Origin: a virus | Direction: 5' to 3' (one strand) | IMG/VR virus record: IMGVR_UViG_3300048672_001165 | Coordinates: 29,685-93,684 of that record | Length of the DNA: 64,000 nt | Part shown: positions 1 to 64,000 of the stretch, in pieces | Layout of the letters: every line of letters begins with the position of its first letter | Position numbering within the stretch: the first letter of the stretch is position 1 | Made by a program: the position numbers and the translations under genes | The notes under the pieces: generated by a model | Told to the model about the DNA's origin: nothing | Seen by the model: only the letters and a program-made list of their open reading frames with translations | Database searches by the model: none

Positions 1-704
1 TACTCTTCTCGGCCGTAGGAGCCGTCAGCTTCTTTCACTTGAATGTGCGGATCAATTTCATCAGCTTTCTTTGTGGTACGAAAAGCTTCTAAAGAAAGAC
101 CACGCACTTTTTCTTTATTAGAATCCGTACCGCTTCCCAAGATACCTGTGTTACGGGGCAGACCCTCAGGCGTCACGTAAGGTGAGAGATCACTCTCAGA
201 CGCGATGCTGATGGAGCCGTTGATGAATGCATCAATGGCGTTCTCAGGAATGACAGCAATCGGGTAGCTGCCCTTTTCCCCTAGGATATCTCGAAGGATT
301 TCAGGAAGCAATGTTTTGACTTTGTACTCTTGCTCAAAGTGAGTCGTGATCTCCTGGATCAACGTACTCGCTAGTTCACTGGTCACGATGTCGCGGGGCG
401 GTTTATAACCCACTTCCGTTGTGACCATATCGGCAGGAGCCAGAATAGAACTCACCAAGATCCTCAAGCCCATGTCCAAGTCAGGAAGGATCTTGAGAAC
501 AGTCGCCGCATCAGCGTTTTGCTTACCGCGCCGAGCAGACTTGCGCTTATAAATCGATAGATCAGGAATCGCCGTTTGACGATTACCTTGATTATCTCGT
601 ACAGTTACAGTGCGGTCATTCGGTACCGCCTTGGACAGCATAGCTGCTGTCTGGGGATCTGAACGCACAAACCTGGAGAACAGAAAATCATTGTCAGTTG
701 TCAT
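1..704 (-). CDS. Portal protein (phiKZ gp129-like), N-terminal part; runs off the window edge
   Basis: Manual translation from ATG at 704: MTTDNDFLFSRFVRSDPQTAAMLSK...LKILPDLDMGLRILVSSILAPADM...GSYPIAVIPENAIDAFING. The LPD..IL.SSIL.P.DM and GSYP.AVIPEN motifs and the divergent orientation to the next gene match phiKZ-like portals. Not in the ORF track because it is truncated. Confidence 0.75.
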   Translation of the reverse strand, partial: MTTDNDFLFSRFVRSDPQTAAMLSKAVPNDRTVTVRDNQGNRQTAIPDLSIYKRKSARRGKQNADAATVLKILPDLDMGLRILVSSILAPADMVTTEVGYKPPRDIVTSELASTLIQEITTHFEQEYKVKTLLPEILRDILGEKGSYPIAVIPENAIDAFINGSISIASESDLSPYVTPEGLPRNTGILGSGTDSNKEKVRGLSLEAFRTTKKADEIDPHIQVKEADGSYGREE

Positions 705-814
705 GGGTAAGTCACCGCGTGAGTGTAAACAAACAAGTAAGAACTAATAAGAGACTAATATATTTTGTATAGAATTCATTTTTTATTCTTTTTCATTTTT
801 GAAAGATGTGATGT

Positions 815-3007
815 ATGAGTAACACCACACAGTACTACCCACTGTACCAGCAAGCAACCCGGTCTTTAGTCAAGACCATGGTGATCAAATATGGTTCAGT
901 GGCTGCAGCCTACAACCTAGGGCTGCAAGAAAACAATCCGCGTGCCTATATTGACACTGCAGATGAACGCACCTGGCGTTATTATCAAAACATTGCGGGC
1001 ATTTACCATACCACTGATACGGTGATGGACGTCATCTCACTTGACACCAATACACCGATCACGTTTGATAAAACAACACTTCAAACGCATCCCCAAACAA
1101 AAGAAGCTTACCTCTTTGGTTCAGCGCTCCATGCTGAACTCATCAGTAAGTATCCTCAGCAAATCAATTTGATCTTAGGTATTTTATATGCCCCTGATCG
1201 AACCTCTTTCATTGATGAGGTTGTCAATGCCGCTGATGGTACCTTGCTGTACTTTGATACACGCTTTGTAGAGCCTCAAGAACATAGCCTCATCTATACG
1301 CTGCAGCAGTGGCTCTACAGTTACACTAAGCGCTGGTACAATGCCGACTACGCTCGCATTGATAACCTCTACATGGCTGACTTCATGTGGAAGCTGTCAT
1401 ACCACGTGGCTCAAAAACTCTACACAGTCAGGCAAAAGAACTCCAAGACTGAACAAGCTCACACGTTCTACGTGAGGCAATACTTAGCAAGCCATGGTGC
1501 ACTTGACCTGTATATGGATTTGCTCACCCAAGAGCAAATCATTTTCCTCTACAGAAATATTCTCTATATTGAAAACCACTCAGGAAGACAAGAAGTCTTC
1601 TACTGGCTGGTAGAGAACTTGATGACGGTGAGAAACCTGCCTCTATTTGAGTACAAAGTCAATCACAATCTCTTCTATCAAATCCCCAGCGTGGATAACA
1701 ACGGCAGTGAGTCGTTTACACCTGTGCCTTACTTTAAGCGTAAAGCCATTAATTTTACAGAGTTGGCTCTGGCAGGTGCAGAAGTGTCTTACCCGGCTAT
1801 GTTGGCTAAGCTAGACGCTGCTAATGAACACAATGCTCGCTACCACGTTGACCACTATAGCGACATCTATAAAAAGCTAGTCTACTCTAAATCTAGCGTC
1901 ATCCGCACTAAGATCCTAGAGTCTACGCTAGTCGACAACAGTAAAGCAGTGCCTTATCCTTTGGAGGACATGCTAGTCAACCACTGGATGGCTTGGGCTT
2001 GTCAAGGGGTCTATACCGCTCGCGCTACCCTCAGACTTCCTGGTACCAAGAAAGATTATACGCTTTCAGCAGAAGAGCTGCTGGTGCTGATGGTGTACTC
2101 AGAAGCCAAGCTGCTAGGCACAACGCTCACCACCATTCCTACGTTTTATGCTAGCCGCGTCATTCGCCCTGTTGCACCCACATTGCAAGAGCTACAAAGC
2201 GTAGTGAGTTCTTCGTTTGTAGAAGATGCTCTACTGACTCAAGTGTTGTCCACTTGGCGCGCAACAACGCCTATAACCAGCGTGAATCAATTCTACCAAA
2301 AGGTGTCTGAATTGTGTTTACAAACACTGGTTCACCACAAACTGACCTACGGGCAAGGTAATCAAAACGCTAAAGTCCAAATGCAAATTGCATGCAGCAG
2401 GCTGTTTGAAGATGTCAATCTCAGCAGTCAATACACAGGTCAAACGTACGATTCTTTCTTGACGACTCGTGGTTTAGCAGATGACTACTTTACGACTACA
2501 ACATCTGTAGACCTCAAGAATGCAATTGTGGACTTGATCTCCAACTACCAGCTTAATGCGTCTTCAACGCAAAAAGCCGTGCAACGAGCCATGATCAAGA
2601 TCTTCTCACAACTCACGTCTTATTCGACGCTGATTGTGGGCGACATGCTTGATACCGCTATTGACAGCGGGCAAGGTCTGCTCACAGGTGTACAACAATG
2701 GGTAGGTGGTGGATTAGACCACCAAGCTGTTCGTGTTTATCCCCTCAATGAGTTTACCAACGACGCTAGCGCAGCCGATAGAAACATCGTTGAGGTAGAA
2801 GCTTTAGTCGCCAACATCCGCTCTTCTGCTAGCAGTAATCAACAAACACTTGACCTACCAGTGACCACTGTGACGCAACAATCTATCACAGGTGTACAGC
2901 GCATGTGGGTAGACAACAACATTCCGACGGTCTTGAGTCTAGGCGACTATTATGACCAATACGATTTACTGAGCCCTGCTCAGAAGCAAGTCCTTTACCA
3001 AGCGTAA
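815..3007 (+). CDS. Virion structural protein (phiKZ gp128-like, probable baseplate component)
   Basis: 730 aa, divergent from the portal; WRYYQNIAGIYH..D and LYRNILYIENHSG motifs recalled from phiKZ-like structural proteins. Confidence 0.65.
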   Translation: MSNTTQYYPLYQQATRSLVKTMVIKYGSVAAAYNLGLQENNPRAYIDTADERTWRYYQNIAGIYHTTDTVMDVISLDTNTPITFDKTTLQTHPQTKEAYLFGSALHAELISKYPQQINLILGILYAPDRTSFIDEVVNAADGTLLYFDTRFVEPQEHSLIYTLQQWLYSYTKRWYNADYARIDNLYMADFMWKLSYHVAQKLYTVRQKNSKTEQAHTFYVRQYLASHGALDLYMDLLTQEQIIFLYRNILYIENHSGRQEVFYWLVENLMTVRNLPLFEYKVNHNLFYQIPSVDNNGSESFTPVPYFKRKAINFTELALAGAEVSYPAMLAKLDAANEHNARYHVDHYSDIYKKLVYSKSSVIRTKILESTLVDNSKAVPYPLEDMLVNHWMAWACQGVYTARATLRLPGTKKDYTLSAEELLVLMVYSEAKLLGTTLTTIPTFYASRVIRPVAPTLQELQSVVSSSFVEDALLTQVLSTWRATTPITSVNQFYQKVSELCLQTLVHHKLTYGQGNQNAKVQMQIACSRLFEDVNLSSQYTGQTYDSFLTTRGLADDYFTTTTSVDLKNAIVDLISNYQLNASSTQKAVQRAMIKIFSQLTSYSTLIVGDMLDTAIDSGQGLLTGVQQWVGGGLDHQAVRVYPLNEFTNDASAADRNIVEVEALVANIRSSASSNQQTLDLPVTTVTQQSITGVQRMWVDNNIPTVLSLGDYYDQYDLLSPAQKQVLYQA

Positions 3008-3043
3008 TTTTCTTTTTTAGTTCTGACAAGGAGTCAGTTTGTT

Positions 3044-3898
3044 ATGCAAAACGTCGTTCCCACCATCCTGGCTGCAGCTCTGCAAAGTGCTCTGTACATG
3101 GGTAAAACTCATGTCATCGAAGCCAACACCACCCTCAATGAAAAGCTGGGCATCCTGCCTGGTACGCTGCCTCCCAACGGTGTCAACCCTATCCTGGGCT
3201 ATCTGGCTATTGGCTTTGGCGGCCACCGCTTTACTGCTGGTGCAAACGGAATCGGCTTCCCCCAACCATACCAGCACGAAGCCACTGACTTTGCCCTGTT
3301 CGATCAAACCCCTTTCGTTTTGCGTGCGCTGAACAACGACTTGGACGCTCCGACGCGCGCCAAGTACGCAGGTCGAAAGATCATGACGGTTGGTGGTGTG
3401 GACTATATTGCTTACATGCTGCGCCGCATTGACCTGACCAACGCGACCATTGTTTCCAAGATCCGCACCGCGACCGGTCAAGCAGCTCCCGCCTATACGG
3501 AAGTGACGTTTACGCCGTCCGCCAGCAACCTCTCGCCTACACCGCAAGTGATCAGCCCGACGGGCGCCAATGTCATTTCACCCGACTCGGTGGTGGCTAC
3601 TGCTCCTGCATCGATTGGCATGACAGCCGACGAGGCAGCCGAATACGTCAATGCCATCAGCATTCTGACGGGTGACCCGAACCTAGCCATCATTTCTGAA
3701 ATGGCGCTGTGTTCGGGCGTAGACAAGTCTATCACCATCACCACTGGCGGTGCTACCGTGGCATTCAACGAAGCCATCGGTGTGCAAATCAATCATCACC
3801 TGGCCGTGTTCTATTCAATGGTCTATACCAACCAAGGTATCAGCAAGGTGGTGGATCTGGGCGCTAACTCGCCACTGTACAACCTGACGCCGGCATAA
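3044..3898 (+). CDS. Conserved phiKZ-like virion structural protein
   Basis: 284 aa with AGGAG RBS; NTTLNEKLGI and YLAIGFGGH motifs; lies between the gp128-like gene and RuvC. Confidence 0.6.
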   Translation: MQNVVPTILAAALQSALYMGKTHVIEANTTLNEKLGILPGTLPPNGVNPILGYLAIGFGGHRFTAGANGIGFPQPYQHEATDFALFDQTPFVLRALNNDLDAPTRAKYAGRKIMTVGGVDYIAYMLRRIDLTNATIVSKIRTATGQAAPAYTEVTFTPSASNLSPTPQVISPTGANVISPDSVVATAPASIGMTADEAAEYVNAISILTGDPNLAIISEMALCSGVDKSITITTGGATVAFNEAIGVQINHHLAVFYSMVYTNQGISKVVDLGANSPLYNLTPA

Positions 3899-3937
3899 AG
3901 CCGCCTAAGAGTAGTACCTGATAAAAGGTACTACTCT
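3891..3937. terminator. CGGCATAAA motif plus 12-bp hairpin
   Basis: CGGCATAAAG overlaps the stop codon; AGAGTAGTACCT (3908-3919) pairs with AGGTACTACTCT (3926-3937). Confidence 0.7.
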
Positions 3938-3952
3938 GACTACTTACTTTAA

Positions 3953-4579
3953 ATGACATCCCACATGCTTTATTTACCTCCCCATGAACAAACAGATCTT
4001 TGTATTATAGGCATTGATCCAGGTAGTGAAACCTTAGGTGTTTGTGAACTCAGGTTCACACCACAAAACTACCAAGTCACCGCAATTAAACCGTTCACGT
4101 TTCATGCCAGCAAGTTAGAGTTTAACTTGCAATTTTTTGAAGTCCACGGTAACCGCCTTCAACGCATCTTTGCGCTACAGCAAGCACTGACTCATCTATT
4201 TACTCAGCTCAGACCCAGCGTCATCGGCTCAGAGTCACCGTTTATGAGTATTCGACGACCACAAGCGTATGGCGCTTTAGTGGAAGTTGTGTGTGCTATT
4301 CAGCAAGCTGTTGTGAACTATAACCCGTATCAATCGTTGCATATGGTTGAACCCCCTCGGGTAAAGAATGCCGTCGGTGCTAAAGGTAACGCAGATAAAG
4401 ATGCGGTACGTTCAGCGATGAGTCAAAACATAGAGATCATGTCAACGCTACAAACCCCTTTATCATCTCTGGATGAACACAGCGTGGATGCCACGGCTGT
4501 GGCTTATTCCATCTTGCAAAGTTATCGCACGCCTGCTTGTGTAGACATGTCTACGCAAGTGGCCCCGTTTTCGTATTAG
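3953..4579 (+). CDS. ruvC: RuvC-like Holliday junction resolvase
   Basis: RuvC catalytic motifs IIGIDPGS, IGSESPF, VKNAVG..GNADK and DEHSVDATAVA. Confidence 0.9.
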   Translation: MTSHMLYLPPHEQTDLCIIGIDPGSETLGVCELRFTPQNYQVTAIKPFTFHASKLEFNLQFFEVHGNRLQRIFALQQALTHLFTQLRPSVIGSESPFMSIRRPQAYGALVEVVCAIQQAVVNYNPYQSLHMVEPPRVKNAVGAKGNADKDAVRSAMSQNIEIMSTLQTPLSSLDEHSVDATAVAYSILQSYRTPACVDMSTQVAPFSY

Positions 4580-4612
4580 GTCTTCTTCTAAATCTTTTCA
4601 AAGTCTGCCATC

Positions 4613-5329
4613 ATGAACGCCCCCGTGTATGCCCACATCCCTGAAACTCACCTCAAGCCTCTGCGCCCCGAAGACCTGCGTCGTCGCGCCCCGCTGGTGG
4701 GTGCAAGCGGGCATCGCTATGGCGACATGACCCTCAACCCCCACTTCCACGATCTCGTGGCAGGTGGCCCGGTGATGCTGTTTCGCCGCATGCCCAAAGC
4801 TGCCAACTTCTACCACGACCCAGACTGCGAGTGGTACAAGATCATGGGTCAAGCTTTGATCAAGCATTCGGTCCGTGTGAAGTTTGACCCCTATATCCTG
4901 TTCGCCCTTTTCATGAATTTTATCCTTGCAAAGCTTTTCATGTTGAAGCAAAACCAACAAAACATCCTGGCCTACGTTGTGACCGCTTTCTTCCTCACCG
5001 TCACGTACATGTTTGGCCTGAACCAAGCTGACATCCAAACTCAACAACAAGTGACTATCGGTCAAATGCAGATGCAAGCAGAACGTGCTGCTGCGACACT
5101 GCAAATCAAAGAAACAGTCATTGACCAACAAGACAAGCAGCTGCGTTTAGCAGGACAAAACATCGACGAGTTGTCCAAGAAAATGGCTCAACTTGAAGCT
5201 GATGTGAAACAAGCCCAGGCGACTCAACTCAGGATGATGCAGGACATGACGGCTGCATTACTCTCAGGTGAACCCGATGCCCGCCTCAAGAAAAAGATGA
5301 GGTCATACATTCGGTCTCCACAGAGTTGA
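4613..5329 (+). CDS. Hypothetical membrane protein with C-terminal coiled coil
   Basis: Two hydrophobic segments (YILFALFMNFILAKLF; ILAYVVTAFFLTVTYMFG), then a Q/L-rich heptad region. Confidence 0.55.
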   Translation: MNAPVYAHIPETHLKPLRPEDLRRRAPLVGASGHRYGDMTLNPHFHDLVAGGPVMLFRRMPKAANFYHDPDCEWYKIMGQALIKHSVRVKFDPYILFALFMNFILAKLFMLKQNQQNILAYVVTAFFLTVTYMFGLNQADIQTQQQVTIGQMQMQAERAAATLQIKETVIDQQDKQLRLAGQNIDELSKKMAQLEADVKQAQATQLRMMQDMTAALLSGEPDARLKKKMRSYIRSPQS

Positions 5330-5368
5330 CCTCGACAAAAATATTTATCCACTCAAAAGGTCTCACCG

Positions 5369-5647
5369 ATGCCCAGAGAACACTATCCACAAACTGATAC
5401 AGACTTTGACCGCACGGTAGGGTACGAGCAAGAAAAAGCTCGTATCCGTAAATCCGAGCTGCTTTGGAGGTTTCTCCTAAAGAGCGGTTTTGTAGCTATG
5501 ATTTTTATCTTCAGTATCATCACTATCGTTATTGTTTTGGAGTATGTTCATCCAGCTCAACCTTCTGCTTCTAAACAAATGCTGGACATTGTGTCGCAAT
5601 TGTTGGACATCGTGAAGGTCATGTTCACACTTTCTGTAGATTCATAA
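5369..5647 (+). CDS. Small membrane protein
   Basis: 92 aa; one strong TM segment (GFVAMIFIFSIITIVIVL) plus an amphipathic C-terminus. Confidence 0.6.
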   Translation: MPREHYPQTDTDFDRTVGYEQEKARIRKSELLWRFLLKSGFVAMIFIFSIITIVIVLEYVHPAQPSASKQMLDIVSQLLDIVKVMFTLSVDS

Positions 5648-5657
5648 AAGGACACGC

Positions 5658-6335
5658 ATGTCACGTCGCACACTAGGCGCTTTGGCGCGAGAAGCTTTTG
5701 CTCGTGAAGAAGAGGCTGACGGCACTCGCCAGTTTGAAATTGAATATGTGTACTACGGCAAGATCATTGATCCGGCTATTCTAGACCGAGCAACGCTTGT
5801 TGAAGACCAAGAACAGTGGGAAATTAAGATTCCCAAAACAGACAAGAACGCCACAAGTGGGCGCCAGCGTATACGCAAAGTCCACACGGTCACCAACTCT
5901 ACTGTATCGCCGACTCCTAAGTACGAACTCACCACCAAGATTCAACTTGAGCAAGCAGACCCCAGTGGCCAAAACCGTCCCAACGTCGAAACTGAAATTA
6001 CGGTGGAAGCCAGCCCGGCTTTGTTTGAAGTTTACGAACGAATGGCTGAATGCGGTATGCACAAGCGCCGCTACACCGTTCCCATTCCCAACTCCGATCT
6101 GTCTTGGCAGATCGATCGCTTCTACCAAGCGGATGGCACATTGTCCGCGTGGTGCAAAATCGACATCGAAGTCAAACGCCGTGATCAAGCGATCCCTCAA
6201 GAAGTCCCAGGCCTTGACCACCTGATCACCAATCAAAAAGGTTTTCAAACCGATGAAGAGCGCGCTCAAATTCAAGAACTGTACACCAGCGTCTTTTTGA
6301 TGCAAAACAAGTTTGTGCGAGCAGTTGCCGCTTAA
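5658..6335 (+). CDS. CYTH/triphosphate-tunnel-fold protein
   Basis: N-terminal ExE strand (FEIEYVY), R.R.R, KRRY, W.IDRF and IDIEV motifs of the CYTH superfamily. Confidence 0.65.
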   Translation: MSRRTLGALAREAFAREEEADGTRQFEIEYVYYGKIIDPAILDRATLVEDQEQWEIKIPKTDKNATSGRQRIRKVHTVTNSTVSPTPKYELTTKIQLEQADPSGQNRPNVETEITVEASPALFEVYERMAECGMHKRRYTVPIPNSDLSWQIDRFYQADGTLSAWCKIDIEVKRRDQAIPQEVPGLDHLITNQKGFQTDEERAQIQELYTSVFLMQNKFVRAVAA

Positions 6336-6354
6336 GGCAGCTGATCTTTCTTCC

Positions 6355-6423
6355 AAGAGGACTACATCACTTGGCCTATACTGCTCAGGTGTGTAGTTCT
6401 CTTTGACCGGGCTTTTATGCCGC
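6355..6423 (+). terminator. Long hairpin followed by TTTTATGCCGC
   Basis: AAGAGGACTACA...TGTAGTTCTCTT stem, then TTTTATGCCGC at 6413-6423. Confidence 0.6.
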
Positions 6424-6548
6424 TTCATAATTTGACCTTACCTTTTGAGGGTAAGATGTATGCTCAAAACCACTCACCTCACAGCGTGGTTTTGAGTGAC
6501 GCTAGACTCACGACTATTCATTTGTTTTAGACCCTAAAGGACTTCTCA

Positions 6549-8039
6549 ATGACGCTCGCTTTTGATCCGACAGGCCAATCTGCAGCCAACCTGATCATGT
6601 CGGAACAAGTGGTTCCGACGCTGCTGAGTAACGGCTACTCATTTTCTTACGCCATTCTTGCAAATGCGCCAGCTATTGGAGACAGCATTCGCATCAAGGT
6701 AGCTTCTGTTGCGAATGCTGCCAACTACAAAATCTTGAACATGGGTGTGGACTATGAACCAGCATTTGCTTTCCAAGCAGCCATGGGTAAAACCAATCTG
6801 CCTGTGTATGGCGGTGTGCGGTTTATCAATACTGCACTGAGTACGCTGATTGGCTCTACAGGCGTGGCACTGGGCGCGTATATTGTTTATGTGACATACC
6901 AGTCGATGGGGGGTAACTTTGCAGCGTCCCCGATTCAAATGGCAGCTATCTTGGCAGCCAATAAAAATACTGACCCCACGGTTGTGACATGGGAAGGTGC
7001 GTTCGCCAGCATCAACTTGTCTCTTGCGACAATGCCTGCGAGTGACTATGCTTGGCAGCTGGCTAATGTTGATACCGTCAAAAACGCTATTGCTGAGCTG
7101 GAAAAGCTAGGCTTGGTCGTACACATGCGACCTCGCTTTCTTTCTCAACCTAACCAAACGGTTTACATTCCAACCGCTCAAGAAGTGGGCCTTGGTAATG
7201 TCAGCAACTTCCCCGTGGCTACCCAAGCACAAGCCCGTACAGGTCACGCCCAAAGCTACATGACGCCTGAGCGTACGGTCGACGCGGTGGTCTATCAGCT
7301 CACGCAGCTGCTGGCGTCGATGGGCTACAACGTCCCTATCACCTACACTGCGGGACTGCCTGTCAGTAACCCGTCTACCAGTTACCTCTATGATGGTAAC
7401 ATTTACGTGATGCGCCAAGGCGTTGCTCCTTTTACCAGCAGCGGCACGTTTGAGTATAACAGGTTTGTGACCATTGCTTCTCTGGTGCGTGATACGTGGC
7501 AAGCTGTCACCTATACAGTCACAGGCGCTGAAAATCTCGGCCCTTCTGGAGAAACGCTTGCTCCGCTAGGCACCAACATCACAACCCGCTGCCATCTGCA
7601 CGCCATCCTCAACTACAACATCGAGTTGGTGGAAGGTGAAGAAGTTCACCTGGACGGCAATACCCTGGTCATCACGTTCCCAGTCGTTGCTGGGGATGTG
7701 ATCAAAGTCATCTATAAACCCATCAAGTCTAAGCAGTCTGACGATGTGAATGTTTACCGCACGTTCAAAGTCACAGCTGCAGGTCAACAGGTCTTTCAAG
7801 TCGGTAATCTACAAACTGCGTCGACCAGTGACTACCGCGTCACTGTCAATGATTGGTTGATCCTAGACCCTGCTCAAGGGCAATACACTCTGACCAACCA
7901 GGGCGGCATATTGGGCTACGCCCTCAACCTCGCTTACCCTCTTCAGGTAGGGGACGTGATTGAGTTTGAAAATGAAGACTCACTGCCCAGCATGGGTAAA
8001 CAAGCGTTGCGCGCTGTGTTGCTGGCTCGTACTCTTTAA
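6549..8039 (+). CDS. Virion tail/baseplate-associated fibre protein
   Basis: N-terminal FDPTGQSAANLI (jumbo-phage fibre/baseplate motif) and VGLGNVSNFPVATQAQA fibre motif; YTAGL...YDGNIY...PFTSSGTF module resembles the tail-spike N-terminal domain. Confidence 0.65.
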   Translation: MTLAFDPTGQSAANLIMSEQVVPTLLSNGYSFSYAILANAPAIGDSIRIKVASVANAANYKILNMGVDYEPAFAFQAAMGKTNLPVYGGVRFINTALSTLIGSTGVALGAYIVYVTYQSMGGNFAASPIQMAAILAANKNTDPTVVTWEGAFASINLSLATMPASDYAWQLANVDTVKNAIAELEKLGLVVHMRPRFLSQPNQTVYIPTAQEVGLGNVSNFPVATQAQARTGHAQSYMTPERTVDAVVYQLTQLLASMGYNVPITYTAGLPVSNPSTSYLYDGNIYVMRQGVAPFTSSGTFEYNRFVTIASLVRDTWQAVTYTVTGAENLGPSGETLAPLGTNITTRCHLHAILNYNIELVEGEEVHLDGNTLVITFPVVAGDVIKVIYKPIKSKQSDDVNVYRTFKVTAAGQQVFQVGNLQTASTSDYRVTVNDWLILDPAQGQYTLTNQGGILGYALNLAYPLQVGDVIEFENEDSLPSMGKQALRAVLLARTL

Positions 8040-8063
8040 TCTTTTTAATAGAAAGTCTGTTCA

Positions 8064-11000
8064 ATGACAACCTATAGCCAACGAAGCCGAGACGGCCAGC
8101 CGTACGATTTCCCCCAAGGTTTTTCCCTAGGCGGCGTCAGTCTAGACGCAGATGACAGTACACGGTCTATCGGCCTACAAGTCCCGGGTCAAGATGCGAC
8201 CACGCTTTATACGTGGCTGGTACAAACCAGGCAACGCCTGAGCGCTGCACAACAAACACTTCCCTTTGCAACGCAGCAACAAATAACAGAAGGTGTCAGC
8301 AACGCTTTGTTGATCAGCCCGGCTTCTCTTAAGCAAGCGCTGGCTAGCCTCATTGGTGTAGCGCCTGTAGCGCTCGACAGCTTGGCAGAGTTTGCCGCAG
8401 CCATCGGAAATGATCCTAACTTGTCAACCACGGTTGATTCACAACTGGCTCAAAAGCTCAGTCTTTTAGGATCGACTGCAACCGGTCTGGCTGAAACACC
8501 GACACCAACCACCAACCTCAATAAAGCACAAGCCATCAACATCGAGTATTTGCTTGCTAAAATTGATGAAGCTCTGCTCAGTCTGAAAGCGTTGCCGAGT
8601 GCGCCTACACTGGACGGCTTAAGCCTAGCATTGATTGGTCAGACCTATACGCTTAACATGTCTGCTACCGCAGGTAGTGGCTTGACAATTGCTAGCTTTA
8701 ATGTGCTGATCAACGGTGGTAACTTACAAACGGTAGCTGCCACCAACGGCGCCGGTGTTCTTCAATGGACTGTCGTTGGTACTGAAAACCAAACGCTTAC
8801 TTTCAGTGTCGTGGCAGTTGATAACCGTGGCCGTACGGGCCCGTCTGCGACCCTGCAAGCCACCGCCACTGCAACAGCTATTTATACGCCTACCTTTGTC
8901 AGCCCTGCTCAGGATAACCAAGGTGGTCTATCTCCTCACCTGACCATTGAAACCAGTGCGTTCAGCTCCCCGTTTGTGAGCCAAACCCACGCCGCCACTG
9001 ATTGGGCCATCATCAATGTGTCTACAGGACAAGTGGACTGGCAGGCTTTAGCTGATACGGCTAACCTCACCACCCGAGCAATACCTCGCACGTATCTTAA
9101 GAACGCTACGCAGTATACCATCACGGTGCGTTACATCAGTGCATCAGGTCAGACCTCAAGCTGGGGAACGCTACACTTTGGCACTGCTGCTTCTCAAGCA
9201 GCGCCCTCGTCCGTGGCTGGTTTTGGATATGCCCTACCCGGCGAAAACTACGCTGCCACAGTCACGGCTGTGGCCTCTACTGCACTGGATACCACCATTG
9301 AGAGTTACTACTACTCTGTGGATAATGGTGTTACCAAGTTACCTAATTTGCTTGGTTCAGTCAACAATGTCATTGCGGCAGGATCAGACTTGACAGGTCT
9401 TTCTGGAACCATTGACATCCTCTTTTATGTTTACCGAAACTACTCTGGGTTTTCTCTGCCAGTTGCTAAATCGGTGGTAGTGGGCCAAACAACTGCTGGA
9501 GCTTTCCTGTTTCCTACAGAAGGCTTGACGGGGGTGAGTCAACACCCCACATTCACAGTGAGTTCATACACCAGCAACATCCCAACCGATAGTCACTTGT
9601 CCAGTACCTGGACAGTCACGGATGTAGCTTCTAATGAAGTCATTGATGAAATCCACAATAGTGTTTCTGCAAAAAACGCTTGGAGCCCCGTTGGGTTGAC
9701 GGCAGGTACACAGTACCGCGTATCGTGTATTCAGCACGGTACCATCTTTGTAGGCCTACCTGCCGTCACTGTGACGTGTACGACCACGACGACACCTGAG
9801 GCTTACTTGCCCAGCCAGGTCATTTCCACCACCAGTGAAAATAACGCCCAGATGGGCTTTAGTTTGTCGACCAATCAAGACGGCTCGTTGTTTGTTGCAG
9901 GTATTCCTGCTGCAACCATGTACACGTTCAGTACACCACACACCAACAGTGGCGCTGTTGATTTCATTAATACCGCCCTGGCGACGTCCATTAGAACCAT
10001 GTATGGTCTTAGTACGGACATCAATACGCCGATCATATACACGGGTTTAGCATCCGGCATGAATGTGTTTGGTAACGTCATGGTGTACAACACGCGTTTG
10101 CCTAACATTGTCATTGCCGGACGCAATTCATCAGGTACCATGGTGAGTACCTCTGACGTCTTGAACAGCGCCATCACGACTGGTGCGGATGGGTTGGCAT
10201 TTGTCAAGGGTTTTGCACAAACAGATATGGGTATTGACTTTGCTGTGAGTTCTGCAGCAGGTATCCAGTGGTTCCAAAACTCCTCTCTGGCAGCGACCAC
10301 CAGACCGTTCTTGTTGTCCAGCACAATTCCTCAAGACCCGCTGGGGTTGGGGATGTCGCTACAGAGTTATGGAGATAGTCTTTCCATCAGCGGAGATGGT
10401 AATCGCCTTGCTGTGAGTCTTCGTTGGGGTATCAATACCAACGTGGCCAGCCTGGTTGGGTTTGCCGTTTACGACTACAACTCAACCAACAATACGTGGT
10501 CTTCTCCTGTGATTAAAACAGGTATTGTCATGGGGGCGTGGAACTTACCCACTGAGTTCAGTGCCAGCAACTGGATGCAAATGAGCCGTGATGGTAAAGT
10601 CATTGCACTGGGTAACCCATGTAAGTTGTCTAACAATACAGGTAAAGGCGCTATCCAGTTTTGGGTCAGTGACCGAGGCTCTGACCTTTCAGGTGAGACC
10701 TGGACACTCCAGCAAACCCTGGAAGACGCTAGAGGCGATGCCATTGATGGCGGCATGTTTGGTTATAGCTTGGCCTTGTCATCTAACGGCAGTGTGCTGG
10801 TTGCAGCTTGTGCGGGTTATTTGAACGACAACGGCTGCGGTCGCGTAGACTTGCTGCTGCGCACAACCCCGACCTCACAAAGCTGGCGTCAAAAGAATTA
10901 CTCCATGGTGCCGACGGCAATCAATCCTGCTGAATTGACCAATGCTCACGTGGGCTCTGCCTTGACGATAAGTGCAGATGGTCGGGTAGCCATGGCGTCT

Positions 11001-11150
11001 CATTTGAAATACAACGCAGGGTGCGGTGCTGCGCTGGTGTGGAATTTACCTTCCAGCATGATCACCCCTTACAGAGATGCTGGATTAGACAGCATCCCCA
11101 GTAACACCACTGAAGTGAACAATTTTGTGACTCGCGTGTCACAGATCTAA
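8064..11150 (+). CDS. Tail fibre/adhesin paralogue 1 (Ig/FnIII-like repeats plus C-terminal beta-propeller)
   Basis: LDSLAEFAAAIGNDPNLSTT fibre motif; S/T-rich beta domains; C-terminal repeats of the form (F/M)G.SL.(L/I)S.DG. Confidence 0.75.
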   Translation: MTTYSQRSRDGQPYDFPQGFSLGGVSLDADDSTRSIGLQVPGQDATTLYTWLVQTRQRLSAAQQTLPFATQQQITEGVSNALLISPASLKQALASLIGVAPVALDSLAEFAAAIGNDPNLSTTVDSQLAQKLSLLGSTATGLAETPTPTTNLNKAQAINIEYLLAKIDEALLSLKALPSAPTLDGLSLALIGQTYTLNMSATAGSGLTIASFNVLINGGNLQTVAATNGAGVLQWTVVGTENQTLTFSVVAVDNRGRTGPSATLQATATATAIYTPTFVSPAQDNQGGLSPHLTIETSAFSSPFVSQTHAATDWAIINVSTGQVDWQALADTANLTTRAIPRTYLKNATQYTITVRYISASGQTSSWGTLHFGTAASQAAPSSVAGFGYALPGENYAATVTAVASTALDTTIESYYYSVDNGVTKLPNLLGSVNNVIAAGSDLTGLSGTIDILFYVYRNYSGFSLPVAKSVVVGQTTAGAFLFPTEGLTGVSQHPTFTVSSYTSNIPTDSHLSSTWTVTDVASNEVIDEIHNSVSAKNAWSPVGLTAGTQYRVSCIQHGTIFVGLPAVTVTCTTTTTPEAYLPSQVISTTSENNAQMGFSLSTNQDGSLFVAGIPAATMYTFSTPHTNSGAVDFINTALATSIRTMYGLSTDINTPIIYTGLASGMNVFGNVMVYNTRLPNIVIAGRNSSGTMVSTSDVLNSAITTGADGLAFVKGFAQTDMGIDFAVSSAAGIQWFQNSSLAATTRPFLLSSTIPQDPLGLGMSLQSYGDSLSISGDGNRLAVSLRWGINTNVASLVGFAVYDYNSTNNTWSSPVIKTGIVMGAWNLPTEFSASNWMQMSRDGKVIALGNPCKLSNNTGKGAIQFWVSDRGSDLSGETWTLQQTLEDARGDAIDGGMFGYSLALSSNGSVLVAACAGYLNDNGCGRVDLLLRTTPTSQSWRQKNYSMVPTAINPAELTNAHVGSALTISADGRVAMASHLKYNAGCGAALVWNLPSSMITPYRDAGLDSIPSNTTEVNNFVTRVSQI

Positions 11151-11154
11151 CTCT

Positions 11155-11215
11155 GCGGCATAAAACCACACTCGCGGCGAGAGGGCTAAAAAACCCTCTC
11201 GCCTTTTATATCGCT
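11155..11215. terminator. GCGGCATAAAA motif plus hairpin
   Basis: GGCGAGAGGG/CCCTCTCGCC stem followed by a T-rich tract. Confidence 0.7.
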
Positions 11216-11242
11216 TTTTTCTTTTTACATCACTTCAACATC

Positions 11243-14200
11243 ATGACTCATAGCGTACGCCTGCCTGGCGGTGAGACTTACAATTTTGAACAAGGTATTG
11301 CTATCAGAGGTGCTGTACTGTCGTCACCTGATGGAGCCAAAGTGCTCGGGTTGCAGTTGCCTGGGGACACTAGCCTCAGGCGCCTTTATGACTGGGTGAT
11401 TGAAGCCGAGACTCGCATCAGTGCATCTCAAGCGTCTGTACCGTTTGCGACCGGCCCTGAAGCTATTGCGGGGCTCAGTGCCACTAAGCCTGTGGGGCCT
11501 ATGGGTCTTAAGGCCATCTTTGATGCTATTCGCGCCAGCACACCCACCGCACTGGATACCTTTGCTGAGTTTGCAAACGCCATTGGAAATGATCCTCAGT
11601 TTGCAACGCATATCTTTGCACTGATCGCTGCTAAAGCACCCAGTGCTTCTCCGACGTTTACTGGACTGGTGACGCTACCAAACGTCACCAGTCAATCTAG
11701 CCCTCAGCAAGCGGTCAATATTGGCGACATGGAAGCGGCTATTGAAAATATGCTCTTAGGCTTGATGCCCCCGCCAAATGCGCCAGTGCTTGACGGTGTA
11801 TCATTTGCAGTGGTAGGCACGGACTATGTACTTTCAATGAGTGCTGTGCCCAGTGATCCGAGACTCTCTATTGCTGAGTTCCAAATCTCGTTTGGTACCA
11901 ATGCGCCTGTCGTCGTCACAGCAACAGGTAATTCAGCTGTTTACAGCTGGCCTGCTGCGGGTACCACTGGCGTGTCACTTGACATCACCGTTTTGGCTAA
12001 AGACAATAAGAATAAGTTCTCAACCTCCACCGTGAAAACCATCACGATGCTGGCTGAACTGATTCAACATCCAACGATCATTTACCCGGCTGCCAACGCT
12101 TCTAACGTTGAATTTGACCCGGTCATTGAGCTGAGCCCTTTTACGGTTAACGTCGGCTCAGATACTCACGTGGCGACCAGTTGGGTTATTCGTGAGATCA
12201 GCTCTCAAGCGGTGGTGTGGCAATCGACCACAGACGCAACCAACCTCACCACCATCCACGTACCTCTAGGCTACCTGGCAGGTAGCCGTCAATATACCGT
12301 TGAGGCGACGTATCACGGCCTCACGCTAGGTGTGAGCGGTGTAAGCCGTCAGAACTTTACAACGGCTGCTCAAAAGGTAGCTCCTGCTGCGTCGGTGAAC
12401 GGCAGCAGCAATGCTGTTTTTGATAATGCTGATTTGACGCTGGTTGTTAACAGCACCATGACGACGTCGCCTGATACCGCCGTTGTCAAATACAGCTACT
12501 CGATTGGCTCACCTAACAACCCAGTGGATAAACTGAGCGTTCTTTCACAAGAGACGCTGGTGATCCCCTATAATCAGGTGGTGTTCAATAACCAAAATCA
12601 AGCGACACTCTACGTGTGGGTCACTTACAACCATACCGGTGTGAGCGCTCAAGCTCAAATCACACTGACCAAATACGTGGCTCAGCAAGCAAGCTTCACG
12701 TACCCGTCCTATGTGAATAACGTGGCTTTGTTTGACATTCCTGTCAAGCCTGTTTTTCAAACCACAGCTTATGTGAGTAATGTGCCTGGTGATACGCATC
12801 AGTCTACTGTGTGGACGCTGACCAATCTTGACTCCAACTTTGTTGAACTGACCGAGACGACTGCCTCGGGCAATTTAACCAGCTGGACGCCTTCTAAACA
12901 GATGGCTGTAGGATCACATTACGCCGTCACAGCCAAACAAGTGGGTGCTTATAACACAGCAGGGACTCTGTCTAAAGTCAGTCAGTTTTATACTGAGATG
13001 AACAGCAGCGTCAAAGTGCAGCAATCTTCAAAAACACTCTCGCCTACCGCCTTGGCATCTGCCACCAGTATTGGTCTTGGCAGTGTGGCCATCAGCCACA
13101 CGGGTGACAAAATCATGTTTGGTGACTTGGCGGCAGCGTACGCTCGCGGCGCCGTTTATACACTAGGTCGATCTGTGCTGGGTTACAGCGAACAGTCTGC
13201 TAATCTGGTTGAAATCACGTCGCCTATTTTCATGGCGCCTGACAATACCTATTACCAGGGCTTTGGTTTTAGAAATGCACTCTCTCCTGACGGCAGCTTT
13301 GCTGTAGCGGGTGGGTTTAATTCGGTTGGGGATGCTAACCGGTACTCTAACGTCACGGTGTGGGATACTGCTTTGGGTAACGTGTACGGCTACGGAGCAC
13401 CTTCTGTTTTACCAGGAGATGCTAATAACGTCAACATCTCCCACACCTGGGGGTTGGCTGCGTCTAATGCCAAGAAGCGTGTAGTGTATCACAGCGCTTA
13501 CCGAACGCAAATCAATGGCATCAATGGTACTTGGAGGCATGTGGTCGATACCATCGCACCTAACTTTACAGACCAGGTGCAGCCTTTGTTCTTATCGAGC
13601 GACAATACCAGCTATAACGCAGCTCAGCAGTATGACCCGCGTTATCCGTTGATGGATGGCAAGTATGTCAATCTATCCATTTCTGCAGATGGCAACACCC
13701 TGGCGGTGTGCTCACCTTATCAAGCTGGTGCTAATGGAGACTTCGTCAACGTCGTCACCGTCTACCAAGTTGTCAATAAAGTCTGGGTTGTTGTAGACCG
13801 TTTCTCAGATGACATAGACCGCAGCTACACGGCACTGCAGGCTCAGAATGATCTGGCGTACATGAACACCATGAGCATGAGCGGTGATGGCAACACCATT
13901 GTGTTGGCTGGCCGTACCCAAACCATCAACGGCTCAACCAGCGGGGAAGTCAACGTCTTCACTAAAACCGCAGGCGTGTGGTCTCTCTCTAATACGCTGA
14001 ATCCAAACGTGTCCATTCTGGACCGAGTGGGTCTGGCTGGTTTGGGTGATATTGTGTTTGGTCAAGCTGTCAGCATCAACCACGATGGTACGGTGATGGC
14101 GGTACTCTACCAAGACCAAGCTCAACAAAAACCTGGTTTTTACGACATCTGGCGCCAAGAAAATGGGACTTGGGTTGAGATGGGTTACCGTATTGAGCCG

Positions 14201-14359
14201 GCCAGCGGCGTCTCTTTAGTGCTTAATGCACCGGGCTATCGGTTTGGTTCTTACGACTTCAAGCTCAGTGGAGACGGCTCTACGCTGGCGGTGTCAGAAC
14301 CGTACTCTACCATAGGACAAGGCGGCGCTATTTTGATCTACAAGGTCGGCAACTACTAA
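11243..14359 (+). CDS. Tail fibre/adhesin paralogue 2
   Basis: LDTFAEFANAIGNDPQFAT motif; same domain order as 8064..11150; ISADG/MSGDG/LSGDG propeller repeats. Confidence 0.75.
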   Translation: MTHSVRLPGGETYNFEQGIAIRGAVLSSPDGAKVLGLQLPGDTSLRRLYDWVIEAETRISASQASVPFATGPEAIAGLSATKPVGPMGLKAIFDAIRASTPTALDTFAEFANAIGNDPQFATHIFALIAAKAPSASPTFTGLVTLPNVTSQSSPQQAVNIGDMEAAIENMLLGLMPPPNAPVLDGVSFAVVGTDYVLSMSAVPSDPRLSIAEFQISFGTNAPVVVTATGNSAVYSWPAAGTTGVSLDITVLAKDNKNKFSTSTVKTITMLAELIQHPTIIYPAANASNVEFDPVIELSPFTVNVGSDTHVATSWVIREISSQAVVWQSTTDATNLTTIHVPLGYLAGSRQYTVEATYHGLTLGVSGVSRQNFTTAAQKVAPAASVNGSSNAVFDNADLTLVVNSTMTTSPDTAVVKYSYSIGSPNNPVDKLSVLSQETLVIPYNQVVFNNQNQATLYVWVTYNHTGVSAQAQITLTKYVAQQASFTYPSYVNNVALFDIPVKPVFQTTAYVSNVPGDTHQSTVWTLTNLDSNFVELTETTASGNLTSWTPSKQMAVGSHYAVTAKQVGAYNTAGTLSKVSQFYTEMNSSVKVQQSSKTLSPTALASATSIGLGSVAISHTGDKIMFGDLAAAYARGAVYTLGRSVLGYSEQSANLVEITSPIFMAPDNTYYQGFGFRNALSPDGSFAVAGGFNSVGDANRYSNVTVWDTALGNVYGYGAPSVLPGDANNVNISHTWGLAASNAKKRVVYHSAYRTQINGINGTWRHVVDTIAPNFTDQVQPLFLSSDNTSYNAAQQYDPRYPLMDGKYVNLSISADGNTLAVCSPYQAGANGDFVNVVTVYQVVNKVWVVVDRFSDDIDRSYTALQAQNDLAYMNTMSMSGDGNTIVLAGRTQTINGSTSGEVNVFTKTAGVWSLSNTLNPNVSILDRVGLAGLGDIVFGQAVSINHDGTVMAVLYQDQAQQKPGFYDIWRQENGTWVEMGYRIEPASGVSLVLNAPGYRFGSYDFKLSGDGSTLAVSEPYSTIGQGGAILIYKVGNY

Positions 14360-14361
14360 GT

Positions 14362-14405
14362 CGGCATAAGTGGCGTAGAGGTTTTTCTCCTCTACGCCTT
14401 TTTAG
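14362..14405. terminator. CGGCATAAG motif plus hairpin
   Basis: GGCGTAGAGG/CCTCTACGCC stem followed by TTTTT. Confidence 0.7.
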
Positions 14406-14435
14406 TTTCTTCTATATAAACACTCAAGGATACTC

Positions 14436-17400
14436 ATGAAAGGTTACCGAGCACCTGGCGGCCAAGCCATCAATTTTGTTGATGGTTTACATGTCAAGTC
14501 TGTGGACATGCAAGGCGGCCAAGCGACGCAAGTCTTCAATGTCTCTATTGGTGGAGATGCCGTCAAGACACTCTACAATTGGATTGTCGACGCCAAAACC
14601 AAACTGGATAACATTGCAGACCCTTTGGTCTTTGCAACCAACCAATCAGCTGTAGCAGGTACAGCAACCAATGAAATCATCACACCCGCAGCCGCTAAAG
14701 CCGTGTTGGCCCAGTACGTCGGTCAAGCCACTGCTCAGCTTGATACACTTAGAGAGTTTGCTCTAGCCATCGGAAACAATCCCAACTATGCAGCAGACCT
14801 CACGGCTCGTCTGAACAACTATGCTTCTACCGTTGACGCCGCTTTTTCAGGGCCGCTTTTGGTACCCACTGCCGTCAATCTGAATCATCAAAAGCAGTTT
14901 GTGACGCTAGAACTCTTACAAGCGCTTTTGCAAACGACGGTGTTAGGTAATCAAGCTCCGCCGTCATCGCCTTCAATTGTCAACAGCAGCCCAGCTTATA
15001 GTGGCCTCAATCTGGCATTGACGCTGTCGAGTGTGCCTAATGTTTCTGGTACATTGACCATTTCGTCTTTCAGTGTCCAAGTCGACGGCGGCGCAGCTCA
15101 AACTGTCATTGCCAACAATAACACGGCTATCTTCAATGTGACGGTAGCTAAGCTGGCTGGTCAAACGTTGACTGTAGCCGTCACCGCTACAGACTCTGCA
15201 GGCAAGGTCTCTCAGGTCAGTACGCGCACCTTCACCGTCGAGTCGCTGACGGTCGTGCCGCCCGTTGTCATCTACCCATCGGTGGGGTTGAGCAACGTGA
15301 CGCTGCAGCCCATGCTGCAAGTTCAAAATCACCCTCTGGCCAGTAACGGTGCAGACCTTCAAGTCAGTGGACAACACGCTTCTACCACGTGGGTCATTAA
15401 AGACGCCAGCAATGCCGTTGTTTGGTCAAAGGTGGGTACAAGCGGCACTCCTGATGAACGCTACAGTGTTCAAGCGCCTGCACTCCTACCTCAAACCCTT
15501 TATACACTGGATGTATTCTTCACGGTGACAGGTATTGGGGTATCACCTACCAGCAGTGTGGTTTTTACCACGACGCTGCCTCAAACAGTGCCTGTGGTGA
15601 CCAGCCCTGTCAACATTGCATCAGGTACAGAGTTGGTGTTTTCAGTGACCTCTGACGCGCCATATCCTGACACCAGTGTTACCAGTTTCATGTACCGTAT
15701 TGACAGTAACGGTGCAGGTGCCAATTGGCTGGAACAAACAACGTCAACGGGCAGCGCAGTCATCGCCATGCCGAGTTATTCGTTTTCATCTGCGCCCGGG
15801 GCAACGCTGACCATCAGCATCTACGCCAAAGGTAACAACGGTGCAGAATCGAATCATGTCACGTTTAATGTGGCGCAAGTGATTGAAAATCCATTGACCT
15901 GGGCGATCAATACCACTGATCTGATTTTGTCTTTTGATCACCCCACCGTATCGGTCAATCCTTGGACAAACGTGGTGGACGGTAACCACATTCAAGGGTA
16001 TGACTGGGTGGTCATTGACATGGCCAACAGTAACCAATTGGCTTTGCCTGGTAGTTTCATTCCAGACACCATTGGTAATGTTGGAAATGTGTTTACCATT
16101 CCAGCCATGCTCAAAATCAACCATCAATATCAGATGTACACCAGAGCTATTGCGCCTAAGAAAATCATTGAGTCGCCCACCATCACGTTCACGACCAGTG
16201 ACGCGGCTCAGATTGTAGAAACTCAAAACATCACGCAAGTGGCAGCCAGCACAACCATTGATTATGCTACCACCATCGATGTTGATCAGACTGGGACGTC
16301 GCTGCTTATTTCTTCACCCAGCGATGTCAGTGGTGGACAAACCACGGGTAAGGTCTTTGCTATTGACGTGGCAACTGGATCTCCAGGTGCAACGGGTACA
16401 GGACCTTCAAGTCAAAGTGGTAACAATTTAAAGTTTGGCCAGCGTATTTCATACAGCGGTGATGCTCATACCTTTGCAGCGTGTTTTGATACGCTGCCTA
16501 ACGTAGAAATCTACCGAGGTAGTATTCAATCAGGCTACAGCCTGTATGCCACCATTGCTATTCATGCAGACCGACTCTACCTCAATGAGGATGGCAACTA
16601 TTTAGCTGTTCGACAATTTGTAGATACTGAGTACAGCGTCGTGGTCTATAACCTCTCAGGTGTGACGCCTGTGGTGGAGTATACCGTGACAGCGGACATG
16701 ATCCATTCGCCACCTGGTACGGTGTACAGCTCGGCAGGGGAATCTTGGCGAACAGGCAACGTCATTCGCTTGAGTGCGGATGGGAAATACTTGGTGATGG
16801 GTTGCTGTACAAACTACACGTATGGTTCTGCCAATCGTGAGTTGTCAGCGTTTGTTTTCAAAAATACCAGTGTGGGTTGGGCCAAAGTAGGCGCTGTCTT
16901 TTCTGATGACAAAACCTCTTACGGCTCACTGGGTATGGACACCCAAGATAACTGGCTGGACATTGATGCTAACTGCTCTCGGATTGCCATTGGCATGCCT
17001 GAGCAACCTAGTCAATGTGTAAAAATTTGGGACGTCAACGACTATACCACAGACACCCCTACTTTTTCTGCTCCCGTGGTGATCACGGATGCTTCAACTT
17101 TGGTGATGAGTCAAAGTCGGTTTGGTTTTTCTGTTTGTTTGTCGTCAGATGGACAGCGCTTGGCTGCTACCAGCTTGAACGCCGCCAGCGTCTACATCAA
17201 CAGCACCATCACCAGTTATGTGATCGGTAAATTCTCTGTCTTTGATCTCAAGCCCGCGGGGTGGACACAACAGCCTTATAACTACATCCCTAGTTTGTTC
17301 TCTGCGCAAAACACCAGTCAAACCGCAGAGATGTCACTGGGGCTGGGTACGCGCATGCGTATGAGCGGCAACGGACTCTATGTCTTTTTGAGTAATCAAG

Positions 17401-17477
17401 GTACGGGGTATTTAAATGGGTCTTACTCCACCCCTATCAACAACACCAACGTGTACCGATTCACAATCATGCCGTGA
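14436..17477 (+). CDS. Tail fibre/adhesin paralogue 3
   Basis: LDTLREFALAIGNNPNYA motif; same architecture; FGQRISYSGD and FGFSVCLSSDG propeller repeats. Confidence 0.75.
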   Translation: MKGYRAPGGQAINFVDGLHVKSVDMQGGQATQVFNVSIGGDAVKTLYNWIVDAKTKLDNIADPLVFATNQSAVAGTATNEIITPAAAKAVLAQYVGQATAQLDTLREFALAIGNNPNYAADLTARLNNYASTVDAAFSGPLLVPTAVNLNHQKQFVTLELLQALLQTTVLGNQAPPSSPSIVNSSPAYSGLNLALTLSSVPNVSGTLTISSFSVQVDGGAAQTVIANNNTAIFNVTVAKLAGQTLTVAVTATDSAGKVSQVSTRTFTVESLTVVPPVVIYPSVGLSNVTLQPMLQVQNHPLASNGADLQVSGQHASTTWVIKDASNAVVWSKVGTSGTPDERYSVQAPALLPQTLYTLDVFFTVTGIGVSPTSSVVFTTTLPQTVPVVTSPVNIASGTELVFSVTSDAPYPDTSVTSFMYRIDSNGAGANWLEQTTSTGSAVIAMPSYSFSSAPGATLTISIYAKGNNGAESNHVTFNVAQVIENPLTWAINTTDLILSFDHPTVSVNPWTNVVDGNHIQGYDWVVIDMANSNQLALPGSFIPDTIGNVGNVFTIPAMLKINHQYQMYTRAIAPKKIIESPTITFTTSDAAQIVETQNITQVAASTTIDYATTIDVDQTGTSLLISSPSDVSGGQTTGKVFAIDVATGSPGATGTGPSSQSGNNLKFGQRISYSGDAHTFAACFDTLPNVEIYRGSIQSGYSLYATIAIHADRLYLNEDGNYLAVRQFVDTEYSVVVYNLSGVTPVVEYTVTADMIHSPPGTVYSSAGESWRTGNVIRLSADGKYLVMGCCTNYTYGSANRELSAFVFKNTSVGWAKVGAVFSDDKTSYGSLGMDTQDNWLDIDANCSRIAIGMPEQPSQCVKIWDVNDYTTDTPTFSAPVVITDASTLVMSQSRFGFSVCLSSDGQRLAATSLNAASVYINSTITSYVIGKFSVFDLKPAGWTQQPYNYIPSLFSAQNTSQTAEMSLGLGTRMRMSGNGLYVFLSNQGTGYLNGSYSTPINNTNVYRFTIMP

Positions 17478-17533
17478 CATGACTCGTCAGTCACTTCTTT
17501 TGTTTTTTAGTCTTTAAAAGGAGAACCTTCAGC

Positions 17534-18079
17534 ATGGTTCAAACTGTTTACGCCAAAGTTGATGAACACGGCCGCATTGACCAAATCTACAATGAGAAGT
17601 TTCTCATTGCCAACTCCAAGCCTTTGTCTGACTACGTCAAAGGCTTTGCACAAGAAGCACCCCCAGTCACGCATGCTCAGTACCTGCAGCAGCAAGCGCT
17701 GATTGATACGCAAGGCGTGCTGCAAGTCTCCTGGGTCGTCAAGAACTATACACTGGACGAACTCATCAACCGCATGTCGTTTCCTTTCAATGCGCAAGAC
17801 CTCACGCAAGCTATCGTAGACGCTTGTGAAGCGTTTGTTGATGAGCAGCTTGATCTCTTTGCTCAAAAGAAAGGCTACAAGAACATGGACCGTTTGGTCT
17901 CGTTTGTGACGTCGACGGTCGCCAGTTATAGTTACGACGCCAGCTTTGCAACTCAGCTGCGTGACCAAGTCTGGATTGAGTTCTATAAACTCATGGATCA
18001 ATTCAAAGCTCGTGAGCTGCAGCTGTCTAATTCAGCTCAACTTCTGCAGCGGCTACCCTCTTTGGTGTGGCCGGATTAA
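17534..18079 (+). CDS. Tail fibre assembly/chaperone-like protein
   Basis: AGGAG RBS; C-terminal LD.FAQ.KGY...SF..ST...A...RDQVW...Y...LP.LVWP pattern typical of small proteins encoded after tail fibres. Confidence 0.65.
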   Translation: MVQTVYAKVDEHGRIDQIYNEKFLIANSKPLSDYVKGFAQEAPPVTHAQYLQQQALIDTQGVLQVSWVVKNYTLDELINRMSFPFNAQDLTQAIVDACEAFVDEQLDLFAQKKGYKNMDRLVSFVTSTVASYSYDASFATQLRDQVWIEFYKLMDQFKARELQLSNSAQLLQRLPSLVWPD

Positions 18080-18103
18080 CCGACGTAACCTGATGCCTTA
18101 GAC

Positions 18104-18172
18104 ACGGCATACTCGCCCCTGGCAGCTTTCCCTCTTTGAGTGGAGGGTGCTGCCAGGGGCTATATGCCGCTT
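18104..18172. terminator. Bidirectional terminator between convergent genes
   Basis: CGGCATA...GCCCCTGGCAGC/GCTGCCAGGGGC...TATGCCG nested inverted repeat. Confidence 0.75.
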
Positions 18173-18985
18173 TTAAGGATTATTTTGAATTAGAGCTAGC
18201 GCTCTACTCTCGTCAGTCGTTTGCGCCGTGTAGAGCCGATTAGCTAGCTCCGTGGCCCCTTGTAGTTCGAGCTGTAGCGCATTAACAATCGCCAGCTGCT
18301 CATCAGCCTTATTTTTAAGCCCTATCAAGGTCAAAGCGGCATTTTGAGCTGCTGTTAAAGCCAGCACGGCGCTGTCGTCTTGGTAAGACTGTACAGTTGT
18401 TTTCAAGATGGTGAGCTGTGCATCCAAGTAAGCATAGATGGCTTGATGGCCTACAGCATCCCCCATCAGGATGGCGGTCTTAACTTCGTTAATGGCTTCA
18501 ACCAGATACTCTAACCCCACCAAGTTTTGAGCAGACGTCATGTGGGCGGTGGGCGTATAGTCCACAGGGCGGTTAAGCATGTTCTCCCAATGGGGAGGAC
18601 GGTTATCCCTATTGAGATTATCCAACAGAGCTTGAGCCGTATCGAAGTTTTTACTCCAACGACCACCCAGTTCTTGGTAATCAATAGCTACACTACTGAC
18701 TTGGCTGTTGAGAATCAGAATCGTTCGAAAGACCAGTAACCCACCTGTCATGGCGCTGGCTAGACTGAGCAGGTCAACGCACTTGTAATCGGTGCCTGGA
18801 TTCAAAACAGCGTTGGTATCTGTTCGTCGAACGACTAGGCTTTGTTCAAAGAAAGGCGAATGCTCTGGTACAACTGAACGTACCAGTTGAGAGCCCAATG
18901 TGTGGATCTCATTGACACGCTTGTTGGTGGGTGCAGTACCTGTGTAGTCTGCACTGCTGGCATTAGGGACAGGAGAAGTAGCCAC
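18173..18985 (-). CDS. Virion structural protein (baseplate/fibre-related)
   Basis: DYTGTAPTNKRVNE.H N-terminal motif, PFF..SL.V, IDYQELGG and W..M..RP..Y.PTAH; paralogous to the N-terminus of 19017..20933. Confidence 0.65.
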   Translation of the reverse strand: MATSPVPNASSADYTGTAPTNKRVNEIHTLGSQLVRSVVPEHSPFFEQSLVVRRTDTNAVLNPGTDYKCVDLLSLASAMTGGLLVFRTILILNSQVSSVAIDYQELGGRWSKNFDTAQALLDNLNRDNRPPHWENMLNRPVDYTPTAHMTSAQNLVGLEYLVEAINEVKTAILMGDAVGHQAIYAYLDAQLTILKTTVQSYQDDSAVLALTAAQNAALTLIGLKNKADEQLAIVNALQLELQGATELANRLYTAQTTDESRALALIQNNP

Positions 18986-19016
18986 GTGTGGATTCTTTCA
19001 AGATAAAGTTGAATTC

Positions 19017-20933
19017 TTAGGAAGCGTTTCGTTCAATGACAACAGACTCAAGTGCATACTTGACGTTGTTGACTGAACGTGTTTGAATCAGTTCAAACTG
19101 AACTTGATCAGTTTGAAACGTCATGTGAGTCGTCCAGACCCCTTTCGTGTCTGCAGGGTTATGTTGATAAGATCCAATCAAAACCCCATTTGCTCTCAAA
19201 TCAAAGTTAAGTGTTTGACCCGGCTCTACGTGTAGAGTGATGGTGATTTGATGACTTGTTTTAGCAGCGCTGGTGACCGCTTGCGTCCAATCTACCAAAG
19301 AGGTATTAACGCTAGAGCGTCTGCTTAAGAAGGAGCGCCCTACGCCTACTTTAGACAGCACAAAAGCAAACGGGTGGCTCACATACACCATGTTAGGGAT
19401 ATGTTCTACTATCGCTCCTGTACCAGCCCCAAAGGCGGCGTCTTGGCGACCAAAAGAAAAGTCAAAGTCTTGCCAACCACCAGAGAAGTAAGCGTTGGAG
19501 TTGACAACACTAAAGCAGTTGTGATGACGTTTGAAATAGTCATCTAAAACATCGATTTCATACAGACTCAATAGTCGGTTATAGACCAAGAATTCGATCA
19601 CTTGACCAGAGCTGTTAGGCAGAGCTTGCAAACCGACCAGTCCACCTGACTGGAGAGTCAGAGGCTTCTCTAGCCCAGACCACTTGCCGTACTGCCGAGC
19701 ATTTTGACTACTCAAAAAGTAGCTTTGATTCACATCACCCGTGCATGCAAAGTAAAGCACAGTTGCATCTTGGGCATGTCCTTGATAACTCTTAGCGTAA
19801 ACCATTCCGTTAATACGGATACCCACATCTTGAGTCAAGTCGATCTCAATAGTTTCGTGAGCTAGCTTGACTTGTCCTTTGAAGTCATTACTCACCACCA
19901 AGCACAAAGTGACTTCAGCACCCGTACTCACTGCTAAACCGCTGATGTCACTCACCGCACTACTCAGCGACAGGCCAGGCCCTTGAACAGTAGCCCCATT
20001 GAGCATCAAAGACCGAGACTGCCCCGTATGGTCTCTCCAGTACGTGGTATTGTTATCAGCCACTCTAGAGAAATCAAACCAGCAGGTCAAGTCCTGTATA
20101 TACTTAGGACTGTCAAAGTGCCTTTGAGTCAATGCCCACTTGGCAGCGATGTGTTTAAGGGCAAGCGCTTGCGTGATGTTTTGAAAGTATTTCTGTTGAC
20201 GACTATTCATCCACTTTTGCCTGACAAGCCTGTCTTGCAGCATGATGGTGCGGTCGACTGAATCGTCAATCAACGCTTTTTGTTCTAGTGTTTCTTTACG
20301 AATATTAAAAACTTGTTGTTCAATAGCGTCTGTGATGGACTGCTGCCTTTGATCAACAAGTTGGATCAACTCAGCATTCGTCGCCGGCCAGGCCACTTGT
20401 AAGATGTGGTCATGGATCGCCGTATCTTTGACATGCATGGCCGCTTCCAGTGCTTGTATAGGCACAGAGATCTGATCCATGTCGTAGTACGTGTAGAGTT
20501 GATGGATGTGAGGCGCAGGTGTAAACTGCTTGGGCTTTAAAATATCAGTGGTCCAATCAAACGTCTGATTTGGATCAAAGATAGCGTTGTACGCTGCAAA
20601 GAACGCCTGCCGGTTGGCGTACTCTGGACCACCCACATACTGCGCAGTGACGTTAACGCTGGTTGCAGTCACGCCAGCGGCCATCACAATGTTGCAGTGA
20701 ATTGCCTTTTTGAGTTCACGACTACTCAGACTCAGGAAGTCCCCCACATGGTAGTCCACCCCCTTGGTGAGCGTGACCCCTTGATCGGTTATGACGATCA
20801 AAGAGTTGCTATAAAAAGCACCCCACTCTGGAAGAATGAGTTTGTAAACAGGTACAGGGTAGTTCTCTGTTTTCAAGTTGCTTGCCGCTTGTCCTGTTTG
20901 GTCAAACGGTAGTAAAAACACAGTGTCTGTCAT
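19017..20933 (-). CDS. Virion structural protein
   Basis: PFDQTGQAASN, GAFYSNSL, AQYVGG and KPKQFTPAPHIH motifs; coiled coil and a beta-rich C-terminus. Confidence 0.65.
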   Translation of the reverse strand: MTDTVFLLPFDQTGQAASNLKTENYPVPVYKLILPEWGAFYSNSLIVITDQGVTLTKGVDYHVGDFLSLSSRELKKAIHCNIVMAAGVTATSVNVTAQYVGGPEYANRQAFFAAYNAIFDPNQTFDWTTDILKPKQFTPAPHIHQLYTYYDMDQISVPIQALEAAMHVKDTAIHDHILQVAWPATNAELIQLVDQRQQSITDAIEQQVFNIRKETLEQKALIDDSVDRTIMLQDRLVRQKWMNSRQQKYFQNITQALALKHIAAKWALTQRHFDSPKYIQDLTCWFDFSRVADNNTTYWRDHTGQSRSLMLNGATVQGPGLSLSSAVSDISGLAVSTGAEVTLCLVVSNDFKGQVKLAHETIEIDLTQDVGIRINGMVYAKSYQGHAQDATVLYFACTGDVNQSYFLSSQNARQYGKWSGLEKPLTLQSGGLVGLQALPNSSGQVIEFLVYNRLLSLYEIDVLDDYFKRHHNCFSVVNSNAYFSGGWQDFDFSFGRQDAAFGAGTGAIVEHIPNMVYVSHPFAFVLSKVGVGRSFLSRRSSVNTSLVDWTQAVTSAAKTSHQITITLHVEPGQTLNFDLRANGVLIGSYQHNPADTKGVWTTHMTFQTDQVQFELIQTRSVNNVKYALESVVIERNAS

Positions 20934-20983
20934 AACGTCTTTTCAATTTAAAAGGGTTTAAAAGTCATAGCATTCTGCCGAGG

Positions 20984-21038
20984 ACGGCATAAAACAACGT
21001 GCAGCACTTATAAGCATGCTGCACGTTGTTTCAATGTC
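20984..21038 (-). terminator. CGGCATAAAA motif plus hairpin
   Basis: AAACAACGTGCAGCA/TGCTGCACGTTGTTT stem downstream of the minus-strand gene at 21052. Confidence 0.7.
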
Positions 21039-21051
21039 AATGACAAGCCCG

Positions 21052-21672
21052 TTAAGCGGGCGGCAGGTGCTGAAGGATGTACTGCTCTAAAGAAGCATTC
21101 TTCAGCTGTAACGCACTCAGCTGAGCCTGTAATGTTTCGATCTGTCTGAGGTAAGACGCTTGACTCATCATGTTGTTTTGACGAACCGTATTGAGTACCG
21201 CATGGTCTTCTGGGCTGATGAGCGTCTGAGGGCCGTAAGTCATCACCTCTACACGCGACTCCACACCAATTCGGCGCTTGACCAGTTCAGCCATGTCAGT
21301 GCAAAGAGGGCCCAAGTCTACCGTGTCCGGTAGCGCAGAGAGCGCAATGCCCAGCATGGTCAAACTGTAGACAATCCCAGAGGGGTCAGGAAGACCCAGC
21401 AAATAACGATTGGGGATCTTTAGCAGCTCTCCGTCATAAGACTGAAAAGCAATGACCTTGACACCATCGTTGACGTCTTGATCAAAGTTAGTTTCTAGCA
21501 GGCCATTAGCCTGGTAGATATCAACCATTGGGTCTTGCTCAGACGCCACCATGCCTGAGATCGATTCAATCCCAATGCACTCATAGATAGCACCATCAAC
21601 TACTTTGGTATCAAAAGGAGCGCTACATTTAATCGCTCCTCGCATGCCGACATTGGGGGTAATAAAACTCAT
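21052..21672 (-). CDS. Conserved phiKZ-like hypothetical (probable virion) protein
   Basis: 206 aa with C-terminal coiled coil; co-oriented with the structural genes. Confidence 0.6.
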   Translation of the reverse strand: MSFITPNVGMRGAIKCSAPFDTKVVDGAIYECIGIESISGMVASEQDPMVDIYQANGLLETNFDQDVNDGVKVIAFQSYDGELLKIPNRYLLGLPDPSGIVYSLTMLGIALSALPDTVDLGPLCTDMAELVKRRIGVESRVEVMTYGPQTLISPEDHAVLNTVRQNNMMSQASYLRQIETLQAQLSALQLKNASLEQYILQHLPPA

Positions 21673-21686
21673 CGTGTTTTACCTCT

Positions 21687-22994
21687 TTAAACCGGAGTAG
21701 ACGCCTTAGAACTCACCAGGAACGTCGCGCCGTTATAGTTGCAGCTGATATAGAGGATACCATTGCGAAGCACCTTACGGAAAGCCACAGGCACGTCCAC
21801 CGCTTGAGTGAGTGTCTCAGCAATTGGCATCATGTCAGCTAGTCGACTCATGAACCCTTGCGTGTTCAGATTCATGCGGCCAAAGTCCGTACTGGTACTA
21901 GGCGCTGTGATCAGATCAGGAAACACGTCCGTCAAGTAAAATTTACTGTCACGGTTGTCCGGGTTACCCACTACCCCGACAGCCAAGTACTTGTACGGGT
22001 GCACAATCGCATGTGCTGTATTTTGGATATGAGTTTGATTCAGGGTGGGAAGCACGGCCTTCAAGCGAGTAATCAGCGCACCGAGCTTGATCACGGGCGA
22101 GTTGACTCCTGCCGTATTGGTCAAAGGGGCTACCGCATAATTAGCCCAGTCAGGAATGAGTAGAAACTCAAGACTTTTAAAGATGTCAGGCAGGTATTGC
22201 TGCCACTCCTGAACCGTATGCGTGCTGTGAGCTGCGATATAGTCCAGCACCGCTTGGCGGATCAAATCTTGATCATTGCCACGAGGACCGTAGATCAGGA
22301 AAGACCAATCCGTCGGTGTGGAAACACTTGGGTTAAGCGTATTGACCAGCGCATAAGTCTGAGATGCCAGCACCGTCTCAGGGTAGCTGCTGCGAGCACT
22401 CTGAACCGCGTTGATCTTGGTAATGAAATTAATAGCATTGACTGCTGTACTGACTGCCGTATAATCACCAAAGAGGTTATCCACAGGCATGGGCGGCACC
22501 ACGACGATCTCATAGTCGTCATACTGCACGCGAAACACTGCGTCACTGAACCACAACCTGCACGTCGTGGGCTCGGTAGCATAACTGGAGTCACTCCACG
22601 ACACATCACTTGGCCAGAGCTTGCCAGCAGGCCCCACCACCATTTGGCTGACTGCCACGTTAGTGCACGTCGTGCCAAAGTTGGCTGTAAAGTCACTGAG
22701 GAAAGCCGTCTTGGTGTCGGCACCTACCACCGCTTGCTGGCGAGTCTTCACCCAAGCAGCAATAGCGCTCAGTTGAGTGATCATGACGGTGGGTACGGCC
22801 ATCTTACCAGAGGTGTCTGAGTTGCTGGTAAACACAAGTACTACAGAAGCACCAGTTTGAGCGTCGCTGTAGCTTTTGATGTCCCTGGCAAACGTCCAAG
22901 CGTAGCTGCTGAGTTCACCCACAGGTGCTGTTACATCTGCAGCATTATCCGCAAAACCCGGATAGGCCACAAATCCTTTGATTTTGTACGTCAT
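21687..22994 (-). CDS. Virion structural protein
   Basis: 435 aa; YKIKGF...APVGELS and LWFSD..F..QYDDYEIVVVPP motifs of a phiKZ-like structural family found next to RNase H. Confidence 0.65.
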   Translation of the reverse strand: MTYKIKGFVAYPGFADNAADVTAPVGELSSYAWTFARDIKSYSDAQTGASVVLVFTSNSDTSGKMAVPTVMITQLSAIAAWVKTRQQAVVGADTKTAFLSDFTANFGTTCTNVAVSQMVVGPAGKLWPSDVSWSDSSYATEPTTCRLWFSDAVFRVQYDDYEIVVVPPMPVDNLFGDYTAVSTAVNAINFITKINAVQSARSSYPETVLASQTYALVNTLNPSVSTPTDWSFLIYGPRGNDQDLIRQAVLDYIAAHSTHTVQEWQQYLPDIFKSLEFLLIPDWANYAVAPLTNTAGVNSPVIKLGALITRLKAVLPTLNQTHIQNTAHAIVHPYKYLAVGVVGNPDNRDSKFYLTDVFPDLITAPSTSTDFGRMNLNTQGFMSRLADMMPIAETLTQAVDVPVAFRKVLRNGILYISCNYNGATFLVSSKASTPV

Positions 22995-23117
22995 GGTGTC
23001 TAACCTTTGCTCTATGTTGAAACAAAATCTACAGCACTGGTGTTCAAAAGTGCTGTAGGCTATACCATTCTTTTAGGCGATCAAATCTTTATACTCATTT
23101 AAAAAGGGATCTTAGCT

Positions 23118-23582
23118 ATGGCTTTTCCATTTGTCAAGCTGGTGATGGTGCTGGTGAAATATGGCCAAGAGTTATTCCTTGGCCAGCCGCCCGCTCATCA
23201 GCGCCGTCGTAAAACGGATGTACCGTTTAGTCGTTTAGAGTCACTCAAGAAAATATTCATTTGGGCCGGTTCTATCTCAATCATCGGTTGCGTCTATCTA
23301 GTCATGCAGCTCTACCATGTTTCCAGCAAATACAATAAACTCGTCAACGAGAAAAAAGAAGCAGCAGTTTGTCCTGCATCCGATGATCCAGTTGTCAAAG
23401 AAACCCCATCTGTCCCACCTGAAACCCCTAGCGCTCCTTTAGAGCCGCCTCAGCGAAAACAAATCCCTGCACTCATCCTACCGCCTACCAGACAAATCCC
23501 TAAACCTCAAGAGACAACAGATGACGACAACGAACGCCATCAACGACTGCTCAAGCGTTTGCATGAAATTGACAGCCATTAA
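23118..23582 (+). CDS. Putative i-spanin (Rz-like)
   Basis: One TM segment (IFIWAGSISIIGCVYLVM) and a Pro-rich periplasmic part; its 3' end overlaps a lipoprotein gene. Confidence 0.6.
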   Translation: MAFPFVKLVMVLVKYGQELFLGQPPAHQRRRKTDVPFSRLESLKKIFIWAGSISIIGCVYLVMQLYHVSSKYNKLVNEKKEAAVCPASDDPVVKETPSVPPETPSAPLEPPQRKQIPALILPPTRQIPKPQETTDDDNERHQRLLKRLHEIDSH

Positions 23583-23904
23583 ACTCTCTGTTGCTGCAGT
23601 GCTGCTGTGCTTAGGCTCGTGTAGTTTCACGACCCACATCACCATGCCTGCTCCTGTTATCCAAGAGATCACTCAAGCAGCTAAAAGTAGCACGTGCCCT
23701 GTTTACGTGCTACCTCCTGCAACTGATTTACCACCTGTACCCATTGCACGCATGCAAGGTACTGCCCCTGCAGATATAGATGCCAAGATCAACATTTTGC
23801 TTGACGCTTTAAAAGAAGCTCGCAAAGTGCATCAAGAAAGAGAAGCTACGCTTAAAAGTAGCTACCAGCAGTACTTGGCCATCTGCTCAGCTGCAGCGCA
23901 GTAA
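23563..23904 (+). CDS. Putative o-spanin (Rz1-like lipoprotein)
   Basis: From ATG 23563: MKLTAIKLSVAAVLLCLGSC (signal peptide with LGSC lipobox), then Pro-rich sequence; overlaps the end of the i-spanin gene. Confidence 0.65.
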   Translation: MKLTAIKLSVAAVLLCLGSCSFTTHITMPAPVIQEITQAAKSSTCPVYVLPPATDLPPVPIARMQGTAPADIDAKINILLDALKEARKVHQEREATLKSSYQQYLAICSAAAQ

Positions 23905-23931
23905 AAAGAAACCACATATCACCATCTTGTG
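23898..23931 (+). promoter_or_regulatory. Putative early (virion RNAP) promoter
   Basis: GCA-N12-CACATATCAC-CATCT-TG; same spacing as four other copies; resembles the phiKZ early TATATTAC motif. Confidence 0.6.
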
Positions 23932-23975
23932 TCTGCGACAAAAAAGCTCAACCCCTTTTCACTTTTTGAATACCT

Positions 23976-25460
23976 ATGGCTAAAAAAGAAAAACCTGTTG
24001 AAGACCTTAATCCTACAGGTCTGGTCTACTACACCGATGGTGGTGCGCGTTGGGGTCCTAAGGGCTCTAATCCAGGATACGCTGGATACGGCATCCATGG
24101 CTATTCCTACAACTATGGTGAAATCAAAAAAGGAATTGGCCTCTCAGGTGTGATTACCACTGAAACTGGCTACAGTACCAAGTCGGGTGATAAGGCACAA
24201 GTCAAACCACTACACTACGTGGATGGCTACGGCACGCTTGAAGGTTTTCAGTCTAATAACGCTGCTGAGATCCAAGCAGCCACCATGGCTTTAGCGCATG
24301 CTAAAGAGTACCGACTTGACCACCAAGATGTCAAACAAATCAATATCATCACAGATAGCCGTGGTGTAGTTGATGCTGGTAATCAGTGGCTGAGCAAGTG
24401 GAAGTCTAATAACTGGATCAAGTCGGATGGCACACCAGTCAAGGGTCAGGAGTGGTGGAAGCTGCTGAGTTCTGAGCTGGATAACCACAAGTCTAACGGT
24501 GTTCAAGTCAATTTTGTTTGGGTCAAAGGTCACTCAGGTGAAGTCGGCAATGAACAAGCTGATCAACTGGCGACGCTGGCAGTCACTAAGAATAAAGAAG
24601 GTGACCGAGGCCACACGATCAAAGAAACTCCTCTAGAAAAGTACTGGAGCGAGACTTACCAAAAACATCCGCTCATCACGCAAAGAGCCATGTACTTTGT
24701 GACCGATGGAGCGACTCTAAAACCAGGTTGCTACTACCTAGGCAACCATGGTAAAGATGACGACATGATTGGTACACGTATTCCTGATGGTTACTACAGC
24801 TATGTCGAACTGGCAGAGACTGAACCCATCATGGAGATTCTCATCAAGAGACAGATGGAACTCACCTGCCCTGAGATCAGAATCATTGTGGTCAACTTAG
24901 TCAAGCTGCTGAGTCAAAACGTAGCCAGCAAGGTGGTTCAATATGGACCGCAATGTTTCTTGAAAGATAATCCAAGGCGCTATGACTTGGTCTTTCTAGA
25001 CGACGAACGTATTGCTAAAGAAATGGACCCACCCATTCAAGCGTGGCAAGCGGTAGAAGCTTTGAATATTGTCAAGACCATCTTCAACAGCATCCAGACC
25101 AGTGATCCAGCGTATATCCTTTACGACATCACACCTCGCCTGTACGCACAAAACGAGAAAAACAAAACAGTTTTGAAGCCTGAGTTTGGTACGGGCTACT
25201 GTGAAATGAAAGTCGACATTGAACCTCCTCAAGGGTTTGATGCTAAGCCCATCAAGCTCATCTTCGGCGTCGACCTGCCTGCCAGAAATTCTCTGAAGCG
25301 AATGGAAGACCTAGAGCCAAGTGTTAAGCTGGTGGTTTGGATAGAGGGAGCAGGAATCGTTCGGTTTGCCACGTACGTAGAAACAAAGACAGGCAAAGGC
25401 TTGTTTGTGTCCTACTACAGCAACCGAGTTGTTCTCAAACCGACAGCCCAAGCAAAGTGA
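23976..25460 (+). CDS. rnhA: Ribonuclease H (phiKZ gp155-like) with C-terminal extension
   Basis: YTDGG, SNNAAEIQA, TDS and WVKGHSGEVGNEQADQLA catalytic motifs. Confidence 0.92.
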   Translation: MAKKEKPVEDLNPTGLVYYTDGGARWGPKGSNPGYAGYGIHGYSYNYGEIKKGIGLSGVITTETGYSTKSGDKAQVKPLHYVDGYGTLEGFQSNNAAEIQAATMALAHAKEYRLDHQDVKQINIITDSRGVVDAGNQWLSKWKSNNWIKSDGTPVKGQEWWKLLSSELDNHKSNGVQVNFVWVKGHSGEVGNEQADQLATLAVTKNKEGDRGHTIKETPLEKYWSETYQKHPLITQRAMYFVTDGATLKPGCYYLGNHGKDDDMIGTRIPDGYYSYVELAETEPIMEILIKRQMELTCPEIRIIVVNLVKLLSQNVASKVVQYGPQCFLKDNPRRYDLVFLDDERIAKEMDPPIQAWQAVEALNIVKTIFNSIQTSDPAYILYDITPRLYAQNEKNKTVLKPEFGTGYCEMKVDIEPPQGFDAKPIKLIFGVDLPARNSLKRMEDLEPSVKLVVWIEGAGIVRFATYVETKTGKGLFVSYYSNRVVLKPTAQAK

Positions 25461-25704
25461 TTGTTCTCACAGCTCGCTTCAAAGCGTGAGTTAAAAGAGG
25501 CCCTTTCTACGGGAAGAGTCTCTTTTTTCTTTTTATGTTTGTGAGCTGTGGGTAGTGTGCGCTACTCCACCGAAGGCGAAAAAAGGAGGCTCGTGCGCGC
25601 TGCAACCAGTCTTTGTATTTCGGGCTCTCGTAAGAGTGCCGATCTCCCAACCAAACTACCGGTGCTTTTACTTTCTTCTCTTTTGTAAGCGAGTAAGTCT
25701 AATC

Positions 25705-26103
25705 ATGAATCTTGATGCATTTGCCATGAGAAATAGCCGGTGGCTGAAGATCATTTTTTCAATGCTGCCGAGCTGGATCATTCGCTACACGTTTCTAGCG
25801 TCCCTAGCGGCTGCTACGCGTGCTGTCAACCTAGAAGATAAACAAGCCAGAGCCAGTTTGAATGACATCTTGCACCTCGTCAATAAAGACGAGTCACTCA
25901 GTGCTGTAGCCATGGTGTCTAATACGGTGTGGTCGTGTTCTGACATAGCACCTGCTGACTTAGGCGAAGAAGAACTTCGTGGTCAGGTAGAACGCTTGGT
26001 AGAACGCACCCCAGATTGGGCTCGCTATGACGAACCCCAGGTGATGGTCAGAGATGCGCTGGCGATGTTTGAGTTCTCTCGCCACGCTCCACTGTCAAAC
26101 TGA
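25705..26103 (+). CDS. Hypothetical protein (start reassigned to ATG 25705)
   Basis: The upstream part of the ORF-track call runs through a structured intergenic region. Confidence 0.55.
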   Translation: MNLDAFAMRNSRWLKIIFSMLPSWIIRYTFLASLAAATRAVNLEDKQARASLNDILHLVNKDESLSAVAMVSNTVWSCSDIAPADLGEEELRGQVERLVERTPDWARYDEPQVMVRDALAMFEFSRHAPLSN

Positions 26104-26236
26104 TTTAAAACCACTAAGCTTTTCAGCAGGAAAAAACTACTTCTTCCTGCTGAAAAACTCTTTTTTCTTTTATGCCGTCTTTTTCATAAGACACACCCAT
26201 GTGGTGTGATACTAACTTCTTTGAGTATAAACCACC

Positions 26237-26497
26237 ATGACTGTCAACATCCCTCTAACGGTGTATTTAGCTACACTAGACAACATTGCTGAAGTAGGTA
26301 ACATCCATTCTAAAATCAAGACAGATGAAACTGGGATTATTCCAGAAGAGATCATCACGACCATTTACGATAAAGCACATGGTCAGTTCACTTTTGAGAG
26401 TGACACCTATGGCCCTTACGTGATCGACTCTACGAAGCATGTGATACTGCCTGAAAAAGATTGGTATACGCTTAGCGAGCTGTCGTTGAGGTTTTAA
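26237..26497 (+). CDS. Hypothetical protein
   Basis: 86 aa; first of three tightly packed genes. Confidence 0.6.
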   Translation: MTVNIPLTVYLATLDNIAEVGNIHSKIKTDETGIIPEEIITTIYDKAHGQFTFESDTYGPYVIDSTKHVILPEKDWYTLSELSLRF

Positions 26498-26499
26498 AA

Positions 26500-26829
26500 A
26501 TGCCTCAAGAAGATATTGTCAGAGTAGAGTTTGTAGACTTGATGAATCACTTGCAGTCTGCAGCTCAGTGTGTGAGGTTTCCTATACAGGTACAGCATCA
26601 CATCCTAAGTCCTAGAACTGCCATGGTGATCATCAAGACCAAAGATCCTATTTACCTCAGAGAGTTGCAACGTATCTTTGATCAAGTCCACCACAATTGG
26701 CTAGTGACCTCACGGGGGGTTTCTGGTATCTATAAACACCACAGGTCTTACGTGGTGGGTGTCAAGTCTTTTTTCTTTGTGTACGTACAAGCTCATAGCG
26801 AAGGCGCATGGATCAACATCAAAGTGTAG
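26500..26829 (+). CDS. Hypothetical protein
   Basis: 109 aa; starts 2 nt after the previous stop. Confidence 0.55.
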   Translation: MPQEDIVRVEFVDLMNHLQSAAQCVRFPIQVQHHILSPRTAMVIIKTKDPIYLRELQRIFDQVHHNWLVTSRGVSGIYKHHRSYVVGVKSFFFVYVQAHSEGAWINIKV

Positions 26830-27170
26830 TTAAAAAGTTGGTTGACAGAGCAGTATTTGCTCAACTGAGCTTTAACCAAATATGGGACATTTTAGAGCGA
26901 CTCAGCCAAGTGTCTATCTTGTTAATGGACATTACGCCAACGGTTTACATGAGAGATAACATCAAAGAAAATAAACTCTGCTCTGAGTCGTTAGTCCTCA
27001 TGAAAGAGCTAGAGCAGCTGTTTCTTCGGTATAAAGGTACAGTCAAATTACACCGTCATGGAAGGTGTATAAAGTTGACCTATAAAGACGTACCAACTGA
27101 TTTGATTGACGTGCATAAAGGCTTTCTAGACAGAGCAGCCCGTTTGATTAAACGGCATAGAACGCTTTAA
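26808..27170 (+). CDS. Hypothetical protein
   Basis: 120 aa; overlaps the previous gene and ends at a terminator. Confidence 0.55.
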   Translation: MDQHQSVVKKLVDRAVFAQLSFNQIWDILERLSQVSILLMDITPTVYMRDNIKENKLCSESLVLMKELEQLFLRYKGTVKLHRHGRCIKLTYKDVPTDLIDVHKGFLDRAARLIKRHRTL

Positions 27171-27171
27171 A

Positions 27172-27213
27172 GCGGCATAAAAGGCAGGCCTAGACGCCTG
27201 CTCATTATGCCGT
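27172..27213. repeat. REP-like inverted-repeat/bidirectional terminator element, copy 1
   Basis: GCGGCATAAAAGGCAGGCCTAGACGCCTGCTCATTATGCCGT; close copies at 32380, 41026 and 57005. Confidence 0.8.
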
Positions 27214-27227
27214 CTTTTGTCAGGGGA

Positions 27228-28073
27228 TTAACCCATCACGTCTTCCACACTAGAAATGGTGGAATCAATCGCGCTGATGCAAGCCAGCACCAGATAGTAG
27301 ATGGTCGCAAACATCTCCAGCTCGCGTGCCACGGAGTGTGCATGCGCTGCCAGCCGGTTAGCAGCTTCTTGAGAAAACTTGCGGTCTTTATTAGTCTTGA
27401 GTTCTTCCAGAATGATTTTGACATAGTCGTTGCATTCTTGAACCAGACTGGAAATGGTATCTCGGTTAACCGAGTTGAGGTTGGTAGAAACTTCATTAAT
27501 CAGCTTGAACACCATCGGCCAGTCATTGTTGCGCTGCACGACCTTGTTATATGTCGTGACGCCTCCAAAGGTGTCTTTACCGTAGCAATGCTGCAGCTTA
27601 GCGTAGAAGTCTTTACGAACCTTTTCTTGTAGATCGGTATCGCGCTTATCCACATTGGCAGACAAACTAAACTGGTGATCGGAAACAAACTGAGCTAAGA
27701 ACTGCGTGTAGGGCTGAAGCATGTTCGGAATGAGCATCTTCAGGTGCAAGCTCAAAGGCTGCAGCACATGCAGCAGCTCCAGATAAGGTTTCACAATCCC
27801 TTCGGGGCGAAATGCCCGAATAGAGCCCATGCTGGTATAGGGCATCTTTTCTACCAGTTTCAAAAACTTCTTCTGGTCAGACTTGAGGTCTTGGATCTCC
27901 ACGCCCCCGATCATGTCATCGGCAAAACGAAAGATGCTTTGCACCTGTTCGACCATGCTCTTGAACATGCCAGATGCATTGAACTTAAAGAAGTCTTCTT
28001 GAGCCAGCGCAGAAGCGCCCAGCTGCGTGAGTCGAATGAGTTGGTCTTGTTGGTTGTCAGTCAGTACGGTCAT
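27228..28073 (-). CDS. Virion head protein (phiKZ gp153-like)
   Basis: 281 aa helical protein divergent from UvsX, as in phiKZ; N-terminal AQE possible prohead-protease site. Confidence 0.55.
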   Translation of the reverse strand: MTVLTDNQQDQLIRLTQLGASALAQEDFFKFNASGMFKSMVEQVQSIFRFADDMIGGVEIQDLKSDQKKFLKLVEKMPYTSMGSIRAFRPEGIVKPYLELLHVLQPLSLHLKMLIPNMLQPYTQFLAQFVSDHQFSLSANVDKRDTDLQEKVRKDFYAKLQHCYGKDTFGGVTTYNKVVQRNNDWPMVFKLINEVSTNLNSVNRDTISSLVQECNDYVKIILEELKTNKDRKFSQEAANRLAAHAHSVARELEMFATIYYLVLACISAIDSTISSVEDVMG

Positions 28074-28220
28074 GATTTCTCAGCCACCTTAAAAAGAAGA
28101 AAAAATGAAAAGAGGATCAAGAAATGGACGTATGCAAAAATAGAATGTCCACAGATTCTTTGAACAAAGCCCATGACAGCCATGTCGTGCCACTACTGTC
28201 ATTCACGGAAGACTCAAACC

Positions 28221-29651
28221 ATGCAAATCGACTTTAGCATCCTGCCTCAGACAGAAGAGGCCCCTTTGATTACCCCTATGTTCAACGTTGGTTGCTTGTT
28301 TGATATTGCAACTGGTCGTTTCATTCGTGGTATTCATGGTGAGCATATTCTCAGTGGCGGCGCAGGTGCTGTCACTGGGTTTGTGGGTATTGCTAATACG
28401 TATAAAACCACTTGTGCTGAGTATATGCAGCTCACCATTGGTGCGCGTTTCCCCTACGCCATCATGGACAAGCACTGTACAGAACTCAGTGCACAAGTCG
28501 AGCGTTCTCGCCACCTTGCAAGTCAGATCCCTGAGTACCTTGGAGAAGACCCGACCAGCTACGGTACCAGCCGCTGGAAGCTCACCAACCAAGCACAGTA
28601 CTGGGGCAATGAGTGGTTTAAAGATAAGCGCATTTGGCTTTCAGCCAAAGCAGATAACCGAATGAAGTTTTCGTTCACGTCGCCTTTCCCAGGTAAGGAC
28701 GAAAAACCCATGAAGATGATGTACCCGACCAGCTCTTTGGTAGACTCTCTGACTCGGTTTGAAACTGAATCGGTCAGTGAGATGGATGAGAAAGCTGAGC
28801 TGGGTGACTCTGCAGCCAATACGCTGTACATGAAAGCAGGTCAGGCCAAAGCTCGCATGGTGGGCGCTTTGCCTCGTCTTTCTGTCGACGCAGGTCATCT
28901 GTTTTTCCTGACGGCGCACGTGGGTAAGCTCATTGGTATGGACCCTTATGCTGGTCCGACCCGTAAGCTAACAACTTTGAAGAACGGCGACGTCATCAAG
29001 GGTGTGACTGATAACTTCCTCTTCCTGACCACTCAGTGCTGGCAAACGTATAACGCAGGCCCTTTGATTAACCAAACTACTAAAGCTCCTGAGTATCCTC
29101 GTAATACGGACGACAACGTCTCAGGTGATACTGATCTGGTGCTGCTCACACTCAATCTGCTGCGTAACAAGTCAGGTCCTTCTGGCCTCATGATGAATAT
29201 TATCGTGTCCCAAGAAGACGGCTTGCAGCCTTCTTTGAGTGAGTTCCATTACTGCAAAATCAATGACCGCTGGGGTCTTGGTGGTAACGATAAGAACTAC
29301 TACCTTGAACTGATGCCAGAAGAAAAGCTGAGCCGCACGACAGTGCGAGGTAAACTGGATAAGAACGCTGCGCTTCGCCGTGCTATGAATATCACATCTG
29401 AGATGCTTCAGATGAAAATGCTGTGGGATAATATCCCAGCAGGCTACATGTGTACGCCCTTAGAGCTGTACACTGATCTCAAAGCCAAGGGTTACGATTG
29501 GGGTAAAATCCTCAATAATACCCGAGGCTGGTGGACAGCTGAGCAAGATGATCACCCGCTCAAGTTCTTGTCTACCATGGATCTACTGGCCATGCGTGCT
29601 GGCGTTTACCAGCCGTACTGGGACCCGCAAGACAAGCTGCTCAAAGTTTAA
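28221..29651 (+). CDS. uvsX: UvsX/RecA-like recombinase (phiKZ gp152-like)
   Basis: NVGCLFDIATG, Walker A variant GIANTYKT, Walker B-like SLVDSL, LFFLTAHVG and RNKSGPSG. Alternative start at 28173. Confidence 0.88.
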   Translation: MQIDFSILPQTEEAPLITPMFNVGCLFDIATGRFIRGIHGEHILSGGAGAVTGFVGIANTYKTTCAEYMQLTIGARFPYAIMDKHCTELSAQVERSRHLASQIPEYLGEDPTSYGTSRWKLTNQAQYWGNEWFKDKRIWLSAKADNRMKFSFTSPFPGKDEKPMKMMYPTSSLVDSLTRFETESVSEMDEKAELGDSAANTLYMKAGQAKARMVGALPRLSVDAGHLFFLTAHVGKLIGMDPYAGPTRKLTTLKNGDVIKGVTDNFLFLTTQCWQTYNAGPLINQTTKAPEYPRNTDDNVSGDTDLVLLTLNLLRNKSGPSGLMMNIIVSQEDGLQPSLSEFHYCKINDRWGLGGNDKNYYLELMPEEKLSRTTVRGKLDKNAALRRAMNITSEMLQMKMLWDNIPAGYMCTPLELYTDLKAKGYDWGKILNNTRGWWTAEQDDHPLKFLSTMDLLAMRAGVYQPYWDPQDKLLKV

Positions 29652-29739
29652 AGACATTTCCATTATGAGGTCAACTGCTGGTGAGGACAGCTGACCTTTT
29701 CCTTTTTCCTCCTCCCAATTCACACACCAAGGTATCCAC

Positions 29740-30342
29740 ATGCGTTTTCTCAAAGTCCTCATGGCAGCCATGCTGCTGATCGTCGGTGTCGTCTTCGGCG
29801 CACATGCCCAAGCAGCACCCTTCGGCCTGATGGCCAACCCGACCTTCCTGCCCAACAACCCGCTGGTCACCGTCAAGGCCGGCTACCTGCAGCCGATCCC
29901 GAGCTGGCAAGGCAGCGGCAAGGCCAACGTCGGCCTCTACCCGGTGATCGACGGCCTCTACATCGGCCAAGCGGCCGGCACCATCTCCGGCTCGGCCAGC
30001 ATGCTGCCCTATGCTGCCAACCCGAGTGTGACCCAAGTCGTGGCCGTGCCGACCAGCTGCCCTCAGCAACGTGTCGATGTGACCTTCGCCTTCATCGGCG
30101 GCCCGGTCTGGAGCCTGGCGCAAGACGCTTTCAAGATCACGGTGAGCAACAGCGTGCAGCGTTACAGCTGGATCACGGCGCCGGCCAAGACGGCAGGCCC
30201 TGACCAAGTCTACAACTACCTGCTCAACCTGCCGGTGGGCAAGACCTACATGGTCAGCCTGGGCAGCGCCATGAGCTACAAGGCCAACACGCCTGCTCCG
30301 GCTGGTATCCAGGTGAAGTACTTCCAGATCACATGCATCTGA
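29740..30342 (+). CDS. Exported protein with Sec signal peptide
   Basis: MRFLKVLMAAMLLIVGVVFGAHAQA|AP signal peptide; beta-rich mature part with 2 Cys; strongly C/G-ending codons. Confidence 0.7.
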   Translation: MRFLKVLMAAMLLIVGVVFGAHAQAAPFGLMANPTFLPNNPLVTVKAGYLQPIPSWQGSGKANVGLYPVIDGLYIGQAAGTISGSASMLPYAANPSVTQVVAVPTSCPQQRVDVTFAFIGGPVWSLAQDAFKITVSNSVQRYSWITAPAKTAGPDQVYNYLLNLPVGKTYMVSLGSAMSYKANTPAPAGIQVKYFQITCI

Positions 30343-30468
30343 CTCGTCTACTCTAGGTAAGAGACATGCTGGTGCTTAAATATAGAAAGCACCAGCATTT
30401 TATAGTTTAGCATTATCACACCCCTTCCAACCGTTTTCAACGTGCTTCTTTAAGAGGTTAAATCCATC

Positions 30469-30828
30469 ATGCTCTCGCAACAAGAACTTTTTCGTGCTCG
30501 TCTGCCGGGCGAAATCGATATCGTGGATGAGGTCACTCGCATGTTTCGTGACCGAGGCCACACGCATCCCGACTTCTGGGTCGACCCGCTGAGCCACAGC
30601 ATCCGCGCCAACGTGCGTACGCTCAACTGGCGCCTGCAGATGAAAGCCATCTGCGACTTCTTTGTGCTCAAGATCGGCACCCATGGCCTGGTCAACGGCG
30701 AAGACACTCGCACCGTGCGTGCGTTCGGCCTGATCACGTCTGAAGAGTCTGAAGTCGGTCAAGTCCTGGCTGGCTGGGACAAGTCGCTCGTGATGTACAT
30801 GGTCGACCGCAACGTGAGCGTGTACTAA
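30469..30828 (+). CDS. Hypothetical protein
   Basis: 119 aa; GAGG RBS and GC-rich codons; followed by a hairpin and TTTTATGCCG. Confidence 0.65.
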   Translation: MLSQQELFRARLPGEIDIVDEVTRMFRDRGHTHPDFWVDPLSHSIRANVRTLNWRLQMKAICDFFVLKIGTHGLVNGEDTRTVRAFGLITSEESEVGQVLAGWDKSLVMYMVDRNVSVY

Positions 30829-30962
30829 TACACGCTTGCTGGCGCAGCAAGAACTACCTAGTGCTTTTCTGAGTAAAAGCCTAGGTAGTCATCTTTTTTC
30901 TTTTATGCCGTCTATGGTTTGAGACTGATTTTTTCTATTCACATTTTAAGGATAAAACGACC

Positions 30963-31646
30963 ATGGCCAAACTAGGCAACCGAAAAGCAGCTGAAGCTAT
31001 CATCATGAAGTGGATTCCTCAGATCATCCCGAATGGGGTGAACGAGACAATCTACAAAGAAAAGCTAGCTGCTTTAACCGATGAAGAGTTTCACAACCTC
31101 ATGCTCACACTCAAAGCAGGAGGCACTCTTCCCATCTATACACCTAACTACAACGATACTCGAATCAATACCAAGCACCTGTTCAGGTTAGCCAAGACCA
31201 TGGGTGTGCAGCTCTTTCACCGCATCCAAGTGCCTGAGTCTGAAACGAATCGCCCTTACCTGACACCTCGTAAATACTTGGTGGTGAGGCTGCCTTACCG
31301 ACGAGCGGCTCAGCTGCTTGTCAAAAAGATCAGCATCCCTGCAGACAACAACTCTGTTGACTTCTATACAGGTCAAGTCACCGGCTCCAGTAAAGGCGCT
31401 TCCATTTCTCTGCCTGAGCTGCGCATGCTCTCAGCCATGAATCTGTCCCACTCTGTTGTGGAACTAGAGAAATACAGAGGCGGTGATGAGGGTGGTTTCA
31501 GAGCGATGAACTACACGCTCCACCAGCAGGGTCGAGTCTCCATGAAAGAAATCAGTCAATTTGCCTCTGGTGTGCGTTCCACCTGGACACTGAAGCAATT
31601 CCTCAACGCGGCCCACCTGAAGAACACCTTAACCGATAAAGCATGA
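30963..31646 (+). CDS. rpoB: Virion RNA polymerase beta subunit, C-terminal fragment (phiKZ gp149-like)
   Basis: LPYRRAAQLLVKKISIP...VDFYTGQVTGSSKGASISLPE and KYRGGD motifs of the split beta C-terminus. Confidence 0.85.
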   Translation: MAKLGNRKAAEAIIMKWIPQIIPNGVNETIYKEKLAALTDEEFHNLMLTLKAGGTLPIYTPNYNDTRINTKHLFRLAKTMGVQLFHRIQVPESETNRPYLTPRKYLVVRLPYRRAAQLLVKKISIPADNNSVDFYTGQVTGSSKGASISLPELRMLSAMNLSHSVVELEKYRGGDEGGFRAMNYTLHQQGRVSMKEISQFASGVRSTWTLKQFLNAAHLKNTLTDKA

Positions 31647-32374
31647 ACAACCCCTCTCAACTCTACATTGATATCCAAGCCCTACTCGATACCCGTCTGG
31701 GGTGTCTCATGGGGCTACACGAAGAGTTTGCTCTTTTCGTCACCAAACGAAAAGACTACTACACCAGAGAAATCGACTGCTTTACTCACCCTGAGATGGG
31801 CGAGCTAAGTCGAGAACTCTTTGAAGAAACTCTTTCTAAACAAGGCCCTTCTGTTCTTGACCACAGTCCTATGACCTGTATGGTCGAATGGGTGAGGAAA
31901 TGGCTAGAATACTTTGTCGTACAAGAAGTTAACTCCCCTATTAAAGGTGGGGTCAATATCACGATCAATACCTTTCCTTTTGAGCTAGACTCAGAAGAAC
32001 GAATTGAACTAATAGAAACTTTAAAAGTTTATTGGGGCCCTATTTTCCCCATGTCGGTTATTTGTGTTGACCCACAGAAAATAAGCTTGATTAATGACAG
32101 CCACAGTACCTACATCTTTTACTATGCTCTGGACTGGCTCAAAGCTAACGAACAAGTCATCAACGGCGCTAGTGCGTTTAATAAAACGGTGTATCTACCT
32201 AAGATCAACTTAGTCAGAGCACTGACTAAAGAAGAACGTACACAACTCCAACAAGAAGGTATTGATCCTTTTGATTTGATCAGTGAAGCGTTTAAGATGA
32301 AGTTGAAAGTAGAGTTCTTACCGATACAGCTCTACTGCATCGACGCTCCTGAAAACCCTTCTTGTACGAAGTGA
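31643..32374 (+). CDS. Conserved phiKZ-like hypothetical protein
   Basis: ATGA overlap with the gp149-like gene; LYIDIQALLDTRLG and INTFPFEL motifs. Confidence 0.65.
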   Translation: MNNPSQLYIDIQALLDTRLGCLMGLHEEFALFVTKRKDYYTREIDCFTHPEMGELSRELFEETLSKQGPSVLDHSPMTCMVEWVRKWLEYFVVQEVNSPIKGGVNITINTFPFELDSEERIELIETLKVYWGPIFPMSVICVDPQKISLINDSHSTYIFYYALDWLKANEQVINGASAFNKTVYLPKINLVRALTKEERTQLQQEGIDPFDLISEAFKMKLKVEFLPIQLYCIDAPENPSCTK

Positions 32375-32379
32375 AGTGA

Positions 32380-32421
32380 GCAGCATAAAAGGCAGGCCTA
32401 AGAGCCTGCCCCATATGCCGC
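32380..32421. repeat. REP-like terminator element, copy 2
   Basis: GCAGCATAAAAGGCAGGCCTAAGAGCCTGCCCCATATGCCGC. Confidence 0.8.
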
Positions 32422-32424
32422 ACT

Positions 32425-32458
32425 GCAATTTTTTCTAATCACATATCACTAAGATGAA
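32425..32458 (+). promoter_or_regulatory. Putative early promoter
   Basis: GCA-N12-CACATATCAC-TAAGA-TG, followed by a leader hairpin and TTAGGAGT RBS. Confidence 0.7.
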
Positions 32459-32494
32459 GTAGGGAATGTATCTCTACAACTTAGGAGTATTACC

Positions 32495-32764
32495 ATGTCT
32501 GTCCGTCAAACCCTGAGCGTCTCGACTTCGGTCGAGACGTTTTTGTTTAACTTCAGCTCGACTTCGGTCGAGCTGGTTCTGAACCAGCGCGTGGCTGGCC
32601 GCGTTCGCGCGGCCACAGTCCGCGCTTTGTTCGCGGCCGCAGTGGCCGCCTTCTCGGCCGGCGCTGGCGCCGCCGAGGTGGATGACTATTGCGACAACGC
32701 GGTCGTCGCCGGGCTGAACTGGCAAGCGGCGATCGATGACATATTCACTGCAGCGATGCAGTGA
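32495..32764 (+). CDS. Small early protein on a hairpin-tiled sequence (may be a structured or dual-function RNA)
   Basis: AGGAG RBS, 89 aa; consecutive stem-loops including three UUCG loops and one GCGA loop. Confidence 0.5.
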   Translation: MSVRQTLSVSTSVETFLFNFSSTSVELVLNQRVAGRVRAATVRALFAAAVAAFSAGAGAAEVDDYCDNAVVAGLNWQAAIDDIFTAAMQ

Positions 32765-32859
32765 AGTTTCCCAGTAGTGAGAAAGAGGGTCAGTAGGCTC
32801 TCTTTCTTTTGCCTGTGCTTACCAGGCTTTGTAGTAAGCAAATCAATTAGGAGTGAATT

Positions 32860-33207
32860 ATGTCTTTCTACGCTGATGTTCTTGCCGGGCGAGTTCAAAT
32901 GCCCCACCCGCAGTCATGGGACAGCGTGTTTGGGGGCTTTGACCAGATTGAGGGGGCGACTCAGGCCGCCTCGCTGGCGAAGATCCCCAGCTGCCGCTGG
33001 GGTATTCTGGCGTTCGACGACCAGAATACCAACCCGGTCGCCATCCCCATTTTCCCCCGGCTTGGGGGAAATGGCCTGGAAGAGGCGGTTCAGGCCGCCG
33101 CTGCGGTGGCCGGCATCTTGTACTCGACCACCCACGTGGTCGACGTGCGGCTGCGCGTGGCGGCTGTCCTGCCTGGCCTGCAAAGTCACGCCAGCTTCAC
33201 CTTCTGA
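32860..33207 (+). CDS. Hypothetical early protein
   Basis: TTAGGAGT RBS, 115 aa; hairpin-dense coding sequence. Confidence 0.65.
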   Translation: MSFYADVLAGRVQMPHPQSWDSVFGGFDQIEGATQAASLAKIPSCRWGILAFDDQNTNPVAIPIFPRLGGNGLEEAVQAAAAVAGILYSTTHVVDVRLRVAAVLPGLQSHASFTF

Positions 33208-33219
33208 AGGGGGGTTATC

Positions 33220-33903
33220 ATGACCCCCTTCAACGAGCCGCGCGTTTACGCGGCGGGGTTGTCTACGGACGACCCCACGCAGGCCTTCGCTTATGGCGAA
33301 GGCCTCTTCGTCCGGCAGCGCAACAAGGTGGCGTTCACTACGTCCGGCAATTTCATTGCCGAGCTGGCGCAGGGGCTCTGGTACCAGATCAATGGTACCC
33401 GGGTGAAAAAGCCCGCCACGGCGGTGATTAAGCCGGACATCGCAGTCCGGGCGTTTTCGCATGACCGCTACATGGCGGTGATGTCAGAAATCGCCACGGA
33501 CTGCGAAGCGGTCCAGGGGTTGCTGGAAGGACAGCCCCTGGTCCAGAACTTAGACCTAGTGCCGCGAATGGCACCGCATACGCCAGCTGCCCCGGGAGAA
33601 ATCCCGGAATTTAAGCTGGTGGCATCGCCGAACAGCGGCAGCTCCTTCACGTCGGATGTAAAGTTCGACGTGAAGTTTGGCAATCTGTCTTTCCGAGACG
33701 AGACGGGCAACCGCATCGTCGTGAACGACCTGCTTCCGTATGCGCAGGAGGCATTTCGATTTGACGTGACTATCATGAAGTTTCAGCAGCTGGCCGCCCT
33801 GGTGCGGCTGGCGCTGACCTTTAATGAAAGTCAGACGTCTTGGAAAATCCAATGGGTCTTCGTGCCGCAAACCGGGCTGTATTACAGCCTTGAGGCGGCA
33901 TAA
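33220..33903 (+). CDS. Hypothetical early protein
   Basis: 227 aa; RBS and start sit inside hairpin 33205-33232; hairpin-dense; ends in GCGGCATAA. Confidence 0.7.
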   Translation: MTPFNEPRVYAAGLSTDDPTQAFAYGEGLFVRQRNKVAFTTSGNFIAELAQGLWYQINGTRVKKPATAVIKPDIAVRAFSHDRYMAVMSEIATDCEAVQGLLEGQPLVQNLDLVPRMAPHTPAAPGEIPEFKLVASPNSGSSFTSDVKFDVKFGNLSFRDETGNRIVVNDLLPYAQEAFRFDVTIMKFQQLAALVRLALTFNESQTSWKIQWVFVPQTGLYYSLEAA

Positions 33904-33957
33904 AGCCCAGAGGCGTACAAAGGATTAAACCCCCTTTGTACGCCTCTTTATTTTTTC
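33895..33957. terminator. Bidirectional terminator
   Basis: GCGGCATAAA plus AGAGGCGTACAAAGG/CCTTTGTACGCCTCT stem between convergent genes. Confidence 0.75.
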
Positions 33958-34383
33958 TCACTTTTTCTTCTGAGAGGCCATGAATGAATCATAGTTCATG
34001 GCAGGCACACCAATGGTCATTTCATCAGGTGCCATAGAGACTTCTACAGTACTCTCATCGAGTTGAGGGGCGCTGCGGGCTGCTCCGTTTTCTACGCGGC
34101 CAATCGCTTTCAAACCACCTTGATCTAGCAAAGCAGCAATCAAACCAGCAGCTTGTGCATTGGCGTTAGCTGCTGTATCATCCACCTTCAGCTTAGCCAG
34201 TTGAATAGCAGCATGGTCCATATCGCGCAGCAAACTACCCAGCGCTCCTATTTTCTCACTGTGCATCTTGCCCAGGTCTTCACCTGCAGCAGCCACAATA
34301 GAGTTTACCAGCGCTTTTCTTGTTTGACGAGCAAAGCGCAAATCCACATCCGCATCAGCCAGATGACTCTTCAGATCCAACAT
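33958..34383 (-). CDS. Hypothetical protein
   Basis: ATG at 34383 has GGAGG 8 nt upstream; helical protein. Confidence 0.6.
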   Translation of the reverse strand: MLDLKSHLADADVDLRFARQTRKALVNSIVAAAGEDLGKMHSEKIGALGSLLRDMDHAAIQLAKLKVDDTAANANAQAAGLIAALLDQGGLKAIGRVENGAARSAPQLDESTVEVSMAPDEMTIGVPAMNYDSFMASQKKK

Positions 34384-34482
34384 GATAGACACCTCCTAAC
34401 AAGGGGATAAGCCTTATTACAAAATACATTAATCACAAATTACTTACTAGAACTTATTCAAATATTTATTCAAGAAAGCTTC

Positions 34483-34650
34483 ATGATGAACAAGTCCAAG
34501 ACTCTGGAACAAGCACATCTAGCTGCTCAAAAGTTTCTTAAGCAAGGCTACTTGCTAATGACTGATCAGTCACTTCAAGCTCGCTTACAAGAAAAGAAAC
34601 CTTTTATAGACATTAAAGAATGTCCACGTCAAAGATCAACTCATGGTTGA
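34483..34650 (+). CDS. Possible small protein (55 aa)
   Basis: MMNKSKTLEQAHLAAQKFLKQGYLLMTDQ...; below the ORF-track size cutoff; weak RBS. Confidence 0.3.
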   Translation: MMNKSKTLEQAHLAAQKFLKQGYLLMTDQSLQARLQEKKPFIDIKECPRQRSTHG

Positions 34651-34735
34651 TTAAACGTTACGGACTTTCGTCTGCTTGACTTACCTCACACTGCCTATCC
34701 CCCAACACTTTAGGCAATCAGGAGAAACTCTGACC

Positions 34736-35170
34736 ATGGAACAAAATTCCAATCCTCAACGTGAGCAGCGCACATTGGCTCGGTTCTTGGCAGGCCATAC
34801 AGGCCCGCGTTCACGCCGTCCAAATGCGGCAGGGCGTGTGCTGTGGGACTTGTGGGCCCAAACCATGCGCTCGCTCAACATCTCGTCTGACCGACTCAGT
34901 AGTGCTATTGATACTTACATCAAAGCCATAGAAGCTAAAAACAAACATCTACCTGAGTCAGCTCGTATCAAGCCGTTCTTCAAAGGCAACATCCTACCTG
35001 AACTCTTAGGTTCAAGTGCACTTACTCTTAAGTCCGTCCTACGCGCCTGGCACATCGTCGGCATTGTGCGTGTAGAATTCAATGTCAAGTTGATCACGTT
35101 CAATCGTCAGGAAATCAATGTCTCGACTTCTCTCGATCTTCAAAACATCAAAGCCACCGACGACGAGTAG
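34736..35170 (+). CDS. Conserved phiKZ-like hypothetical protein
   Basis: AGGAG RBS before ATG 34736; GNI..EL....LT.K.V pattern recalled from a jumbo-phage family. Confidence 0.6.
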   Translation: MEQNSNPQREQRTLARFLAGHTGPRSRRPNAAGRVLWDLWAQTMRSLNISSDRLSSAIDTYIKAIEAKNKHLPESARIKPFFKGNILPELLGSSALTLKSVLRAWHIVGIVRVEFNVKLITFNRQEINVSTSLDLQNIKATDDE

Positions 35171-35192
35171 TCTTAAATTGACCCAAGCCGAA

Positions 35193-35705
35193 ATGAGTGA
35201 AGCCATCACTCATTTTGCTACCATCTTGAGTGCTCGCAGCACCCAAGTCACTGAAGAAGAGAAAGGGGTCGTCTCTTCTTTTTTGAAAGATTGTCATATC
35301 CGTCCAGGGACTTTCTTTCGAGGACAAGTCGTACAGGCTATTAACTTGCAGATGACGGCACACAGCTTCATCTACGAGCTGGTAGAAGATACCATGTTTG
35401 CATTTGCTACCAGCTTTGGTGGGCAAGATGATGCGTATACGCGTCTATGCAACAACCTTGCTTTTGGCTACGACGTCACAGGTCCTGACCCTCGACTCTG
35501 TAGTCTACCAGTCCAAGAAAAACTCTGGTCTGCAGCCAACGCCTTAGCAGATGTCAACGACATCGAACAGCAAGGTACGTGGCTACAACAAAGCCGACTT
35601 GACCCCCCTACGCCAGAAGTACTGGCCAGTCTTTTGCTCAACAACAGACACCTAGTCTTTGTAGCAATGTGTACGTATATGAGTATCCTCACCCCAAAGG
35701 CCTAA
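35193..35705 (+). CDS. Hypothetical protein
   Basis: Non-overlapping start at 35193 (MSEAITHF). Confidence 0.6.
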   Translation: MSEAITHFATILSARSTQVTEEEKGVVSSFLKDCHIRPGTFFRGQVVQAINLQMTAHSFIYELVEDTMFAFATSFGGQDDAYTRLCNNLAFGYDVTGPDPRLCSLPVQEKLWSAANALADVNDIEQQGTWLQQSRLDPPTPEVLASLLLNNRHLVFVAMCTYMSILTPKA

Positions 35706-35719
35706 AAAGGAGATACTAA

Positions 35720-35764
35720 AAAACAAGATTCCAACTTTTTATGGAACCATATCACCACCTTGAA
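35720..35764 (+). promoter_or_regulatory. Putative early promoter with upstream AAAACAAGATT box
   Basis: AAAACAAGATTCCA-N12-ACCATATCAC-CACCT-TG, followed by a leader hairpin. Confidence 0.7.
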
Positions 35765-35960
35765 GTAGGCTGCTTAACTTTCCAAAGTAAGTGACTTCAA
35801 CTTGTGAAAGAAAGGGAATAAGTCAATGGTTCTGACTGAAACCCACCTGTCGCCAGAGATGTTTGTGTTCGAGGAAATCCCTCCTGAGCACATTCCACAT
35901 TACCTGGCTCTGTTGTCTGAAGGCCAAATACCCACGGCCGAATTGATCAAGGAACGCATC

Positions 35961-37556
35961 ATGACCACCAACTGCATCGACACCACCACCATCGTCACCG
36001 ACGTCGCCTACGGTGGCGACCAGACCGGCATCAGTGCCGCCCCGGCGCTGACCCTGATCAGCAATCCGCTGGCCGGCGATGATGCCGGCGCTTCCTCGTA
36101 CGAAGCTCCGACTCCGACCACCGCTGCCCCGGTCGTCATCGCCAACGCCGCCTGGGCGCCGGTGGCACGGCCGTCCTACGCCGAGCCGATCCCCTACAAG
36201 GCCGGCCTGAGCACGGACGTGCAAACGCAAGCGTACGTCTACGAAGGCGAGCGGTATATCCGTCACAAGACGGTTGAGCCGTTTGTCACGTCCGGCAACT
36301 TCGGCAAGGAACGCAACGAGGGTAAGTGGTACAAGATCGGCGCAGCGGGCGCCAAGGTCGCTGGCGCCAACGGTACCGTCCTGGCCCCGGCCAAGCCCGC
36401 CGCTTTCAACGAGCCGGTGCAGTACGTTGTCGGCCTCGACACGGCCGACCACACCCAGCCGGTCGACGCGCCGGACGGCAACCGCTACGTGCGGGAACGA
36501 AAGGTGCCGGCGTTCATCGCCAGCGGCGACTTCGAAGCCGAACTGGCCGCCGGCAAGTGGTTCAAGATCCGCGGCCCCAAGCCGGTCAAGGCCGAAGTGA
36601 TCATGGCCCCCAAGGCCAAGACCCTCACCGGCGCTCCGGCTTCGTCGGAAGCCCTGCAGAAGCTGGCCGAGCGCGCCAACAACACCAACCTGGCCAAGCT
36701 GGTGTCCCCGGTGAAGACCGCGTCGCTGCTGCAAGCTGCAGCGGCCGGCTCCGGCCACAAGGCCAAGCTGGCTGGCCTGGTCGCCGCCTCGACCGGCAAC
36801 GATGAGTGGCGTGAGGACACCCTGAACATCTGGACCCGCTCGGCGCAGCCGGTCGGCCAGCTGCTGGACGTCTCCGCTGACAACAACGTCGGCCTCGACC
36901 TCGGCCTGGACAAGGACGGCAACCCGATCTCGGGCGGCACGTTCCGTACCGTCAAGGGTCTGGAACTCTGGCTGCGCCTGAAGGACCAGTCCTTCGAGGC
37001 GATGGTCCAGACGCTGCGCACGGCCAGCAGCGGCAAGCTGCACCATGTGGTCAAGGACCACCCGGAGCATTTCAGCGACCTGAGCCCGGAAATCATCGCG
37101 CTCATCGGCGCGGTGCTCTGGGACCACCTGCTCAAGGCCGAGCACGTCGCTCACCGTGCTGAACTGGCCCGCGCCGGCCAGATCGTGTCGAAGTACATGC
37201 ATGGTGAAGAGATCGACGAAGCCACCGGCGCCGTCCTGACGCCGGGCAGCTGGCGCCACACCACCGAGGCCTGGTGGATCGTCCCGCTGGCGCAAGCCAT
37301 GCAGGATGCGCTGCTGACCGCGGACGCCGAAGGTCGTGATGCGGCTGAAGTCGCCGTCGATTGGGACGGAACGGCCAAGCAGGCCTTCGAAGACAACAAG
37401 AAGCGCATCGAGCGCCGGCAGGCGCAACGTGTCGACTTCAATGCGCCTGCCCGGCGCAGCTCGTTCATCACGGACTACCGTGATCCGCCCAAGCCCAAGC
37501 ACGGCAAGAAGGTCAAGGTCGAGACGGCCGCGCCTGCCAAGAAGGGCAAGAAGTAA
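35961..37556 (+). CDS. Early protein with two tail-spike-N-like repeats, a NADAR-like domain and a basic tail
   Basis: Codon usage switches to C/G-ending at ATG 35961 (AAGGA RBS; ORF is open from 35826). Repeats EPIPYKAGL...GKWYKI and EPVQYVVGL...GKWFKI; DTLNIWTRS..PVGQLL...GTFRTVKGL.LWL resembles phage NADAR proteins. Confidence 0.65.
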   Translation: MTTNCIDTTTIVTDVAYGGDQTGISAAPALTLISNPLAGDDAGASSYEAPTPTTAAPVVIANAAWAPVARPSYAEPIPYKAGLSTDVQTQAYVYEGERYIRHKTVEPFVTSGNFGKERNEGKWYKIGAAGAKVAGANGTVLAPAKPAAFNEPVQYVVGLDTADHTQPVDAPDGNRYVRERKVPAFIASGDFEAELAAGKWFKIRGPKPVKAEVIMAPKAKTLTGAPASSEALQKLAERANNTNLAKLVSPVKTASLLQAAAAGSGHKAKLAGLVAASTGNDEWREDTLNIWTRSAQPVGQLLDVSADNNVGLDLGLDKDGNPISGGTFRTVKGLELWLRLKDQSFEAMVQTLRTASSGKLHHVVKDHPEHFSDLSPEIIALIGAVLWDHLLKAEHVAHRAELARAGQIVSKYMHGEEIDEATGAVLTPGSWRHTTEAWWIVPLAQAMQDALLTADAEGRDAAEVAVDWDGTAKQAFEDNKKRIERRQAQRVDFNAPARRSSFITDYRDPPKPKHGKKVKVETAAPAKKGKK

Positions 37557-37769
37557 GTAAGTTTTCCTGTGGTGGGGTGGTAAGGGGGAGTCTTGTTAAA
37601 CACAAGCTCCCCCTTTCCTTGTACCTGCTATGAGAAACTGATCCAACGTGAAGAACACTTGAAAGGCTAATCCCCTTTTGAGTGTTCTTTTCTTTTTTCT
37701 TTTATGCCGCTCTTTTTATTTTTGATAAGTATGAAATGATAAGGTCTTGAATTAAAGGAAACACTGAAT

Positions 37770-38903
37770 ATGTCCAGTCCACAACTTGCTTCTACTATCT
37801 TTATCGGCGGAGCTGATGAGAGCTTAGCTGTTAAAGATGTTTACAAAGCCAGCTCAGGTGTCGTCATTAATGACTATACGTCTGGAGCAGCTACAGCTCA
37901 GCTGATTGACTCAGCTCAAGCTGCACAAACCACCGAGATCAACGTAGGCGATGTTGCTTATAAAGGTGACAAGTTTGCAGAAACACCTGCTGCACAAAAG
38001 AAGATTGATAAAGAATCTTTCATGAAGAATTTGGCTGCCTTGAATATGAAGGTGGTCAACGGCATGAAGTCGTTATCCAGCACGATTCAAAGTAATCTGG
38101 CTAAAGCAAATGACTTAAGAAACAAAATTGACGTCACCATTGCAGGTGTGACAACAACCGTCACTGCAGCGGACTTGACCACGGTCTCAGGTCTGACAGG
38201 TATACTGATCAATACGGTTAATGGTAGTGATCTACCCATTAACTTTAAAGACGTTGCCACCGTAGTGCAGATGAGTAAGAACTTGATTGGGGAGGCGTCT
38301 AAGTGCGGCCTCACAGGGTTCTTGACTGCGTTTTCTGGTAATAGTGAATACAGGAAATACGCTCTGACCTCACTGACGCTTAGTGCTGCGCGCAGCGCTT
38401 TAGCCAATAGTGATCACTTCCTACTGAGTGAGATTGTTCATATTGGGGGTGCAAAGCATCTCAAAGCCGCCTACCCTGGCTTTGTGGCGAAGTACAGCAG
38501 AGGTTACCGCATTGCCCCTCGACGTAATGACCGCGGTGTCAAACTAGCGCATAACCCTGCAGAAGAGTTTCGCAATACGATCACCAACTACCTTGGTCTA
38601 GACAGTGGATTTGGAGTAGGTCACCGCAACCAACGCATCGTCATGCGTCCCCAAGCGGGCCCTGACGTCAGCCCTGATCTACAGCGGGGTATGCGTTGTT
38701 ATGTGAGTGCCAATGCGCCTAGTGTTCGAGGCCAGATTGCAGCAGCTAAGCTGAACGGCGCTCTAGGCAGTTTGAATACAGCTGCTCAAACTCCTGACTA
38801 TGCATTTCATCTACTGACCCACAGAGTCAAAACGCTCAGCTGTAAGCAGCAAATCCAAGCAAATCATCCCAAGCTCATACTGCCTGGCCAACTCAAACTT
38901 TAA
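37770..38903 (+). CDS. Probable virion (tail) protein
   Basis: 377 aa with AAGGA RBS, upstream of the gp182-like gene. Confidence 0.55.
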   Translation: MSSPQLASTIFIGGADESLAVKDVYKASSGVVINDYTSGAATAQLIDSAQAAQTTEINVGDVAYKGDKFAETPAAQKKIDKESFMKNLAALNMKVVNGMKSLSSTIQSNLAKANDLRNKIDVTIAGVTTTVTAADLTTVSGLTGILINTVNGSDLPINFKDVATVVQMSKNLIGEASKCGLTGFLTAFSGNSEYRKYALTSLTLSAARSALANSDHFLLSEIVHIGGAKHLKAAYPGFVAKYSRGYRIAPRRNDRGVKLAHNPAEEFRNTITNYLGLDSGFGVGHRNQRIVMRPQAGPDVSPDLQRGMRCYVSANAPSVRGQIAAAKLNGALGSLNTAAQTPDYAFHLLTHRVKTLSCKQQIQANHPKLILPGQLKL

Positions 38904-38916
38904 ACGATAACACGAC

Positions 38917-41025
38917 ATGGCACTTCCTAAGATCATCGACCTGGCTCGCCAACAAGCCAAGTACACCAAGCCGTCTAAAGCTGATCCTATTGGCGCACAA
39001 GCCAATAGAACTTGGCTTAAACATGCGTTCATGATTCCGTTCAAGACAGACCCTCGTACAGGGAAAACGGAAATCATGTTAGCAGATATTGATAAACGCA
39101 ACATGGGGTTTTCTTCTGCGTTTTTTAAGTTTACCAATTCGTCGATGGGTGGGAGCTTGTGTATCAATCCTCCGCCTCAGTTTACCCGGTATGCTGACCC
39201 ACGCGTCAAGGGCATTAACCCAGATGCCAGGCGCATGAGCGTACTGCACCAAAAGGGCAGCTTAGGTCAGGGTCGACAATACTCAGAGATGATTGATGAC
39301 AATAGCCAGATCATCCACTTGAGATTTGGTGTACCAAGTTTCAATTCTCTCTTTCAATTCTTCACAGGTTTTTATAACGGCTCTTTAGCTCGCTTAGTGC
39401 GAACCGGTCGTGTAGACCAAACGTTCTTTGAAAAAGTCATTAACGCAGCGCTCACCGTCATCGAGATTGCGATTCTGCCGCTGACAATTCTACCCATGAT
39501 GATCATGGCTGTAGGCAACGCCGTGCGTTTCTTTTTACGCATGCCAGCCAGTAAGTTCTACTATCTGAAACCAACCATGCTCACCTACTGGCATACGGTC
39601 ACCAGTTTAGTGAACATGATGGCTGTGAATCAAAAGTTGGTGACTTATACTCAACCAGACATGACAGAGCAGTTCTTAAACGAAAAAGTGACTCCTAAAC
39701 ATATCCGCTCAATTCTTCAGGATCTATTTCCTGAGATGACAGAGCGAGGAGTACCTGACATGTACTTGATTGCGACCAAAGCAAAACGCTTAGAGATGCG
39801 CCAGCGTGAGAACCTCTTTAAGCAGCTCAGCTCTAGCTGGGAAGGTAAGAACGCAGGGCCTATCGATCCGTCGACTGAGTTTACCAAATCTAACCCGAGT
39901 GAGACGATTCCCTATAGCCGCAAGTCGGTGTGGGAGCGTTGGATGAAATCACCCGTCCATGGTCAAGCTCTGAAGTCTGAAATTGAAACAGATTGGCGAG
40001 AGCCTGCGAAGAAGCCTGAAACACCTGCAGGAACTGCTGAAGAAACTATTGGAGATAAGGTCAGTAGTCTTGCAGACAAAGCAGGTAACTACATCTCTAC
40101 GATTGCTAGTGAGGCGCAAGAGCAGTTTACTGCAACGTCTCAAGACGGCGCAGAGTGGCTGAGTCTTCGAGTCGATTATACGGGCTCTCAAACTGAATCA
40201 TTCTCTACCAGCACAGCGCCCAGTAGCCTGGCTGAGAAGATGAACAGCGCGTCTCAAAGCGCGCGCGAGATTCGCTACAACTATGCCGAAGGTAACCTTG
40301 ACTCGATGGGTTTAGTCAAAGGTGCTATTGACGGGATTGCTGCAGTTGCCACTCAGGCTGCTGACTTGCTGCACATCGGCGGTCTAGCTGCTTTTGCAGG
40401 CAGCAGCTTTGTCGACATTCCTGAACACGTGACGGATACGCAAGCCAGTATCCGCTCTAGCAGTTACTCGTTCAAACTCATTTCTCCTCACGGTAACATC
40501 ATCTCTCAGTTTGTGCACATCTATATTCCTTTGATGTGCATGCTGGCCGGTGCTCTTCCTCGTTCCGTGGGTAAACAAGCACACACTGATCCGTTCCTGT
40601 GTGAACTCTATGACCGGGGGCGTACTGCAGTCAGGCTAGGCGTCATTGATTCTTTGTCGATTACCCGAGGTACTTCCAACTTAGGGTTTGATAAAGATGG
40701 CAGAGCCATGGCCATTGATGTGTCTTTCACTGTCAAAGACCTGAGTACGATTGTAGCTGTACCTATGCATAACTCGCTCAGTCTTAATCCGTTTGAAGGC
40801 ATCTTTGATACGGACAACAAGTTTGTAGACTACATGACCACGCTGGCAGCTATTCCTCTGTACGAGTTTGACTACAGACTACCTATTTTACGAAGGCAGC
40901 TGGATACAAAGATAGCTGACTTGAGGAGCTACTTCTCAGTCAGCAGGTTGGCTCTTGACTTAGGCGGGTCAGCACCAGCGCAGCTGTACGCAGCGCTCTT
41001 CTCATACGGCACACCAAAGAAGTAA
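38917..41025 (+). CDS. Baseplate/tail-tip protein (phiKZ gp182-like)
   Basis: KFTNSSMGG...INPPPQFTRYAD, GRQYSE.IDDN..IHLRFGVP.FNS and IDSLSITRGTSNLGF; convergent with the gp181-like gene. Confidence 0.75.
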   Translation: MALPKIIDLARQQAKYTKPSKADPIGAQANRTWLKHAFMIPFKTDPRTGKTEIMLADIDKRNMGFSSAFFKFTNSSMGGSLCINPPPQFTRYADPRVKGINPDARRMSVLHQKGSLGQGRQYSEMIDDNSQIIHLRFGVPSFNSLFQFFTGFYNGSLARLVRTGRVDQTFFEKVINAALTVIEIAILPLTILPMMIMAVGNAVRFFLRMPASKFYYLKPTMLTYWHTVTSLVNMMAVNQKLVTYTQPDMTEQFLNEKVTPKHIRSILQDLFPEMTERGVPDMYLIATKAKRLEMRQRENLFKQLSSSWEGKNAGPIDPSTEFTKSNPSETIPYSRKSVWERWMKSPVHGQALKSEIETDWREPAKKPETPAGTAEETIGDKVSSLADKAGNYISTIASEAQEQFTATSQDGAEWLSLRVDYTGSQTESFSTSTAPSSLAEKMNSASQSAREIRYNYAEGNLDSMGLVKGAIDGIAAVATQAADLLHIGGLAAFAGSSFVDIPEHVTDTQASIRSSSYSFKLISPHGNIISQFVHIYIPLMCMLAGALPRSVGKQAHTDPFLCELYDRGRTAVRLGVIDSLSITRGTSNLGFDKDGRAMAIDVSFTVKDLSTIVAVPMHNSLSLNPFEGIFDTDNKFVDYMTTLAAIPLYEFDYRLPILRRQLDTKIADLRSYFSVSRLALDLGGSAPAQLYAALFSYGTPKK

Positions 41026-41080
41026 ACGGCATAAAAGGGCAGGCTATTAAAGCCTGCCCCCTATGCTGCTTTTATGCCGC
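41026..41080. repeat. REP-like bidirectional terminator element, copy 3
   Basis: ACGGCATAAAAGGGCAGGCTATTAAAGCCTGCCCCCTATGCTGCTTTTATGCCGC. Confidence 0.8.
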
Positions 41081-44000
41081 CCGTCGCATACTGACAGGAA
41101 GTTTCGGCATGGCATACGTGGTAGAACCAGACTGAGTCACACTGGCTTGCTCCATTGGAGAAGGAGCCGGTGTGGGCTGGTTGTCGTTTGTGCCGCCCTT
41201 TTGAGGCGCTTGACCGCTCATCAGCTGCATGATCTCTAGAATCTTAGTCTGGATCTGGAGTTGCTGGGTCAGTAAGTTTTCAGTCTTGCTCAAGTCAATA
41301 CCGCCCGTAGAGGCGTTAGACCGAGCCATGGCTGACACAGCACTACTGGAGATAGGCGTATCCGCCCGCGCTGTAGAGCGCATCTCAGCAGCAGGAGCAG
41401 GCTTGTAGATCGCCTGGTTCATGCCAGGAGTGCCGCTGTCCAAACGACTACGAGGTGTAGGTGTAGCAGTATTGTTAGAAGCTATCATGCTCGGTGAGTA
41501 AGTATCTTTAGCGACCTTCTCAACCTTGACTGAACTATCCGCCTTGGTATTAATACCAAACTGGCGAGCTTTACCAACCACCTTTTTATCCAGCACCTGA
41601 TAGACTTCAGAGACTGAACGAGGTGTATTGCCGTTATAGAAGATAGGCTTGTTGGCAGCAGCAGGTCCAGGCATGAGGTCAGGCGCGCTCATACCAGGAT
41701 TACGGTCTACTGCATTGATGAGCTGGGCAGCGCCAGCCGGGCCTAAGAAGTGAGCTGCGTACGTATCCGTCGCTGTCACGTTTGGGTCACCTGTTTTCTG
41801 TGCCATGTAGCTGACATTCTCTTTGATGAAGTGTGCCCCCATCAGAGCGCTGTGTTGAGGATCTAAAGGATTAAGCTCCTTAGGATCGTAGCCATACCGA
41901 GGGCCGTACTTTTGAGCCATGTTCTTCCAAGTGGAATCGATGAACTGGTACAGGCCCTTTGCAGAGCTTGTGCCAGCTTTGGCATTAGGGTTAAAGTCCG
42001 ATTCAAGCGCCACAGTTGACATGGCAATACTTGGATCAACCCCAACAATATTGGCCGCATCAGTCACGATTTTCTTCACGTCTTCCTTACCCGTGGCTTT
42101 AAAGTCACCCATGAGTTCGGGTTTTGCAGGCACATCGACTGTAGAAGCAGATACGCTAGAACCGCCTGTAGGCGCCGTAATGCTACTTGGAGCAGCACTG
42201 GTACCAACAGGCCCTGTAAAGGAGCTTGTAGGGGCTGTAGAAGCCGCTACAGGGCTACTGGCTGCAGTCTTTTGTGCGTCTACGGACGACTTCAATGTGC
42301 TGATGTCTTTCTTGACTGTTTCAGCTTGTGCTTTCTTTTCTTCTACAAGTGCTTTGGTCTTATCCAGGTCTTGTAGGAAGTTGATGTTTTCATTCAGACT
42401 GGTAGAGTCTGAATTGATGGCGTACTCATCAAACGGGTTGTATTCAATAGACCACACGTTTGAGCCTTGGAACAGTTTGATGATTTCCACTTGTTCACTG
42501 GGCTTAAGAGCCGAGCCGTCATCTGTTGCGTTTTTACCACGTTTAATCAAGCCGTAATGGTACACCAAATAGATGTAGAGAAAACGCGTTCTAAACCAAT
42601 TACGCACTGCAACGGTTTCATCATTGTTACCAAACAAAATCCAAGGGAATTGTTGGTGCAGAGCTAAAGTCATCTTAGCGGTCAGCTCTACGTCTTTGAC
42701 TGCTTCAGGACCTTTACTCCAATCGATGAACTTAGACAACTCATTTTCAAGAGCTGCCATCATGGCTACCTTATCAGGGTCCAGGGTGGTCAGACCGTAG
42801 GCTTTATACCGCGCTGCATCAATCGCAGAAAGCTTGCCCTTCATGCTGCTCAATTTAAGATCTAAACTGTTCAGTAGATCAGCTGTTTCTTTTTGAAGAC
42901 TGCCTAACTCATCTTGTTTACCCTTAAGGGCTTGAAGAAGCTGAGTGTCAATCACGGCAGGCTTACTGGCAGCGACCATGCTAGCCGACTTAGCTGCAGT
43001 ACCCAAGACTTCTTTAGCGACTTGCCTTTGAGTTGACGCAGCAACGCTTCTGGTTTCTTTCTCAGCTACCTTGACCTGAGTCTGCACGTCTTTCTTAGGG
43101 ACGTCCAAAGCAGAGCCCTTAGTCGCTAAAGGAGAAAACTTATCTGTTTTCTCATCGGGGATGTTGTAGCTTCTTTTCACAGAAGCGTACACAGCGTCTA
43201 CGACGTCTCGCTTCACAGCTGAGTCACCATTAGGCAAAGTCAAGTAGCTGTACGGCCCAGACTCAAACTTTACAGCCTTATAAACGTCAGGCCAATCTGT
43301 CTTCTTGATCAAGCTCGTATCGGTTGAGTTCTTCCCACCATTGAAGTGGTTGTAGATCGCAATGGAGTTCAAATAGACAGGCTTAAAGCGGTTTTGGAAC
43401 CAACCCAAGAACCAACCTGTGTGAGTCTTGTTCTCGTTATTAAGCCCAAAGATCTCCATGGCTTCTTTCAGATTGATTTTACCTGCATCAAAACTAGCGC
43501 CTTCAGGGCCCAGCTTGACGGTAGGATCAATCATGTTTTCCAGAGTCCTCACTTTACCAAAGAGGCTGTGATCCGTGGTGATGAAACCATACTGACTCAT
43601 GCGGATCTCATCAAAAGGACCCGGGTTATTTTGGACGTACTTGTATGCTTTGTAAGCGCCATACCCCAGCAGGGCTGCAGCAGCGACGCCTAGGGTAATG
43701 GGTGACGTCAGCGCAGCCAGAGCAGTCCCGCCAGCCGTAGCCAGCATGCCGCCTACACCGAGTCCGCCTGCTGTAGCAGCAGTCGTCGCAGCAGCGGCTG
43801 TACCTGCAGCAGCTGTGCCCGCGGCAGCAGTGCCTGCAGCTGCACCAGTGGCAGCAGTTGCAGCTGTACTCAGACCACCCATGCCCAGCAAGGAGCCAGC
43901 TGTCTTCAAAAGGTTTCCTCCAGAGAAGAGCCCTTTCAGGCCAGTGAGTAAGTCACCTATTCCGCCTAGGAGGCTGCTGTCTTCTTTCTTGCCAGACTTG

Positions 44001-47000
44001 TTGCGCCTATTTCCATATAGCGCATTCCTAGCACTAGCAGCTTTTTCACGAGCTGCTTTAGCACGCCTTCTGAGGTCAGACAAAGAGCCGTCTTTGACGC
44101 CGTCCCCATCTGAGTCGCCGGCGACCTTAGCGCTATTAGGTAGACGACTATCGAGGATGTTGCGGATATCAGACAGGAGATCTACACTCTCCATAGAGGC
44201 AAGGTAGGTGCCGTCTTTATGAGAGTCAATACCCAACATACCTTTCACACCACGACCTATCGTGCGGCCAATTCTTTTTGCACCACCCCACAGAGCACCT
44301 GCAAAGCGCTTAGACAGCTTCCAAGCTGCCTTGGTGGTGTTCATGACGAGTTTACCTGTGCCCTTGATCAAGCTGCCGATACCGGCGAGTGCTTTAAGGG
44401 CAGGGCTGCGAATGGGTCGACCTTGTACGTCAGTAATACCTTTGCGTAGTTGGTCTAGTGAGAGAACAACGTTACCGTCGTCATCTACCACAACACCATT
44501 GATTTGTGTTGGTCTGGTGATGGTCGTACCATCTTTCTTCAAATGGTAACCGCCATTCTTCATGACAGTGGCCAGTAGAGCAGGATCTTCTTCGCCACGG
44601 ACATAGATGTCAGTAGGCTTATCAAAGAAGTTGTAAAGCCCTGCACCCATCTTACCTATGGTGCGAAAAGCACTTCGCACCATGCGACCTTGCATACCCA
44701 GAAGCGGTTTGAGGACATTTCGACCATAAGCACCTACGCCGCGTAAGAACTTACGCATGCCCTTGGTCACCAGTTTGACCATCTTGCCTAGAGCACCTCG
44801 GGTATAGAGCTTATCAACTTCATCCGCACTGATGACCGTATTGCCGTCTCGGTCTTTGAGCACACCAATGATTTCATCTTGGTGATAAATCGCTCTACCC
44901 GACTCAGTGACATAGACGCCTTGCTTGATGTGTTTAGCTTTCAAACGGACAATCGGGTCGCCTTCAACGTACACGTCTTTGACGCCTGTGACCATGTCTT
45001 TAGCTTTACCGCCCAGCCAAGCAGCACCCTGCCCAGCGCGTGCTAGGTTACGTCCGCTCATTTCAGCAGACTTCTTGAAGATAGTCCCAAACAGAGATAA
45101 AGGCTTAGCCAATCCCCACTTGAAACCAACACGTCCAATGTTGTAAGCTTGGCGAATCAGTGAAGGGTTACTTCCCACTTGAATACCATTGAGCAGCTGA
45201 GCATCAATCGACGCAAGATGCTGCAAAGCCTCCATCATCATCTGTTCCATAGAAGCGCCTTGCTCTTCAGAGCCAGCTGCTCTGGGAGGTACTTCAGCAC
45301 CCGCAGCACGAGGTGTATTACCCGTAGGTGTGCCGTTCTCAGACAAGACGTTAGCGTCTTCAGCGCCGTCTAGGAGACTGCTCATGACAGAGAGTCTTCC
45401 TTCACGGTCTCGCACGAGAGGCAGAACACCTTGACGCTCACCGCCCAGTCCAAGCAGCTGTACACCGCCGTCGTCTACAGGAACAATAGCTTCTTGACCT
45501 GCTTCGCCAGCAACAGCTTCCTTGATCCGGTTACCGACCTTCATCAAGAACTTCTTAGGTCTATCCAGAATAGCCTTGTTAAACAGACCGCCCTTAGCAA
45601 AGTGAGGAACGTTCTCTTCTGAAGGAGGAGCACCATCATCGCTCCCACCATTAGGGATTTGACCATCGCCTAAGCGACGCTTGAGGTTATCCAGTTGCTT
45701 TTGAGCAGCGCTGTCAAGTCGACCAGACAGGTCATTGTAAATCTGATCCATCTTACCAGGATCAAACTGACCATCAGTCATGACAGCATCTTGAATCTTT
45801 TTGAGTTCGTTATCTTTAAACTCTTTGATGCGCTTATCTGCTTTCAATCCAAGAATCTTGATGATGTTGAATGCTTTGGTTTGTGAAAGCTGGTTACCAA
45901 GCGAGTTGACATTATCACGAGCAGAATCCCGTGCTATATCAACCGCATCCCGAACAATGTCAGAAGGCTCTCTACCTGAGTCTCTTTGGTCTTTCCACCA
46001 CTTCTTGACATCACCTACTTTGTTTTTGAGCTTTTCCCACTTCTTACCTAGAAACTTCTTAAGGTCATCTGGGTTTTCAATCTTGTTGATCATGTCCATG
46101 ATGGAGCCTGACACAAAGTCAGCCCCCTTAGCCAGCTTACCCGTGAGACCTGAGAAAGCCTCATCCATACTGGTGCCTTCAGCGTTCAAGATCTCGTCGT
46201 AGGTGCTACCTAGGAAACGACGACCTAGTCGCTCCACATGAGTCTGTCTCATTGGGCCTACAAACTGCCCTTCTGGGTAAGCAGTGCTGTCTGCTTCAGG
46301 CTGTGCAGGCTTAGGCTTTTCACGCTCTTTGTAGCCGCTCTTGAGGTACTCCTCTAGCATGGCGTTCTTATCGATCGAGCGACCATCAGCAGACAAAGCG
46401 TTCATGCCTTGCAACGCTTCTTGCTGACCGGCGTACGCGTATTTTTGTACACGGTCTTCCGTGTTACCAATCAAGCCTGGGATGTTCTTGAAGTCGTTGA
46501 TCGCCACAGACAACAAGTCTTGAGGGATATCTTTGAAGAAGTTAGCCATCAAAGCAGCAGCTTCTTCAGCACCTTCTTTGTCTTTGTACTTACTGGTTTT
46601 ACCAAAGTTTTCAGCGCTGAACGTGCGGTTATTACTACCGTAACGAGCCAGCTGATTCTTCAGCGCTTTACGCCCCGCAGGACTCAGCGCGTCACCGCCA
46701 AAGTCACTGACCATTTGATCCAGGTGTTGATGTAAAGCATCTTTACTACCTTGACCATAGACTTCAGATTCTATTTTCTTTGTAAGCTTCTTTTGCTCCA
46801 TGAACTTACCCGAGTCGTAGTCGTACGTGACTAAATCAACTTTCTCGGTTCGTAAACGCATGCGCGTTTGTTCACGAAGGATACGTGCCAGATAACCAGG
46901 GATCACTTCCGTGATGGATCGCTCAGCCTTGTTACTGTACGTGGCTGGGTCTCCTAGGTTATTCAAGTCGTTTTTCTTGACTTCCGTTCTGGTTTGAGGA

Positions 47001-48268
47001 GGTAGCAGTAGACCCGCTACTCCTCTGAACAAGTTAGAGAACAACCCATCGTCGTAGTTGTCCTTATTGTTCATACGAAACTCATTGAGCTTAGCGGGCA
47101 TTTCAGCAATACGGTTGCTGAGCATATACCCTAGCTCTTTGGTCTTCTCGCTTTTGTCAATGACGTTTTTCTTGACAAACTTGCCCACGCCTCGGCCTGC
47201 TTTTTGGACAATACTTTCACCCAGCATGTTGCCTGCAATCTCTTCAGCAGAACCTTGTCCGCCGTTGATCATCTCAGCAAACTGCTCTGCAGCACCCAGG
47301 CCTTCTTGCATGCCAGACTTCAAGGACTTAGCCGCCCTGCCGACTTGCACGGAGAGGTTCTTCATGACGCGTTCCATATAGTCGCGTCCGCCACCGAAGA
47401 GGTTATTGCCAATGGCTTCAGTGAACTTCTTCTTTTGGAACTCTTTCAAGAACTCCGCGTTAGTTTGCTTGACATACTCAGGCAGACCTGTGTTTTTCTT
47501 AATGTCAGCAAGAGTTTCACCTTGCAGCTGCAGCGTGGTGCGCAGCGTTTGCAAGATGTCTTGCTGAGCAAAGAGCTGGCGGTACTGCAGCTCTAGGTTT
47601 TTCTTTTTGTAGTTGAGGTCAATTGTGGTCTGGTACTTCTGCATACGGTCTAGTGCCATAGCAGAGCGGTTACTCAGATCGATTTGAGCTTGATAGCGCT
47701 TGGTGTCAACACCCGCTTTCAGAGCTTCTTTATTGGCTGTTTCTTTTCTCTCAGCTTCGTGCTGATCCGCTTGCATGGAAAACAGCTCAGCCATTTGGCT
47801 AGAGAGCATAGACTCTCTTTGCTGTTCAACATTTTGGTTGAAAAGATTACCACTTTTCTCAGCTTCAATTTCTTCTCGCCACTCATTGAGCGTGTCCTTG
47901 AAGATGCTACCAATGGTAGAATCTTTCGGGAACATCTTAGTGACGGTTTTCTTGAAAGAGCTGATGGCGGGTTTCAGCTCCTTAGCCGTTGACTCATAAA
48001 GGTCTTTAGCGCGGGTAAGGGCTTCAGAGCCCGCATCCAGCGTATCGCCATAACCTTTAGGGAAAACATCACGAGTCAGACTACGCAGGTAGTCGCTGTC
48101 TTTGAGGCCTTCTTTCAGACCTTCTACAGCGCCGTCTTTGAACTTGATAGAGGGTTTGCGATTATCTCTAGGCGGCTCCATATCGAAGTCGAAGAAATCA
48201 TCATCCAGCCCACTGTCTAAACCAAAGTCATCATCCCAATCGTCTTTGACTTTTCTATTTTTAGCCAT
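41072..48268 (-). CDS. Tail tape-measure-like protein with lytic transglycosylase domain (phiKZ gp181-like)
   Basis: About 2400 aa; SITEVIPGYLARIL motif; C-terminal SLT motifs ALESDFNPNA, AKGLYQFIDSTW and YAAHFLG; divergent from the vRNAP beta' gene. Confidence 0.88.
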   Translation of the reverse strand: MAKNRKVKDDWDDDFGLDSGLDDDFFDFDMEPPRDNRKPSIKFKDGAVEGLKEGLKDSDYLRSLTRDVFPKGYGDTLDAGSEALTRAKDLYESTAKELKPAISSFKKTVTKMFPKDSTIGSIFKDTLNEWREEIEAEKSGNLFNQNVEQQRESMLSSQMAELFSMQADQHEAERKETANKEALKAGVDTKRYQAQIDLSNRSAMALDRMQKYQTTIDLNYKKKNLELQYRQLFAQQDILQTLRTTLQLQGETLADIKKNTGLPEYVKQTNAEFLKEFQKKKFTEAIGNNLFGGGRDYMERVMKNLSVQVGRAAKSLKSGMQEGLGAAEQFAEMINGGQGSAEEIAGNMLGESIVQKAGRGVGKFVKKNVIDKSEKTKELGYMLSNRIAEMPAKLNEFRMNNKDNYDDGLFSNLFRGVAGLLLPPQTRTEVKKNDLNNLGDPATYSNKAERSITEVIPGYLARILREQTRMRLRTEKVDLVTYDYDSGKFMEQKKLTKKIESEVYGQGSKDALHQHLDQMVSDFGGDALSPAGRKALKNQLARYGSNNRTFSAENFGKTSKYKDKEGAEEAAALMANFFKDIPQDLLSVAINDFKNIPGLIGNTEDRVQKYAYAGQQEALQGMNALSADGRSIDKNAMLEEYLKSGYKEREKPKPAQPEADSTAYPEGQFVGPMRQTHVERLGRRFLGSTYDEILNAEGTSMDEAFSGLTGKLAKGADFVSGSIMDMINKIENPDDLKKFLGKKWEKLKNKVGDVKKWWKDQRDSGREPSDIVRDAVDIARDSARDNVNSLGNQLSQTKAFNIIKILGLKADKRIKEFKDNELKKIQDAVMTDGQFDPGKMDQIYNDLSGRLDSAAQKQLDNLKRRLGDGQIPNGGSDDGAPPSEENVPHFAKGGLFNKAILDRPKKFLMKVGNRIKEAVAGEAGQEAIVPVDDGGVQLLGLGGERQGVLPLVRDREGRLSVMSSLLDGAEDANVLSENGTPTGNTPRAAGAEVPPRAAGSEEQGASMEQMMMEALQHLASIDAQLLNGIQVGSNPSLIRQAYNIGRVGFKWGLAKPLSLFGTIFKKSAEMSGRNLARAGQGAAWLGGKAKDMVTGVKDVYVEGDPIVRLKAKHIKQGVYVTESGRAIYHQDEIIGVLKDRDGNTVISADEVDKLYTRGALGKMVKLVTKGMRKFLRGVGAYGRNVLKPLLGMQGRMVRSAFRTIGKMGAGLYNFFDKPTDIYVRGEEDPALLATVMKNGGYHLKKDGTTITRPTQINGVVVDDDGNVVLSLDQLRKGITDVQGRPIRSPALKALAGIGSLIKGTGKLVMNTTKAAWKLSKRFAGALWGGAKRIGRTIGRGVKGMLGIDSHKDGTYLASMESVDLLSDIRNILDSRLPNSAKVAGDSDGDGVKDGSLSDLRRRAKAAREKAASARNALYGNRRNKSGKKEDSSLLGGIGDLLTGLKGLFSGGNLLKTAGSLLGMGGLSTAATAATGAAAGTAAAGTAAAGTAAAATTAATAGGLGVGGMLATAGGTALAALTSPITLGVAAAALLGYGAYKAYKYVQNNPGPFDEIRMSQYGFITTDHSLFGKVRTLENMIDPTVKLGPEGASFDAGKINLKEAMEIFGLNNENKTHTGWFLGWFQNRFKPVYLNSIAIYNHFNGGKNSTDTSLIKKTDWPDVYKAVKFESGPYSYLTLPNGDSAVKRDVVDAVYASVKRSYNIPDEKTDKFSPLATKGSALDVPKKDVQTQVKVAEKETRSVAASTQRQVAKEVLGTAAKSASMVAASKPAVIDTQLLQALKGKQDELGSLQKETADLLNSLDLKLSSMKGKLSAIDAARYKAYGLTTLDPDKVAMMAALENELSKFIDWSKGPEAVKDVELTAKMTLALHQQFPWILFGNNDETVAVRNWFRTRFLYIYLVYHYGLIKRGKNATDDGSALKPSEQVEIIKLFQGSNVWSIEYNPFDEYAINSDSTSLNENINFLQDLDKTKALVEEKKAQAETVKKDISTLKSSVDAQKTAASSPVAASTAPTSSFTGPVGTSAAPSSITAPTGGSSVSASTVDVPAKPELMGDFKATGKEDVKKIVTDAANIVGVDPSIAMSTVALESDFNPNAKAGTSSAKGLYQFIDSTWKNMAQKYGPRYGYDPKELNPLDPQHSALMGAHFIKENVSYMAQKTGDPNVTATDTYAAHFLGPAGAAQLINAVDRNPGMSAPDLMPGPAAANKPIFYNGNTPRSVSEVYQVLDKKVVGKARQFGINTKADSSVKVEKVAKDTYSPSMIASNNTATPTPRSRLDSGTPGMNQAIYKPAPAAEMRSTARADTPISSSAVSAMARSNASTGGIDLSKTENLLTQQLQIQTKILEIMQLMSGQAPQKGGTNDNQPTPAPSPMEQASVTQSGSTTYAMPKLPVSMRRAA

Positions 48269-48444
48269 CAAAGGCTCCTTTGAAAAAGAGTTGGATTACC
48301 TATACAAACAAAGAAAAGTACTATAAAAAGTAACTCATTTCATGGCCAGTCTCTTTGGACTCATTATAAGAAAACATTTTAGTACAAGCGCCAGCAATCG
48401 AGTGAGCATTTTTCAATACGTTTTTTATTGTGAGAAGAGAATTT

Positions 48445-50082
48445 ATGGACTTGAAGCCTTTCAATATTGATTTGCTGGTGATCACGGATGAGATCGCTAA
48501 GCTTGTTAACCCTGTGACGTCAACTGACATCTTTGAAGGTGTCACCAAGAACTTGAATAAAGACGGCCTGTACTCCCAAGAGATTTTTGGTGTACGTGGC
48601 TCGGATGTGCGCTACAAGAAGTTCTCCTATATTCAGTTGGGTGCACCTGTGCTGCACCCTCTGGTGTATAAGACACTTCTAAAGATGAAAGGGTTTTACG
48701 GCGACGTCTTTGCAGGTAAAGCTTACGCTAAAGTCGATAAGCTCACCAAAGATTTGGTACCTTGTCCACCTGAAGAAGGTGAGACGGGCTATGACTTTAT
48801 GTTCAAAGTCTGGCCTACGCTGGTGTTTCCTGAGAATGACTCCCAGCAACGTCAAGAAAACATTGACTTCCTTACCAAGTATAAAGGCAAGCACGTGCTC
48901 CAGCGTTGCTACGTGCTGCCTGCAGGCTACCGGGACGTTGAAGTCGATGACCAGGGTCGTGAGAGCAGTGATGATATCAATAGCTTTTACTATAAGCTCA
49001 TTGCAATTTCACGAACCATTGCAGAACCCATTTTTAAGACAAACCCTGAAGTCTATAACCAGCAGCGACTGTCTCTACAGAACACGCTCCTAGACTTGTT
49101 TGACTACGTTCTTAATATCTTGGACGGCAAGAACGGTTTGATCATGAGTAAGTGGGCAGCTCGACACATTGCTGACTCCACCCGAAACGTGATCACGTCC
49201 ATGCGCGCATATACGGCAGATCTGGATGGCCCTGAGTCCATCAGCATCAATACCGCATTCATGGGCGTACACCAGTTCATGCGCTCTTTGCTGCCAGTGA
49301 CCTGTCACCGTTTGATGACTGGTTTTTTGTCAACAGTGTTCAGTACAGCAACTGCTCCTGCACTGCTGACGGATAAGAAAACACTCAAGAGTGCTCGTAC
49401 GAATGTAAGCCCTTATGTCTTTGACAGATGGATGACGGTGGAAGGGCTCACCAAGCTCATTGCCAAGTATGGTGAGCCAACCATTCGAAATGAGCCTATC
49501 ATGATTGGTAACTATTATCTTGGGCTACTCTATAGAGGTCCAGATCAAACCTTCAAGTTGATTCACGGCGTCGATGAGCTACCTGAAGGGCGTCTGCCTG
49601 AACACTGCTCACCAATCACGTATACGGAACTTTTCTATCTGACCATGTATCCGACGTCAGAAAAGTATCCGTTTTTCACAACGCGTTATCCAGTTGCTTC
49701 TGACCGCTCTATCCGACCTGTGCTGGGCTGCCTTGTCCCCACAGTGATGACAGAAGTCAGGCAAGAGTTAGACGGCGTGTGGCGGCCTTTTGAAGGTCCT
49801 GACTATACAGCGGTGCGTTTCCCCATGATAGGGTCTGAGACGTTCAACTCCATGGCCCCGCACAGCAGCTCACTGGTCATGCACGAGGCCGACTTTGACG
49901 GCGACACCATGTCAGCTGTCCCAGTCATGACTGATGAATCGGTTGCTGAAGTCACTGATCTTTTCAATGACAGGTCGTTCTATATCGGCCCTGATGGCGA
50001 TTGGCGCCACGACTACATGACCGACACCATTGCATTTGTGTTCTACAACTTCACAGGTCCTCGCACGCCTAAGGCGGCATAA
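48445..50082 (+). CDS. rpoC: Virion RNA polymerase beta' N-terminal subunit (phiKZ gp180-like)
   Basis: DGLYSQEIFG, VLPAGYRD, TRNVIT, TRYPV and catalytic ADFDGD. Confidence 0.92.
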   Translation: MDLKPFNIDLLVITDEIAKLVNPVTSTDIFEGVTKNLNKDGLYSQEIFGVRGSDVRYKKFSYIQLGAPVLHPLVYKTLLKMKGFYGDVFAGKAYAKVDKLTKDLVPCPPEEGETGYDFMFKVWPTLVFPENDSQQRQENIDFLTKYKGKHVLQRCYVLPAGYRDVEVDDQGRESSDDINSFYYKLIAISRTIAEPIFKTNPEVYNQQRLSLQNTLLDLFDYVLNILDGKNGLIMSKWAARHIADSTRNVITSMRAYTADLDGPESISINTAFMGVHQFMRSLLPVTCHRLMTGFLSTVFSTATAPALLTDKKTLKSARTNVSPYVFDRWMTVEGLTKLIAKYGEPTIRNEPIMIGNYYLGLLYRGPDQTFKLIHGVDELPEGRLPEHCSPITYTELFYLTMYPTSEKYPFFTTRYPVASDRSIRPVLGCLVPTVMTEVRQELDGVWRPFEGPDYTAVRFPMIGSETFNSMAPHSSSLVMHEADFDGDTMSAVPVMTDESVAEVTDLFNDRSFYIGPDGDWRHDYMTDTIAFVFYNFTGPRTPKAA

Positions 50083-50130
50083 AAGCTTTTCCTTGTAGAG
50101 TAGGCTAAAAAGAGCCTACTCTACAAACCT
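50074..50130. terminator. GCGGCATAAAA motif plus hairpin between the vRNAP genes
   Basis: TTGTAGAGTAGGCT/AGCCTACTCTACAA stem. Confidence 0.7.
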
Positions 50131-50198
50131 TCTTATTTAGCTTATTGATTTTTCTACTCATGAAAAAAGCACAAGTCGTTCAACACGAAATGCGAAAC

Positions 50199-53100
50199 AT
50201 GAACTTTACGCAGTATATGCTGAAATACGGCATCCGTACGGCGCAACAGATCATCGACCCCAAACTTCGAGATCAGAGTGTCTTTGCTCTGCCCCAGCAT
50301 AGTGTCTACCACCATCTGGACTATACGGGCATTTCATTAGGCCCCGCTGCTAGCCACTTTGTTTTTGCAGGCTATACCAAGAGCATCTACTTTGCTAACG
50401 TGACGGAACTCACCAGTCATGAAGGCATGCCTCGTAAGGCCATCACGAACACCAGCTCACTAGAGCGTGAAATCAAATCGAAGAACTTGAGACTTCGCAC
50501 TGCAGTAGACATCTCTGCGGTCGTCAGGGATGGCAATACCCTTCTCATGTTCAACTACAACTTGATTGCTCGCATCTATAGATATACCCGTAGTACCTTT
50601 GCCACCTACTACGCTTGGTACAACACATTTTCCACCATGGTTGATAAAATGGTGGAAGTGGCTAACATCACGGATAACCACCAGTTCATGTTAGCGTATG
50701 TGCCTTCTATGGTGCCGAGTAAGACGCAGTTTGACAAAGCGGCTTTGCGTTTTGATAACGCAGCACTGGCTGTGTTCAAAGAACCTAAAGCGTTCATGGC
50801 GCTTGACATGTGGAAGTGGTTGGGAGAAAACCGCCAATCCTCTATCCTGTCTAAGATCCCTGAGAAAAAACTCAAGCTCATCAACTTGGTGTTTGTAGAA
50901 AACGGCAAGTGGACCATTCTCAATTTGGGTTTCCTGAATTCTTTCCGTCGACCTGACGACCAAAAGAAATGGGAAAGTGAAGAGCTGGGTGAAAACGCAG
51001 GGCTTTCTCCTTCTGATGTGCAAAAACGTTTCCTCATGATGCTGATGGGCGTCATGTCTGCTCGCACTGTGATTGCAGTCGACGAGTCTGATGTGCAAGG
51101 CGCCCACATCGACAAGATTGCTCAAGATGAGCTGATGAAGTCTGGCGATGAGCATAACGCCGTACAGGATGTTATTGCTGAGCAGATTGATGAAGATGCG
51201 GATGAGCGTGTAGAAACGGAAGCTGAAAAAGCCATTCGCATTGAGCAAGAAAACAAACACATTGATTCTACTTTGAGTCAGCTTGAAGAAATTGGTGCTC
51301 GCCAAGAAGAAGGCGAGACTCAAGCACCTACTGTGTCAGAAGTCCTGCAAGCTAAAGCGGGAGACCATATGGACATGGTGCAAAGCAGGCTCGATACACT
51401 AGCCGATCAAAACATCTTGACGGCTGCTGAGTATAAACGCATGATGGCAATTGCTGCTAAAGTAAAAACAATTCCTGCGCCAGACGGCAGCGCTAGTTTG
51501 GATGACTACAGGAAAGTCAACCTGAATGATTTGGCAATCGACTATACCAAAGACCAGTACGTGGACAACGTAGCGGTGGTGGATAAGTCAATGCTGAAAA
51601 GCAGCATCCAAGACTTTGATGAAGTCTATCAGAAAAAAGCACTGGATAAGCACATTGCAGCCATGTGTGTTCAACTTAACCGAGGCGGCTATCTGGTCAC
51701 CGATTATAAGGTAGAAACCAACGCCAGTGCGCTTGGTGTCGAAAAGAACTACGCTTTGAGTATCCAACCTATCGAGGGTGCTCCCAGCACGATTCGTTTC
51801 AAATTGCCTGTACTTAATAAAGACGGCAGCTTTACCACCAATGGGACCAACTACCGACTGTCTAAACAGTTTGGTGATATCCCTATTCGCAAGATTTCAC
51901 CAGAAGAGGTCGCGCTTTCTAGCTACTACGGCAAGTGCTTTGTGCAGCGTGGTCGAAAGAACGCCTATAATGCCACTAACTGGTATCAAAACCAAATCAC
52001 GGCTCAAGCACTCGATGAGTCTGGTGCGTCCACCATCAAAACCATTATCCCTGGTAATGTCTTTGATAAAGATAAAGCCTATCCCAAAGACTACACTGCC
52101 ATTGCTCAAAACTTCAAGTCGATTGAGACTGCTGAGACTAACCACTACTTCAGCCTAGAAGAAGCTTCTAGCGTCTTTGGTAAAGAAGTGGTGAATACTT
52201 ATTACAAGAACGGCAGTTGTGTATTGGCGGTCACCAAAAAAGGCGTCATCTATATCGACAAAGAAAATGCAGTTTGCCTGGACGACAGTGACGGCACCCA
52301 TGTGTTAGGTCCTGTCTATGACTACTTCAAACTCGACGGTGCTCCGCCGATTGAGTTTGCTGAACTGAGCGTCTTTGGTCAGAGTATCCCGCTTGGGCTG
52401 ATCTTTGGTTATTACATAGGCTTGTCTGCTCTGATTAAGATGTTGGGTGCAGAAGTCCAGCGTTATCAAACTGGAACTCGTTTTCAGTTTGACGACAACA
52501 ACGACTTTAAGCTGACGTTTGAAGATGAGACTTTAGTCTTCAGTCGTTCTAACCGTTTAGCGGTATTGATCTTGGGCGGGTTTACAGAATACCACAAAGC
52601 CCTCAAGACGTACGGCTGTCACAACTTTGACCAGCGAGCGGTTTACGCCAACGTGCTGGAGAGTAAACAAATTGCTGTCAGATACTTGCGTGAACTCGAA
52701 CAAATGGATTCTTATTTCATTGATCCTATCACGCATGACATTTTAGAGTACATGAAAGAGCCCACCACTTGGCAAGGTCTTTTGGTCAGAGCGGCTCAGC
52801 TGCTGCTGGATGATAAGCATTACCATGAAATTGACATGCGCGGTATGCGCATCAAAGGTAATGAACGCATTGCTGGCGCAGTCTATACTGAACTCATGAG
52901 CAGTATTCGTGCTCACCATGGTCAGATGGGTAAGAGTAATAAGAAAGTGGAGATGAATCCGTATGCAGTTTGGAATTTGGTCACACAAGACCCTGCTAAA
53001 TTCCAACTCTCGGAAATCAATCCTGTTAAGAACCTTAAGGAAAGAGAAGCACTTACCTTTGCAGGTGAAGGTGGCCGTAGTAAAGACAGCTTAACAAGAG

Positions 53101-54431
53101 ATACTCGCTTTTTCCATCCCACTCATATGGGTATCGTCTCTGAAGCCACTAAGGACTCCAGTGACGTGGGTGTGAACGTCTTTCTCTCTCCGAATGCTAA
53201 GCTGACAAATGCGTATGGCATGGTCGAAATGTATGACCAAAAGAAAGACGGTATCGCCAGTGTTATTTCTACGGCTGTGCTACTATCGCCCGGCAGTGAT
53301 GGCGACGACCAAAAGCGAGTGGGTTTTGTCAGCATCCAGATGGAGCACACCATCGCTGCAGTGGGCTACCACCAGCCAACCATTCGTACTGGCTATGAGC
53401 ATGTGATTGGACAGCGTCAAGACGAACGCTACTGCCTAGTTGCTAGGCAGCCCGGCGTAGTGAAGTCTATGAATGAAACAGGCTTGATTGTTCTCTATGA
53501 TGGAGACAAAGAAGAAACCGGTATTCAGATTGGCAGGTACTACGGCACCGCTGCTGGTTTGGTGGTTCCTCACCAAGTGGTAGCTCACGTCAAAGTCGGG
53601 CAAAAGTTCAAGGTGGGTGACTGCCTGGTTTACAACACGGGTTTTTACGAGCCCGATATGTTGGAGCCAAGTAAAGTCATCTATAAGACGGCGATGGATG
53701 TGACGACGGTGCTCTGGGAGTCTACCCAGACGCTGGAAGATGCTTCTTCTATCAGCCCGCGTTTGGCTGAGCGCTCCACCACCACTATCACTAAGATGAA
53801 ATCTATTGTCGTGAACTTTACTGACGAGATCAGTAAGCTCATCGACGTAGGTGCAAAGACTGAATTTGATACGCCGCTGTGTTACATCAGCGACTCAGTT
53901 GTTGGCACGTCAGGCGCTTTCGACGAAGAGACCATGGACAGCTTAGCCATGCTCAAGTCCCAAACACCTCGTGCAGGTGTGAAAGGTCAAGTCGAACGCA
54001 TCGAAGTGTACTACCACGGTGACATAGAAGACATGTCGGAGTCTCTACAGAAGATCACGATCAAGTCTGATAAGGAAATGAAGCAGCGTGCTCAAGGCTC
54101 TAAAAAGCCTGTCTATACCGGACAAGTCGATGCAGGTTTCCGCAACGACGGCACACCTCTTGGTTACAATGAAGTCACCATCCGAATCTACATCACCAGC
54201 CATGTCAATTCAGGCTTAGGTGATAAAGGTGCGTTTTGTAACCAGCTTAAAACGATTGTGTCTGAAGTCATGCCAGGTGACTATAAGACAGAAAGCGGAG
54301 AACTCATTGATGCCATCTTTGGTTATAAATCCATCGATGCTCGTATCGTGACATCTTCTAACCGCATCGGTTTGGCCAGTACAATTTTGAGACACATTTC
54401 TCAAGATGCAGCTGACGCTTACTTTAAATAA
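50199..54431 (+). CDS. rpoB: Virion RNA polymerase beta subunit, N-terminal/main part (phiKZ gp178-like)
   Basis: DIPIRKI, LSSYYGK, GEGGRS, HPTHMGIVSEAT.DS.DVG, DGDDQKRVGF, EDAS.IS and GDKGAFCNQLK motifs; start uncertain (50160-50199). Confidence 0.92.
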   Translation: MNFTQYMLKYGIRTAQQIIDPKLRDQSVFALPQHSVYHHLDYTGISLGPAASHFVFAGYTKSIYFANVTELTSHEGMPRKAITNTSSLEREIKSKNLRLRTAVDISAVVRDGNTLLMFNYNLIARIYRYTRSTFATYYAWYNTFSTMVDKMVEVANITDNHQFMLAYVPSMVPSKTQFDKAALRFDNAALAVFKEPKAFMALDMWKWLGENRQSSILSKIPEKKLKLINLVFVENGKWTILNLGFLNSFRRPDDQKKWESEELGENAGLSPSDVQKRFLMMLMGVMSARTVIAVDESDVQGAHIDKIAQDELMKSGDEHNAVQDVIAEQIDEDADERVETEAEKAIRIEQENKHIDSTLSQLEEIGARQEEGETQAPTVSEVLQAKAGDHMDMVQSRLDTLADQNILTAAEYKRMMAIAAKVKTIPAPDGSASLDDYRKVNLNDLAIDYTKDQYVDNVAVVDKSMLKSSIQDFDEVYQKKALDKHIAAMCVQLNRGGYLVTDYKVETNASALGVEKNYALSIQPIEGAPSTIRFKLPVLNKDGSFTTNGTNYRLSKQFGDIPIRKISPEEVALSSYYGKCFVQRGRKNAYNATNWYQNQITAQALDESGASTIKTIIPGNVFDKDKAYPKDYTAIAQNFKSIETAETNHYFSLEEASSVFGKEVVNTYYKNGSCVLAVTKKGVIYIDKENAVCLDDSDGTHVLGPVYDYFKLDGAPPIEFAELSVFGQSIPLGLIFGYYIGLSALIKMLGAEVQRYQTGTRFQFDDNNDFKLTFEDETLVFSRSNRLAVLILGGFTEYHKALKTYGCHNFDQRAVYANVLESKQIAVRYLRELEQMDSYFIDPITHDILEYMKEPTTWQGLLVRAAQLLLDDKHYHEIDMRGMRIKGNERIAGAVYTELMSSIRAHHGQMGKSNKKVEMNPYAVWNLVTQDPAKFQLSEINPVKNLKEREALTFAGEGGRSKDSLTRDTRFFHPTHMGIVSEATKDSSDVGVNVFLSPNAKLTNAYGMVEMYDQKKDGIASVISTAVLLSPGSDGDDQKRVGFVSIQMEHTIAAVGYHQPTIRTGYEHVIGQRQDERYCLVARQPGVVKSMNETGLIVLYDGDKEETGIQIGRYYGTAAGLVVPHQVVAHVKVGQKFKVGDCLVYNTGFYEPDMLEPSKVIYKTAMDVTTVLWESTQTLEDASSISPRLAERSTTTITKMKSIVVNFTDEISKLIDVGAKTEFDTPLCYISDSVVGTSGAFDEETMDSLAMLKSQTPRAGVKGQVERIEVYYHGDIEDMSESLQKITIKSDKEMKQRAQGSKKPVYTGQVDAGFRNDGTPLGYNEVTIRIYITSHVNSGLGDKGAFCNQLKTIVSEVMPGDYKTESGELIDAIFGYKSIDARIVTSSNRIGLASTILRHISQDAADAYFK

Positions 54432-54527
54432 CGCCATTCATCGTTTGACCTTTTTGTGAGGGGTAGGGGCAGTCAACTACCCCTACTTTCTTTTTTCTAC
54501 TTTGCTTTTTGAAGGACATTTGCAACC

Positions 54528-54737
54528 ATGCAACGACGCTCTGAACACACCATCATGACGCTGGCCAATGTGATCGCACTGGCTGCGGACATCGCAGACG
54601 AAAGCTCCAGCCCGGAGTTCCCGGACATCCTGGGCGGCTCGGTCATGGCGCGCGCCACCACCGACATGCTGGTGGCTTCGCAGATCAACCAGCGCATCAT
54701 CCGTCAACAGTACCATCTCGCTACCAGGTCGGCGTAA
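54528..54737 (+). CDS. Small hypothetical protein
   Basis: 69 aa; AAGGA RBS and GC-rich codons. Confidence 0.5.
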   Translation: MQRRSEHTIMTLANVIALAADIADESSSPEFPDILGGSVMARATTDMLVASQINQRIIRQQYHLATRSA

Positions 54738-54791
54738 GCGTTTTTACCCCCCCCCCTTTTTTTTTATTTTCTTTTAGAAAGACACCTCACT

Positions 54792-56234
54792 ATGCTGCGC
54801 ATTTCTGCTATCAACGAAGCCATTCAAATCGCTAAGGTCATGGAAAGTAAAGGTCTGCGCATGCTGCCTGCTTCCCAAACTCCTCTGGCGACTCTGGTGG
54901 AGAAGTCGTTCTGTACGACTCAAGACTCCGTCATGAACTCCGGTACCAACGGCGAGTATGAACCGGACGCTCGGTTCATTTCGTCTCGTGCTGAAGGCTT
55001 TGGCCAAAGTACCCGTGGCGACCTCGACGGGCATACCCGTGAGCTGATGAACCTGAAGGACAACATTGCTAAGGTGGTGACTGACCACATGCGCTACGCG
55101 CGTTCGGTGGCGTCCCCTGTGATTGTGGAATGCATCAACGCTTTCACCAATCAACTGGCTGGTTACCACATCGATCCGTCCAAGGACGTGAAGATCACGA
55201 TGTATGACCTGCCGAGCATCCTGTACGACGCTTCGATGCTTCAAGAAGTCAAGAAGTATGCAGGCGCGCCTGCTCGCAAAGTGAATGACCTGGCACTACC
55301 AATTGACATCAATGAAGAAGAGCTGGTTCAAAAGCTCAGTGGTGACAAGGAAGTCGCCACGTGGCTGGCTCTATTGGGAGACGGCTTCTTGCCGTCTGTG
55401 TGGTCGAAGTGGTTTACCAACATCACCAACGACTCCTTGAGCTACATCAGAGACGAATCCGATCTGGATATGGTCTGTGCTATGTTTTTGCTGGCACAAG
55501 TTTATATGGATTCGCCAATGAAGGGCGTGAACTCTTCTCTGGCCAACTACAGTACCACGTTGGCGGCTGTGCGTGATACAGCTGCTAACGTGCTGTCATT
55601 TGTGTCTGATCAGATGCAGTCCTATAAGGACACTGGCATGATCATCAAGAACCACTTTGATACGGAAATCGTGGTGGTCAAGCCCGTCTTTGACGAGTGG
55701 ACTTACAGCAACCCGCGAGGTCTGATCATTGCAGCGTGTTCTCTGAAGAACCCGCCCCGCTATGTGAAGCAACTGACTGAACAAGCTGACCAGCTGATCA
55801 AGAAGTGGGAGCTGCACGTGGCGTCGATCAACCGCATCCAAGACAATACCCGGTTCATGGTGTCTCGTGATATCCTGGAGTCGGTGGTTCAAGGGGTGGT
55901 GGCAGCTAATGCCAAGAAGATCTATGGCCCACTTGTGAACAACCCGGAAACGTTTGACCTGGCCACGACGCCGGAGTTCATCCAGTTCAAGAAGCGTCTG
56001 GGAGTGATCCTCACCAAGCTGGAGTACAACGACTTCAAGAACGTCAGTAAGCTCATGACGCTGGTGGTGGGCAAGTGCGTCTTCTACTTCAGCAGTGCTT
56101 ATGAGATCCTCTCAGGTATTGATGAAGCAATGGAACAAAATCCGAAGCTTTCTTTGAACGAAGCAGCTTACCTGGCGCGTGTGAAGTACATCGCCAACTG
56201 GTGCTTCGATCAGACGCTGGTCACGGCGCTGTAA
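54792..56234 (+). CDS. Conserved protein (phiKZ gp177-like)
   Basis: 480 aa; synteny between the gp178-like and gp176/gp175-like genes. Confidence 0.65.
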   Translation: MLRISAINEAIQIAKVMESKGLRMLPASQTPLATLVEKSFCTTQDSVMNSGTNGEYEPDARFISSRAEGFGQSTRGDLDGHTRELMNLKDNIAKVVTDHMRYARSVASPVIVECINAFTNQLAGYHIDPSKDVKITMYDLPSILYDASMLQEVKKYAGAPARKVNDLALPIDINEEELVQKLSGDKEVATWLALLGDGFLPSVWSKWFTNITNDSLSYIRDESDLDMVCAMFLLAQVYMDSPMKGVNSSLANYSTTLAAVRDTAANVLSFVSDQMQSYKDTGMIIKNHFDTEIVVVKPVFDEWTYSNPRGLIIAACSLKNPPRYVKQLTEQADQLIKKWELHVASINRIQDNTRFMVSRDILESVVQGVVAANAKKIYGPLVNNPETFDLATTPEFIQFKKRLGVILTKLEYNDFKNVSKLMTLVVGKCVFYFSSAYEILSGIDEAMEQNPKLSLNEAAYLARVKYIANWCFDQTLVTAL

Positions 56235-56256
56235 CAACAACTAAAAGGATCTCTTC

Positions 56257-56997
56257 ATGCAAGAAACATTTGATTTCACTAAACTGCAACGAGATCCTGC
56301 CTTCATCAAGTCAACCATGGTAGCAATGGATAATAAAACCATTGTCACCAAGACAGGTTGCAAGATCATCTTCCCGGTGAGCTTTGTCGAACGAGGCTTG
56401 GCAGTAGTTGGCGTCAACAACGTCGTCACAGGCTTCTTTTGTACGATGGTAGGAGAGAAGTTTGCTCTGAGCATGATCAATGCTCAGATGGTTCTCACAC
56501 CTACCGTGATGAGGAAGATCAAGATTGAAGGCGTGGAATACTACGAGTTTGAGTTTGCAAAAGGCGCTGTTGTGATTGCAAACACCATGCTCGTGAAAAA
56601 TGACTTGCTGGTGTACAAGATCTACTTGCAACACGTGGCCAAGGGTAAGGTGCCGCCTTACATGACGTACGAAGATATGGCAGGCGTCTTTGACACCACC
56701 AACAAGTACGCAGGCGCTAACATCGGTCAGCAGCGTGAAGTCACAGAACTTATTCTGTCTTTGATTGCGCGAGACGCCAAGCAAAAGAACATCTACTACA
56801 GCCAAACTGGCCGCCCTGGCGGTATTGGTAGTGTAGCACCTAAGCCGTATTACATTAGTCTACGAGACGTGCAGTACGGGGCCGCTACGACCATGGATAA
56901 GCTCACAGGCGCTTACGCAGGCAGCCAAGGTATCGTGGCAGCTCTGAACAACCCTAGCGAGCGTACAGAGCGTGTAGAGGGCTTCTTGAGGGCTTAA
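56257..56997 (+). CDS. Conserved protein (phiKZ gp176-like)
   Basis: 246 aa; GKVPPYMTYED motif and C-terminal ERVEGFLR; convergent with the protease gene. Confidence 0.65.
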   Translation: MQETFDFTKLQRDPAFIKSTMVAMDNKTIVTKTGCKIIFPVSFVERGLAVVGVNNVVTGFFCTMVGEKFALSMINAQMVLTPTVMRKIKIEGVEYYEFEFAKGAVVIANTMLVKNDLLVYKIYLQHVAKGKVPPYMTYEDMAGVFDTTNKYAGANIGQQREVTELILSLIARDAKQKNIYYSQTGRPGGIGSVAPKPYYISLRDVQYGAATTMDKLTGAYAGSQGIVAALNNPSERTERVEGFLRA

Positions 56998-57004
56998 GTA
57001 ATAG

Positions 57005-57046
57005 GCGGCATAAAAGGCGGGCCCAGTAGCCCGCTCATTATGCCGT
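57005..57046. repeat. REP-like bidirectional terminator element, copy 4
   Basis: GCGGCATAAAAGGCGGGCCCAGTAGCCCGCTCATTATGCCGT; the inner stem has a compensatory change relative to copy 1. Confidence 0.8.
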
Positions 57047-57060
57047 AGTGCTGTATCAGC

Positions 57061-57825
57061 TTACCACTTTGACCAACTCGGCAAGTCCGTACCGTCGACG
57101 TTGAAGCCCAGCTGTTGGAAGACTTCCAGACCAAAGGAGCGGTCCGCTTCAGTTGCAGTAACAATCTTCTTTTCTTGAGGAAGGATCAGCGGCAAGAACA
57201 TCTCGCGCTTGACTTCTTTTTCCATGAAGGATTCAAGAGAGGGTGAGTTGTACTTGGTGGCAGTAGCAATGCCAGGTGAGCCCACCTTGTCAAACGTGAC
57301 GACGCTGGTAAGCGTGCGCATGTTGATACCACCACGACGTTTATCGTCGGTGAATGCGCGAATAGAGAAACAGGTATTGACTCTCGGGTTAACGATGGCT
57401 TGTTCAAGAACATGCTTGACTTTACCTTCGGGCCTGACCTTACCCATGATCGTGATCACGGTTTGACCAGACGCGTCCTTGACATTGTCCATGTCCAGCC
57501 AGATCTCTGCGATGTGGTGACAGATGTTGTCTTCTTGGACTTTCAGATAGCGATAGAGATACTCATCTTCCGTCATCCCCTTTGTCCACTCAGGGTGACC
57601 GTTTTCACCATAGAGTTGACCAGAGTTGACTTTACGCATAAAGGAAGACGAACTCTCGAAGAGGTTTCGCGCACCCTCATAGGTGTAGTATTCACCTGCA
57701 GAGTTGAAGACGTTGAGCCCACCTAGTGGGTGGGTGTAGTAACCATCCTCATCAGCAACAAGCACCCCTTTTTTGTTGAGGGGCATTGTCGTGCATGTAA
57801 AACGAACTTGAGATTGACCTGCCAT
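57061..57825 (-). CDS. Prohead maturation protease (phiKZ gp175-like)
   Basis: LYGENGHP (catalytic His) and FSIRAFT (catalytic Ser), VTFD.V..PGI; C-terminal SLE/ATE possible self-cleavage sites; start at ATG 57825. Confidence 0.88.
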   Translation of the reverse strand: MAGQSQVRFTCTTMPLNKKGVLVADEDGYYTHPLGGLNVFNSAGEYYTYEGARNLFESSSSFMRKVNSGQLYGENGHPEWTKGMTEDEYLYRYLKVQEDNICHHIAEIWLDMDNVKDASGQTVITIMGKVRPEGKVKHVLEQAIVNPRVNTCFSIRAFTDDKRRGGINMRTLTSVVTFDKVGSPGIATATKYNSPSLESFMEKEVKREMFLPLILPQEKKIVTATEADRSFGLEVFQQLGFNVDGTDLPSWSKW

Positions 57826-57929
57826 AAAAGACCTCTTGATGAATGTGCGAATGAACAAAGAAAAAATAACGGTCAATCAATGGTCAATAAATAAAACAAA
57901 AACTCATAAAGAGAAAGGACTAAAAAGTG

Positions 57930-58055
57930 ATGAACATAAAACGTTGTAAGCCTTTGTTTATTATTGGGGCTATTGTGATCGCCCTCTATTTGATTTTTAT
58001 TGAGTTGTTTGCAGATTGGTTTCCAAACCCGTCAGAAAAACCAGATTCCAAATAA
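57930..58055 (+). CDS. Small single-TM protein (41 aa)
   Basis: MNIKRCKPLFIIGAIVIALYLIFIELFADWFPNPSEKPDSK; AAGGA RBS; below the ORF-track cutoff. Confidence 0.45.
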   Translation: MNIKRCKPLFIIGAIVIALYLIFIELFADWFPNPSEKPDSK

Positions 58056-58081
58056 AATACAGACTATATTACTAACTTGAT
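58037..58081 (+). promoter_or_regulatory. Putative early promoter
   Basis: AAAACCAGATTCCA-N12-ACTATATTAC-TAACT-TG; contains the exact phiKZ early core TATATTAC; followed by a leader hairpin. Confidence 0.75.
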
Positions 58082-58201
58082 CCATGGGCCTGAATCATTT
58101 ACTTTTCAAAAGTAATAAGGCTTTGTGATCAAGTGCTAGCAGCGTCTACACTGAACAGCACTGAGCGTTTTTCAACCCCCATCCCAAAAGGAACACGAGT
58201 C

Positions 58202-58642
58202 ATGAGCAAGCATGAGCAATACGAAGCGATCAAGGTCGCCCTGGGTGCACAAGTCGAAGTCGTTGACGGTGGCGTGACCATCGCTGACGACCAGTACTAC
58301 GTGGTCGCCGAATCCGTCGCCAGCCTGAGCAAGGAAGTCATCAACCAGGTCAACGGCTACAACGGCGACTACCAGGCCGCCGCTGCTGTCGTCATGGGCG
58401 AGCAAGCCCTGAAGATGCTGGCCGGCGACGACAGCCTGTCCGAAGTGGTCGGCAACGCTGACGCCGGCGGCACCATGGTGACCAGCCTGACGCAGCGCGA
58501 GCGCACCTTCACCAACCCGCGCACCGGCGAGGCCCAGACCACCAGCGGCCACACCACCATCAAGGTCCGCACCGCCACGCCGGGCCTGCGCCTGGCCAAG
58601 CACGACCTGGAAGAGCTGCGAAAGACGCACTTCCCCAGCTGA
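58202..58642 (+). CDS. Early protein of unknown function, probably highly expressed
   Basis: AAGGA RBS, ATG 58202; extreme C/G-ending codon bias; followed by a hairpin and TTTTATGCC. Confidence 0.75.
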   Translation: MSKHEQYEAIKVALGAQVEVVDGGVTIADDQYYVVAESVASLSKEVINQVNGYNGDYQAAAAVVMGEQALKMLAGDDSLSEVVGNADAGGTMVTSLTQRERTFTNPRTGEAQTTSGHTTIKVRTATPGLRLAKHDLEELRKTHFPS

Positions 58643-58725
58643 AGAAAACCTGTACCTCTTGTAAAAGAGCGTGGGGATGACCCACGCTCTTTTATGCCTA
58701 CTTCTTTTTTACGAGGAATTGACCC

Positions 58726-59271
58726 ATGAGCTTTGAAATAGTTACCCGTCGAGACATTGTGCTTGAGTTTAACCATGAAGAACTTTGTAAGCACGCCGTT
58801 GAAATAGTCAGTAAACGACCTGACAGTTTTTGCGAGCTTCACCATGACACGTTTCAATGCATACACTTTGTACCTGTTCCCAATCGTGATGGCGTACTGT
58901 GGGTTGAGAAATATGCAGATGGTTATACCACTCATGGTGAACACATCACTAATGTTTCTTATTTCATTTCGTTGAACTCTAACAATCTATTACATCAGAA
59001 ATTCTCAAAGACGTACAACTATTTTGTAGGTATACATGATGGTCGTGCTGTGTTTTGCAGCTCGCGTTATGGCGCATATGGCGTCTCGGCGTCCAACTAT
59101 TCTTGGATTGTCTTGCCTGTGCATAAAACAAAGCAACTTGTTGAACAAAAGAAGCTAAAGCCCAAATCTCTTAATAAGAAAGGTATGTTGGAAATCACTT
59201 TGGCTAAAGGAATATTTACCCGTACTGTTGAAAGTCAAACCCATGAAACAACGACAAATAAGGCGGCATAA
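58726..59271 (+). CDS. Hypothetical protein
   Basis: GAGGA RBS, 181 aa; ends in GCGGCATAA. Confidence 0.65.
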   Translation: MSFEIVTRRDIVLEFNHEELCKHAVEIVSKRPDSFCELHHDTFQCIHFVPVPNRDGVLWVEKYADGYTTHGEHITNVSYFISLNSNNLLHQKFSKTYNYFVGIHDGRAVFCSSRYGAYGVSASNYSWIVLPVHKTKQLVEQKKLKPKSLNKKGMLEITLAKGIFTRTVESQTHETTTNKAA

Positions 59272-59551
59272 AGCGCGTGCTATCAAGCACGCTGATGCAG
59301 ACATACAAATCTTTCGTCGGCTAAAGAAAAAGTTTTCTGTCGCCATCAGGTTTCTCAATTACATTAAAAAGACTGGTGCGGATCTGGAGAAGATGACCTC
59401 GTGGTGTAAACCCCCCCCTGAACAATATTCTTTCCAGTGGATAAAGGAAAGATCAACTGAGCTTTTTGGTCCTAACCAAATCACGTATTACGCCACACCT
59501 TTTAACACGAGTGATAATGAAACTGCGTCAAATCCGAAACAAAACAAGTAA
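59243..59551 (+). CDS. Hypothetical basic protein
   Basis: ATG 59243, MKQRQIRRHK. Confidence 0.55.
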   Translation: MKQRQIRRHKARAIKHADADIQIFRRLKKKFSVAIRFLNYIKKTGADLEKMTSWCKPPPEQYSFQWIKERSTELFGPNQITYYATPFNTSDNETASNPKQNK

Positions 59552-60023
59552 GCATTTTCGCTTACATCCCGTCAAGAACGCCGGTGTGATTCAAGACCTC
59601 TTTATTGAGGTCGAAGACATCTTTCCTGATGAGTACGCTGATGAGGGAAGTGTCTATCTTTGTTTCACATCTGATCTGCATTACAAGAAAAACAAGAAGA
59701 TCAAACGTAAAGCGTGCTGGTACTACGTGCCGTCATACTGCTGGCCTAAAGGGTGGCCGGGTCAAGACCCAGACTACCCTGACCATACAGAAAGCTTGGT
59801 TGATCAGATCGATATTGGTCGCGGAGTTTCTTTTGCGGCTAATGACCCTGAAGCGCCTATTACGGTGGTGTTCTACGAAAAGCACTGCAAACTGGAAAGC
59901 TTTGTACGTGAACAGTTTTTGCAGAAAATTCAGATGGTAAATCATTGTACTGTGGTCTATCAAGATCGCAGAGGCAAAATGCGTGAAGAGCTTGCGCCCC
60001 TCATCTGGAACTTTGTGTCCTAA
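59517..60023 (+). CDS. Hypothetical protein
   Basis: ATG 59517, MKLRQIRNK. Confidence 0.6.
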   Translation: MKLRQIRNKTSKHFRLHPVKNAGVIQDLFIEVEDIFPDEYADEGSVYLCFTSDLHYKKNKKIKRKACWYYVPSYCWPKGWPGQDPDYPDHTESLVDQIDIGRGVSFAANDPEAPITVVFYEKHCKLESFVREQFLQKIQMVNHCTVVYQDRRGKMREELAPLIWNFVS

Positions 60024-60055
60024 TCTTCTCTACTCTTTCTTCAAGGAATTCCCCC

Positions 60056-60634
60056 ATGGCACCCTCATTTCCCCTCATCAACACATCTGACCAGCTCAAA
60101 ATGCATAAGCTTGGTGTTCATGCAGTTGGCTTCACCTATGAAGCCAACCCTAACATGATCAAGTACAACACAACCACGACCATGGAAATGGACGTGAAGT
60201 ATATCGTTGATCATGTCACTAGTCTTGTAAAAGAAGATTTACACGTCAATGAAGCGGCTTTCTTTGACAACAAAAGCCGCTTGCAGTTTGTGTTGTATGA
60301 CGTAGGTGGTATCAATAAGCTTGAGAAAGGCAACTTTGTGATGGTGCGGCAGTGCTTTGACAAAAGTGTACAAGAGCAGCTTGGTCACGAAATGCACTAC
60401 ATTGGTAAGAATGACAAGTACGCCGTTTTCATAGCTTTACACCGAGGCTCGTTTGATCAAAGCAAAGTTGATCAGTACTTTATTGTTACCCCTTTGGATC
60501 TTTATCCGGCATTTAAAGATCAGGAAAACCAAGTGAGCGTCACTATCACTGACACTGTTGAATATGGCCGTAGTGCTTTCATGGATGTTATTGATCTGCG
60601 CCGCCCTCAAGATTCATTCACCGCCACCATCTGA
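60056..60634 (+). CDS. Hypothetical protein
   Basis: AAGGA RBS, 192 aa. Confidence 0.65.
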   Translation: MAPSFPLINTSDQLKMHKLGVHAVGFTYEANPNMIKYNTTTTMEMDVKYIVDHVTSLVKEDLHVNEAAFFDNKSRLQFVLYDVGGINKLEKGNFVMVRQCFDKSVQEQLGHEMHYIGKNDKYAVFIALHRGSFDQSKVDQYFIVTPLDLYPAFKDQENQVSVTITDTVEYGRSAFMDVIDLRRPQDSFTATI

Positions 60635-60654
60635 CCTTTTTACCTGCCACCACC

Positions 60655-62775
60655 ATGCATTCTGACAAAATCCCCCTGTCCGCGCTGAGCGTCTGGTACA
60701 CTATCGGTTCCAGTTTTGTGCCGCCCATCAATCCACTGGTGGGAAATAATCTTTACCTTGAAGTGTACTCTGGACCGCAAGCTCAACCTCTGGCAGTGTT
60801 TGACAGGGATGACGCATATCTCAGCATTACCCTTTGTAATACCGATGTCATTGCTGCCAGACATATAGAAGATCTGTTTCCCAAACATCTTGAGGAATTT
60901 CGTCAACTGACGTGGAAGCACTGGGCTGTAAATGACATCAAGGAGGCCTTTGTGAACATCATGCGCACCTTCTACGGGCGACTTGAAACCAACCATCTGG
61001 ATGTACCCGACATGGCCAACGACCTCAACGCTCAACTGGTGCAACTTCGGAAGGTTGATCAGTTCTACTTTCTTAACAACCAAAGTCGAGAACGAAAAGA
61101 AATGATTTTGGTCAATAGCGACAACCCCGCTGAAGACCGAGTCTATGTTGATGGGAATAAATACTACATTGCTATCAATTACAGGGAGGTTAAAGTCGCC
61201 CATAAAGATCAACCTGTAACGCTTTTGCGCAACTACTTGAACTTGCGCATAGAAAAGTTTGCAACTGACGTCTTTAAGCTTGCTGAGATGGTGTCTATCC
61301 AGTGCCAAGGCATGCTTATCCACTATAACTTGGCTGTCTACATGGCAGAACGCTTGAAGCTGATTATGAACAATGAATCCCCCAACACCCCTTTCATGCT
61401 CCAACAGATGCACCCACAGGCCCCCATGCAACAACCTGCACAATTCCCGTTTCAACAATACGGCTACCCTGCCAATCCGCCGCTGTGCGAGCAGATCAAG
61501 ACGGTTGAAGAAGCTCTGATGGTGTTTCCTCAGCGCCTGGCTCATACAGTCTTCAAGCCAAAGGTAGAGTGCCCTGCAACAACGGTGGTCATCCTTGAAA
61601 AGCATGAAGGTGTTATCCCAAATGGCATGTTTGCTGTGACATGCAACTACGCCAACAACCTGTCAACAGTGGTTGTGACGGTAGGTAGCAACTATGCGTT
61701 ATCTAACAGGCATCCTTTGTATCTGTCACTGCTTGTTGAGCAAATGCAACACCTGTTGCATACACCCATGATGAATATGGGCTACTTGACACAATATCAC
61801 CCGCTGGAGCGAGCCAATCAACTCAACCCGCTAGTTTATCAAGCTGCTAAAGCTTTGGCTACAATGCTAGACTTTTTCTACGGGCGTTCTGCTGTTGTTG
61901 CTCATCGGTATTCTCCCCTTGAATACCTCAACACCATTGACTACATGTCAAATACCAACGTCAACGCAACAATTTGGCTGACACAAAAAGAAATGGTTCC
62001 GTACATTGATCTGGTATCAATCCATCAAGGACAGTCGGATCGTATCCGTTGCAATGTCCTTATTTCTACAGCACCCGTTGCCAAAGAGGCTTACGCCCGT
62101 ACTGATGATCCGTTCTTAAACTGCGTTCTTGCACAAATGCTCGCCCATGAGGTCATGGAAAATTTAGGCAAAAACGAAGAACAGGTCAAGGGTATTGCAA
62201 ATCGCATTTCCAAGACCATTTCAAACCAGCTGTTCATCGCTGGTGTTCTCCAACCCCGAAAGGAAGAAACCAACATGTCTACTCAAGAACAACCCGAAAC
62301 TTCCACTCAAATGAACACTGAAAATACCCCAACCAAAACCTACGAGCAGGTCATGGATTCGCCTGCACGTGTTAAGAACCAAGAGGCTGTCGATCGTGAG
62401 ATTGATGATGCTCTAGGTCTTAAACTGATGCAGCTGCGCATGTCCGTTGAGACGTATGAAAAGCTGTCGAAATACGCGGGTCAAAAGGGTATTATCCCTA
62501 AGGCTGCTGTGCGTCAGATCGTAGAACAGTTCCTGAATGGAGCGCCTGAGGAAAGTGAGATCGATCAAATCCGCATGTTGTGCATTGGTGAAACGGCGCG
62601 CTACGGCCTGGAGCAATTCAAGCAGCTGGAAGACCTGCCTGTAGGTTCGCAAGCGCGTCACGACAAGGCTCTGATCATTGTGCGTGAAATCACCACGGCT
62701 CTGGGCGAAGTGGGTGAAATGGTCACCCGCTACGCCAGCTACAAGGACGTCTTGAAGAACGCTAACCTGGGCTAA
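60655..62775 (+). CDS. Multidomain hypothetical protein with C-terminal ribbon-helix-helix-like domain
   Basis: 706 aa; IDDALGLKLMQLRMSVETYEKLSKYAGQKGIIPKAAVRQIVEQFL fits an RHH pattern; internal RBS and in-frame ATG at 62275. Confidence 0.6.
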   Translation: MHSDKIPLSALSVWYTIGSSFVPPINPLVGNNLYLEVYSGPQAQPLAVFDRDDAYLSITLCNTDVIAARHIEDLFPKHLEEFRQLTWKHWAVNDIKEAFVNIMRTFYGRLETNHLDVPDMANDLNAQLVQLRKVDQFYFLNNQSRERKEMILVNSDNPAEDRVYVDGNKYYIAINYREVKVAHKDQPVTLLRNYLNLRIEKFATDVFKLAEMVSIQCQGMLIHYNLAVYMAERLKLIMNNESPNTPFMLQQMHPQAPMQQPAQFPFQQYGYPANPPLCEQIKTVEEALMVFPQRLAHTVFKPKVECPATTVVILEKHEGVIPNGMFAVTCNYANNLSTVVVTVGSNYALSNRHPLYLSLLVEQMQHLLHTPMMNMGYLTQYHPLERANQLNPLVYQAAKALATMLDFFYGRSAVVAHRYSPLEYLNTIDYMSNTNVNATIWLTQKEMVPYIDLVSIHQGQSDRIRCNVLISTAPVAKEAYARTDDPFLNCVLAQMLAHEVMENLGKNEEQVKGIANRISKTISNQLFIAGVLQPRKEETNMSTQEQPETSTQMNTENTPTKTYEQVMDSPARVKNQEAVDREIDDALGLKLMQLRMSVETYEKLSKYAGQKGIIPKAAVRQIVEQFLNGAPEESEIDQIRMLCIGETARYGLEQFKQLEDLPVGSQARHDKALIIVREITTALGEVGEMVTRYASYKDVLKNANLG

Positions 62776-62836
62776 TGACTTCTGGGTGGGTATGATAAAT
62801 ACCCACCTGCCTTTCTTATTCTACCGGAGAAAATAC

Positions 62837-63382
62837 ATGGATGAGTTGAAAAAGAAACTGCTATCGCCCATGACAGAAAGTCTCAACAAAGTCTTAAACA
62901 TGCTGACAGACTTATGGGGTCAGTTAGTAGGCGTGGCCAACGCATGTGCTCTTATTGATAAGCGTTTGGCTATCCTGCAAGAACAAGTCGATAGACAACA
63001 AACTCAACTAGACCAGCTTACCAACACCGTCAAGAGTTTGATGACCGCCACAAGTATTGATCCTATGCAGTTTAATAAGGCTTCTCAGTCAAGCATATTT
63101 GCTGAAGAATATACTGCTCTGCAAAAAAGCATGAGTGCCCATAATGAGCAACTCGTGCAAGCAGCAATGCAAGAAAACCTAGAACGCTTCAAAGCAGAAC
63201 AACAGCGCCTCTTAGCTATGAAAGAAGAAGAGATCAAAGCGCTTAAGAAACAAGTAAATGAAACAACAAAACGACCAGCCTCACCCCTAGAAAAAATAAC
63301 AGAGCCGCCAGTGCTTAATCACAAAAGCTCAAAACCTAAATGGAAAGTATTAGATATGTGGCCTAGTACCCCAAGAAAATAA
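62837..63382 (+). CDS. Coiled-coil hypothetical protein
   Basis: GGAG RBS before ATG 62837; heptad-rich. Confidence 0.6.
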   Translation: MDELKKKLLSPMTESLNKVLNMLTDLWGQLVGVANACALIDKRLAILQEQVDRQQTQLDQLTNTVKSLMTATSIDPMQFNKASQSSIFAEEYTALQKSMSAHNEQLVQAAMQENLERFKAEQQRLLAMKEEEIKALKKQVNETTKRPASPLEKITEPPVLNHKSSKPKWKVLDMWPSTPRK

Positions 63383-63448
63383 AAAAGGTAATAACCAAAG
63401 GTAGCTTTTATAAAAGCTTACCTTTTTCTTTTATGCTGGCATAAAAGA

Positions 63449-63493
63449 AAAACAAGATTGCAGAAATACGCAATCACATATAACAACTATGAG
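63449..63493 (+). promoter_or_regulatory. Putative early promoter
   Basis: AAAACAAGATTGCA-N12-CACATATAAC-AACTA-TG; leader hairpin and TTAGGAGT RBS as at 32425. Confidence 0.7.
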
Positions 63494-63539
63494 ATAAGGA
63501 ATGTCTTCTTATCCAAATGTGTTACTTTAGGAGTTTGAC

Positions 63540-64000
63540 ATGACCCGCATCGTTAACCTGACCCAGCATACCGGCACCCCGACTCAAAGTGAGCAGGGTC
63601 TCATCGAGGTCTCTGCCGAAGACCGCAGCGCCCTGACGGCGCTGCTGACATTCGATTCCCCCCCGGAAGCGGGGGAGATCGACGAACGTGCAGGCGCGAT
63701 CGTGCAGATCGCGCAGAAGTACGGCGCCACGCGCGCCATGATTGGAGGAGCCATGTGGCTCCAGGGCCCGCTGGAGCGGGCCCTGTTCTGTGTTCGAATC
63801 GAACCCGTCTACGGCTTTTCTCGGCGCGCAAGCGTCGAGGAGAGTCTTCCGGACGGCACCGTCCGGAAGGTGCAGGTATTCGAACACGTGGGGTGGGTCC
63901 GCCCGTATAAGGCGGACTTCGAAGTCCGCCCGGAGGCGCCGGCTCCGGCGGTGGAAGGTTGGGTGGTGGTTTGCCTCCCAACCAAACCCTGGGGGGGGCC
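63540..64000 (+). CDS. Csx20/Csx15-like protein (candidate ring nuclease), truncated by the window end
   Basis: Manual translation: MTRIVNLTQHTGTPTQSEQG...AMIGGAMWLQGPLERALFCVRIEPVYGFSRRASVEESLPDGTVRKVQVFEHVGWVRPY...; no stop before 64000; AGGAG RBS. Confidence 0.6.
   Translation, partial: MTRIVNLTQHTGTPTQSEQGLIEVSAEDRSALTALLTFDSPPEAGEIDERAGAIVQIAQKYGATRAMIGGAMWLQGPLERALFCVRIEPVYGFSRRASVEESLPDGTVRKVQVFEHVGWVRPYKADFEVRPEAPAPAVEGWVVVCLPTKPWGG

Follow-up and report, generated by a model that had tools for sequence, protein, structure and literature searches.

Introduction

Pervasive folding of coding RNA is well known from positive-strand RNA viruses, where it is called genome-scale ordered RNA structure (GORS), and the genomes of single-stranded RNA phages are likewise heavily folded. 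In this work we have investigated three adjacent genes of a DNA phage, orfA, orfB and orfC, which resemble GORS in two respects: their coding sequence is pervasively folded, with an energy far below that of shuffled sequence (30% here, the criterion being several per cent or more), and the foldedness is generic, without positional conservation. They differ from it in that the folded molecules would be the mRNAs of a dsDNA phage, and in that the folding belongs to four short units (about 4.3 kb), linked to a promoter and a leader, and not to a whole genome. A comparison can also be made with the hairpins that stabilize messages at their ends, such as leaders of the Escherichia coli ompA type and terminator hairpins. 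The message studied here would likewise be flanked by hairpins, one close to its predicted 5' end and strong ones at its 3' end, but its coding body is folded as well, and a stabilizing effect is putative.

The PeSL (promoter-early stem-loop) cassettes of T4-type phages are mobile modules made of a promoter and a stem-loop (PMC2839356). The locus described here is similar in that repeated modules of an early-type promoter and a stem-loop flank orphan genes and are joined to other sequences in relatives. However, its promoter is of the phiKZ type and not sigma-70-like, its module would contain a transcribed leader hairpin, and internal folding of the genes flanked by PeSL cassettes has not been reported. 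Coding palindromes have been described in the mitochondria of hairworms (Nematomorpha), where perfect repeats of up to 284 bp occur in organelle genes (PMC6649704). In both cases the inverted repeats lie inside functional coding sequence and both of their arms are coding, although here they are many short stems of 6–13 bp, some with G-U pairs, in the orphan genes of a phage. Lastly, the early promoter element of phiKZ is TATATTAC (PMC7058600, Table 2), and the genes studied here resemble a phiKZ-type early unit in having an AT-rich element related to it upstream. In the literature we found no DNA phage described as having a class of mRNAs folded over their whole body.

Results

Source of the sequence and coding capacity of the three genes

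The window, by which we mean the whole stretch of 64,000 nucleotides that was analysed, corresponds to bases 29685–93684 of a contig of 93.7 kb that was assembled from freshwater metagenome data. At 30963–31646 lies the gene for a beta subunit of a multisubunit RNA polymerase, of the split type (phrog_3233), and in a protein search of phage records the contig's proteins showed an identity of only about 25% to giant Pseudomonas phages, phiKZ and Phabio among them. Judged by the polymerase gene and this level of identity, the source is an uncultured giant freshwater phage which is distantly phiKZ-like. The contig has a GC content of about 48–49% overall, with several short islands at 59–68%. No relatives at the DNA level were present in the phage records searched, nor in the viral and metagenome contigs searched; relatives about 95% identical were found in several freshwater sequencing runs. 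A tRNA scan found no tRNA or tmRNA, and the Rfam covariance models gave zero matches at the gathering score and chance-level matches only at E up to 5. The features of the locus are collected in Table 1.

Table 1. Features of the folded locus and of the regions compared with it (positions in the window)
Feature	Position	Strand	Basis
Upstream hairpin module; closes the region of the preceding gene; part of a repeated regulatory cassette	32379–32421	+	Sequence, relatives
Early-type promoter variant: TGCA, 12 nt, CACATATCAC	32424–32449	+	Common to three other units
Putative 5' leader hairpin, 7-bp stem, loop AUGUA	32459–32477	+	Hairpin scan, four contig copies
orfA, 89 aa, Ala-rich orphan, AGGAG ribosome-binding site	32495–32764	+	Best codon-usage frame of six
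First orfA hairpin, 12-bp stem then T-run, terminator-like	32515–32542	+	Terminator scan
Stem-loop, 13-bp stem, U-rich tail, probable terminator/attenuator between orfA and orfB	32779–32808	+	Hairpin scan
orfB, 115 aa, orphan, AGGAG ribosome-binding site	32860–33207	+	Best frame of six
10-bp hairpin pairing the orfC Shine-Dalgarno (SD) sequence with codons 2–4	33208–33230	+	SD paired probability 0.86
orfC, 227 aa, two domains, G-rich ribosome-binding site GGGGGG	33220–33903	+	Best frame of six, homology
16-bp bidirectional terminator, common with the convergent gene 33958–34392	33909–33947	.	Hairpin scan, sequence
576-aa GC-rich gene with two copies of the orfC N-terminal domain, internal hairpin control	35826–37556	+	Homology, tile z
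Sister unit U3: same promoter variant, leader hairpin at 63499, GC-rich ORF from 63540 running off the contig end	63457–64000	+	

The three ORFs are real protein-coding genes. Codon frequencies were trained on the remaining GC-rich genes, and by this measure the annotated frame was clearly the best of six for orfA, orfB and orfC and also for the ORFs of the sister units. At least 25 well-supported substitutions separate orfB and orfC from their relatives; of the 25 listed, 16 fall at codon position 3 (7 of the 12 listed for orfB, 10 of the 13 listed for orfC), and most of the substitutions are synonymous. The listed indels in orfB are 3 nt long and in frame, or are frameshifts compensated within 4–13 nt, and three single-base indels fall just outside the ORFs. 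In orfA a relative has two insertions, of 3 and of 6 nt, which keep the frame, and the gene is partly replaced or rearranged in relatives. For orfC we found an orthologue at 96% identity. Its N-terminal part of about 60 aa is homologous to the two repeats of the 35826–37556 ORF and to P0004, a 605-aa protein of another phage, while its C-terminal part is homologous to P0003 (153 aa), which is encoded on the same contig as P0004. Neither Pfam nor PHROGs gave a match for orfA–C or the other GC-rich orphans, and no unit protein belonged to an anti-CRISPR or ring-nuclease family in these two collections. The AlphaFold single-sequence model of orfC had a pLDDT of 32 and was unusable; matches in the ESM Atlas stayed below 0.9, at chance level.

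Several hairpins have positions that bear on the reading of the transcript. The first hairpin of orfA is placed 20 nt into the ORF and could serve as an attenuator or as the source of a short leader RNA. The stem-loop at 32779–32808 falls within a zone, starting between 32702 and 32776 and ending at 32808, which is replaced or variable in a relative. A sequence-only reading that preceded this work had assigned the region to one operon; its three ORFs were recovered, but the terminator-like hairpin between orfA and orfB makes a single transcription unit uncertain. The hairpin at 33208–33230 lies directly 3' of the orfB stop codon, and the predicted sequestration of the orfC SD sequence at this place fits translational coupling. 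Taken as a message, the region begins with a hairpin near its 5' end, continues through a body made of short stems, includes a coupling hairpin predicted to sequester an SD sequence and has strong terminators; it is GC-rich with few AU-rich single-stranded stretches.

Strength and extent of the hairpin excess

All eleven hairpins that the sequence-only reading had named were found where it placed them. On the + strand, stems of at least 7 bp occur at 19.9 per kb in 32495–33903 against 7.0 per kb in the window as a whole. Folding energies were compared with dinucleotide shuffles in 100-nt tiles, and z was computed by shuffling inside each tile; this procedure was adopted because whole-gene shuffles inflate z through local compositional heterogeneity. 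Averaged over tiles, z lies between −2.5 and −3.1 within 32495–33903, compared with −0.75 beyond its limits. When the profile was extended over the contig, 32495–33903 proved to be its deepest trough, with a 600-nt running mean of −3.86 at 32901–33500, the lowest value in the 93.7 kb (contig mean −0.80, sd 0.65). Expressed as the minimum-free-energy difference from shuffles (MFED), the excess is 30% for orfA–C and 9% elsewhere on the contig. By gene, orfA has tile z values of −3.7, −2.2 and −3.1, orfB ranges from −2.1 to −6.0 and orfC has a dinucleotide z of −4.2. In the local minimum-free-energy (MFE) structure 68% of the region's bases are paired; the stems are 6–13 bp long, and perfect palindromes reach about 20 nt at most. 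The region had been described as tiled end to end with hairpins, and this holds for their density but not for their continuity, since some tiles, starting at 32801, 32851, 33651 and 33701, are unfolded (z +0.42 to −0.45).

Could the excess simply follow from base composition? As had been claimed, other GC-rich genes of the contig are unfolded: in four controls z was between −0.35 and −1.5. All four are GC-matched and rich in GC3 (63–65% GC): 29740–30342 (z −0.88), 58133–58642 (−0.43), the 35826–37556 gene (−1.5) and, from beyond the window, a gene of 741 aa (−0.35). Because these four equally GC-rich genes are unfolded, GC content is not the cause. The 35826–37556 gene also allows the same protein domain to be compared within one contig. 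Tiles of its paralogous domain copies have z values of −3.1, +0.55, 0.0 and −1.6, whereas those of orfC have −4.7, −3.8 and −3.7. The residues G-L-S-T-D of orfC use the codons GGG, TTG and TCT, which form a stem, while the copies use GGC, CTG and AGC and have none, and in a DNA alignment of the orfC domain with the two copies AAT in orfC stands against AAC in the paralogues at identical residues. The rare codons of orfC coincide exactly with pairing positions. The folding is therefore not dictated by the protein, as paralogous domains at equal GC lack the stems.

A shuffle confined to local synonymous codons gave a more qualified result. Here orfA–C have z values of −1.7 to −2.2, and some ordinary neighbours also reach −1.7 to −2.0, so that much of the excess sits in the amino-acid sequence and goes beyond synonymous sites alone. 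An example is orfA, in which the motif STSVE is encoded twice, by a pair of C(UUCG)G hairpins spaced 36 nt from each other (duplication D1). A contribution of synonymous sites is borne out by the codon choices that build stems in orfC but not by the synonymous-shuffle z, which is no better than that of some neighbours. In the same way the genes lie below dinucleotide shuffles and below the GC-rich genes, but against codon-shuffled controls they are like some of their neighbours. The hairpin excess in orfA–C is real and goes beyond chance, GC content or the demands of the encoded proteins.

A class of four units with a common promoter and leader hairpin

Four units on the contig, this locus among them, have an early-type promoter variant in common, together with a leader hairpin whose stems covary, a class that is new in this analysis. 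The contig's early-type variants CACATATCAC, CCTATATAAC and CACATATAAC each have TGCA upstream and are related to the phiKZ element; no sigma-70-like sites occur in 32200–34200. It is solely from the resemblance to the phiKZ early promoter that we take orfA–C to be early genes. The layout of a unit is TGCA, 12–13 nt, a decamer related to TATATTAC, about 10 nt and then the hairpin, which begins 10 nt past the decamer in all four units. Between the four copies of the hairpin the stems differ yet stay complementary, the core GGAATGT is constant and the loop is AUGU(A/C). Relatives have the promoter module attached to other sequences, and the stretch at 32379–32421 recurs elsewhere in their contigs with different flanks.

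The sister units are folded as well: their MFED is 18–32%, whereas the part of the contig outside the units has 9%. U3 has z values of −2.8 to −3.35 and an MFED of 24%. A search of the contig for the leader core located the fourth copy at window coordinate −9927, and the unit behind it is strongly folded in an independent z-profile (MFED 32%). Another unit is a pair of GC-rich genes outside the window with the same promoter and leader layout. Unit U1 is folded only in patches. The three deepest 600-nt troughs of the contig are three of the four units, and the fourth, patchier unit ranks sixth; unit tiles differ from the rest with p = 1e-10 (Mann-Whitney). Early-type promoters without the leader precede unfolded genes. 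In total the folded units make up about 4.3 kb of the 93.7 kb. A scan of viral contigs for the leader pattern gave chance matches only; the best-looking of them, on contig L060, was rejected as unrelated and unfolded.

Sense strand, natural variants and turnover of hairpins

Is the structure kept in the RNA or in the DNA? The evidence is mixed and leans towards the RNA. In all eight unit genes the ratio of sense to antisense folding energy is 1.02–1.10. For the 57 remaining genes its median is about 0.95 (p = 0.003), most of them folding better on the antisense strand, and the sense strand of the units is enriched in G+T (p = 0.0002). The sequence-only reading had taken G-U pairs and stable tetraloops as signs of selection on RNA. 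G-U pairs are indeed more frequent on the sense strand (124 against 76 on the antisense), but the dinucleotide z is nearly equal on the two strands (−3.1 and −2.8), which makes this argument weaker than had been claimed. As for the UUCG, UACG and GNRA loops, the orfA–C unit has six tetraloops of the UNCG/GNRA class on its sense strand and zero on the antisense, but such loops are missing from the three sister units.

The variants found in relatives tend to preserve the fold. The 25 natural substitutions listed leave the local MFE unchanged, at −523.1 before and −524.5 after, while matched random sets give −506.8 ± 8.1 and 4 of 213 such sets reach the natural value; as the test rests on at least 25 well-supported sites, p is only about 0.02. 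At two of the altered pairs both bases differ and pairing is maintained: 33456/33489 goes from U-A to C-G, fully compensatory and with both changes synonymous, and 33289/33297 goes from G-C to a U-G wobble. After the changes at 32937, 32970, 33111, 33397 and 33289/33297, pairing is kept only as G-U on the sense strand. On the other hand, the natural variants keep the antisense fold equally well, which would also fit palindromes kept at the DNA level. A count of internal mismatches, G-T against A-C, had too few events, and initiation regions were only slightly more open than gene bodies.

Many of the stems pair perfectly by Watson-Crick rules and are palindromic up to their self-complementary 4-nt centres, and in one relative a 6-nt in-frame insertion turns hairpin 2 into a perfect palindrome of 28 nt. 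This insertion suggests that template-switch mutation supplies new stems which are later retained. The genes G1 and G2 are paralogous to each other (E = 7e-12); a proposed paralogy of both with three AT-rich downstream genes was not supported (E = 0.9). Hairpin positions in G1 and G2 coincide in 4 of 10 cases, with 3.1 expected. Since positions are not conserved between these old paralogues, it is general foldedness that is kept and not specific elements.

Discussion

What could a phage gain from folding a few of its messages throughout? We propose that a few messages are made long-lived in this way, because their folding resists ribonucleases specific for single strands. Selection on the RNA is inferred and its purpose is a guess, to which we give a probability of about 0.45. 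According to this model, both ends of the message would be shielded by hairpins, the 5' end by the leader stem and the 3' end by the terminators, and folding of the body would remove single-stranded, AU-rich sites of cleavage, while the short stems could still be unwound by the ribosome. The body stems are probably too short to offer RNase III an obvious substrate. Resistance to single-strand-specific endonucleases and to end-dependent decay would then give the mRNA a long life. A more ambitious form of this proposal, which we regard as doubtful, is a dedicated "armoured" early regulon, in which leader and body folding would keep the mRNAs of orphan and possibly counter-defence genes translatable amid destruction by RNases. 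Candidates for these would be the host degradosome, the collateral activity of Cas13 or Csm6 and HEPN abortive-infection nucleases.

It may be that the palindromes belong to the DNA and have no function in RNA, either as by-products of template switching in fast-evolving, weakly constrained orphan cassettes or as structures that promote recombination and so the transfer of these cassettes from phage to phage. The many perfect Watson-Crick stems with self-complementary 4-nt centres would be expected from such a process, and the 6-nt insertion that extends a palindrome looks like a template switch. The z values are similar on both strands and the variants preserve both equally; the replaced or rearranged orfA, the promoter module with its other flanks and the turnover of hairpin positions between paralogues also accord with this view. 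Yet the excess is bound to a transcript class that is set by promoter and leader, the sense strand folds better in eight of eight unit genes and the opposite holds for most others, several natural changes pair only as G-U in the sense RNA, and the UUCG, UACG and GNRA loops of the orfA–C unit are on its sense strand only. We therefore consider an origin purely at the DNA level unlikely. Perhaps the transcript matters chiefly as an RNA that captures RNA-binding proteins or sensors of the host, in the manner of a decoy or sponge, the ORFs being secondary and orfA a short leader RNA. The terminator-like hairpin 20 nt into orfA points this way, as do the high variability of this gene among relatives and its low-complexity protein, which is partly dictated by hairpin arms and contains STSVE twice. 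However, the annotated frame is the one chosen by codon usage, the indels of orfA are in frame, orfB and orfC change mostly at synonymous sites and orfC has protein homologues, and we find this explanation very unlikely.

Other functions would leave the RNA a message. Giant phiKZ-like phages shield their DNA while their transcripts are exposed, and on this background the sequence-only reading had suggested that folding blocks the pairing of crRNAs by type III or VI CRISPR systems, or lets the message survive their collateral RNases. The armour-like anatomy is real and the transcripts are the exposed component of such phages. Nevertheless, with about 4.3 kb of 94 kb folded, spacers against any other transcript would still be effective, no hairpin resembles a CRISPR repeat family (no CRISPR-DR at threshold in Rfam), and the unit proteins belong to no anti-CRISPR or ring-nuclease family of Pfam or PHROGs. 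None of our results ties the folding to either CRISPR type. LbuCas13a is reported to be robust whatever the target gene, the timing of its expression or the location of the target (PMC9712115), and such robustness across targets also speaks against protection by folding. Evasion of CRISPR thus seems to us highly improbable. Could the leader and body hairpins instead be signals for a phage RNA-binding protein which sets the timing, localization, export or translation of the regulon? The conserved core of the leader loop, with stems that covary over the four units, is what such a protein might recognize, and the probable coupling of orfC through the hairpin that sequesters its SD sequence would be one form of translational control. 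The body hairpins, however, have no common motif and are not a repeat family, their loop classes vary between units, their positions are not conserved between paralogues and no candidate for the binding protein emerged, so that signalling of this kind appears quite unlikely.

The findings have several implications. If selection indeed keeps a defined class of phage messages folded throughout, mRNA structure would join protein sequence and regulation as a third layer of information in phage genes. It might then also explain how giant phages, with shielded DNA and exposed RNA, protect their first gene products. Orphan proteins can, moreover, be partly shaped by the folding needs of their own RNA. 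The folded units could be natural templates for bacterial mRNAs that resist nucleases. For metagenomic phages, the combination of a leader hairpin with a folding energy 25–30% below that of shuffled sequence is a computable marker of such genes.

One point against our proposal is that the background of the contig as a whole is itself raised (MFED 9%); an unrelated viral contig put through the identical analysis had a z near −0.2.

A recurring module and further leader-hairpin units

A hairpin, promoter and leader module lies upstream of orfA, the first of three densely hairpin-folded orphan genes. Judging from joints and loose ends, this module occurs repeatedly in the contigs of relatives with unrelated flanks, a recurrence which resembles the modular shuffling of orphan cassettes in the promoter-early stem-loop (PeSL) cassettes of T4-type phages. 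In runs X2 and X7, other sequence takes the place of the 5' portion of orfA, upstream of 32591.

Leader-hairpin units and associated features (negative window positions lie upstream of the window start)
Feature	Window position	Contig bases	Description
Hairpin + promoter + leader module	32379-32488		Adjoins unrelated sequence in relatives' contigs
576-aa orphan gene	35826-37556		65% GC, GC3 0.84
Sister leader-hairpin unit	63457-64000		Extends past contig end; promoter variant and leader hairpin as upstream of orfA
Leader-hairpin unit L117	-19084 to -17584	10600-12100	Genes G1 and G2
Leader-hairpin unit L118	-9984 to -9184	19700-20500	Two small ORFs

Both units outside the window are folded, with a minimum-free-energy difference from shuffles (MFED) of 18% for L117, whose genes are GC-rich paralogues (32% identity, E = 7e-12), and 32% for L118, whose ORFs encode 113 and 81 aa. 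The sister unit is folded as well (z about -3) and holds a perfect 20-nt palindrome near 63911-63930. Its GC-rich ORF begins at 63540; the protein has no match in Pfam or PHROGs, which leaves the ring-nuclease role proposed for it in the sequence-only reading unsupported by either database.

Neither Pfam nor PHROGs has a family that matches the 576-aa gene. The domain of about 55 aa with which orfC opens occurs in it twice in tandem; after the two copies come a C-terminal region that is conserved and a tail rich in Lys. A homologue of 605 aa (41% identical) was found on a different phage contig.

Folding elsewhere on the contig

Folding is raised contig-wide (mean z of 100-nt tiles -0.75, compared with about -0.2 for one unrelated viral contig; MFED 9%). 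In this genome of 48% GC, a set of + strand genes reaches a GC3 of 0.75-0.85; some of these genes are folded and others are not. Moderate folding within ordinary genes, lacking a leader hairpin, was seen at 55101-55700 and 1001-1600 (600-nt mean z -2.5 and -2.3). The top antisense-strand outlier in the window, at 18076-18225, also folds strongly on the + strand; it is flanked by two convergent genes, 17534-18079 (+) on one side and 18173-18985 (-) on the other, and is probably a bidirectional terminator.

Follow-up and report, generated by a model that had tools for sequence, protein, structure and literature searches.

The window analysed here is the terminal 64 kb (64,000 nucleotides) of a 93.7-kb fragment that was assembled from a freshwater metagenome and belongs to an uncultured phiKZ-like jumbo phage; according to CheckV the completeness of the virus record is 35%. 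The fragment encodes a split RNA polymerase (RNAP) beta subunit which is 40% identical to its counterparts in Ralstonia jumbo phages, and judged from sequence the phage would have the host-independent transcription of phiKZ-like, multisubunit-RNAP and probably nucleus-forming jumbo phages. At the very end of this contig of approximately 49% GC lies an open reading frame (ORF) of 65% GC that is truncated by the contig end, so all hairpin and length figures given for it refer to the visible part only. Its features are collected in Table 1, together with those of a sister unit at 32.5 kb.

Table 1. Features of the terminal early unit and of its sister unit (positions are those of the window)
Feature	Position	Strand	Details
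Two AT-rich palindromes	63403-63452	+	between upstream gene (62786-63382) and promoter
16-bp palindrome	63403-63418	+	stem 8 in inverted-repeat scan
14-bp stem	63423-63452	+	inverted-repeat scan
Putative early promoter, phage's own class	63459-63491	+	TGCA 63459-63462, 14 nt, octamer CATATAAC 63477-63484, 5 nt, TG 63490-63491
5' leader stem-loop	63493-63513	+	7-8 pairs, loop AAUGUCU; loop conserved, stem covarying in 4 copies
Shine-Dalgarno sequence TTAGGAGT	63527-63534	+	ATG 5 nt downstream
ORF, at least 153 codons, open at contig end	63540-64000	+	residues 1-122 MJ1673/Csx20-family domain; 123 onward predicted disordered
Run of ~17 perfect local hairpins	63625-63988	+	inside ORF; stems 6-11 bp, loops 0-13 nt
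Inverted repeat	63625-63645	+	stem 8, loop 5
Inverted repeat TCCCCC/GGGGGA	63657-63676	+	stem 6
Inverted repeat	63694-63714	+	stem 8
Inverted repeat GGAGCC/GGCTCC	63747-63762	+	stem 7
Inverted repeat, GC-rich	63762-63785	+	stem 11 bp, loop 2; then T-rich tail TTCTGTGTTC
Inverted repeat	63846-63869	+	stem 11, loop 2
20-bp palindrome	63911-63930	+	inverted-repeat scan
GGTTGGG pairing with CCCAACC	63957-63963, 63977-63983	+	loop 13 nt, by reading
Sister unit (32.5-kb operon)	32424-33947	+	same promoter (octamer 32442-32449), leader hairpin, RBS 32481; first ORF low-complexity
Sister-unit hairpin-tiled GC-rich ORFs	32495-32764, 32860-33207, 33220-33903	+	reading and shuffle test
Sister-unit putative terminator	33909-33947	+	15-bp stem, inverted-repeat scan

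The promoter belongs to a class with the pattern TGCA-N14-[TC]ATAT[TCA]AC-N5-TG, of which the contig contains ten copies on the + strand with invariant spacing. Transcription presumably starts near 63490, and the promoter scan found no sigma-70-type promoter at 63459-63491. Jumbo-phage early promoters have been described as an AT-rich motif of about 10 nt around position -10 (PMC7598289); the motif found here agrees with this description, and from the similarity we infer that the unit is expressed early. None of the sequencing runs listed with the stretch was an RNA run. The AT-rich palindromes in front of the promoter likely terminate or delimit the upstream unit, and were not called on the + strand by a simple terminator scan. 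Every promoter copy is followed by a conserved 5' stem-loop, and one loop sequence is common to a subclass of four. For the leaders of this subclass RNAalifold gives eight pairs, two of them with compensatory double changes, and G·U pairs on the sense strand. The complete cassette of promoter, GGAATGT-loop leader and ribosome-binding site (RBS) occurs four times in the contig (nhmmer, E 1e-21 to 2e-30), and each of the near-identical copies has a terminator-like palindrome before it and orphan or variable genes after it. The preliminary description had compared only two hairpin-tiled units and proposed a distinct class of early units from their common motifs. Both the motifs and the class are confirmed: AATCACATAT occurs exactly twice in the window (32437 and 63472), GGAATGT follows 26 nt downstream at both sites and TTAGGAGT is located at 32481 and 63527. 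Elsewhere the leader pattern ATATMAC-N5-TGARRTARGGAATGT had no match in either the viral or the metagenome contig collection, and a near-DNA search among cultured phages gave no match to the stretch.

The protein encoded at 63540 has 475 homologues, and all of those listed carry PF27247. In the nearest Atlas clusters 91-100% of the members belong to PF27247 (MJ1673) and 67-82% are viral. With the NCBIfam model for Csx20 (NF040559) the ORF protein scores 21.9 bits at a cut-off of 70, only residues 86-119 being covered. All 46 aligned homologues also match this model below its cut-off (best 4e-12), Methanocaldococcus jannaschii, the home of MJ1673, matches it above the cut-off, and in 301 genomes of one phylum no match at E ≤ 1e-8 was found. 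The core expected for the family is a dimeric CARF-like Rossmann fold with a five-stranded sheet between helices; the AlphaFold2 model of the monomer shows an alpha/beta protein in which four strands and four helices were called. Foldseek returned nothing below E 0.03, with the cA4-bound Cam1 CARF domain at rank 5, and the best VIA-align matches were generic Rossmann-like domains (Z ≤ 7.8); neither search revealed a specific fold relative, and the PDB sequence search was empty. Among 123 ORFs in the neighbourhoods of the homologues there were one Cas10 and two Csx3, besides many phage recombination and structural genes (Erf, Gam, NinG, Sak4, protease). In cultured phages homologues were found only in RM378 and Pm86. 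Csx20 is a cA4 ring nuclease; it was found in 4 of 28,114 phage genomes, and acr operons also contain it (PMC12409355, PMC13551039). The family is associated with type III CRISPR loci or viral anti-defence operons, and the gene described here is located in a phage early unit. It is a candidate anti-type III CRISPR gene whose product probably destroys the CRISPR alarm molecule. The anatomy of the unit and the affiliation of its gene can be considered as very well founded.

A completely different view would be that the stretch represents a structured non-coding or decoy RNA or an assembly artefact. It is situated at a contig end where the read depth in the source sample drops sharply over the final ~260 nt (from 80.9 to 5.9 and 2.5), its GC-rich sequence leaves several frames open, and the sister-unit ORF 32495-32764 is of low complexity. 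Nevertheless, the protein of this frame is 43-57% identical to hundreds of proteins of about 120 amino acids across the whole domain, its structural model reaches a mean pLDDT of 88, diverged copies of the gene are present in independent runs, and three units internal to the contig share the features of the terminal one. The covariance models of Rfam 15 gave no match with E < 0.69 in 63300-64000. For the unit 63459-64000 this view is largely refuted and extremely improbable.

The ORF is tiled with hairpins except for its initial 85 nt, which have none, and all eight inverted repeats listed in the preliminary description were found again by reading and by scan. The 459-nt ORF contains eight perfect stems of at least 7 bp compared with a mean of 0.99 in synonymous-codon shuffles, and none of 200 shuffles reached eight. 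Its RNA folds with a minimum free energy (MFE) of -261 kcal/mol, dinucleotide shuffles with -212 ± 7 kcal/mol (z = -6.75). Perfect hairpins with stems of at least 6 bp take up 49% of the bases of the ORF, in contrast with 5-8% of the bases in three early genes used as controls, two of which match its GC. Such hairpins could be regulatory, namely sites of pausing, attenuation or termination for the phage RNAP, or of RNase III-type processing, that limit or time the production of potentially toxic early proteins. This is suggested by the T-rich tail of the hairpin at 63762-63785, by a C(UUCG)G hairpin with a T-run that the sister unit has some 25 nt inside its first ORF, and by the tight control that acr genes need (PMC13551039). 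But only this one of the ~17 hairpins in the ORF is terminator-like; the other ~16 lack a U-tract or T-rich tail, and the tiled set as such does not consist of GC-rich hairpins directly followed by a U-tract, as expected for intrinsic terminators or attenuators. Moreover, classical RNase III sites need longer stems than the 6-11 bp present here, and the hairpin positions move between homologues, which suits general structuredness better than specific signals. A regulatory role is thus judged quite unlikely.

Within the contig hairpin density is clearly associated with the promoter–leader class, as had been predicted. The eight genes behind the four leader copies contain 37 stems in 3,627 nt (10.2 stems/kb), those behind six other early promoters 10 stems in 8,400 nt (1.2 stems/kb; P about 9e-12). 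These six units of the phage do without tiling, which counts against the main reading. Each of the eight leader-class genes exceeds its synonymous shuffles (P ≤ 0.04), and MFE z-scores range from -2.8 to -6.2, besides the value given above for the terminal ORF. The tiled genes are GC islands in a genome of 49% GC, which would fit hairpins that are a functionless by-product, either carried along with GC-rich cassettes from palindrome-rich donors or generated by template-switch quasipalindrome correction wherever the protein tolerates it. Against this speaks the confinement of the excess within one genome to one leader class: two early genes that are as GC-rich but lack the leader have no perfect-stem excess over synonymous shuffles, and folding of one of them gave less structure (z -3.1). 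The objection raised in the preliminary description itself, namely that hairpin density may not follow this promoter and leader class or that cellular homologues of similar GC may fold equally well, keeps part of its weight in that homologues without the leader are tiled as well (see below).

A further suggestion, that this class is enriched in counter-defence genes, is plausible for the terminal unit with its Csx20/MJ1673-family gene, but a counter-defence annotation is available for only one of the eight tiled genes, and “enriched” rests on this single case. The other seven have no family match in Pfam, PHROGs or NCBIfam, and two of them are paralogues (a GC-rich pair, E 7e-12); BLASTP gave no support for a relationship of this pair to the three AT-rich genes downstream (E 0.9). 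In the deeper searches, which covered two of the seven, the gene at 33220-33903 has no homologue except itself among 5.8 billion clusters, the gene at 10726 has no usable Atlas match, and a related-locus search for two of the seven revealed nothing.

In 46 other, mostly viral contigs, homologues of the 63540 gene occur without this promoter and leader and contain 84 stems where about 20 are expected, a roughly 4-fold excess, although about two thirds of them are individually non-significant; the phage RM378 homologue has no hairpins at all. Therefore, tiling is not tied to this promoter alone; it moves along with the gene or with blocks of genes. In the foreign loci L006 and L025 whole blocks of neighbouring genes are hairpin-rich, which again would agree with a by-product. 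The same holds for the position of hairpins on peptide motifs with naturally reverse-complementary codons (F/E, S/R, P/R, D/V). On the other hand, the excess recurs in homologues from backgrounds of 34-70% GC, and hairpins come back at the same protein motifs (FSxRE, PDGxVRK, RKxxVFR) while stems and registers differ, which favours selection over chance. A column-wise search for conserved helices in the codon alignment was uninformative because the hairpins shift register. A by-product is also difficult to reconcile with a related strain (run X3) in whose allele the same LERAL codons are covered by another perfect hairpin, so that two alleles hold a hairpin at the same place with different stems. 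For this strain identity is 97% upstream but drops to 87% within the gene; its contigs are fragmentary, and the allele comparison relies on loose ends only. The contigs break at 63472-63519, and one contig of 18.9 kb has the leader ahead of a different gene.

Whether RNA or DNA is the selected molecule can be judged from loops and mismatches. Among 39 tetraloops 12 are UUCG or GNRA on the sense strand, compared with 8% in shuffles (P 5e-5), and none is a complement of these (asymmetry over 39 loops, P 0.016). This enrichment on the sense strand only points to selection on RNA and argues against a mere by-product. For the perfect Watson-Crick stems, folding is as good on one strand as on the other, and G·U and A·C mismatches, at 10 and 6, do not separate the strands, so a DNA-level or mutational origin is conceivable; strand symmetry and the dominance of transition-type mismatches in near-perfect stems are indeed what a by-product would lead one to expect. 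Taken together, a functionless origin appears unlikely. As DNA elements, the palindromes would form cruciforms or single-strand hairpins for cassette recombination, or protection or recognition sites in injection or replication. Their perfect Watson-Crick symmetry is in line with this, and the promoter–leader cassette is a dispersed repeat at which the related-strain contigs break, resembling the PeSL-mediated shuffling in T4-like phages (PMC4122927). Cassette recombination, however, needs shared flanks and not dozens of unrelated intragenic palindromes, and the tetraloop bias of the sense strand and the G·U pairs of the leaders are RNA features; a role in DNA is very unlikely. We consider it likely that the hairpins are under selection, and we lean, less firmly, towards selection at the level of RNA.

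As the best explanation the following course can be proposed. The early promoter would presumably be read by the injected virion RNA polymerase, and the resulting RNA, starting near 63490, would open with the conserved AAUGUCU-loop stem-loop followed by a strong ribosome-binding site. Characterised Csx20 proteins cleave cyclic tetra-adenylate, which serves type III CRISPR as second messenger, and the gene product would accordingly blunt type III signalling early in infection. Synonymous and conservative codon choices would build the hairpins, and selection acting mainly on RNA would preserve them. In nucleus-forming jumbo phages DNA is shielded from DNA-targeting defences while the mRNAs are exposed to RNA-targeting ones. 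A folded, naked early mRNA would be a poor substrate for single-strand-specific RNases (RNase E or collateral nucleases of the Csm6, Csx1 and Cas13 type), a poor target for crRNA hybridisation, or both, and type III CRISPR acquires spacers preferentially from early phage genes (PMC13575424). Protection is our best guess for the function of the tiling and is put forward tentatively. The overall reading, i.e. an independent early unit with a Csx20-like gene and RNA-selected hairpins of protective role, stands in our opinion at an even balance. It is doubtful whether one can generalise to the view that phage early and anti-defence genes use dense tiling of their coding sequences for counter-defence at the RNA level, whereby the first-translated transcripts, that of the ring nuclease included, would be almost fully paired, hard to reach for type III or Cas13 crRNAs and hard to cut for collateral RNases specific for single strands. 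The trait recurs in unrelated genomes, and on this equally speculative view it could, combined with local GC elevation, be used to find counter-defence genes among orphans.

In this conserved protein gene half of the bases are in perfect hairpins. It would be a tangible example of mRNA structure under strong selection within a coding sequence, linked to one leader class in this phage, with synonymous changes upholding the pattern in diverged alleles as well as in distant homologues. If protective, it would represent a layer of defence evasion missed by protein-centred searches, would allow candidate anti-defence genes to be recognised among phage orphans from sequence only, and would have to be considered when Cas13 or type III tools against phages are designed. 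If mutational instead, it is a useful warning for RNA-structure screens.

Several known systems resemble parts of this unit. With the phage Csx20/MJ1673 ring nucleases (cf. AcrIII-1/Crn2) the protein shares an alpha/beta domain of about 120 amino acids with the motifs NLTQH, LLTF, AMIGGA, FSxRE, PDGxVRK and VFxHxG, as well as the early or anti-defence position of a viral gene. It differs in staying under the NCBIfam cut-off, in a disordered C-terminal extension of at least 30 residues and in its setting, a jumbo phage with a virion-RNAP-type promoter instead of an Aca-controlled operon; for this family we found no report of hairpins as dense within the coding sequence as here. The early promoters of phiKZ-like phages, read by the virion RNAP, likewise have a conserved AT-rich motif of 8-10 nt near -10 in many early operons and a split multisubunit RNAP, but here the motif is the phage's own, [TC]ATAT[TCA]AC, preceded at a distance of 14 nt by TGCA and followed after 5 nt by TG, each copy is followed by a stem-loop, and four copies form a loop subclass. 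The PeSLs of T4-like phages likewise combine a terminator, an early promoter and a stem-loop in a short composite that recurs next to small, variable and mostly orphan early genes, and are a plausible site of modular exchange, as is the cassette described here. They belong to another phage family, in which the polymerase uses host sigma-70 in contrast with the situation here, and there the downstream coding sequence is not tiled; in our case the indication of exchange is limited to contig breaks in a relative. Finally, as with the ompA-type 5' stem-loops that act against RNase E, every early transcript has a stable hairpin within a few nucleotides of where its 5' end presumably lies. In contrast with these, the structure continues through the ORF, and the conservation of one loop sequence in four units suggests that a specific partner binds there.

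The open reading frame starting at 63540 comprises 153 codons without a stop before the contig end and is densely occupied by inverted repeats. All eight repeats that the preliminary description had listed are present in their places, as are the three motifs (promoter, leader and RBS) it held to be common to this unit and the operon near 32.5 kb. Its 459 nt contain eight perfect stems of at least 7 bp, compared with a mean of 0.99 in synonymous-codon shuffles, none of which (0/200) reaches eight; this excess is far beyond chance. Folded as RNA, the region 63490-64000 attains -261 kcal/mol versus -212 +/- 7 for dinucleotide shuffles (z = -6.75), and in the minimum free energy (MFE) structure local hairpins follow one another in a chain. 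Perfect hairpins cover 49% of the ORF bases and 5-8% of those in control early genes. Stems are absent from the initial 85 nt, as expected for a translation start region.

The encoded protein has 475 homologues of about 120 aa, and Pfam PF27247 (MJ1673 in the Atlas) is present in every homologue among the matches listed; the clusters nearest to the ORF protein are 67-82% viral. In the alignment the family is strongly conserved, with the motifs NLTQH, LLTF, AMIGGA, FSxRE, PDGxVRK and VFxHxG. The NCBIfam model CAS_Csx20 is matched by all 46 aligned members, in each case below its cut-off (best 4e-12), with 21.9 bits for the ORF protein at a cut-off of 70; in the control genome of M. jannaschii the same model yields a match above cut-off. 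An AlphaFold2 model is confident for residues 1-122 (pLDDT 88) and disordered beyond, and fold searches with it returned generic Rossmann-like matches only. Kinship with the Csx20/MJ1673 family is well supported. Csx20 was shown to be a cA4-specific ring nuclease and is present in 4 of 28,114 phage genomes (PMC12409355); Aca-regulated anti-CRISPR operons also contain csx20 homologues (PMC13551039). The ORF product can be considered a candidate Csx20-like ring nuclease with predicted activity against type III CRISPR. Protein conservation and independent runs essentially exclude a non-coding RNA or an assembly artefact at this unit.

The window represents the final 64,000 bases of one 93,684-base virus record, classified as linear with a completeness of about 35%. 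A fragment of a split multisubunit RNA polymerase beta subunit is encoded at 48430-50082, with best matches (40% identity) in Ralstonia and Burkholderia jumbo phages, and further phiKZ-type PHROG families are also found on the contig. A DNA-level search of cultured phages gave no close match to the stretch, and the public runs containing it are freshwater metagenomes, with no RNA runs among them. The record therefore represents one piece of an uncultured phiKZ-like jumbo phage. On the right, the window stops at the contig end and not at a genome end; in the run that covers the stretch best the contig depth declines from 80.9 via 5.9 to 2.5 across the final ~260 nt (63739-64000). The record terminates in a run of eight G with the ORF still open. 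Head-to-tail joining would close the frame five codons further on, probably by chance since the record is a 35%-complete fragment. Three consecutive ~1,000-aa ORFs of similar length within 8064-17477 (8064-11150, 11243-14359 and 14436-17477) possibly encode paralogous structural or fibre proteins.

The tripartite promoter pattern in front of the ORF occurs with invariant spacing in ten plus-strand copies in the contig. It matches published jumbo-phage early promoters, which show a conserved AT-rich motif centred near -10, lie 5' of early operons and are read by the virion RNAP (PMC7598289, PMC8244752); a sigma-70 scan of the promoter region gave no match. By inspection of the sequences, a short hairpin apparently follows each of the ten copies, starting at the TG. 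These hairpins differ in sequence among the sites, and a 5'-end stem-loop looks like a general rule for early transcripts of this phage.

Promoter and leader elements of the hairpin-tiled unit, with their copies in the contig (window positions unless marked as contig)
Feature	Position	Details
Two AT-rich palindromes	63403-63452	upstream of the ORF
Promoter	after the palindromes	TGCA, 14 nt, CATATAAC, 5 nt, TG
Promoter-class sites	23915, 32442, 35748, 58065, 63477; five more before the window	+ strand
Four longer leader-class cassettes	contig 10662, 19735, 62126 (window 32442), 93161 (window 63477)	nhmmer E 1e-21 to 2e-30

The hairpins of the four longer cassettes have a conserved loop, AAUGU(C/A)U, and a covarying stem, for which RNAalifold gives 8 pairs with compensatory double changes in 2 and sense-strand G.U pairs; a TTAGGAG-type RBS and the ATG follow. 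Since the loop is conserved while the stem is variable, a specific, still putative, binding partner of the loop is suggested. A search of public collections for the leader pattern turned up no relatives carrying it. In a sequencing run with a related strain (X3) contigs break at the promoter-leader (63472-63519), and on an 18.9-kb contig the leader, with 6 differences in 48, stands before another gene. In relatives as well, the cassette occurs as a dispersed repeat.

That such leaders mark a distinct class of structured early mRNAs had been proposed beforehand, and within the contig hairpin density indeed goes with the promoter-leader class. Together, the eight genes downstream of the four cassettes contain 37 stems of at least 7 bp in 3,627 nt (10.2 per kb; P <= 0.04 for each gene versus synonymous shuffles), whereas ten control genes behind six other early promoters contain 10 stems in 8,400 nt (1.2 per kb), a rate ratio of 8.6 (P ~9e-12). 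GC alone does not account for the excess because two equally GC-rich (65%) control genes, 35826-37556 and 58202-58642, show none. Both are preceded by early-class promoters but lack the GGAATGT leader, and they are useful internal controls; they may be recent imports. The MFE z-scores range from -2.8 to -6.2 versus synonymous shuffles for the eight leader-class genes, and the GC-rich control that was folded gives -3.1 versus dinucleotide shuffles.

Besides the Csx20-like ORF, family searches on the other seven tiled genes and deeper homologue searches on two of them assigned a known function to none, and for the 227-aa protein of 33220-33903 a comparison with 5.8 billion protein clusters gave no homologue but the protein itself. 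In the sister unit near 32.5 kb, the first ORF (32495-32764) is of low complexity, Ala/Val/Ser-rich and has twin C(UUCG)G hairpins, the first being followed by TTTTTGTTT as little as ~25 nt into the ORF; this ORF may represent an attenuator or non-coding RNA instead of a protein gene. For the hairpins as a whole, a regulatory role in pausing, termination or processing is unlikely. Before the window, contig 10726-12076 (L001:427-1777) contains a tandem pair of GC-rich tiled paralogues (32% identity, E 7e-12) with Lys/Arg-rich tails; BLASTP revealed no detectable kinship of this pair with the three AT-rich genes downstream (contig 12221-14149).

The preliminary description had named equally good folding of homologues of similar GC as a refutation of its proposal, and this is partly borne out. 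The 46 homologous coding stretches from other contigs, none of which carries this leader, together contain 84 stems of at least 7 bp (5.0 per kb) where synonymous shuffles predict ~20 (Poisson P ~3e-26), but in about two thirds the excess is individually non-significant and the homologue of Rhodothermus phage RM378 lacks hairpins altogether. Tiling is a trait of the gene family elsewhere too, yet not a universal one. Because homologues without the leader also carry the excess, the comparison points to a trait wider than one promoter class, and an artefact is less fitting. Many homologues are local GC peaks (0.54 in a 0.36 locus at L017, 0.53 in 0.34 at L013, 0.69 in 0.50 at L040), the excess is weaker in their 123 neighbour ORFs (144 stems versus 70; 1.7 per kb), and whole hairpin-rich blocks occur at a few loci (L006, L025). 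At L006 (300-2400), L025 and L008 (2100-2700) the GC-elevated, hairpin-rich state reaches across blocks of two to four adjacent small genes that surround the Csx20-like gene. Most neighbours are phage genes, Cas10 or Csx3 being rare. An origin of the hairpins as a mutational or horizontal by-product appears rather doubtful.

In many homologues the same protein motifs bear hairpins that differ in stem, register and loop. These motifs contain residues with mutually reverse-complementary codons (F/E, S/R, P/R, D/V), and synonymous choices complete the stems: Lys AAG pairs with the third base of Val GTC in most homologues, Lys AAA with Ile ATT at L029. The related strain of X3 is 97% identical upstream and 87% within the gene, and its contig end (a single low-depth contig) shows another perfect hairpin (6-bp stem, GAAA loop) at the G-x-L-E-R-A-L codons which in the studied ORF form an 11-bp stem at 63762-63785. 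The recurrence on the same motifs with varying stems and this alternative hairpin argue for maintenance of “a hairpin here” and not of one particular sequence. Folding energy is symmetric between the two strands, and mismatches in stems (10 G.U versus 6 A.C) show no clear strand preference. On the sense strand, 12 of the 39 4-nt loops belong to the RNA-stabilising UUCG and GNRA types, compared with 8% in shuffles (P 5e-5), and 0 of 39 to their complements (asymmetry P 0.016). This asymmetry, together with the G.U pairs of the leader stem, provides moderate evidence that selection acts on the sense RNA; a role of the hairpins at the DNA level is very improbable.

The phiKZ-like jumbo phages shield their DNA, but not their mRNA, against host defences. 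Early phage genes are a preferred source of the spacers that type III CRISPR acquires (PMC13575424). Judged by sequence, these genes form a putatively early mRNA class that is GC-rich and predicted to be almost fully base-paired, and at least one such tiled mRNA is likely to encode an anti-type III CRISPR enzyme. The structure would shield the first transcripts from single-strand-specific RNases (RNase E, cA-activated Csm6/Csx1, or Cas13 collateral activity) and/or hinder crRNA hybridisation to them, and the ring-nuclease mRNA would be a message needing translation even after such RNases switch on. Protection of early transcripts by hairpin structure is the most economical reading and may be adopted tentatively.

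Full-text literature searches on hairpins or structured RNA for phage early genes, anti-CRISPR genes and RNA-targeting CRISPR turned up no precedent for the dense tiling of protein-coding sequence with perfect hairpins as a property of a class, for its link to one leader subclass, or for its recurrence in distant homologues. The components of the unit that are of known kind comprise jumbo-phage early promoters, 5' stabilising stem-loops, PeSL-like composite terminator/promoter cassettes bordering orphan early genes (PMC4122927) and phage-borne Csx20 homologues.

Follow-up and report, generated by a model that had tools for sequence, protein, structure and literature searches.

The candidate gene and its transcription unit

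The window analyzed here, a 64,000-nucleotide stretch of viral DNA whose end is also the end of a 93,684-base IMG/VR record, closes with an open reading frame (ORF) whose product resembles type III CRISPR ring nucleases of the Csx20 group (Table 1). The initial annotation had reported an ORF behind an AGGAG ribosome-binding site at this place, and the gene is real: it opens with ATG, its frame stays open, and its product has at least 475 homologues. Because the contig ends within it, the ORF is 3'-truncated, with a product of at least 153 residues; CheckV estimates the IMG/VR record to be ~35% complete. Searches for the missing 3' end with an exact 41-nt pattern against viral contigs and an exact 30-nt pattern against metagenome contigs each returned 0 matches, and relatives of an upstream 706-aa gene were found neither among viral contigs nor in the phage database. 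The contig closes in a G-run, and its final bases may be unreliable.

The start of the gene coincides with a sharp change in base composition. GC content rises from ~0.35–0.45 to 0.64–0.66 precisely at the ATG, and the ORF as a whole has a GC content of 0.65 and a GC3 of 0.76, against 0.50 for the whole contig. This contrast suggests that the gene entered the phage from a different source of high GC content, either a mobile element or a host. ORFs on the minus strand overlap the candidate gene, a usual by-product of GC-rich coding DNA.

Between the end of the upstream gene at 63382 and the ATG lie, in order, a terminator-like hairpin, a promoter-like box, a leader hairpin and a Shine–Dalgarno sequence, an arrangement that makes the gene a transcription unit of its own and that bears out the earlier proposal of an early promoter directly before the ORF as an early-type promoter-like box at 63477–63491. 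The terminator-like hairpin was not flagged by a simple automated scan. The pattern YATATHAC-N5-TG has 11 intergenic plus-strand copies within the contig, including the one before the candidate gene, and its geometry agrees with the early consensus of the AR9 virion RNA polymerase, AAATATATATTAT-(6N)-G (PMC5312081); the TG is the probable start site. On the strength of this motif, the gene would be expressed early. The leader hairpin occurs four times in the contig, at contig positions 10680, 19753, 62144 and 93179, and all four copies share one fold, with two stem positions varying on both sides. The three other copies precede internal, GC-rich genes.

Table 1. Features of the candidate ring-nuclease gene and its upstream region (window coordinates)
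Feature	Position	Strand	Remarks
Terminator-like hairpin and T-run, closing the upstream gene (62786–63382)	63400–63427	+	Identified by eye: GGTAGCTTTT / AAAAGCTTACC stem containing a single bulge, followed by TTTTT
Early-type promoter-like element	63456–63491	+	GATTGCAG upstream box; CATATAAC octamer at 63477–63484, N5, TG at 63490–63491
Conserved 5' leader hairpin	63490–63515	+	8-bp stem, loop AAUGU; four contig copies with the same fold
Shine–Dalgarno AGGAG	63529–63533	+	6-nt spacer before the ATG; read directly from the sequence
Candidate ring-nuclease ORF	63540–63998	+	ATG at 63540; frame open up to 63998
Csx20/MJ1673-family domain, aa 1–122	63540–63905	+	Homology; AF2 pLDDT >93 (aa 1–120); predicted homodimer
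Pro/Ala-rich C-terminal tail, cut by the contig end	63906–63998	+	pLDDT 45–69; last bases form a G-run

The host virus

Judged by its genes, the contig is that of a divergent phiKZ-like jumbo phage. It encodes a split multisubunit RNA polymerase beta (phrog_2986 and phrog_3148), a phiKZ-type virion protein and a prohead protease, and its best tblastn matches, at 35–38% identity, are to jumbo phages of Burkholderia, Xanthomonas and Ralstonia. The initial annotation had called the virus nucleus-forming. The phiKZ-type RNA polymerase genes and the phage group point in that direction and make nucleus formation a plausible expectation; a search of the contig for chimallin (phiKZ gp54) found none, which is uninformative for a fragment of only 35% of the genome. 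The candidate gene itself lies between phage genes and the contig end, and not in a cas locus.

Family membership and conservation

All three motifs that had been read from the translated ORF are present: NLTQHTGTPTQ (aa 6–16), AMIGGA (aa 66–71) and PVYGFSRR...LPDGTVRKVQVFEHVGW (aa 89–119). The at least 475 homologues retrieved by database search at E ≤ 1e-3 are mostly 115–130 aa long, and the best of them (E 1e-38 to 1e-30) share 43–57% identity with the window protein across its first ~120 residues. An alignment of 51 sequences contains 20 invariant columns, which span all three motifs (N6, L7, T8, Q9, H10, Q16, T37, P42, A66, M67, G69, G70, L78, L82, R96, G106, K110, F114, H116 and G118), and the motif blocks of the family can be written as NLTQH..T..Q, AMIGGA and P.Y.FS.R...E...DG.V.K...F.H.G. 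This degree of motif conservation is far beyond chance.

Precomputed annotation assigns all 120 homologues listed among the matches to Pfam PF27247, and the membership of the window protein is drawn from these annotated homologues. The Pfam-A copy used for direct scoring returned no family for the window protein at E ≤ 10, since PF27247 is absent from that copy; PHROGs likewise gave no match. A PDB sequence search with the single protein found nothing, and the one PDB match of the family profile, a designed repeat protein, was rejected as spurious.

The family is large and predominantly viral. An exhaustive profile search collected 2,602 representative clusters, of which 872 had an E of 1e-30 or lower; the ESM Atlas name for PF27247 clusters is MJ1673, and the Atlas clusters nearest to the window protein are 67–82% viral. 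Relatives are encoded on 191 IMG/VR contigs. Only one of 23 larger carrier records is phiKZ-like, with a stand-alone 120-aa copy, and jumbo phages have no monopoly on the family. Among cultured phages, tblastn gave just two matches, Rhodothermus phage RM378 and Pasteurella phage Pm86, and numerous further copies sit in Patescibacteria/CPR genomes. The domain is often found naturally duplicated in tandem, with a degenerate first copy (NLTNF, AMISGA), as would suit a working unit that is a dimer.

Relationship to Csx20

Csx20 models were the only HMM families to match the ORF product. The NCBIfam model NF040559 matched the window protein over aa 86–119 only (E 1.7e-4, 21.9 bits), and the PADLOC Csx20 model gave E 3.4e-6. 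NF040559 was matched by all 51 aligned relatives, with a best E of 5.9e-11, and some of these align with positions 2–121 of its 124 positions. In the M. jannaschii control genome, the same model scored above its cut-off in a gene that we take to be MJ1673.

For a direct comparison of profiles, which the initial annotation had proposed as a check, 27 bona fide Csx20 sequences (138–171 bits) served as the reference set, drawn from Thermoanaerobacteria and one Campylobacteraceae genome; 401 cyanobacterial genomes contained no true Csx20. The family matched this set by hhalign over nearly the full domain (95.8%, E 7.7e-9, 110 columns, aa 9–121 against Csx20 positions 6–123), and a second profile–profile run gave 95.6% and E 1.2e-8. 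The earlier suggestion of a likeness to Csx20 thus reflects real homology, and the Csx20 motifs cited in it (FSH.LT..Q, QGDFG and PxYATT.R...E...DG...F.H) are precisely the aligned conserved columns. Conserved in both families and retained by the window protein are H10, Q16, G70-A71, P89, Y91, R96, E100, D105-G106, F114 and H116. Five polar pairs (window/Csx20) show complete or almost complete conservation in the two alignments: H10/H7, Q16/Q13, R96/R98, E100/E102 and H116/H118. We propose that H10, Q16, R96, E100 and H116 may serve in the binding or cleavage of cyclic oligoadenylate (cOA). By this evidence, we assign the window protein to a mostly virus-borne branch of the Csx20/MJ1673 superfamily (Pfam PF27247).

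The window protein is, on the same kind of evidence, not an orthologue of Csx20; it appears as a distant relative in a separate clade. Its 21.9 bits fall well below the 70-bit equivalog cut-off of NF040559 and place it outside Csx20 sensu stricto. The QGDFGAT loop of Csx20 is replaced by IGGA, a shortening by three residues, and where Csx20 ends in a basic RFRxY the family has G-W/F-V and the window protein GWVRPY; both Csx20 elements are invariant or nearly invariant among the 20–27 true Csx20 sequences examined. Conversely, N6, T8, Q9, T37 and K110 are invariant residues specific to the family. Because the Csx20 elements are replaced and the family has invariant residues of its own, ligand or chemistry may differ from those of Csx20.

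In a tree of 71 sequences, a long and fully supported branch separates eight Csx20 proteins from the remaining 63, and viral and cellular copies are interleaved within the family; the window protein falls among viral copies on a long branch whose position is unresolved. In two genomes, a true Csx20 occurs alongside a member of the viral-branch family. The initial annotation had taken the gene for a captured ring nuclease; a recent capture does not agree with this deep, mostly virus-borne sister clade; given the separate clade and the coexistence of both kinds in two genomes, capture from a CRISPR locus was at best an ancient event.

Predicted structure and dimer

AlphaFold2 (AF2) modeled the window protein with a pLDDT above 93 over aa 1–120 and Csx20 with a pLDDT of 91. 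The order of elements, b1-a1-b2-a2-a3-b3-a4-b4-b5, is identical in the two models: E4–6, H14–18, a short strand at aa 21–22, H26–36, H44–60, E65–67, H72–84, E88–102 and E108–120 in the window protein, and E2–4, H11–21, E26–28, H31–38, H44–61, E67–69, H74–86, E90–104 and E110–123 in Csx20.

Foldseek against the PDB found no match at E ≤ 1e-3, with cA4-bound Cam1 at E 0.033. In the VIA-align search, the top match was an aspartate racemase C-domain (Z 7.7, 99 aligned, rmsd 5.5), followed by other racemase matches (Z 7.4–7.5, 88–89 aligned, rmsd 2.6–2.8); apart from the first, the racemase matches mostly cover only aa 1–90 to 1–92. CARF and SAVED domains matched across the whole domain at Z 4.9–5.3, below the racemases and within the noise range of the search, among them Cam1 (Z 5.3, 104 aligned, rmsd 4.5), Csm6 (Z 5.3) and Cap4 SAVED (Z 5.3). 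The Csx20 control model, by comparison, had its top matches in SAVED-CHAT (Z 7.4), Cap5 SAVED and Crn1 7YGH (Z 6.8) and several CARF domains (range Z 6.0–7.4), with the same racemases lower at Z 5.3–6.3. The models indicate that the window family and Csx20 share a fold class, and that the window family is less like solved CARF/SAVED domains than Csx20 is.

Modeled as a pair, residues 1–125 yield a predicted homodimer, with a score of 0.80 (the highest of three controls scored 0.02), a contact agreement between runs of 100% and a partner pLDDT of 91. Of proteins with solved structures, 20 of 30 same-chain pairs and one of 23 single chains attain a score of 0.80, a calibration that is only rough here, as a custom alignment was used and AMP was included in the model. 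The predicted interface comprises aa 38–47, 68–79 (the AMIGGA helix), 91–93 and 117–124.

Beyond the domain, the Pro/Ala-rich tail (residues 123–153) was modeled at a pLDDT of only 45–69, and a BLAST search of it against 273 family proteins found no match. Extensions of at least 30 residues past the last motif occur in 36 of 270 family proteins (13%). The initial annotation had considered a fused domain likely; with a low-confidence tail that matches none of the 273 proteins, and long extensions in so few relatives, a fused domain beyond aa 122 is possible but not likely.

Genomic neighborhoods of the family

All-against-all clustering of 621 neighbor proteins revealed no conserved neighbor beyond near-identical contigs. 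On viral contigs, the neighbors of relatives are mainly unknowns, together with several DNA methyltransferases and replication or recombination genes. Among 34 cellular copies examined, one, in Hyphomicrobium, adjoins a type III-D locus (cas10, RAMPs and csx19). Three Saccharibacteria copies adjoin a protein of 500–664 aa with a Csx3 domain, and a gene for a MYG1-family exonuclease follows in both of the Saccharibacteria loci examined for it.

Proposed function and alternatives

We propose, as a moderately probable reading of all these lines of evidence, that the gene encodes an early-made cOA ring nuclease that would blunt type III CRISPR signaling. We infer the ligand, the catalysis, the timing and the effect on immunity as follows. 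The Rossmann-like domain of ~120 aa would pair as a two-fold dimer and bind cOA, with cA4 the likeliest ligand by analogy with Csx20, and the conserved His/Arg/Glu/His set would cleave the ring without metal. The messenger made by type III CRISPR-Cas (Cas10) on sensing phage mRNA would thereby be lost, and cOA-activated effectors would stay off. Transcribed from a promoter of the virion-RNA-polymerase type, the enzyme could be ready when the first phage mRNAs become exposed.

The protein could instead bind a cyclic nucleotide without being a cA4 ring nuclease, acting as a sponge, as has been proposed for Csx15, or being an enzyme or binder tuned to another signal, such as cA3 (the NucC activator), cA6 or a CBASS product. 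We regard this main rival as rather unlikely, and several observations speak for it: the predicted ligand-side loop is unlike that of Csx20 (IGGA against QGDFGAT), the basic RFRxY is absent, and the viral-branch family has invariant polar residues of its own. The related Csx15, once predicted to be a ring nuclease, provides a precedent, as it proved to bind cA4 well and to be very slow as a nuclease (PMC13148439); in Serratia, immunity against jumbo phage works through cA3 and NucC (10.1101/2022.06.20.496707); and the tandem relatives with a degenerate first copy would offer a SAVED-like route to asymmetric ligands. The His/Arg/Glu/His set, common to active Csx20 and invariant over the viral branch, favors catalysis above binding alone, and sponging may be fruitless against type III systems, whose messenger is typically abundant (PMC13148439). 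A role outside immune evasion, for example in nucleotide or RNA metabolism, where the protein might act as a small enzyme or regulator common to phages and small-genome bacteria, would suit the numerous Patescibacteria/CPR copies, the MYG1-family exonuclease genes beside Saccharibacteria copies, the viral neighbors with their unknowns, methyltransferases and replication or recombination genes and lack of a detected conserved partner, and the dominance of metabolic Rossmann-like domains in the structure search. However, the sole sequence-level relatives are CRISPR-associated Csx20 proteins, one copy adjoins a type III-D locus and three adjoin Csx3-domain proteins, and the patchy, virus-rich, context-free spread, with viral and cellular copies interleaved, is typical of accessory counter-defense; we consider such a role unlikely.

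The locus might also be non-functional as a phage gene. It could be chimeric through misassembly where the contig ends, it could be a fragment in decay, or it could specify a structured, non-coding early RNA whose open frame is fortuitous. Its position at the extreme end of a fragmentary contig closing in a G-run, the rise of ~20 GC points at the ATG and a predicted RNA folding z of -7.2 (dinucleotide shuffles) or -6.8 (synonymous-codon shuffles) are of the kind such explanations would predict. Yet the GC step coincides precisely with the ATG and follows a leader also used by three other, internal GC-rich genes, so the junction is native. All family-invariant residues are intact across 120 aa, with neither stops nor frameshifts. 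As for RNA structure, control genes of the phage and homologues elsewhere also reach z -1.7 to -5.8 with synonymous shuffles; the excess folding is real but graded and common to control genes, it does not speak against a coding function, and a mainly structural RNA reading was set aside. Taken as one, these non-functional explanations are very improbable.

A more speculative reading, which we hold to be a distinctly long shot, is that the virus-borne MJ1673 branch is more than a plain version of Csx20 and forms a functionally distinct anti-signaling enzyme, retuned by its shorter loop and its own invariant residues, possibly to cA3, which arms NucC against nucleus-forming phages, or to a broader range of cyclic nucleotides, and that it is a recurrent early-gene weapon of chimalliviruses. 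Here it might stand beside a second layer of protection, in which GC-rich early mRNAs with a shared leader hairpin would adopt folds so tight that RNA-guided recognition or collateral RNases are impeded.

Significance and relation to known systems

Among CRISPR types, only type III has been shown to act on jumbo phages that form a nucleus, which it does by sensing exported mRNA, and it protects against them through cOA-activated effectors (10.1101/2022.06.20.496707). If the proposal is correct, a ring nuclease under an early promoter would answer this immunity directly. Confirmation would make this the second proven viral ring-nuclease family beside AcrIII-1 and would reveal what a very large, mostly viral family (~2,600 clusters) does. 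Our literature search found no description of a ring nuclease in nucleus-forming phages. The idea of counter-defense by Csx20 relatives is already published for other phages, and the window gene is a further, incomplete example; its value lies in adding one more such case, with comparative data.

Among characterized proteins, the closest parallel is Csx20, a stand-alone type III ring nuclease that degrades cA4 and, at high enzyme concentration, also cA3 (Hoikkala et al. 2025, PMC12409355). The window protein resembles it in its PF27247 assignment, full-length profile homology, order of elements, domain size of ~120 aa, shared invariant positions (H, Q, GA, P.Y, R, E, DG and F.H) and predicted dimer, and differs in being encoded by a phage outside a cas locus and in its extra C-terminal tail. 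AcrIII-1/Crn2 (DUF1874), the proven viral ring nuclease anti-CRISPR, is a small, dimeric, cA4-degrading phage enzyme with the same job as proposed here, but belongs to a separate family, and DUF1874 was not matched by the window protein in the Pfam-A search. With Crn1 (Sso2081) and CARF/SAVED proteins, the modeled protein would share a Rossmann-like core and a two-fold dimer, although its Z scores against CARF/SAVED (4.9–5.3) are lower than those of the Csx20 control model (6.0–7.4).

Csx20 has been found in four cultured phage genomes (PMC12409355), and csx20 homologues of phages and prophages in csx20-aca14 operons have been proposed as co-opted counter-defense (PMC13551039). The window gene is akin to these in being a virus-borne Csx20 relative, and Pasteurella phage Pm86 is among its tblastn matches. 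It differs in its setting, a phiKZ-like jumbo phage with a promoter of the virion-RNA-polymerase type and a conserved leader hairpin, and no gene for an RHH/HTH regulator was seen beside it on the upstream side. Elsewhere in the family, one relative carries a C-terminal HTH fusion, an Acr-Aca-like design.

Early-type promoter-like motifs, shared leader and GC-rich genes

The motif YATATHAC-N5-TG occurs at 11 plus-strand sites across the viral contig, all of them intergenic and each lying 5' of a gene, and in many copies a TGCA or TCCA box is located approximately 18 nt further upstream. This motif is similar to the early promoter recognized by the virion RNA polymerase of AR9 and phiKZ. Four genes of the contig, each 3' of such a promoter-like motif, also share a leader of approximately 50 nt comprising an 8-bp hairpin, the AAUGU loop of which is retained across all four copies. 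Two stem positions vary on both arms of the hairpin among these copies (G-C to A-U and A-U to G-C), and in three of the four a second predicted hairpin covers the AGGAG/ATG region. The shared leader could act as a 5' element, either regulatory or stabilizing.

Genes downstream of the early-type promoter and leader form GC-rich islands (GC 0.55–0.69, GC3 up to 0.76) within a phage of 50% GC, which suggests that they constitute an acquired early accessory set.

Promoter-like sites, leader hairpins and GC-rich islands of the viral contig
Feature	Reference	Position	Strand
YATATHAC-N5-TG promoter-like motif	window	23915, 32442, 35748, 58065, 63477	+
Leader hairpin, Csx20-like gene	window	63490-63515	+
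Leader hairpin, 89-aa early gene region	window	32458-32477	
Leader hairpin copies (loci L003, L002)	contig G000:C1	about 10676-10702 and 19749-19775	
GC-rich islands	window	32495-32764, 33001-34000, 36001-37000, 58300-58600, 63540-64000	
GC-rich island	contig G000:C1	19799-20140	

The coding RNAs of the Csx20-like gene (63540–63998) and of the 89-aa early gene (32495–32764) are predicted to fold much more stably than their shuffled versions. For the former, z is −7.2 with dinucleotide shuffling and −6.8 when synonymous codons are shuffled; for the latter it is −4.9. The corresponding ranges are −1.7 to −4.2 for four ordinary genes of the same phage and −2.2 to −5.8 for six homologs from other phages. 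The excess folding of these two genes is real but graded. Within 63985–64000 the contig terminates in a run of eight G. Terminal G-runs are a frequent artefact of sequencing or of assembly ends, and the final few codons of the Csx20-like ORF should not be trusted.

Domain architecture and cellular relatives

Tandem duplication of the domain is common among the best-scoring relatives (P0001, P0121, P0123, P0267 and P0268). Loss of the His and the GG is confined to the first copy (NLTNF, AMISGA), the second retaining NLTQH and AMIGGA, so that the tandem form constitutes a built-in asymmetric pseudo-dimer. Another relative, P0190 (291 aa), carries a C-terminal helix-turn-helix fused to the domain, reminiscent of self-regulating Acr-Aca fusions.

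Only one of the 34 cellular copies examined has cas neighbors: in a Hyphomicrobium MAG (L111, 920–10372), the family member divergently adjoins a type III-D-like locus encoding Cas10, Csx10/Csx7-like RAMPs, Csx19 and a TIGR03986 RAMP. In three Saccharibacteria genomes (L104, 9998–13213; L109; L110), the Csx20-like gene lies near one encoding a 500–664-aa protein that carries a Csx3 (Crn3-type) domain at its C terminus, and in L104 and L109 a gene for a MYG1-family exonuclease comes next. This neighborhood may represent a cyclic oligoadenylate-handling module in CPR bacteria. Bona fide Csx20 and the viral-type family coexist, since single genomes of Thermoanaerobacter sp. (157 and 36 bits, respectively) and a Campylobacteraceae member (138 and 34 bits) each hold both (NF040559 scores; cut-off 70 bits).
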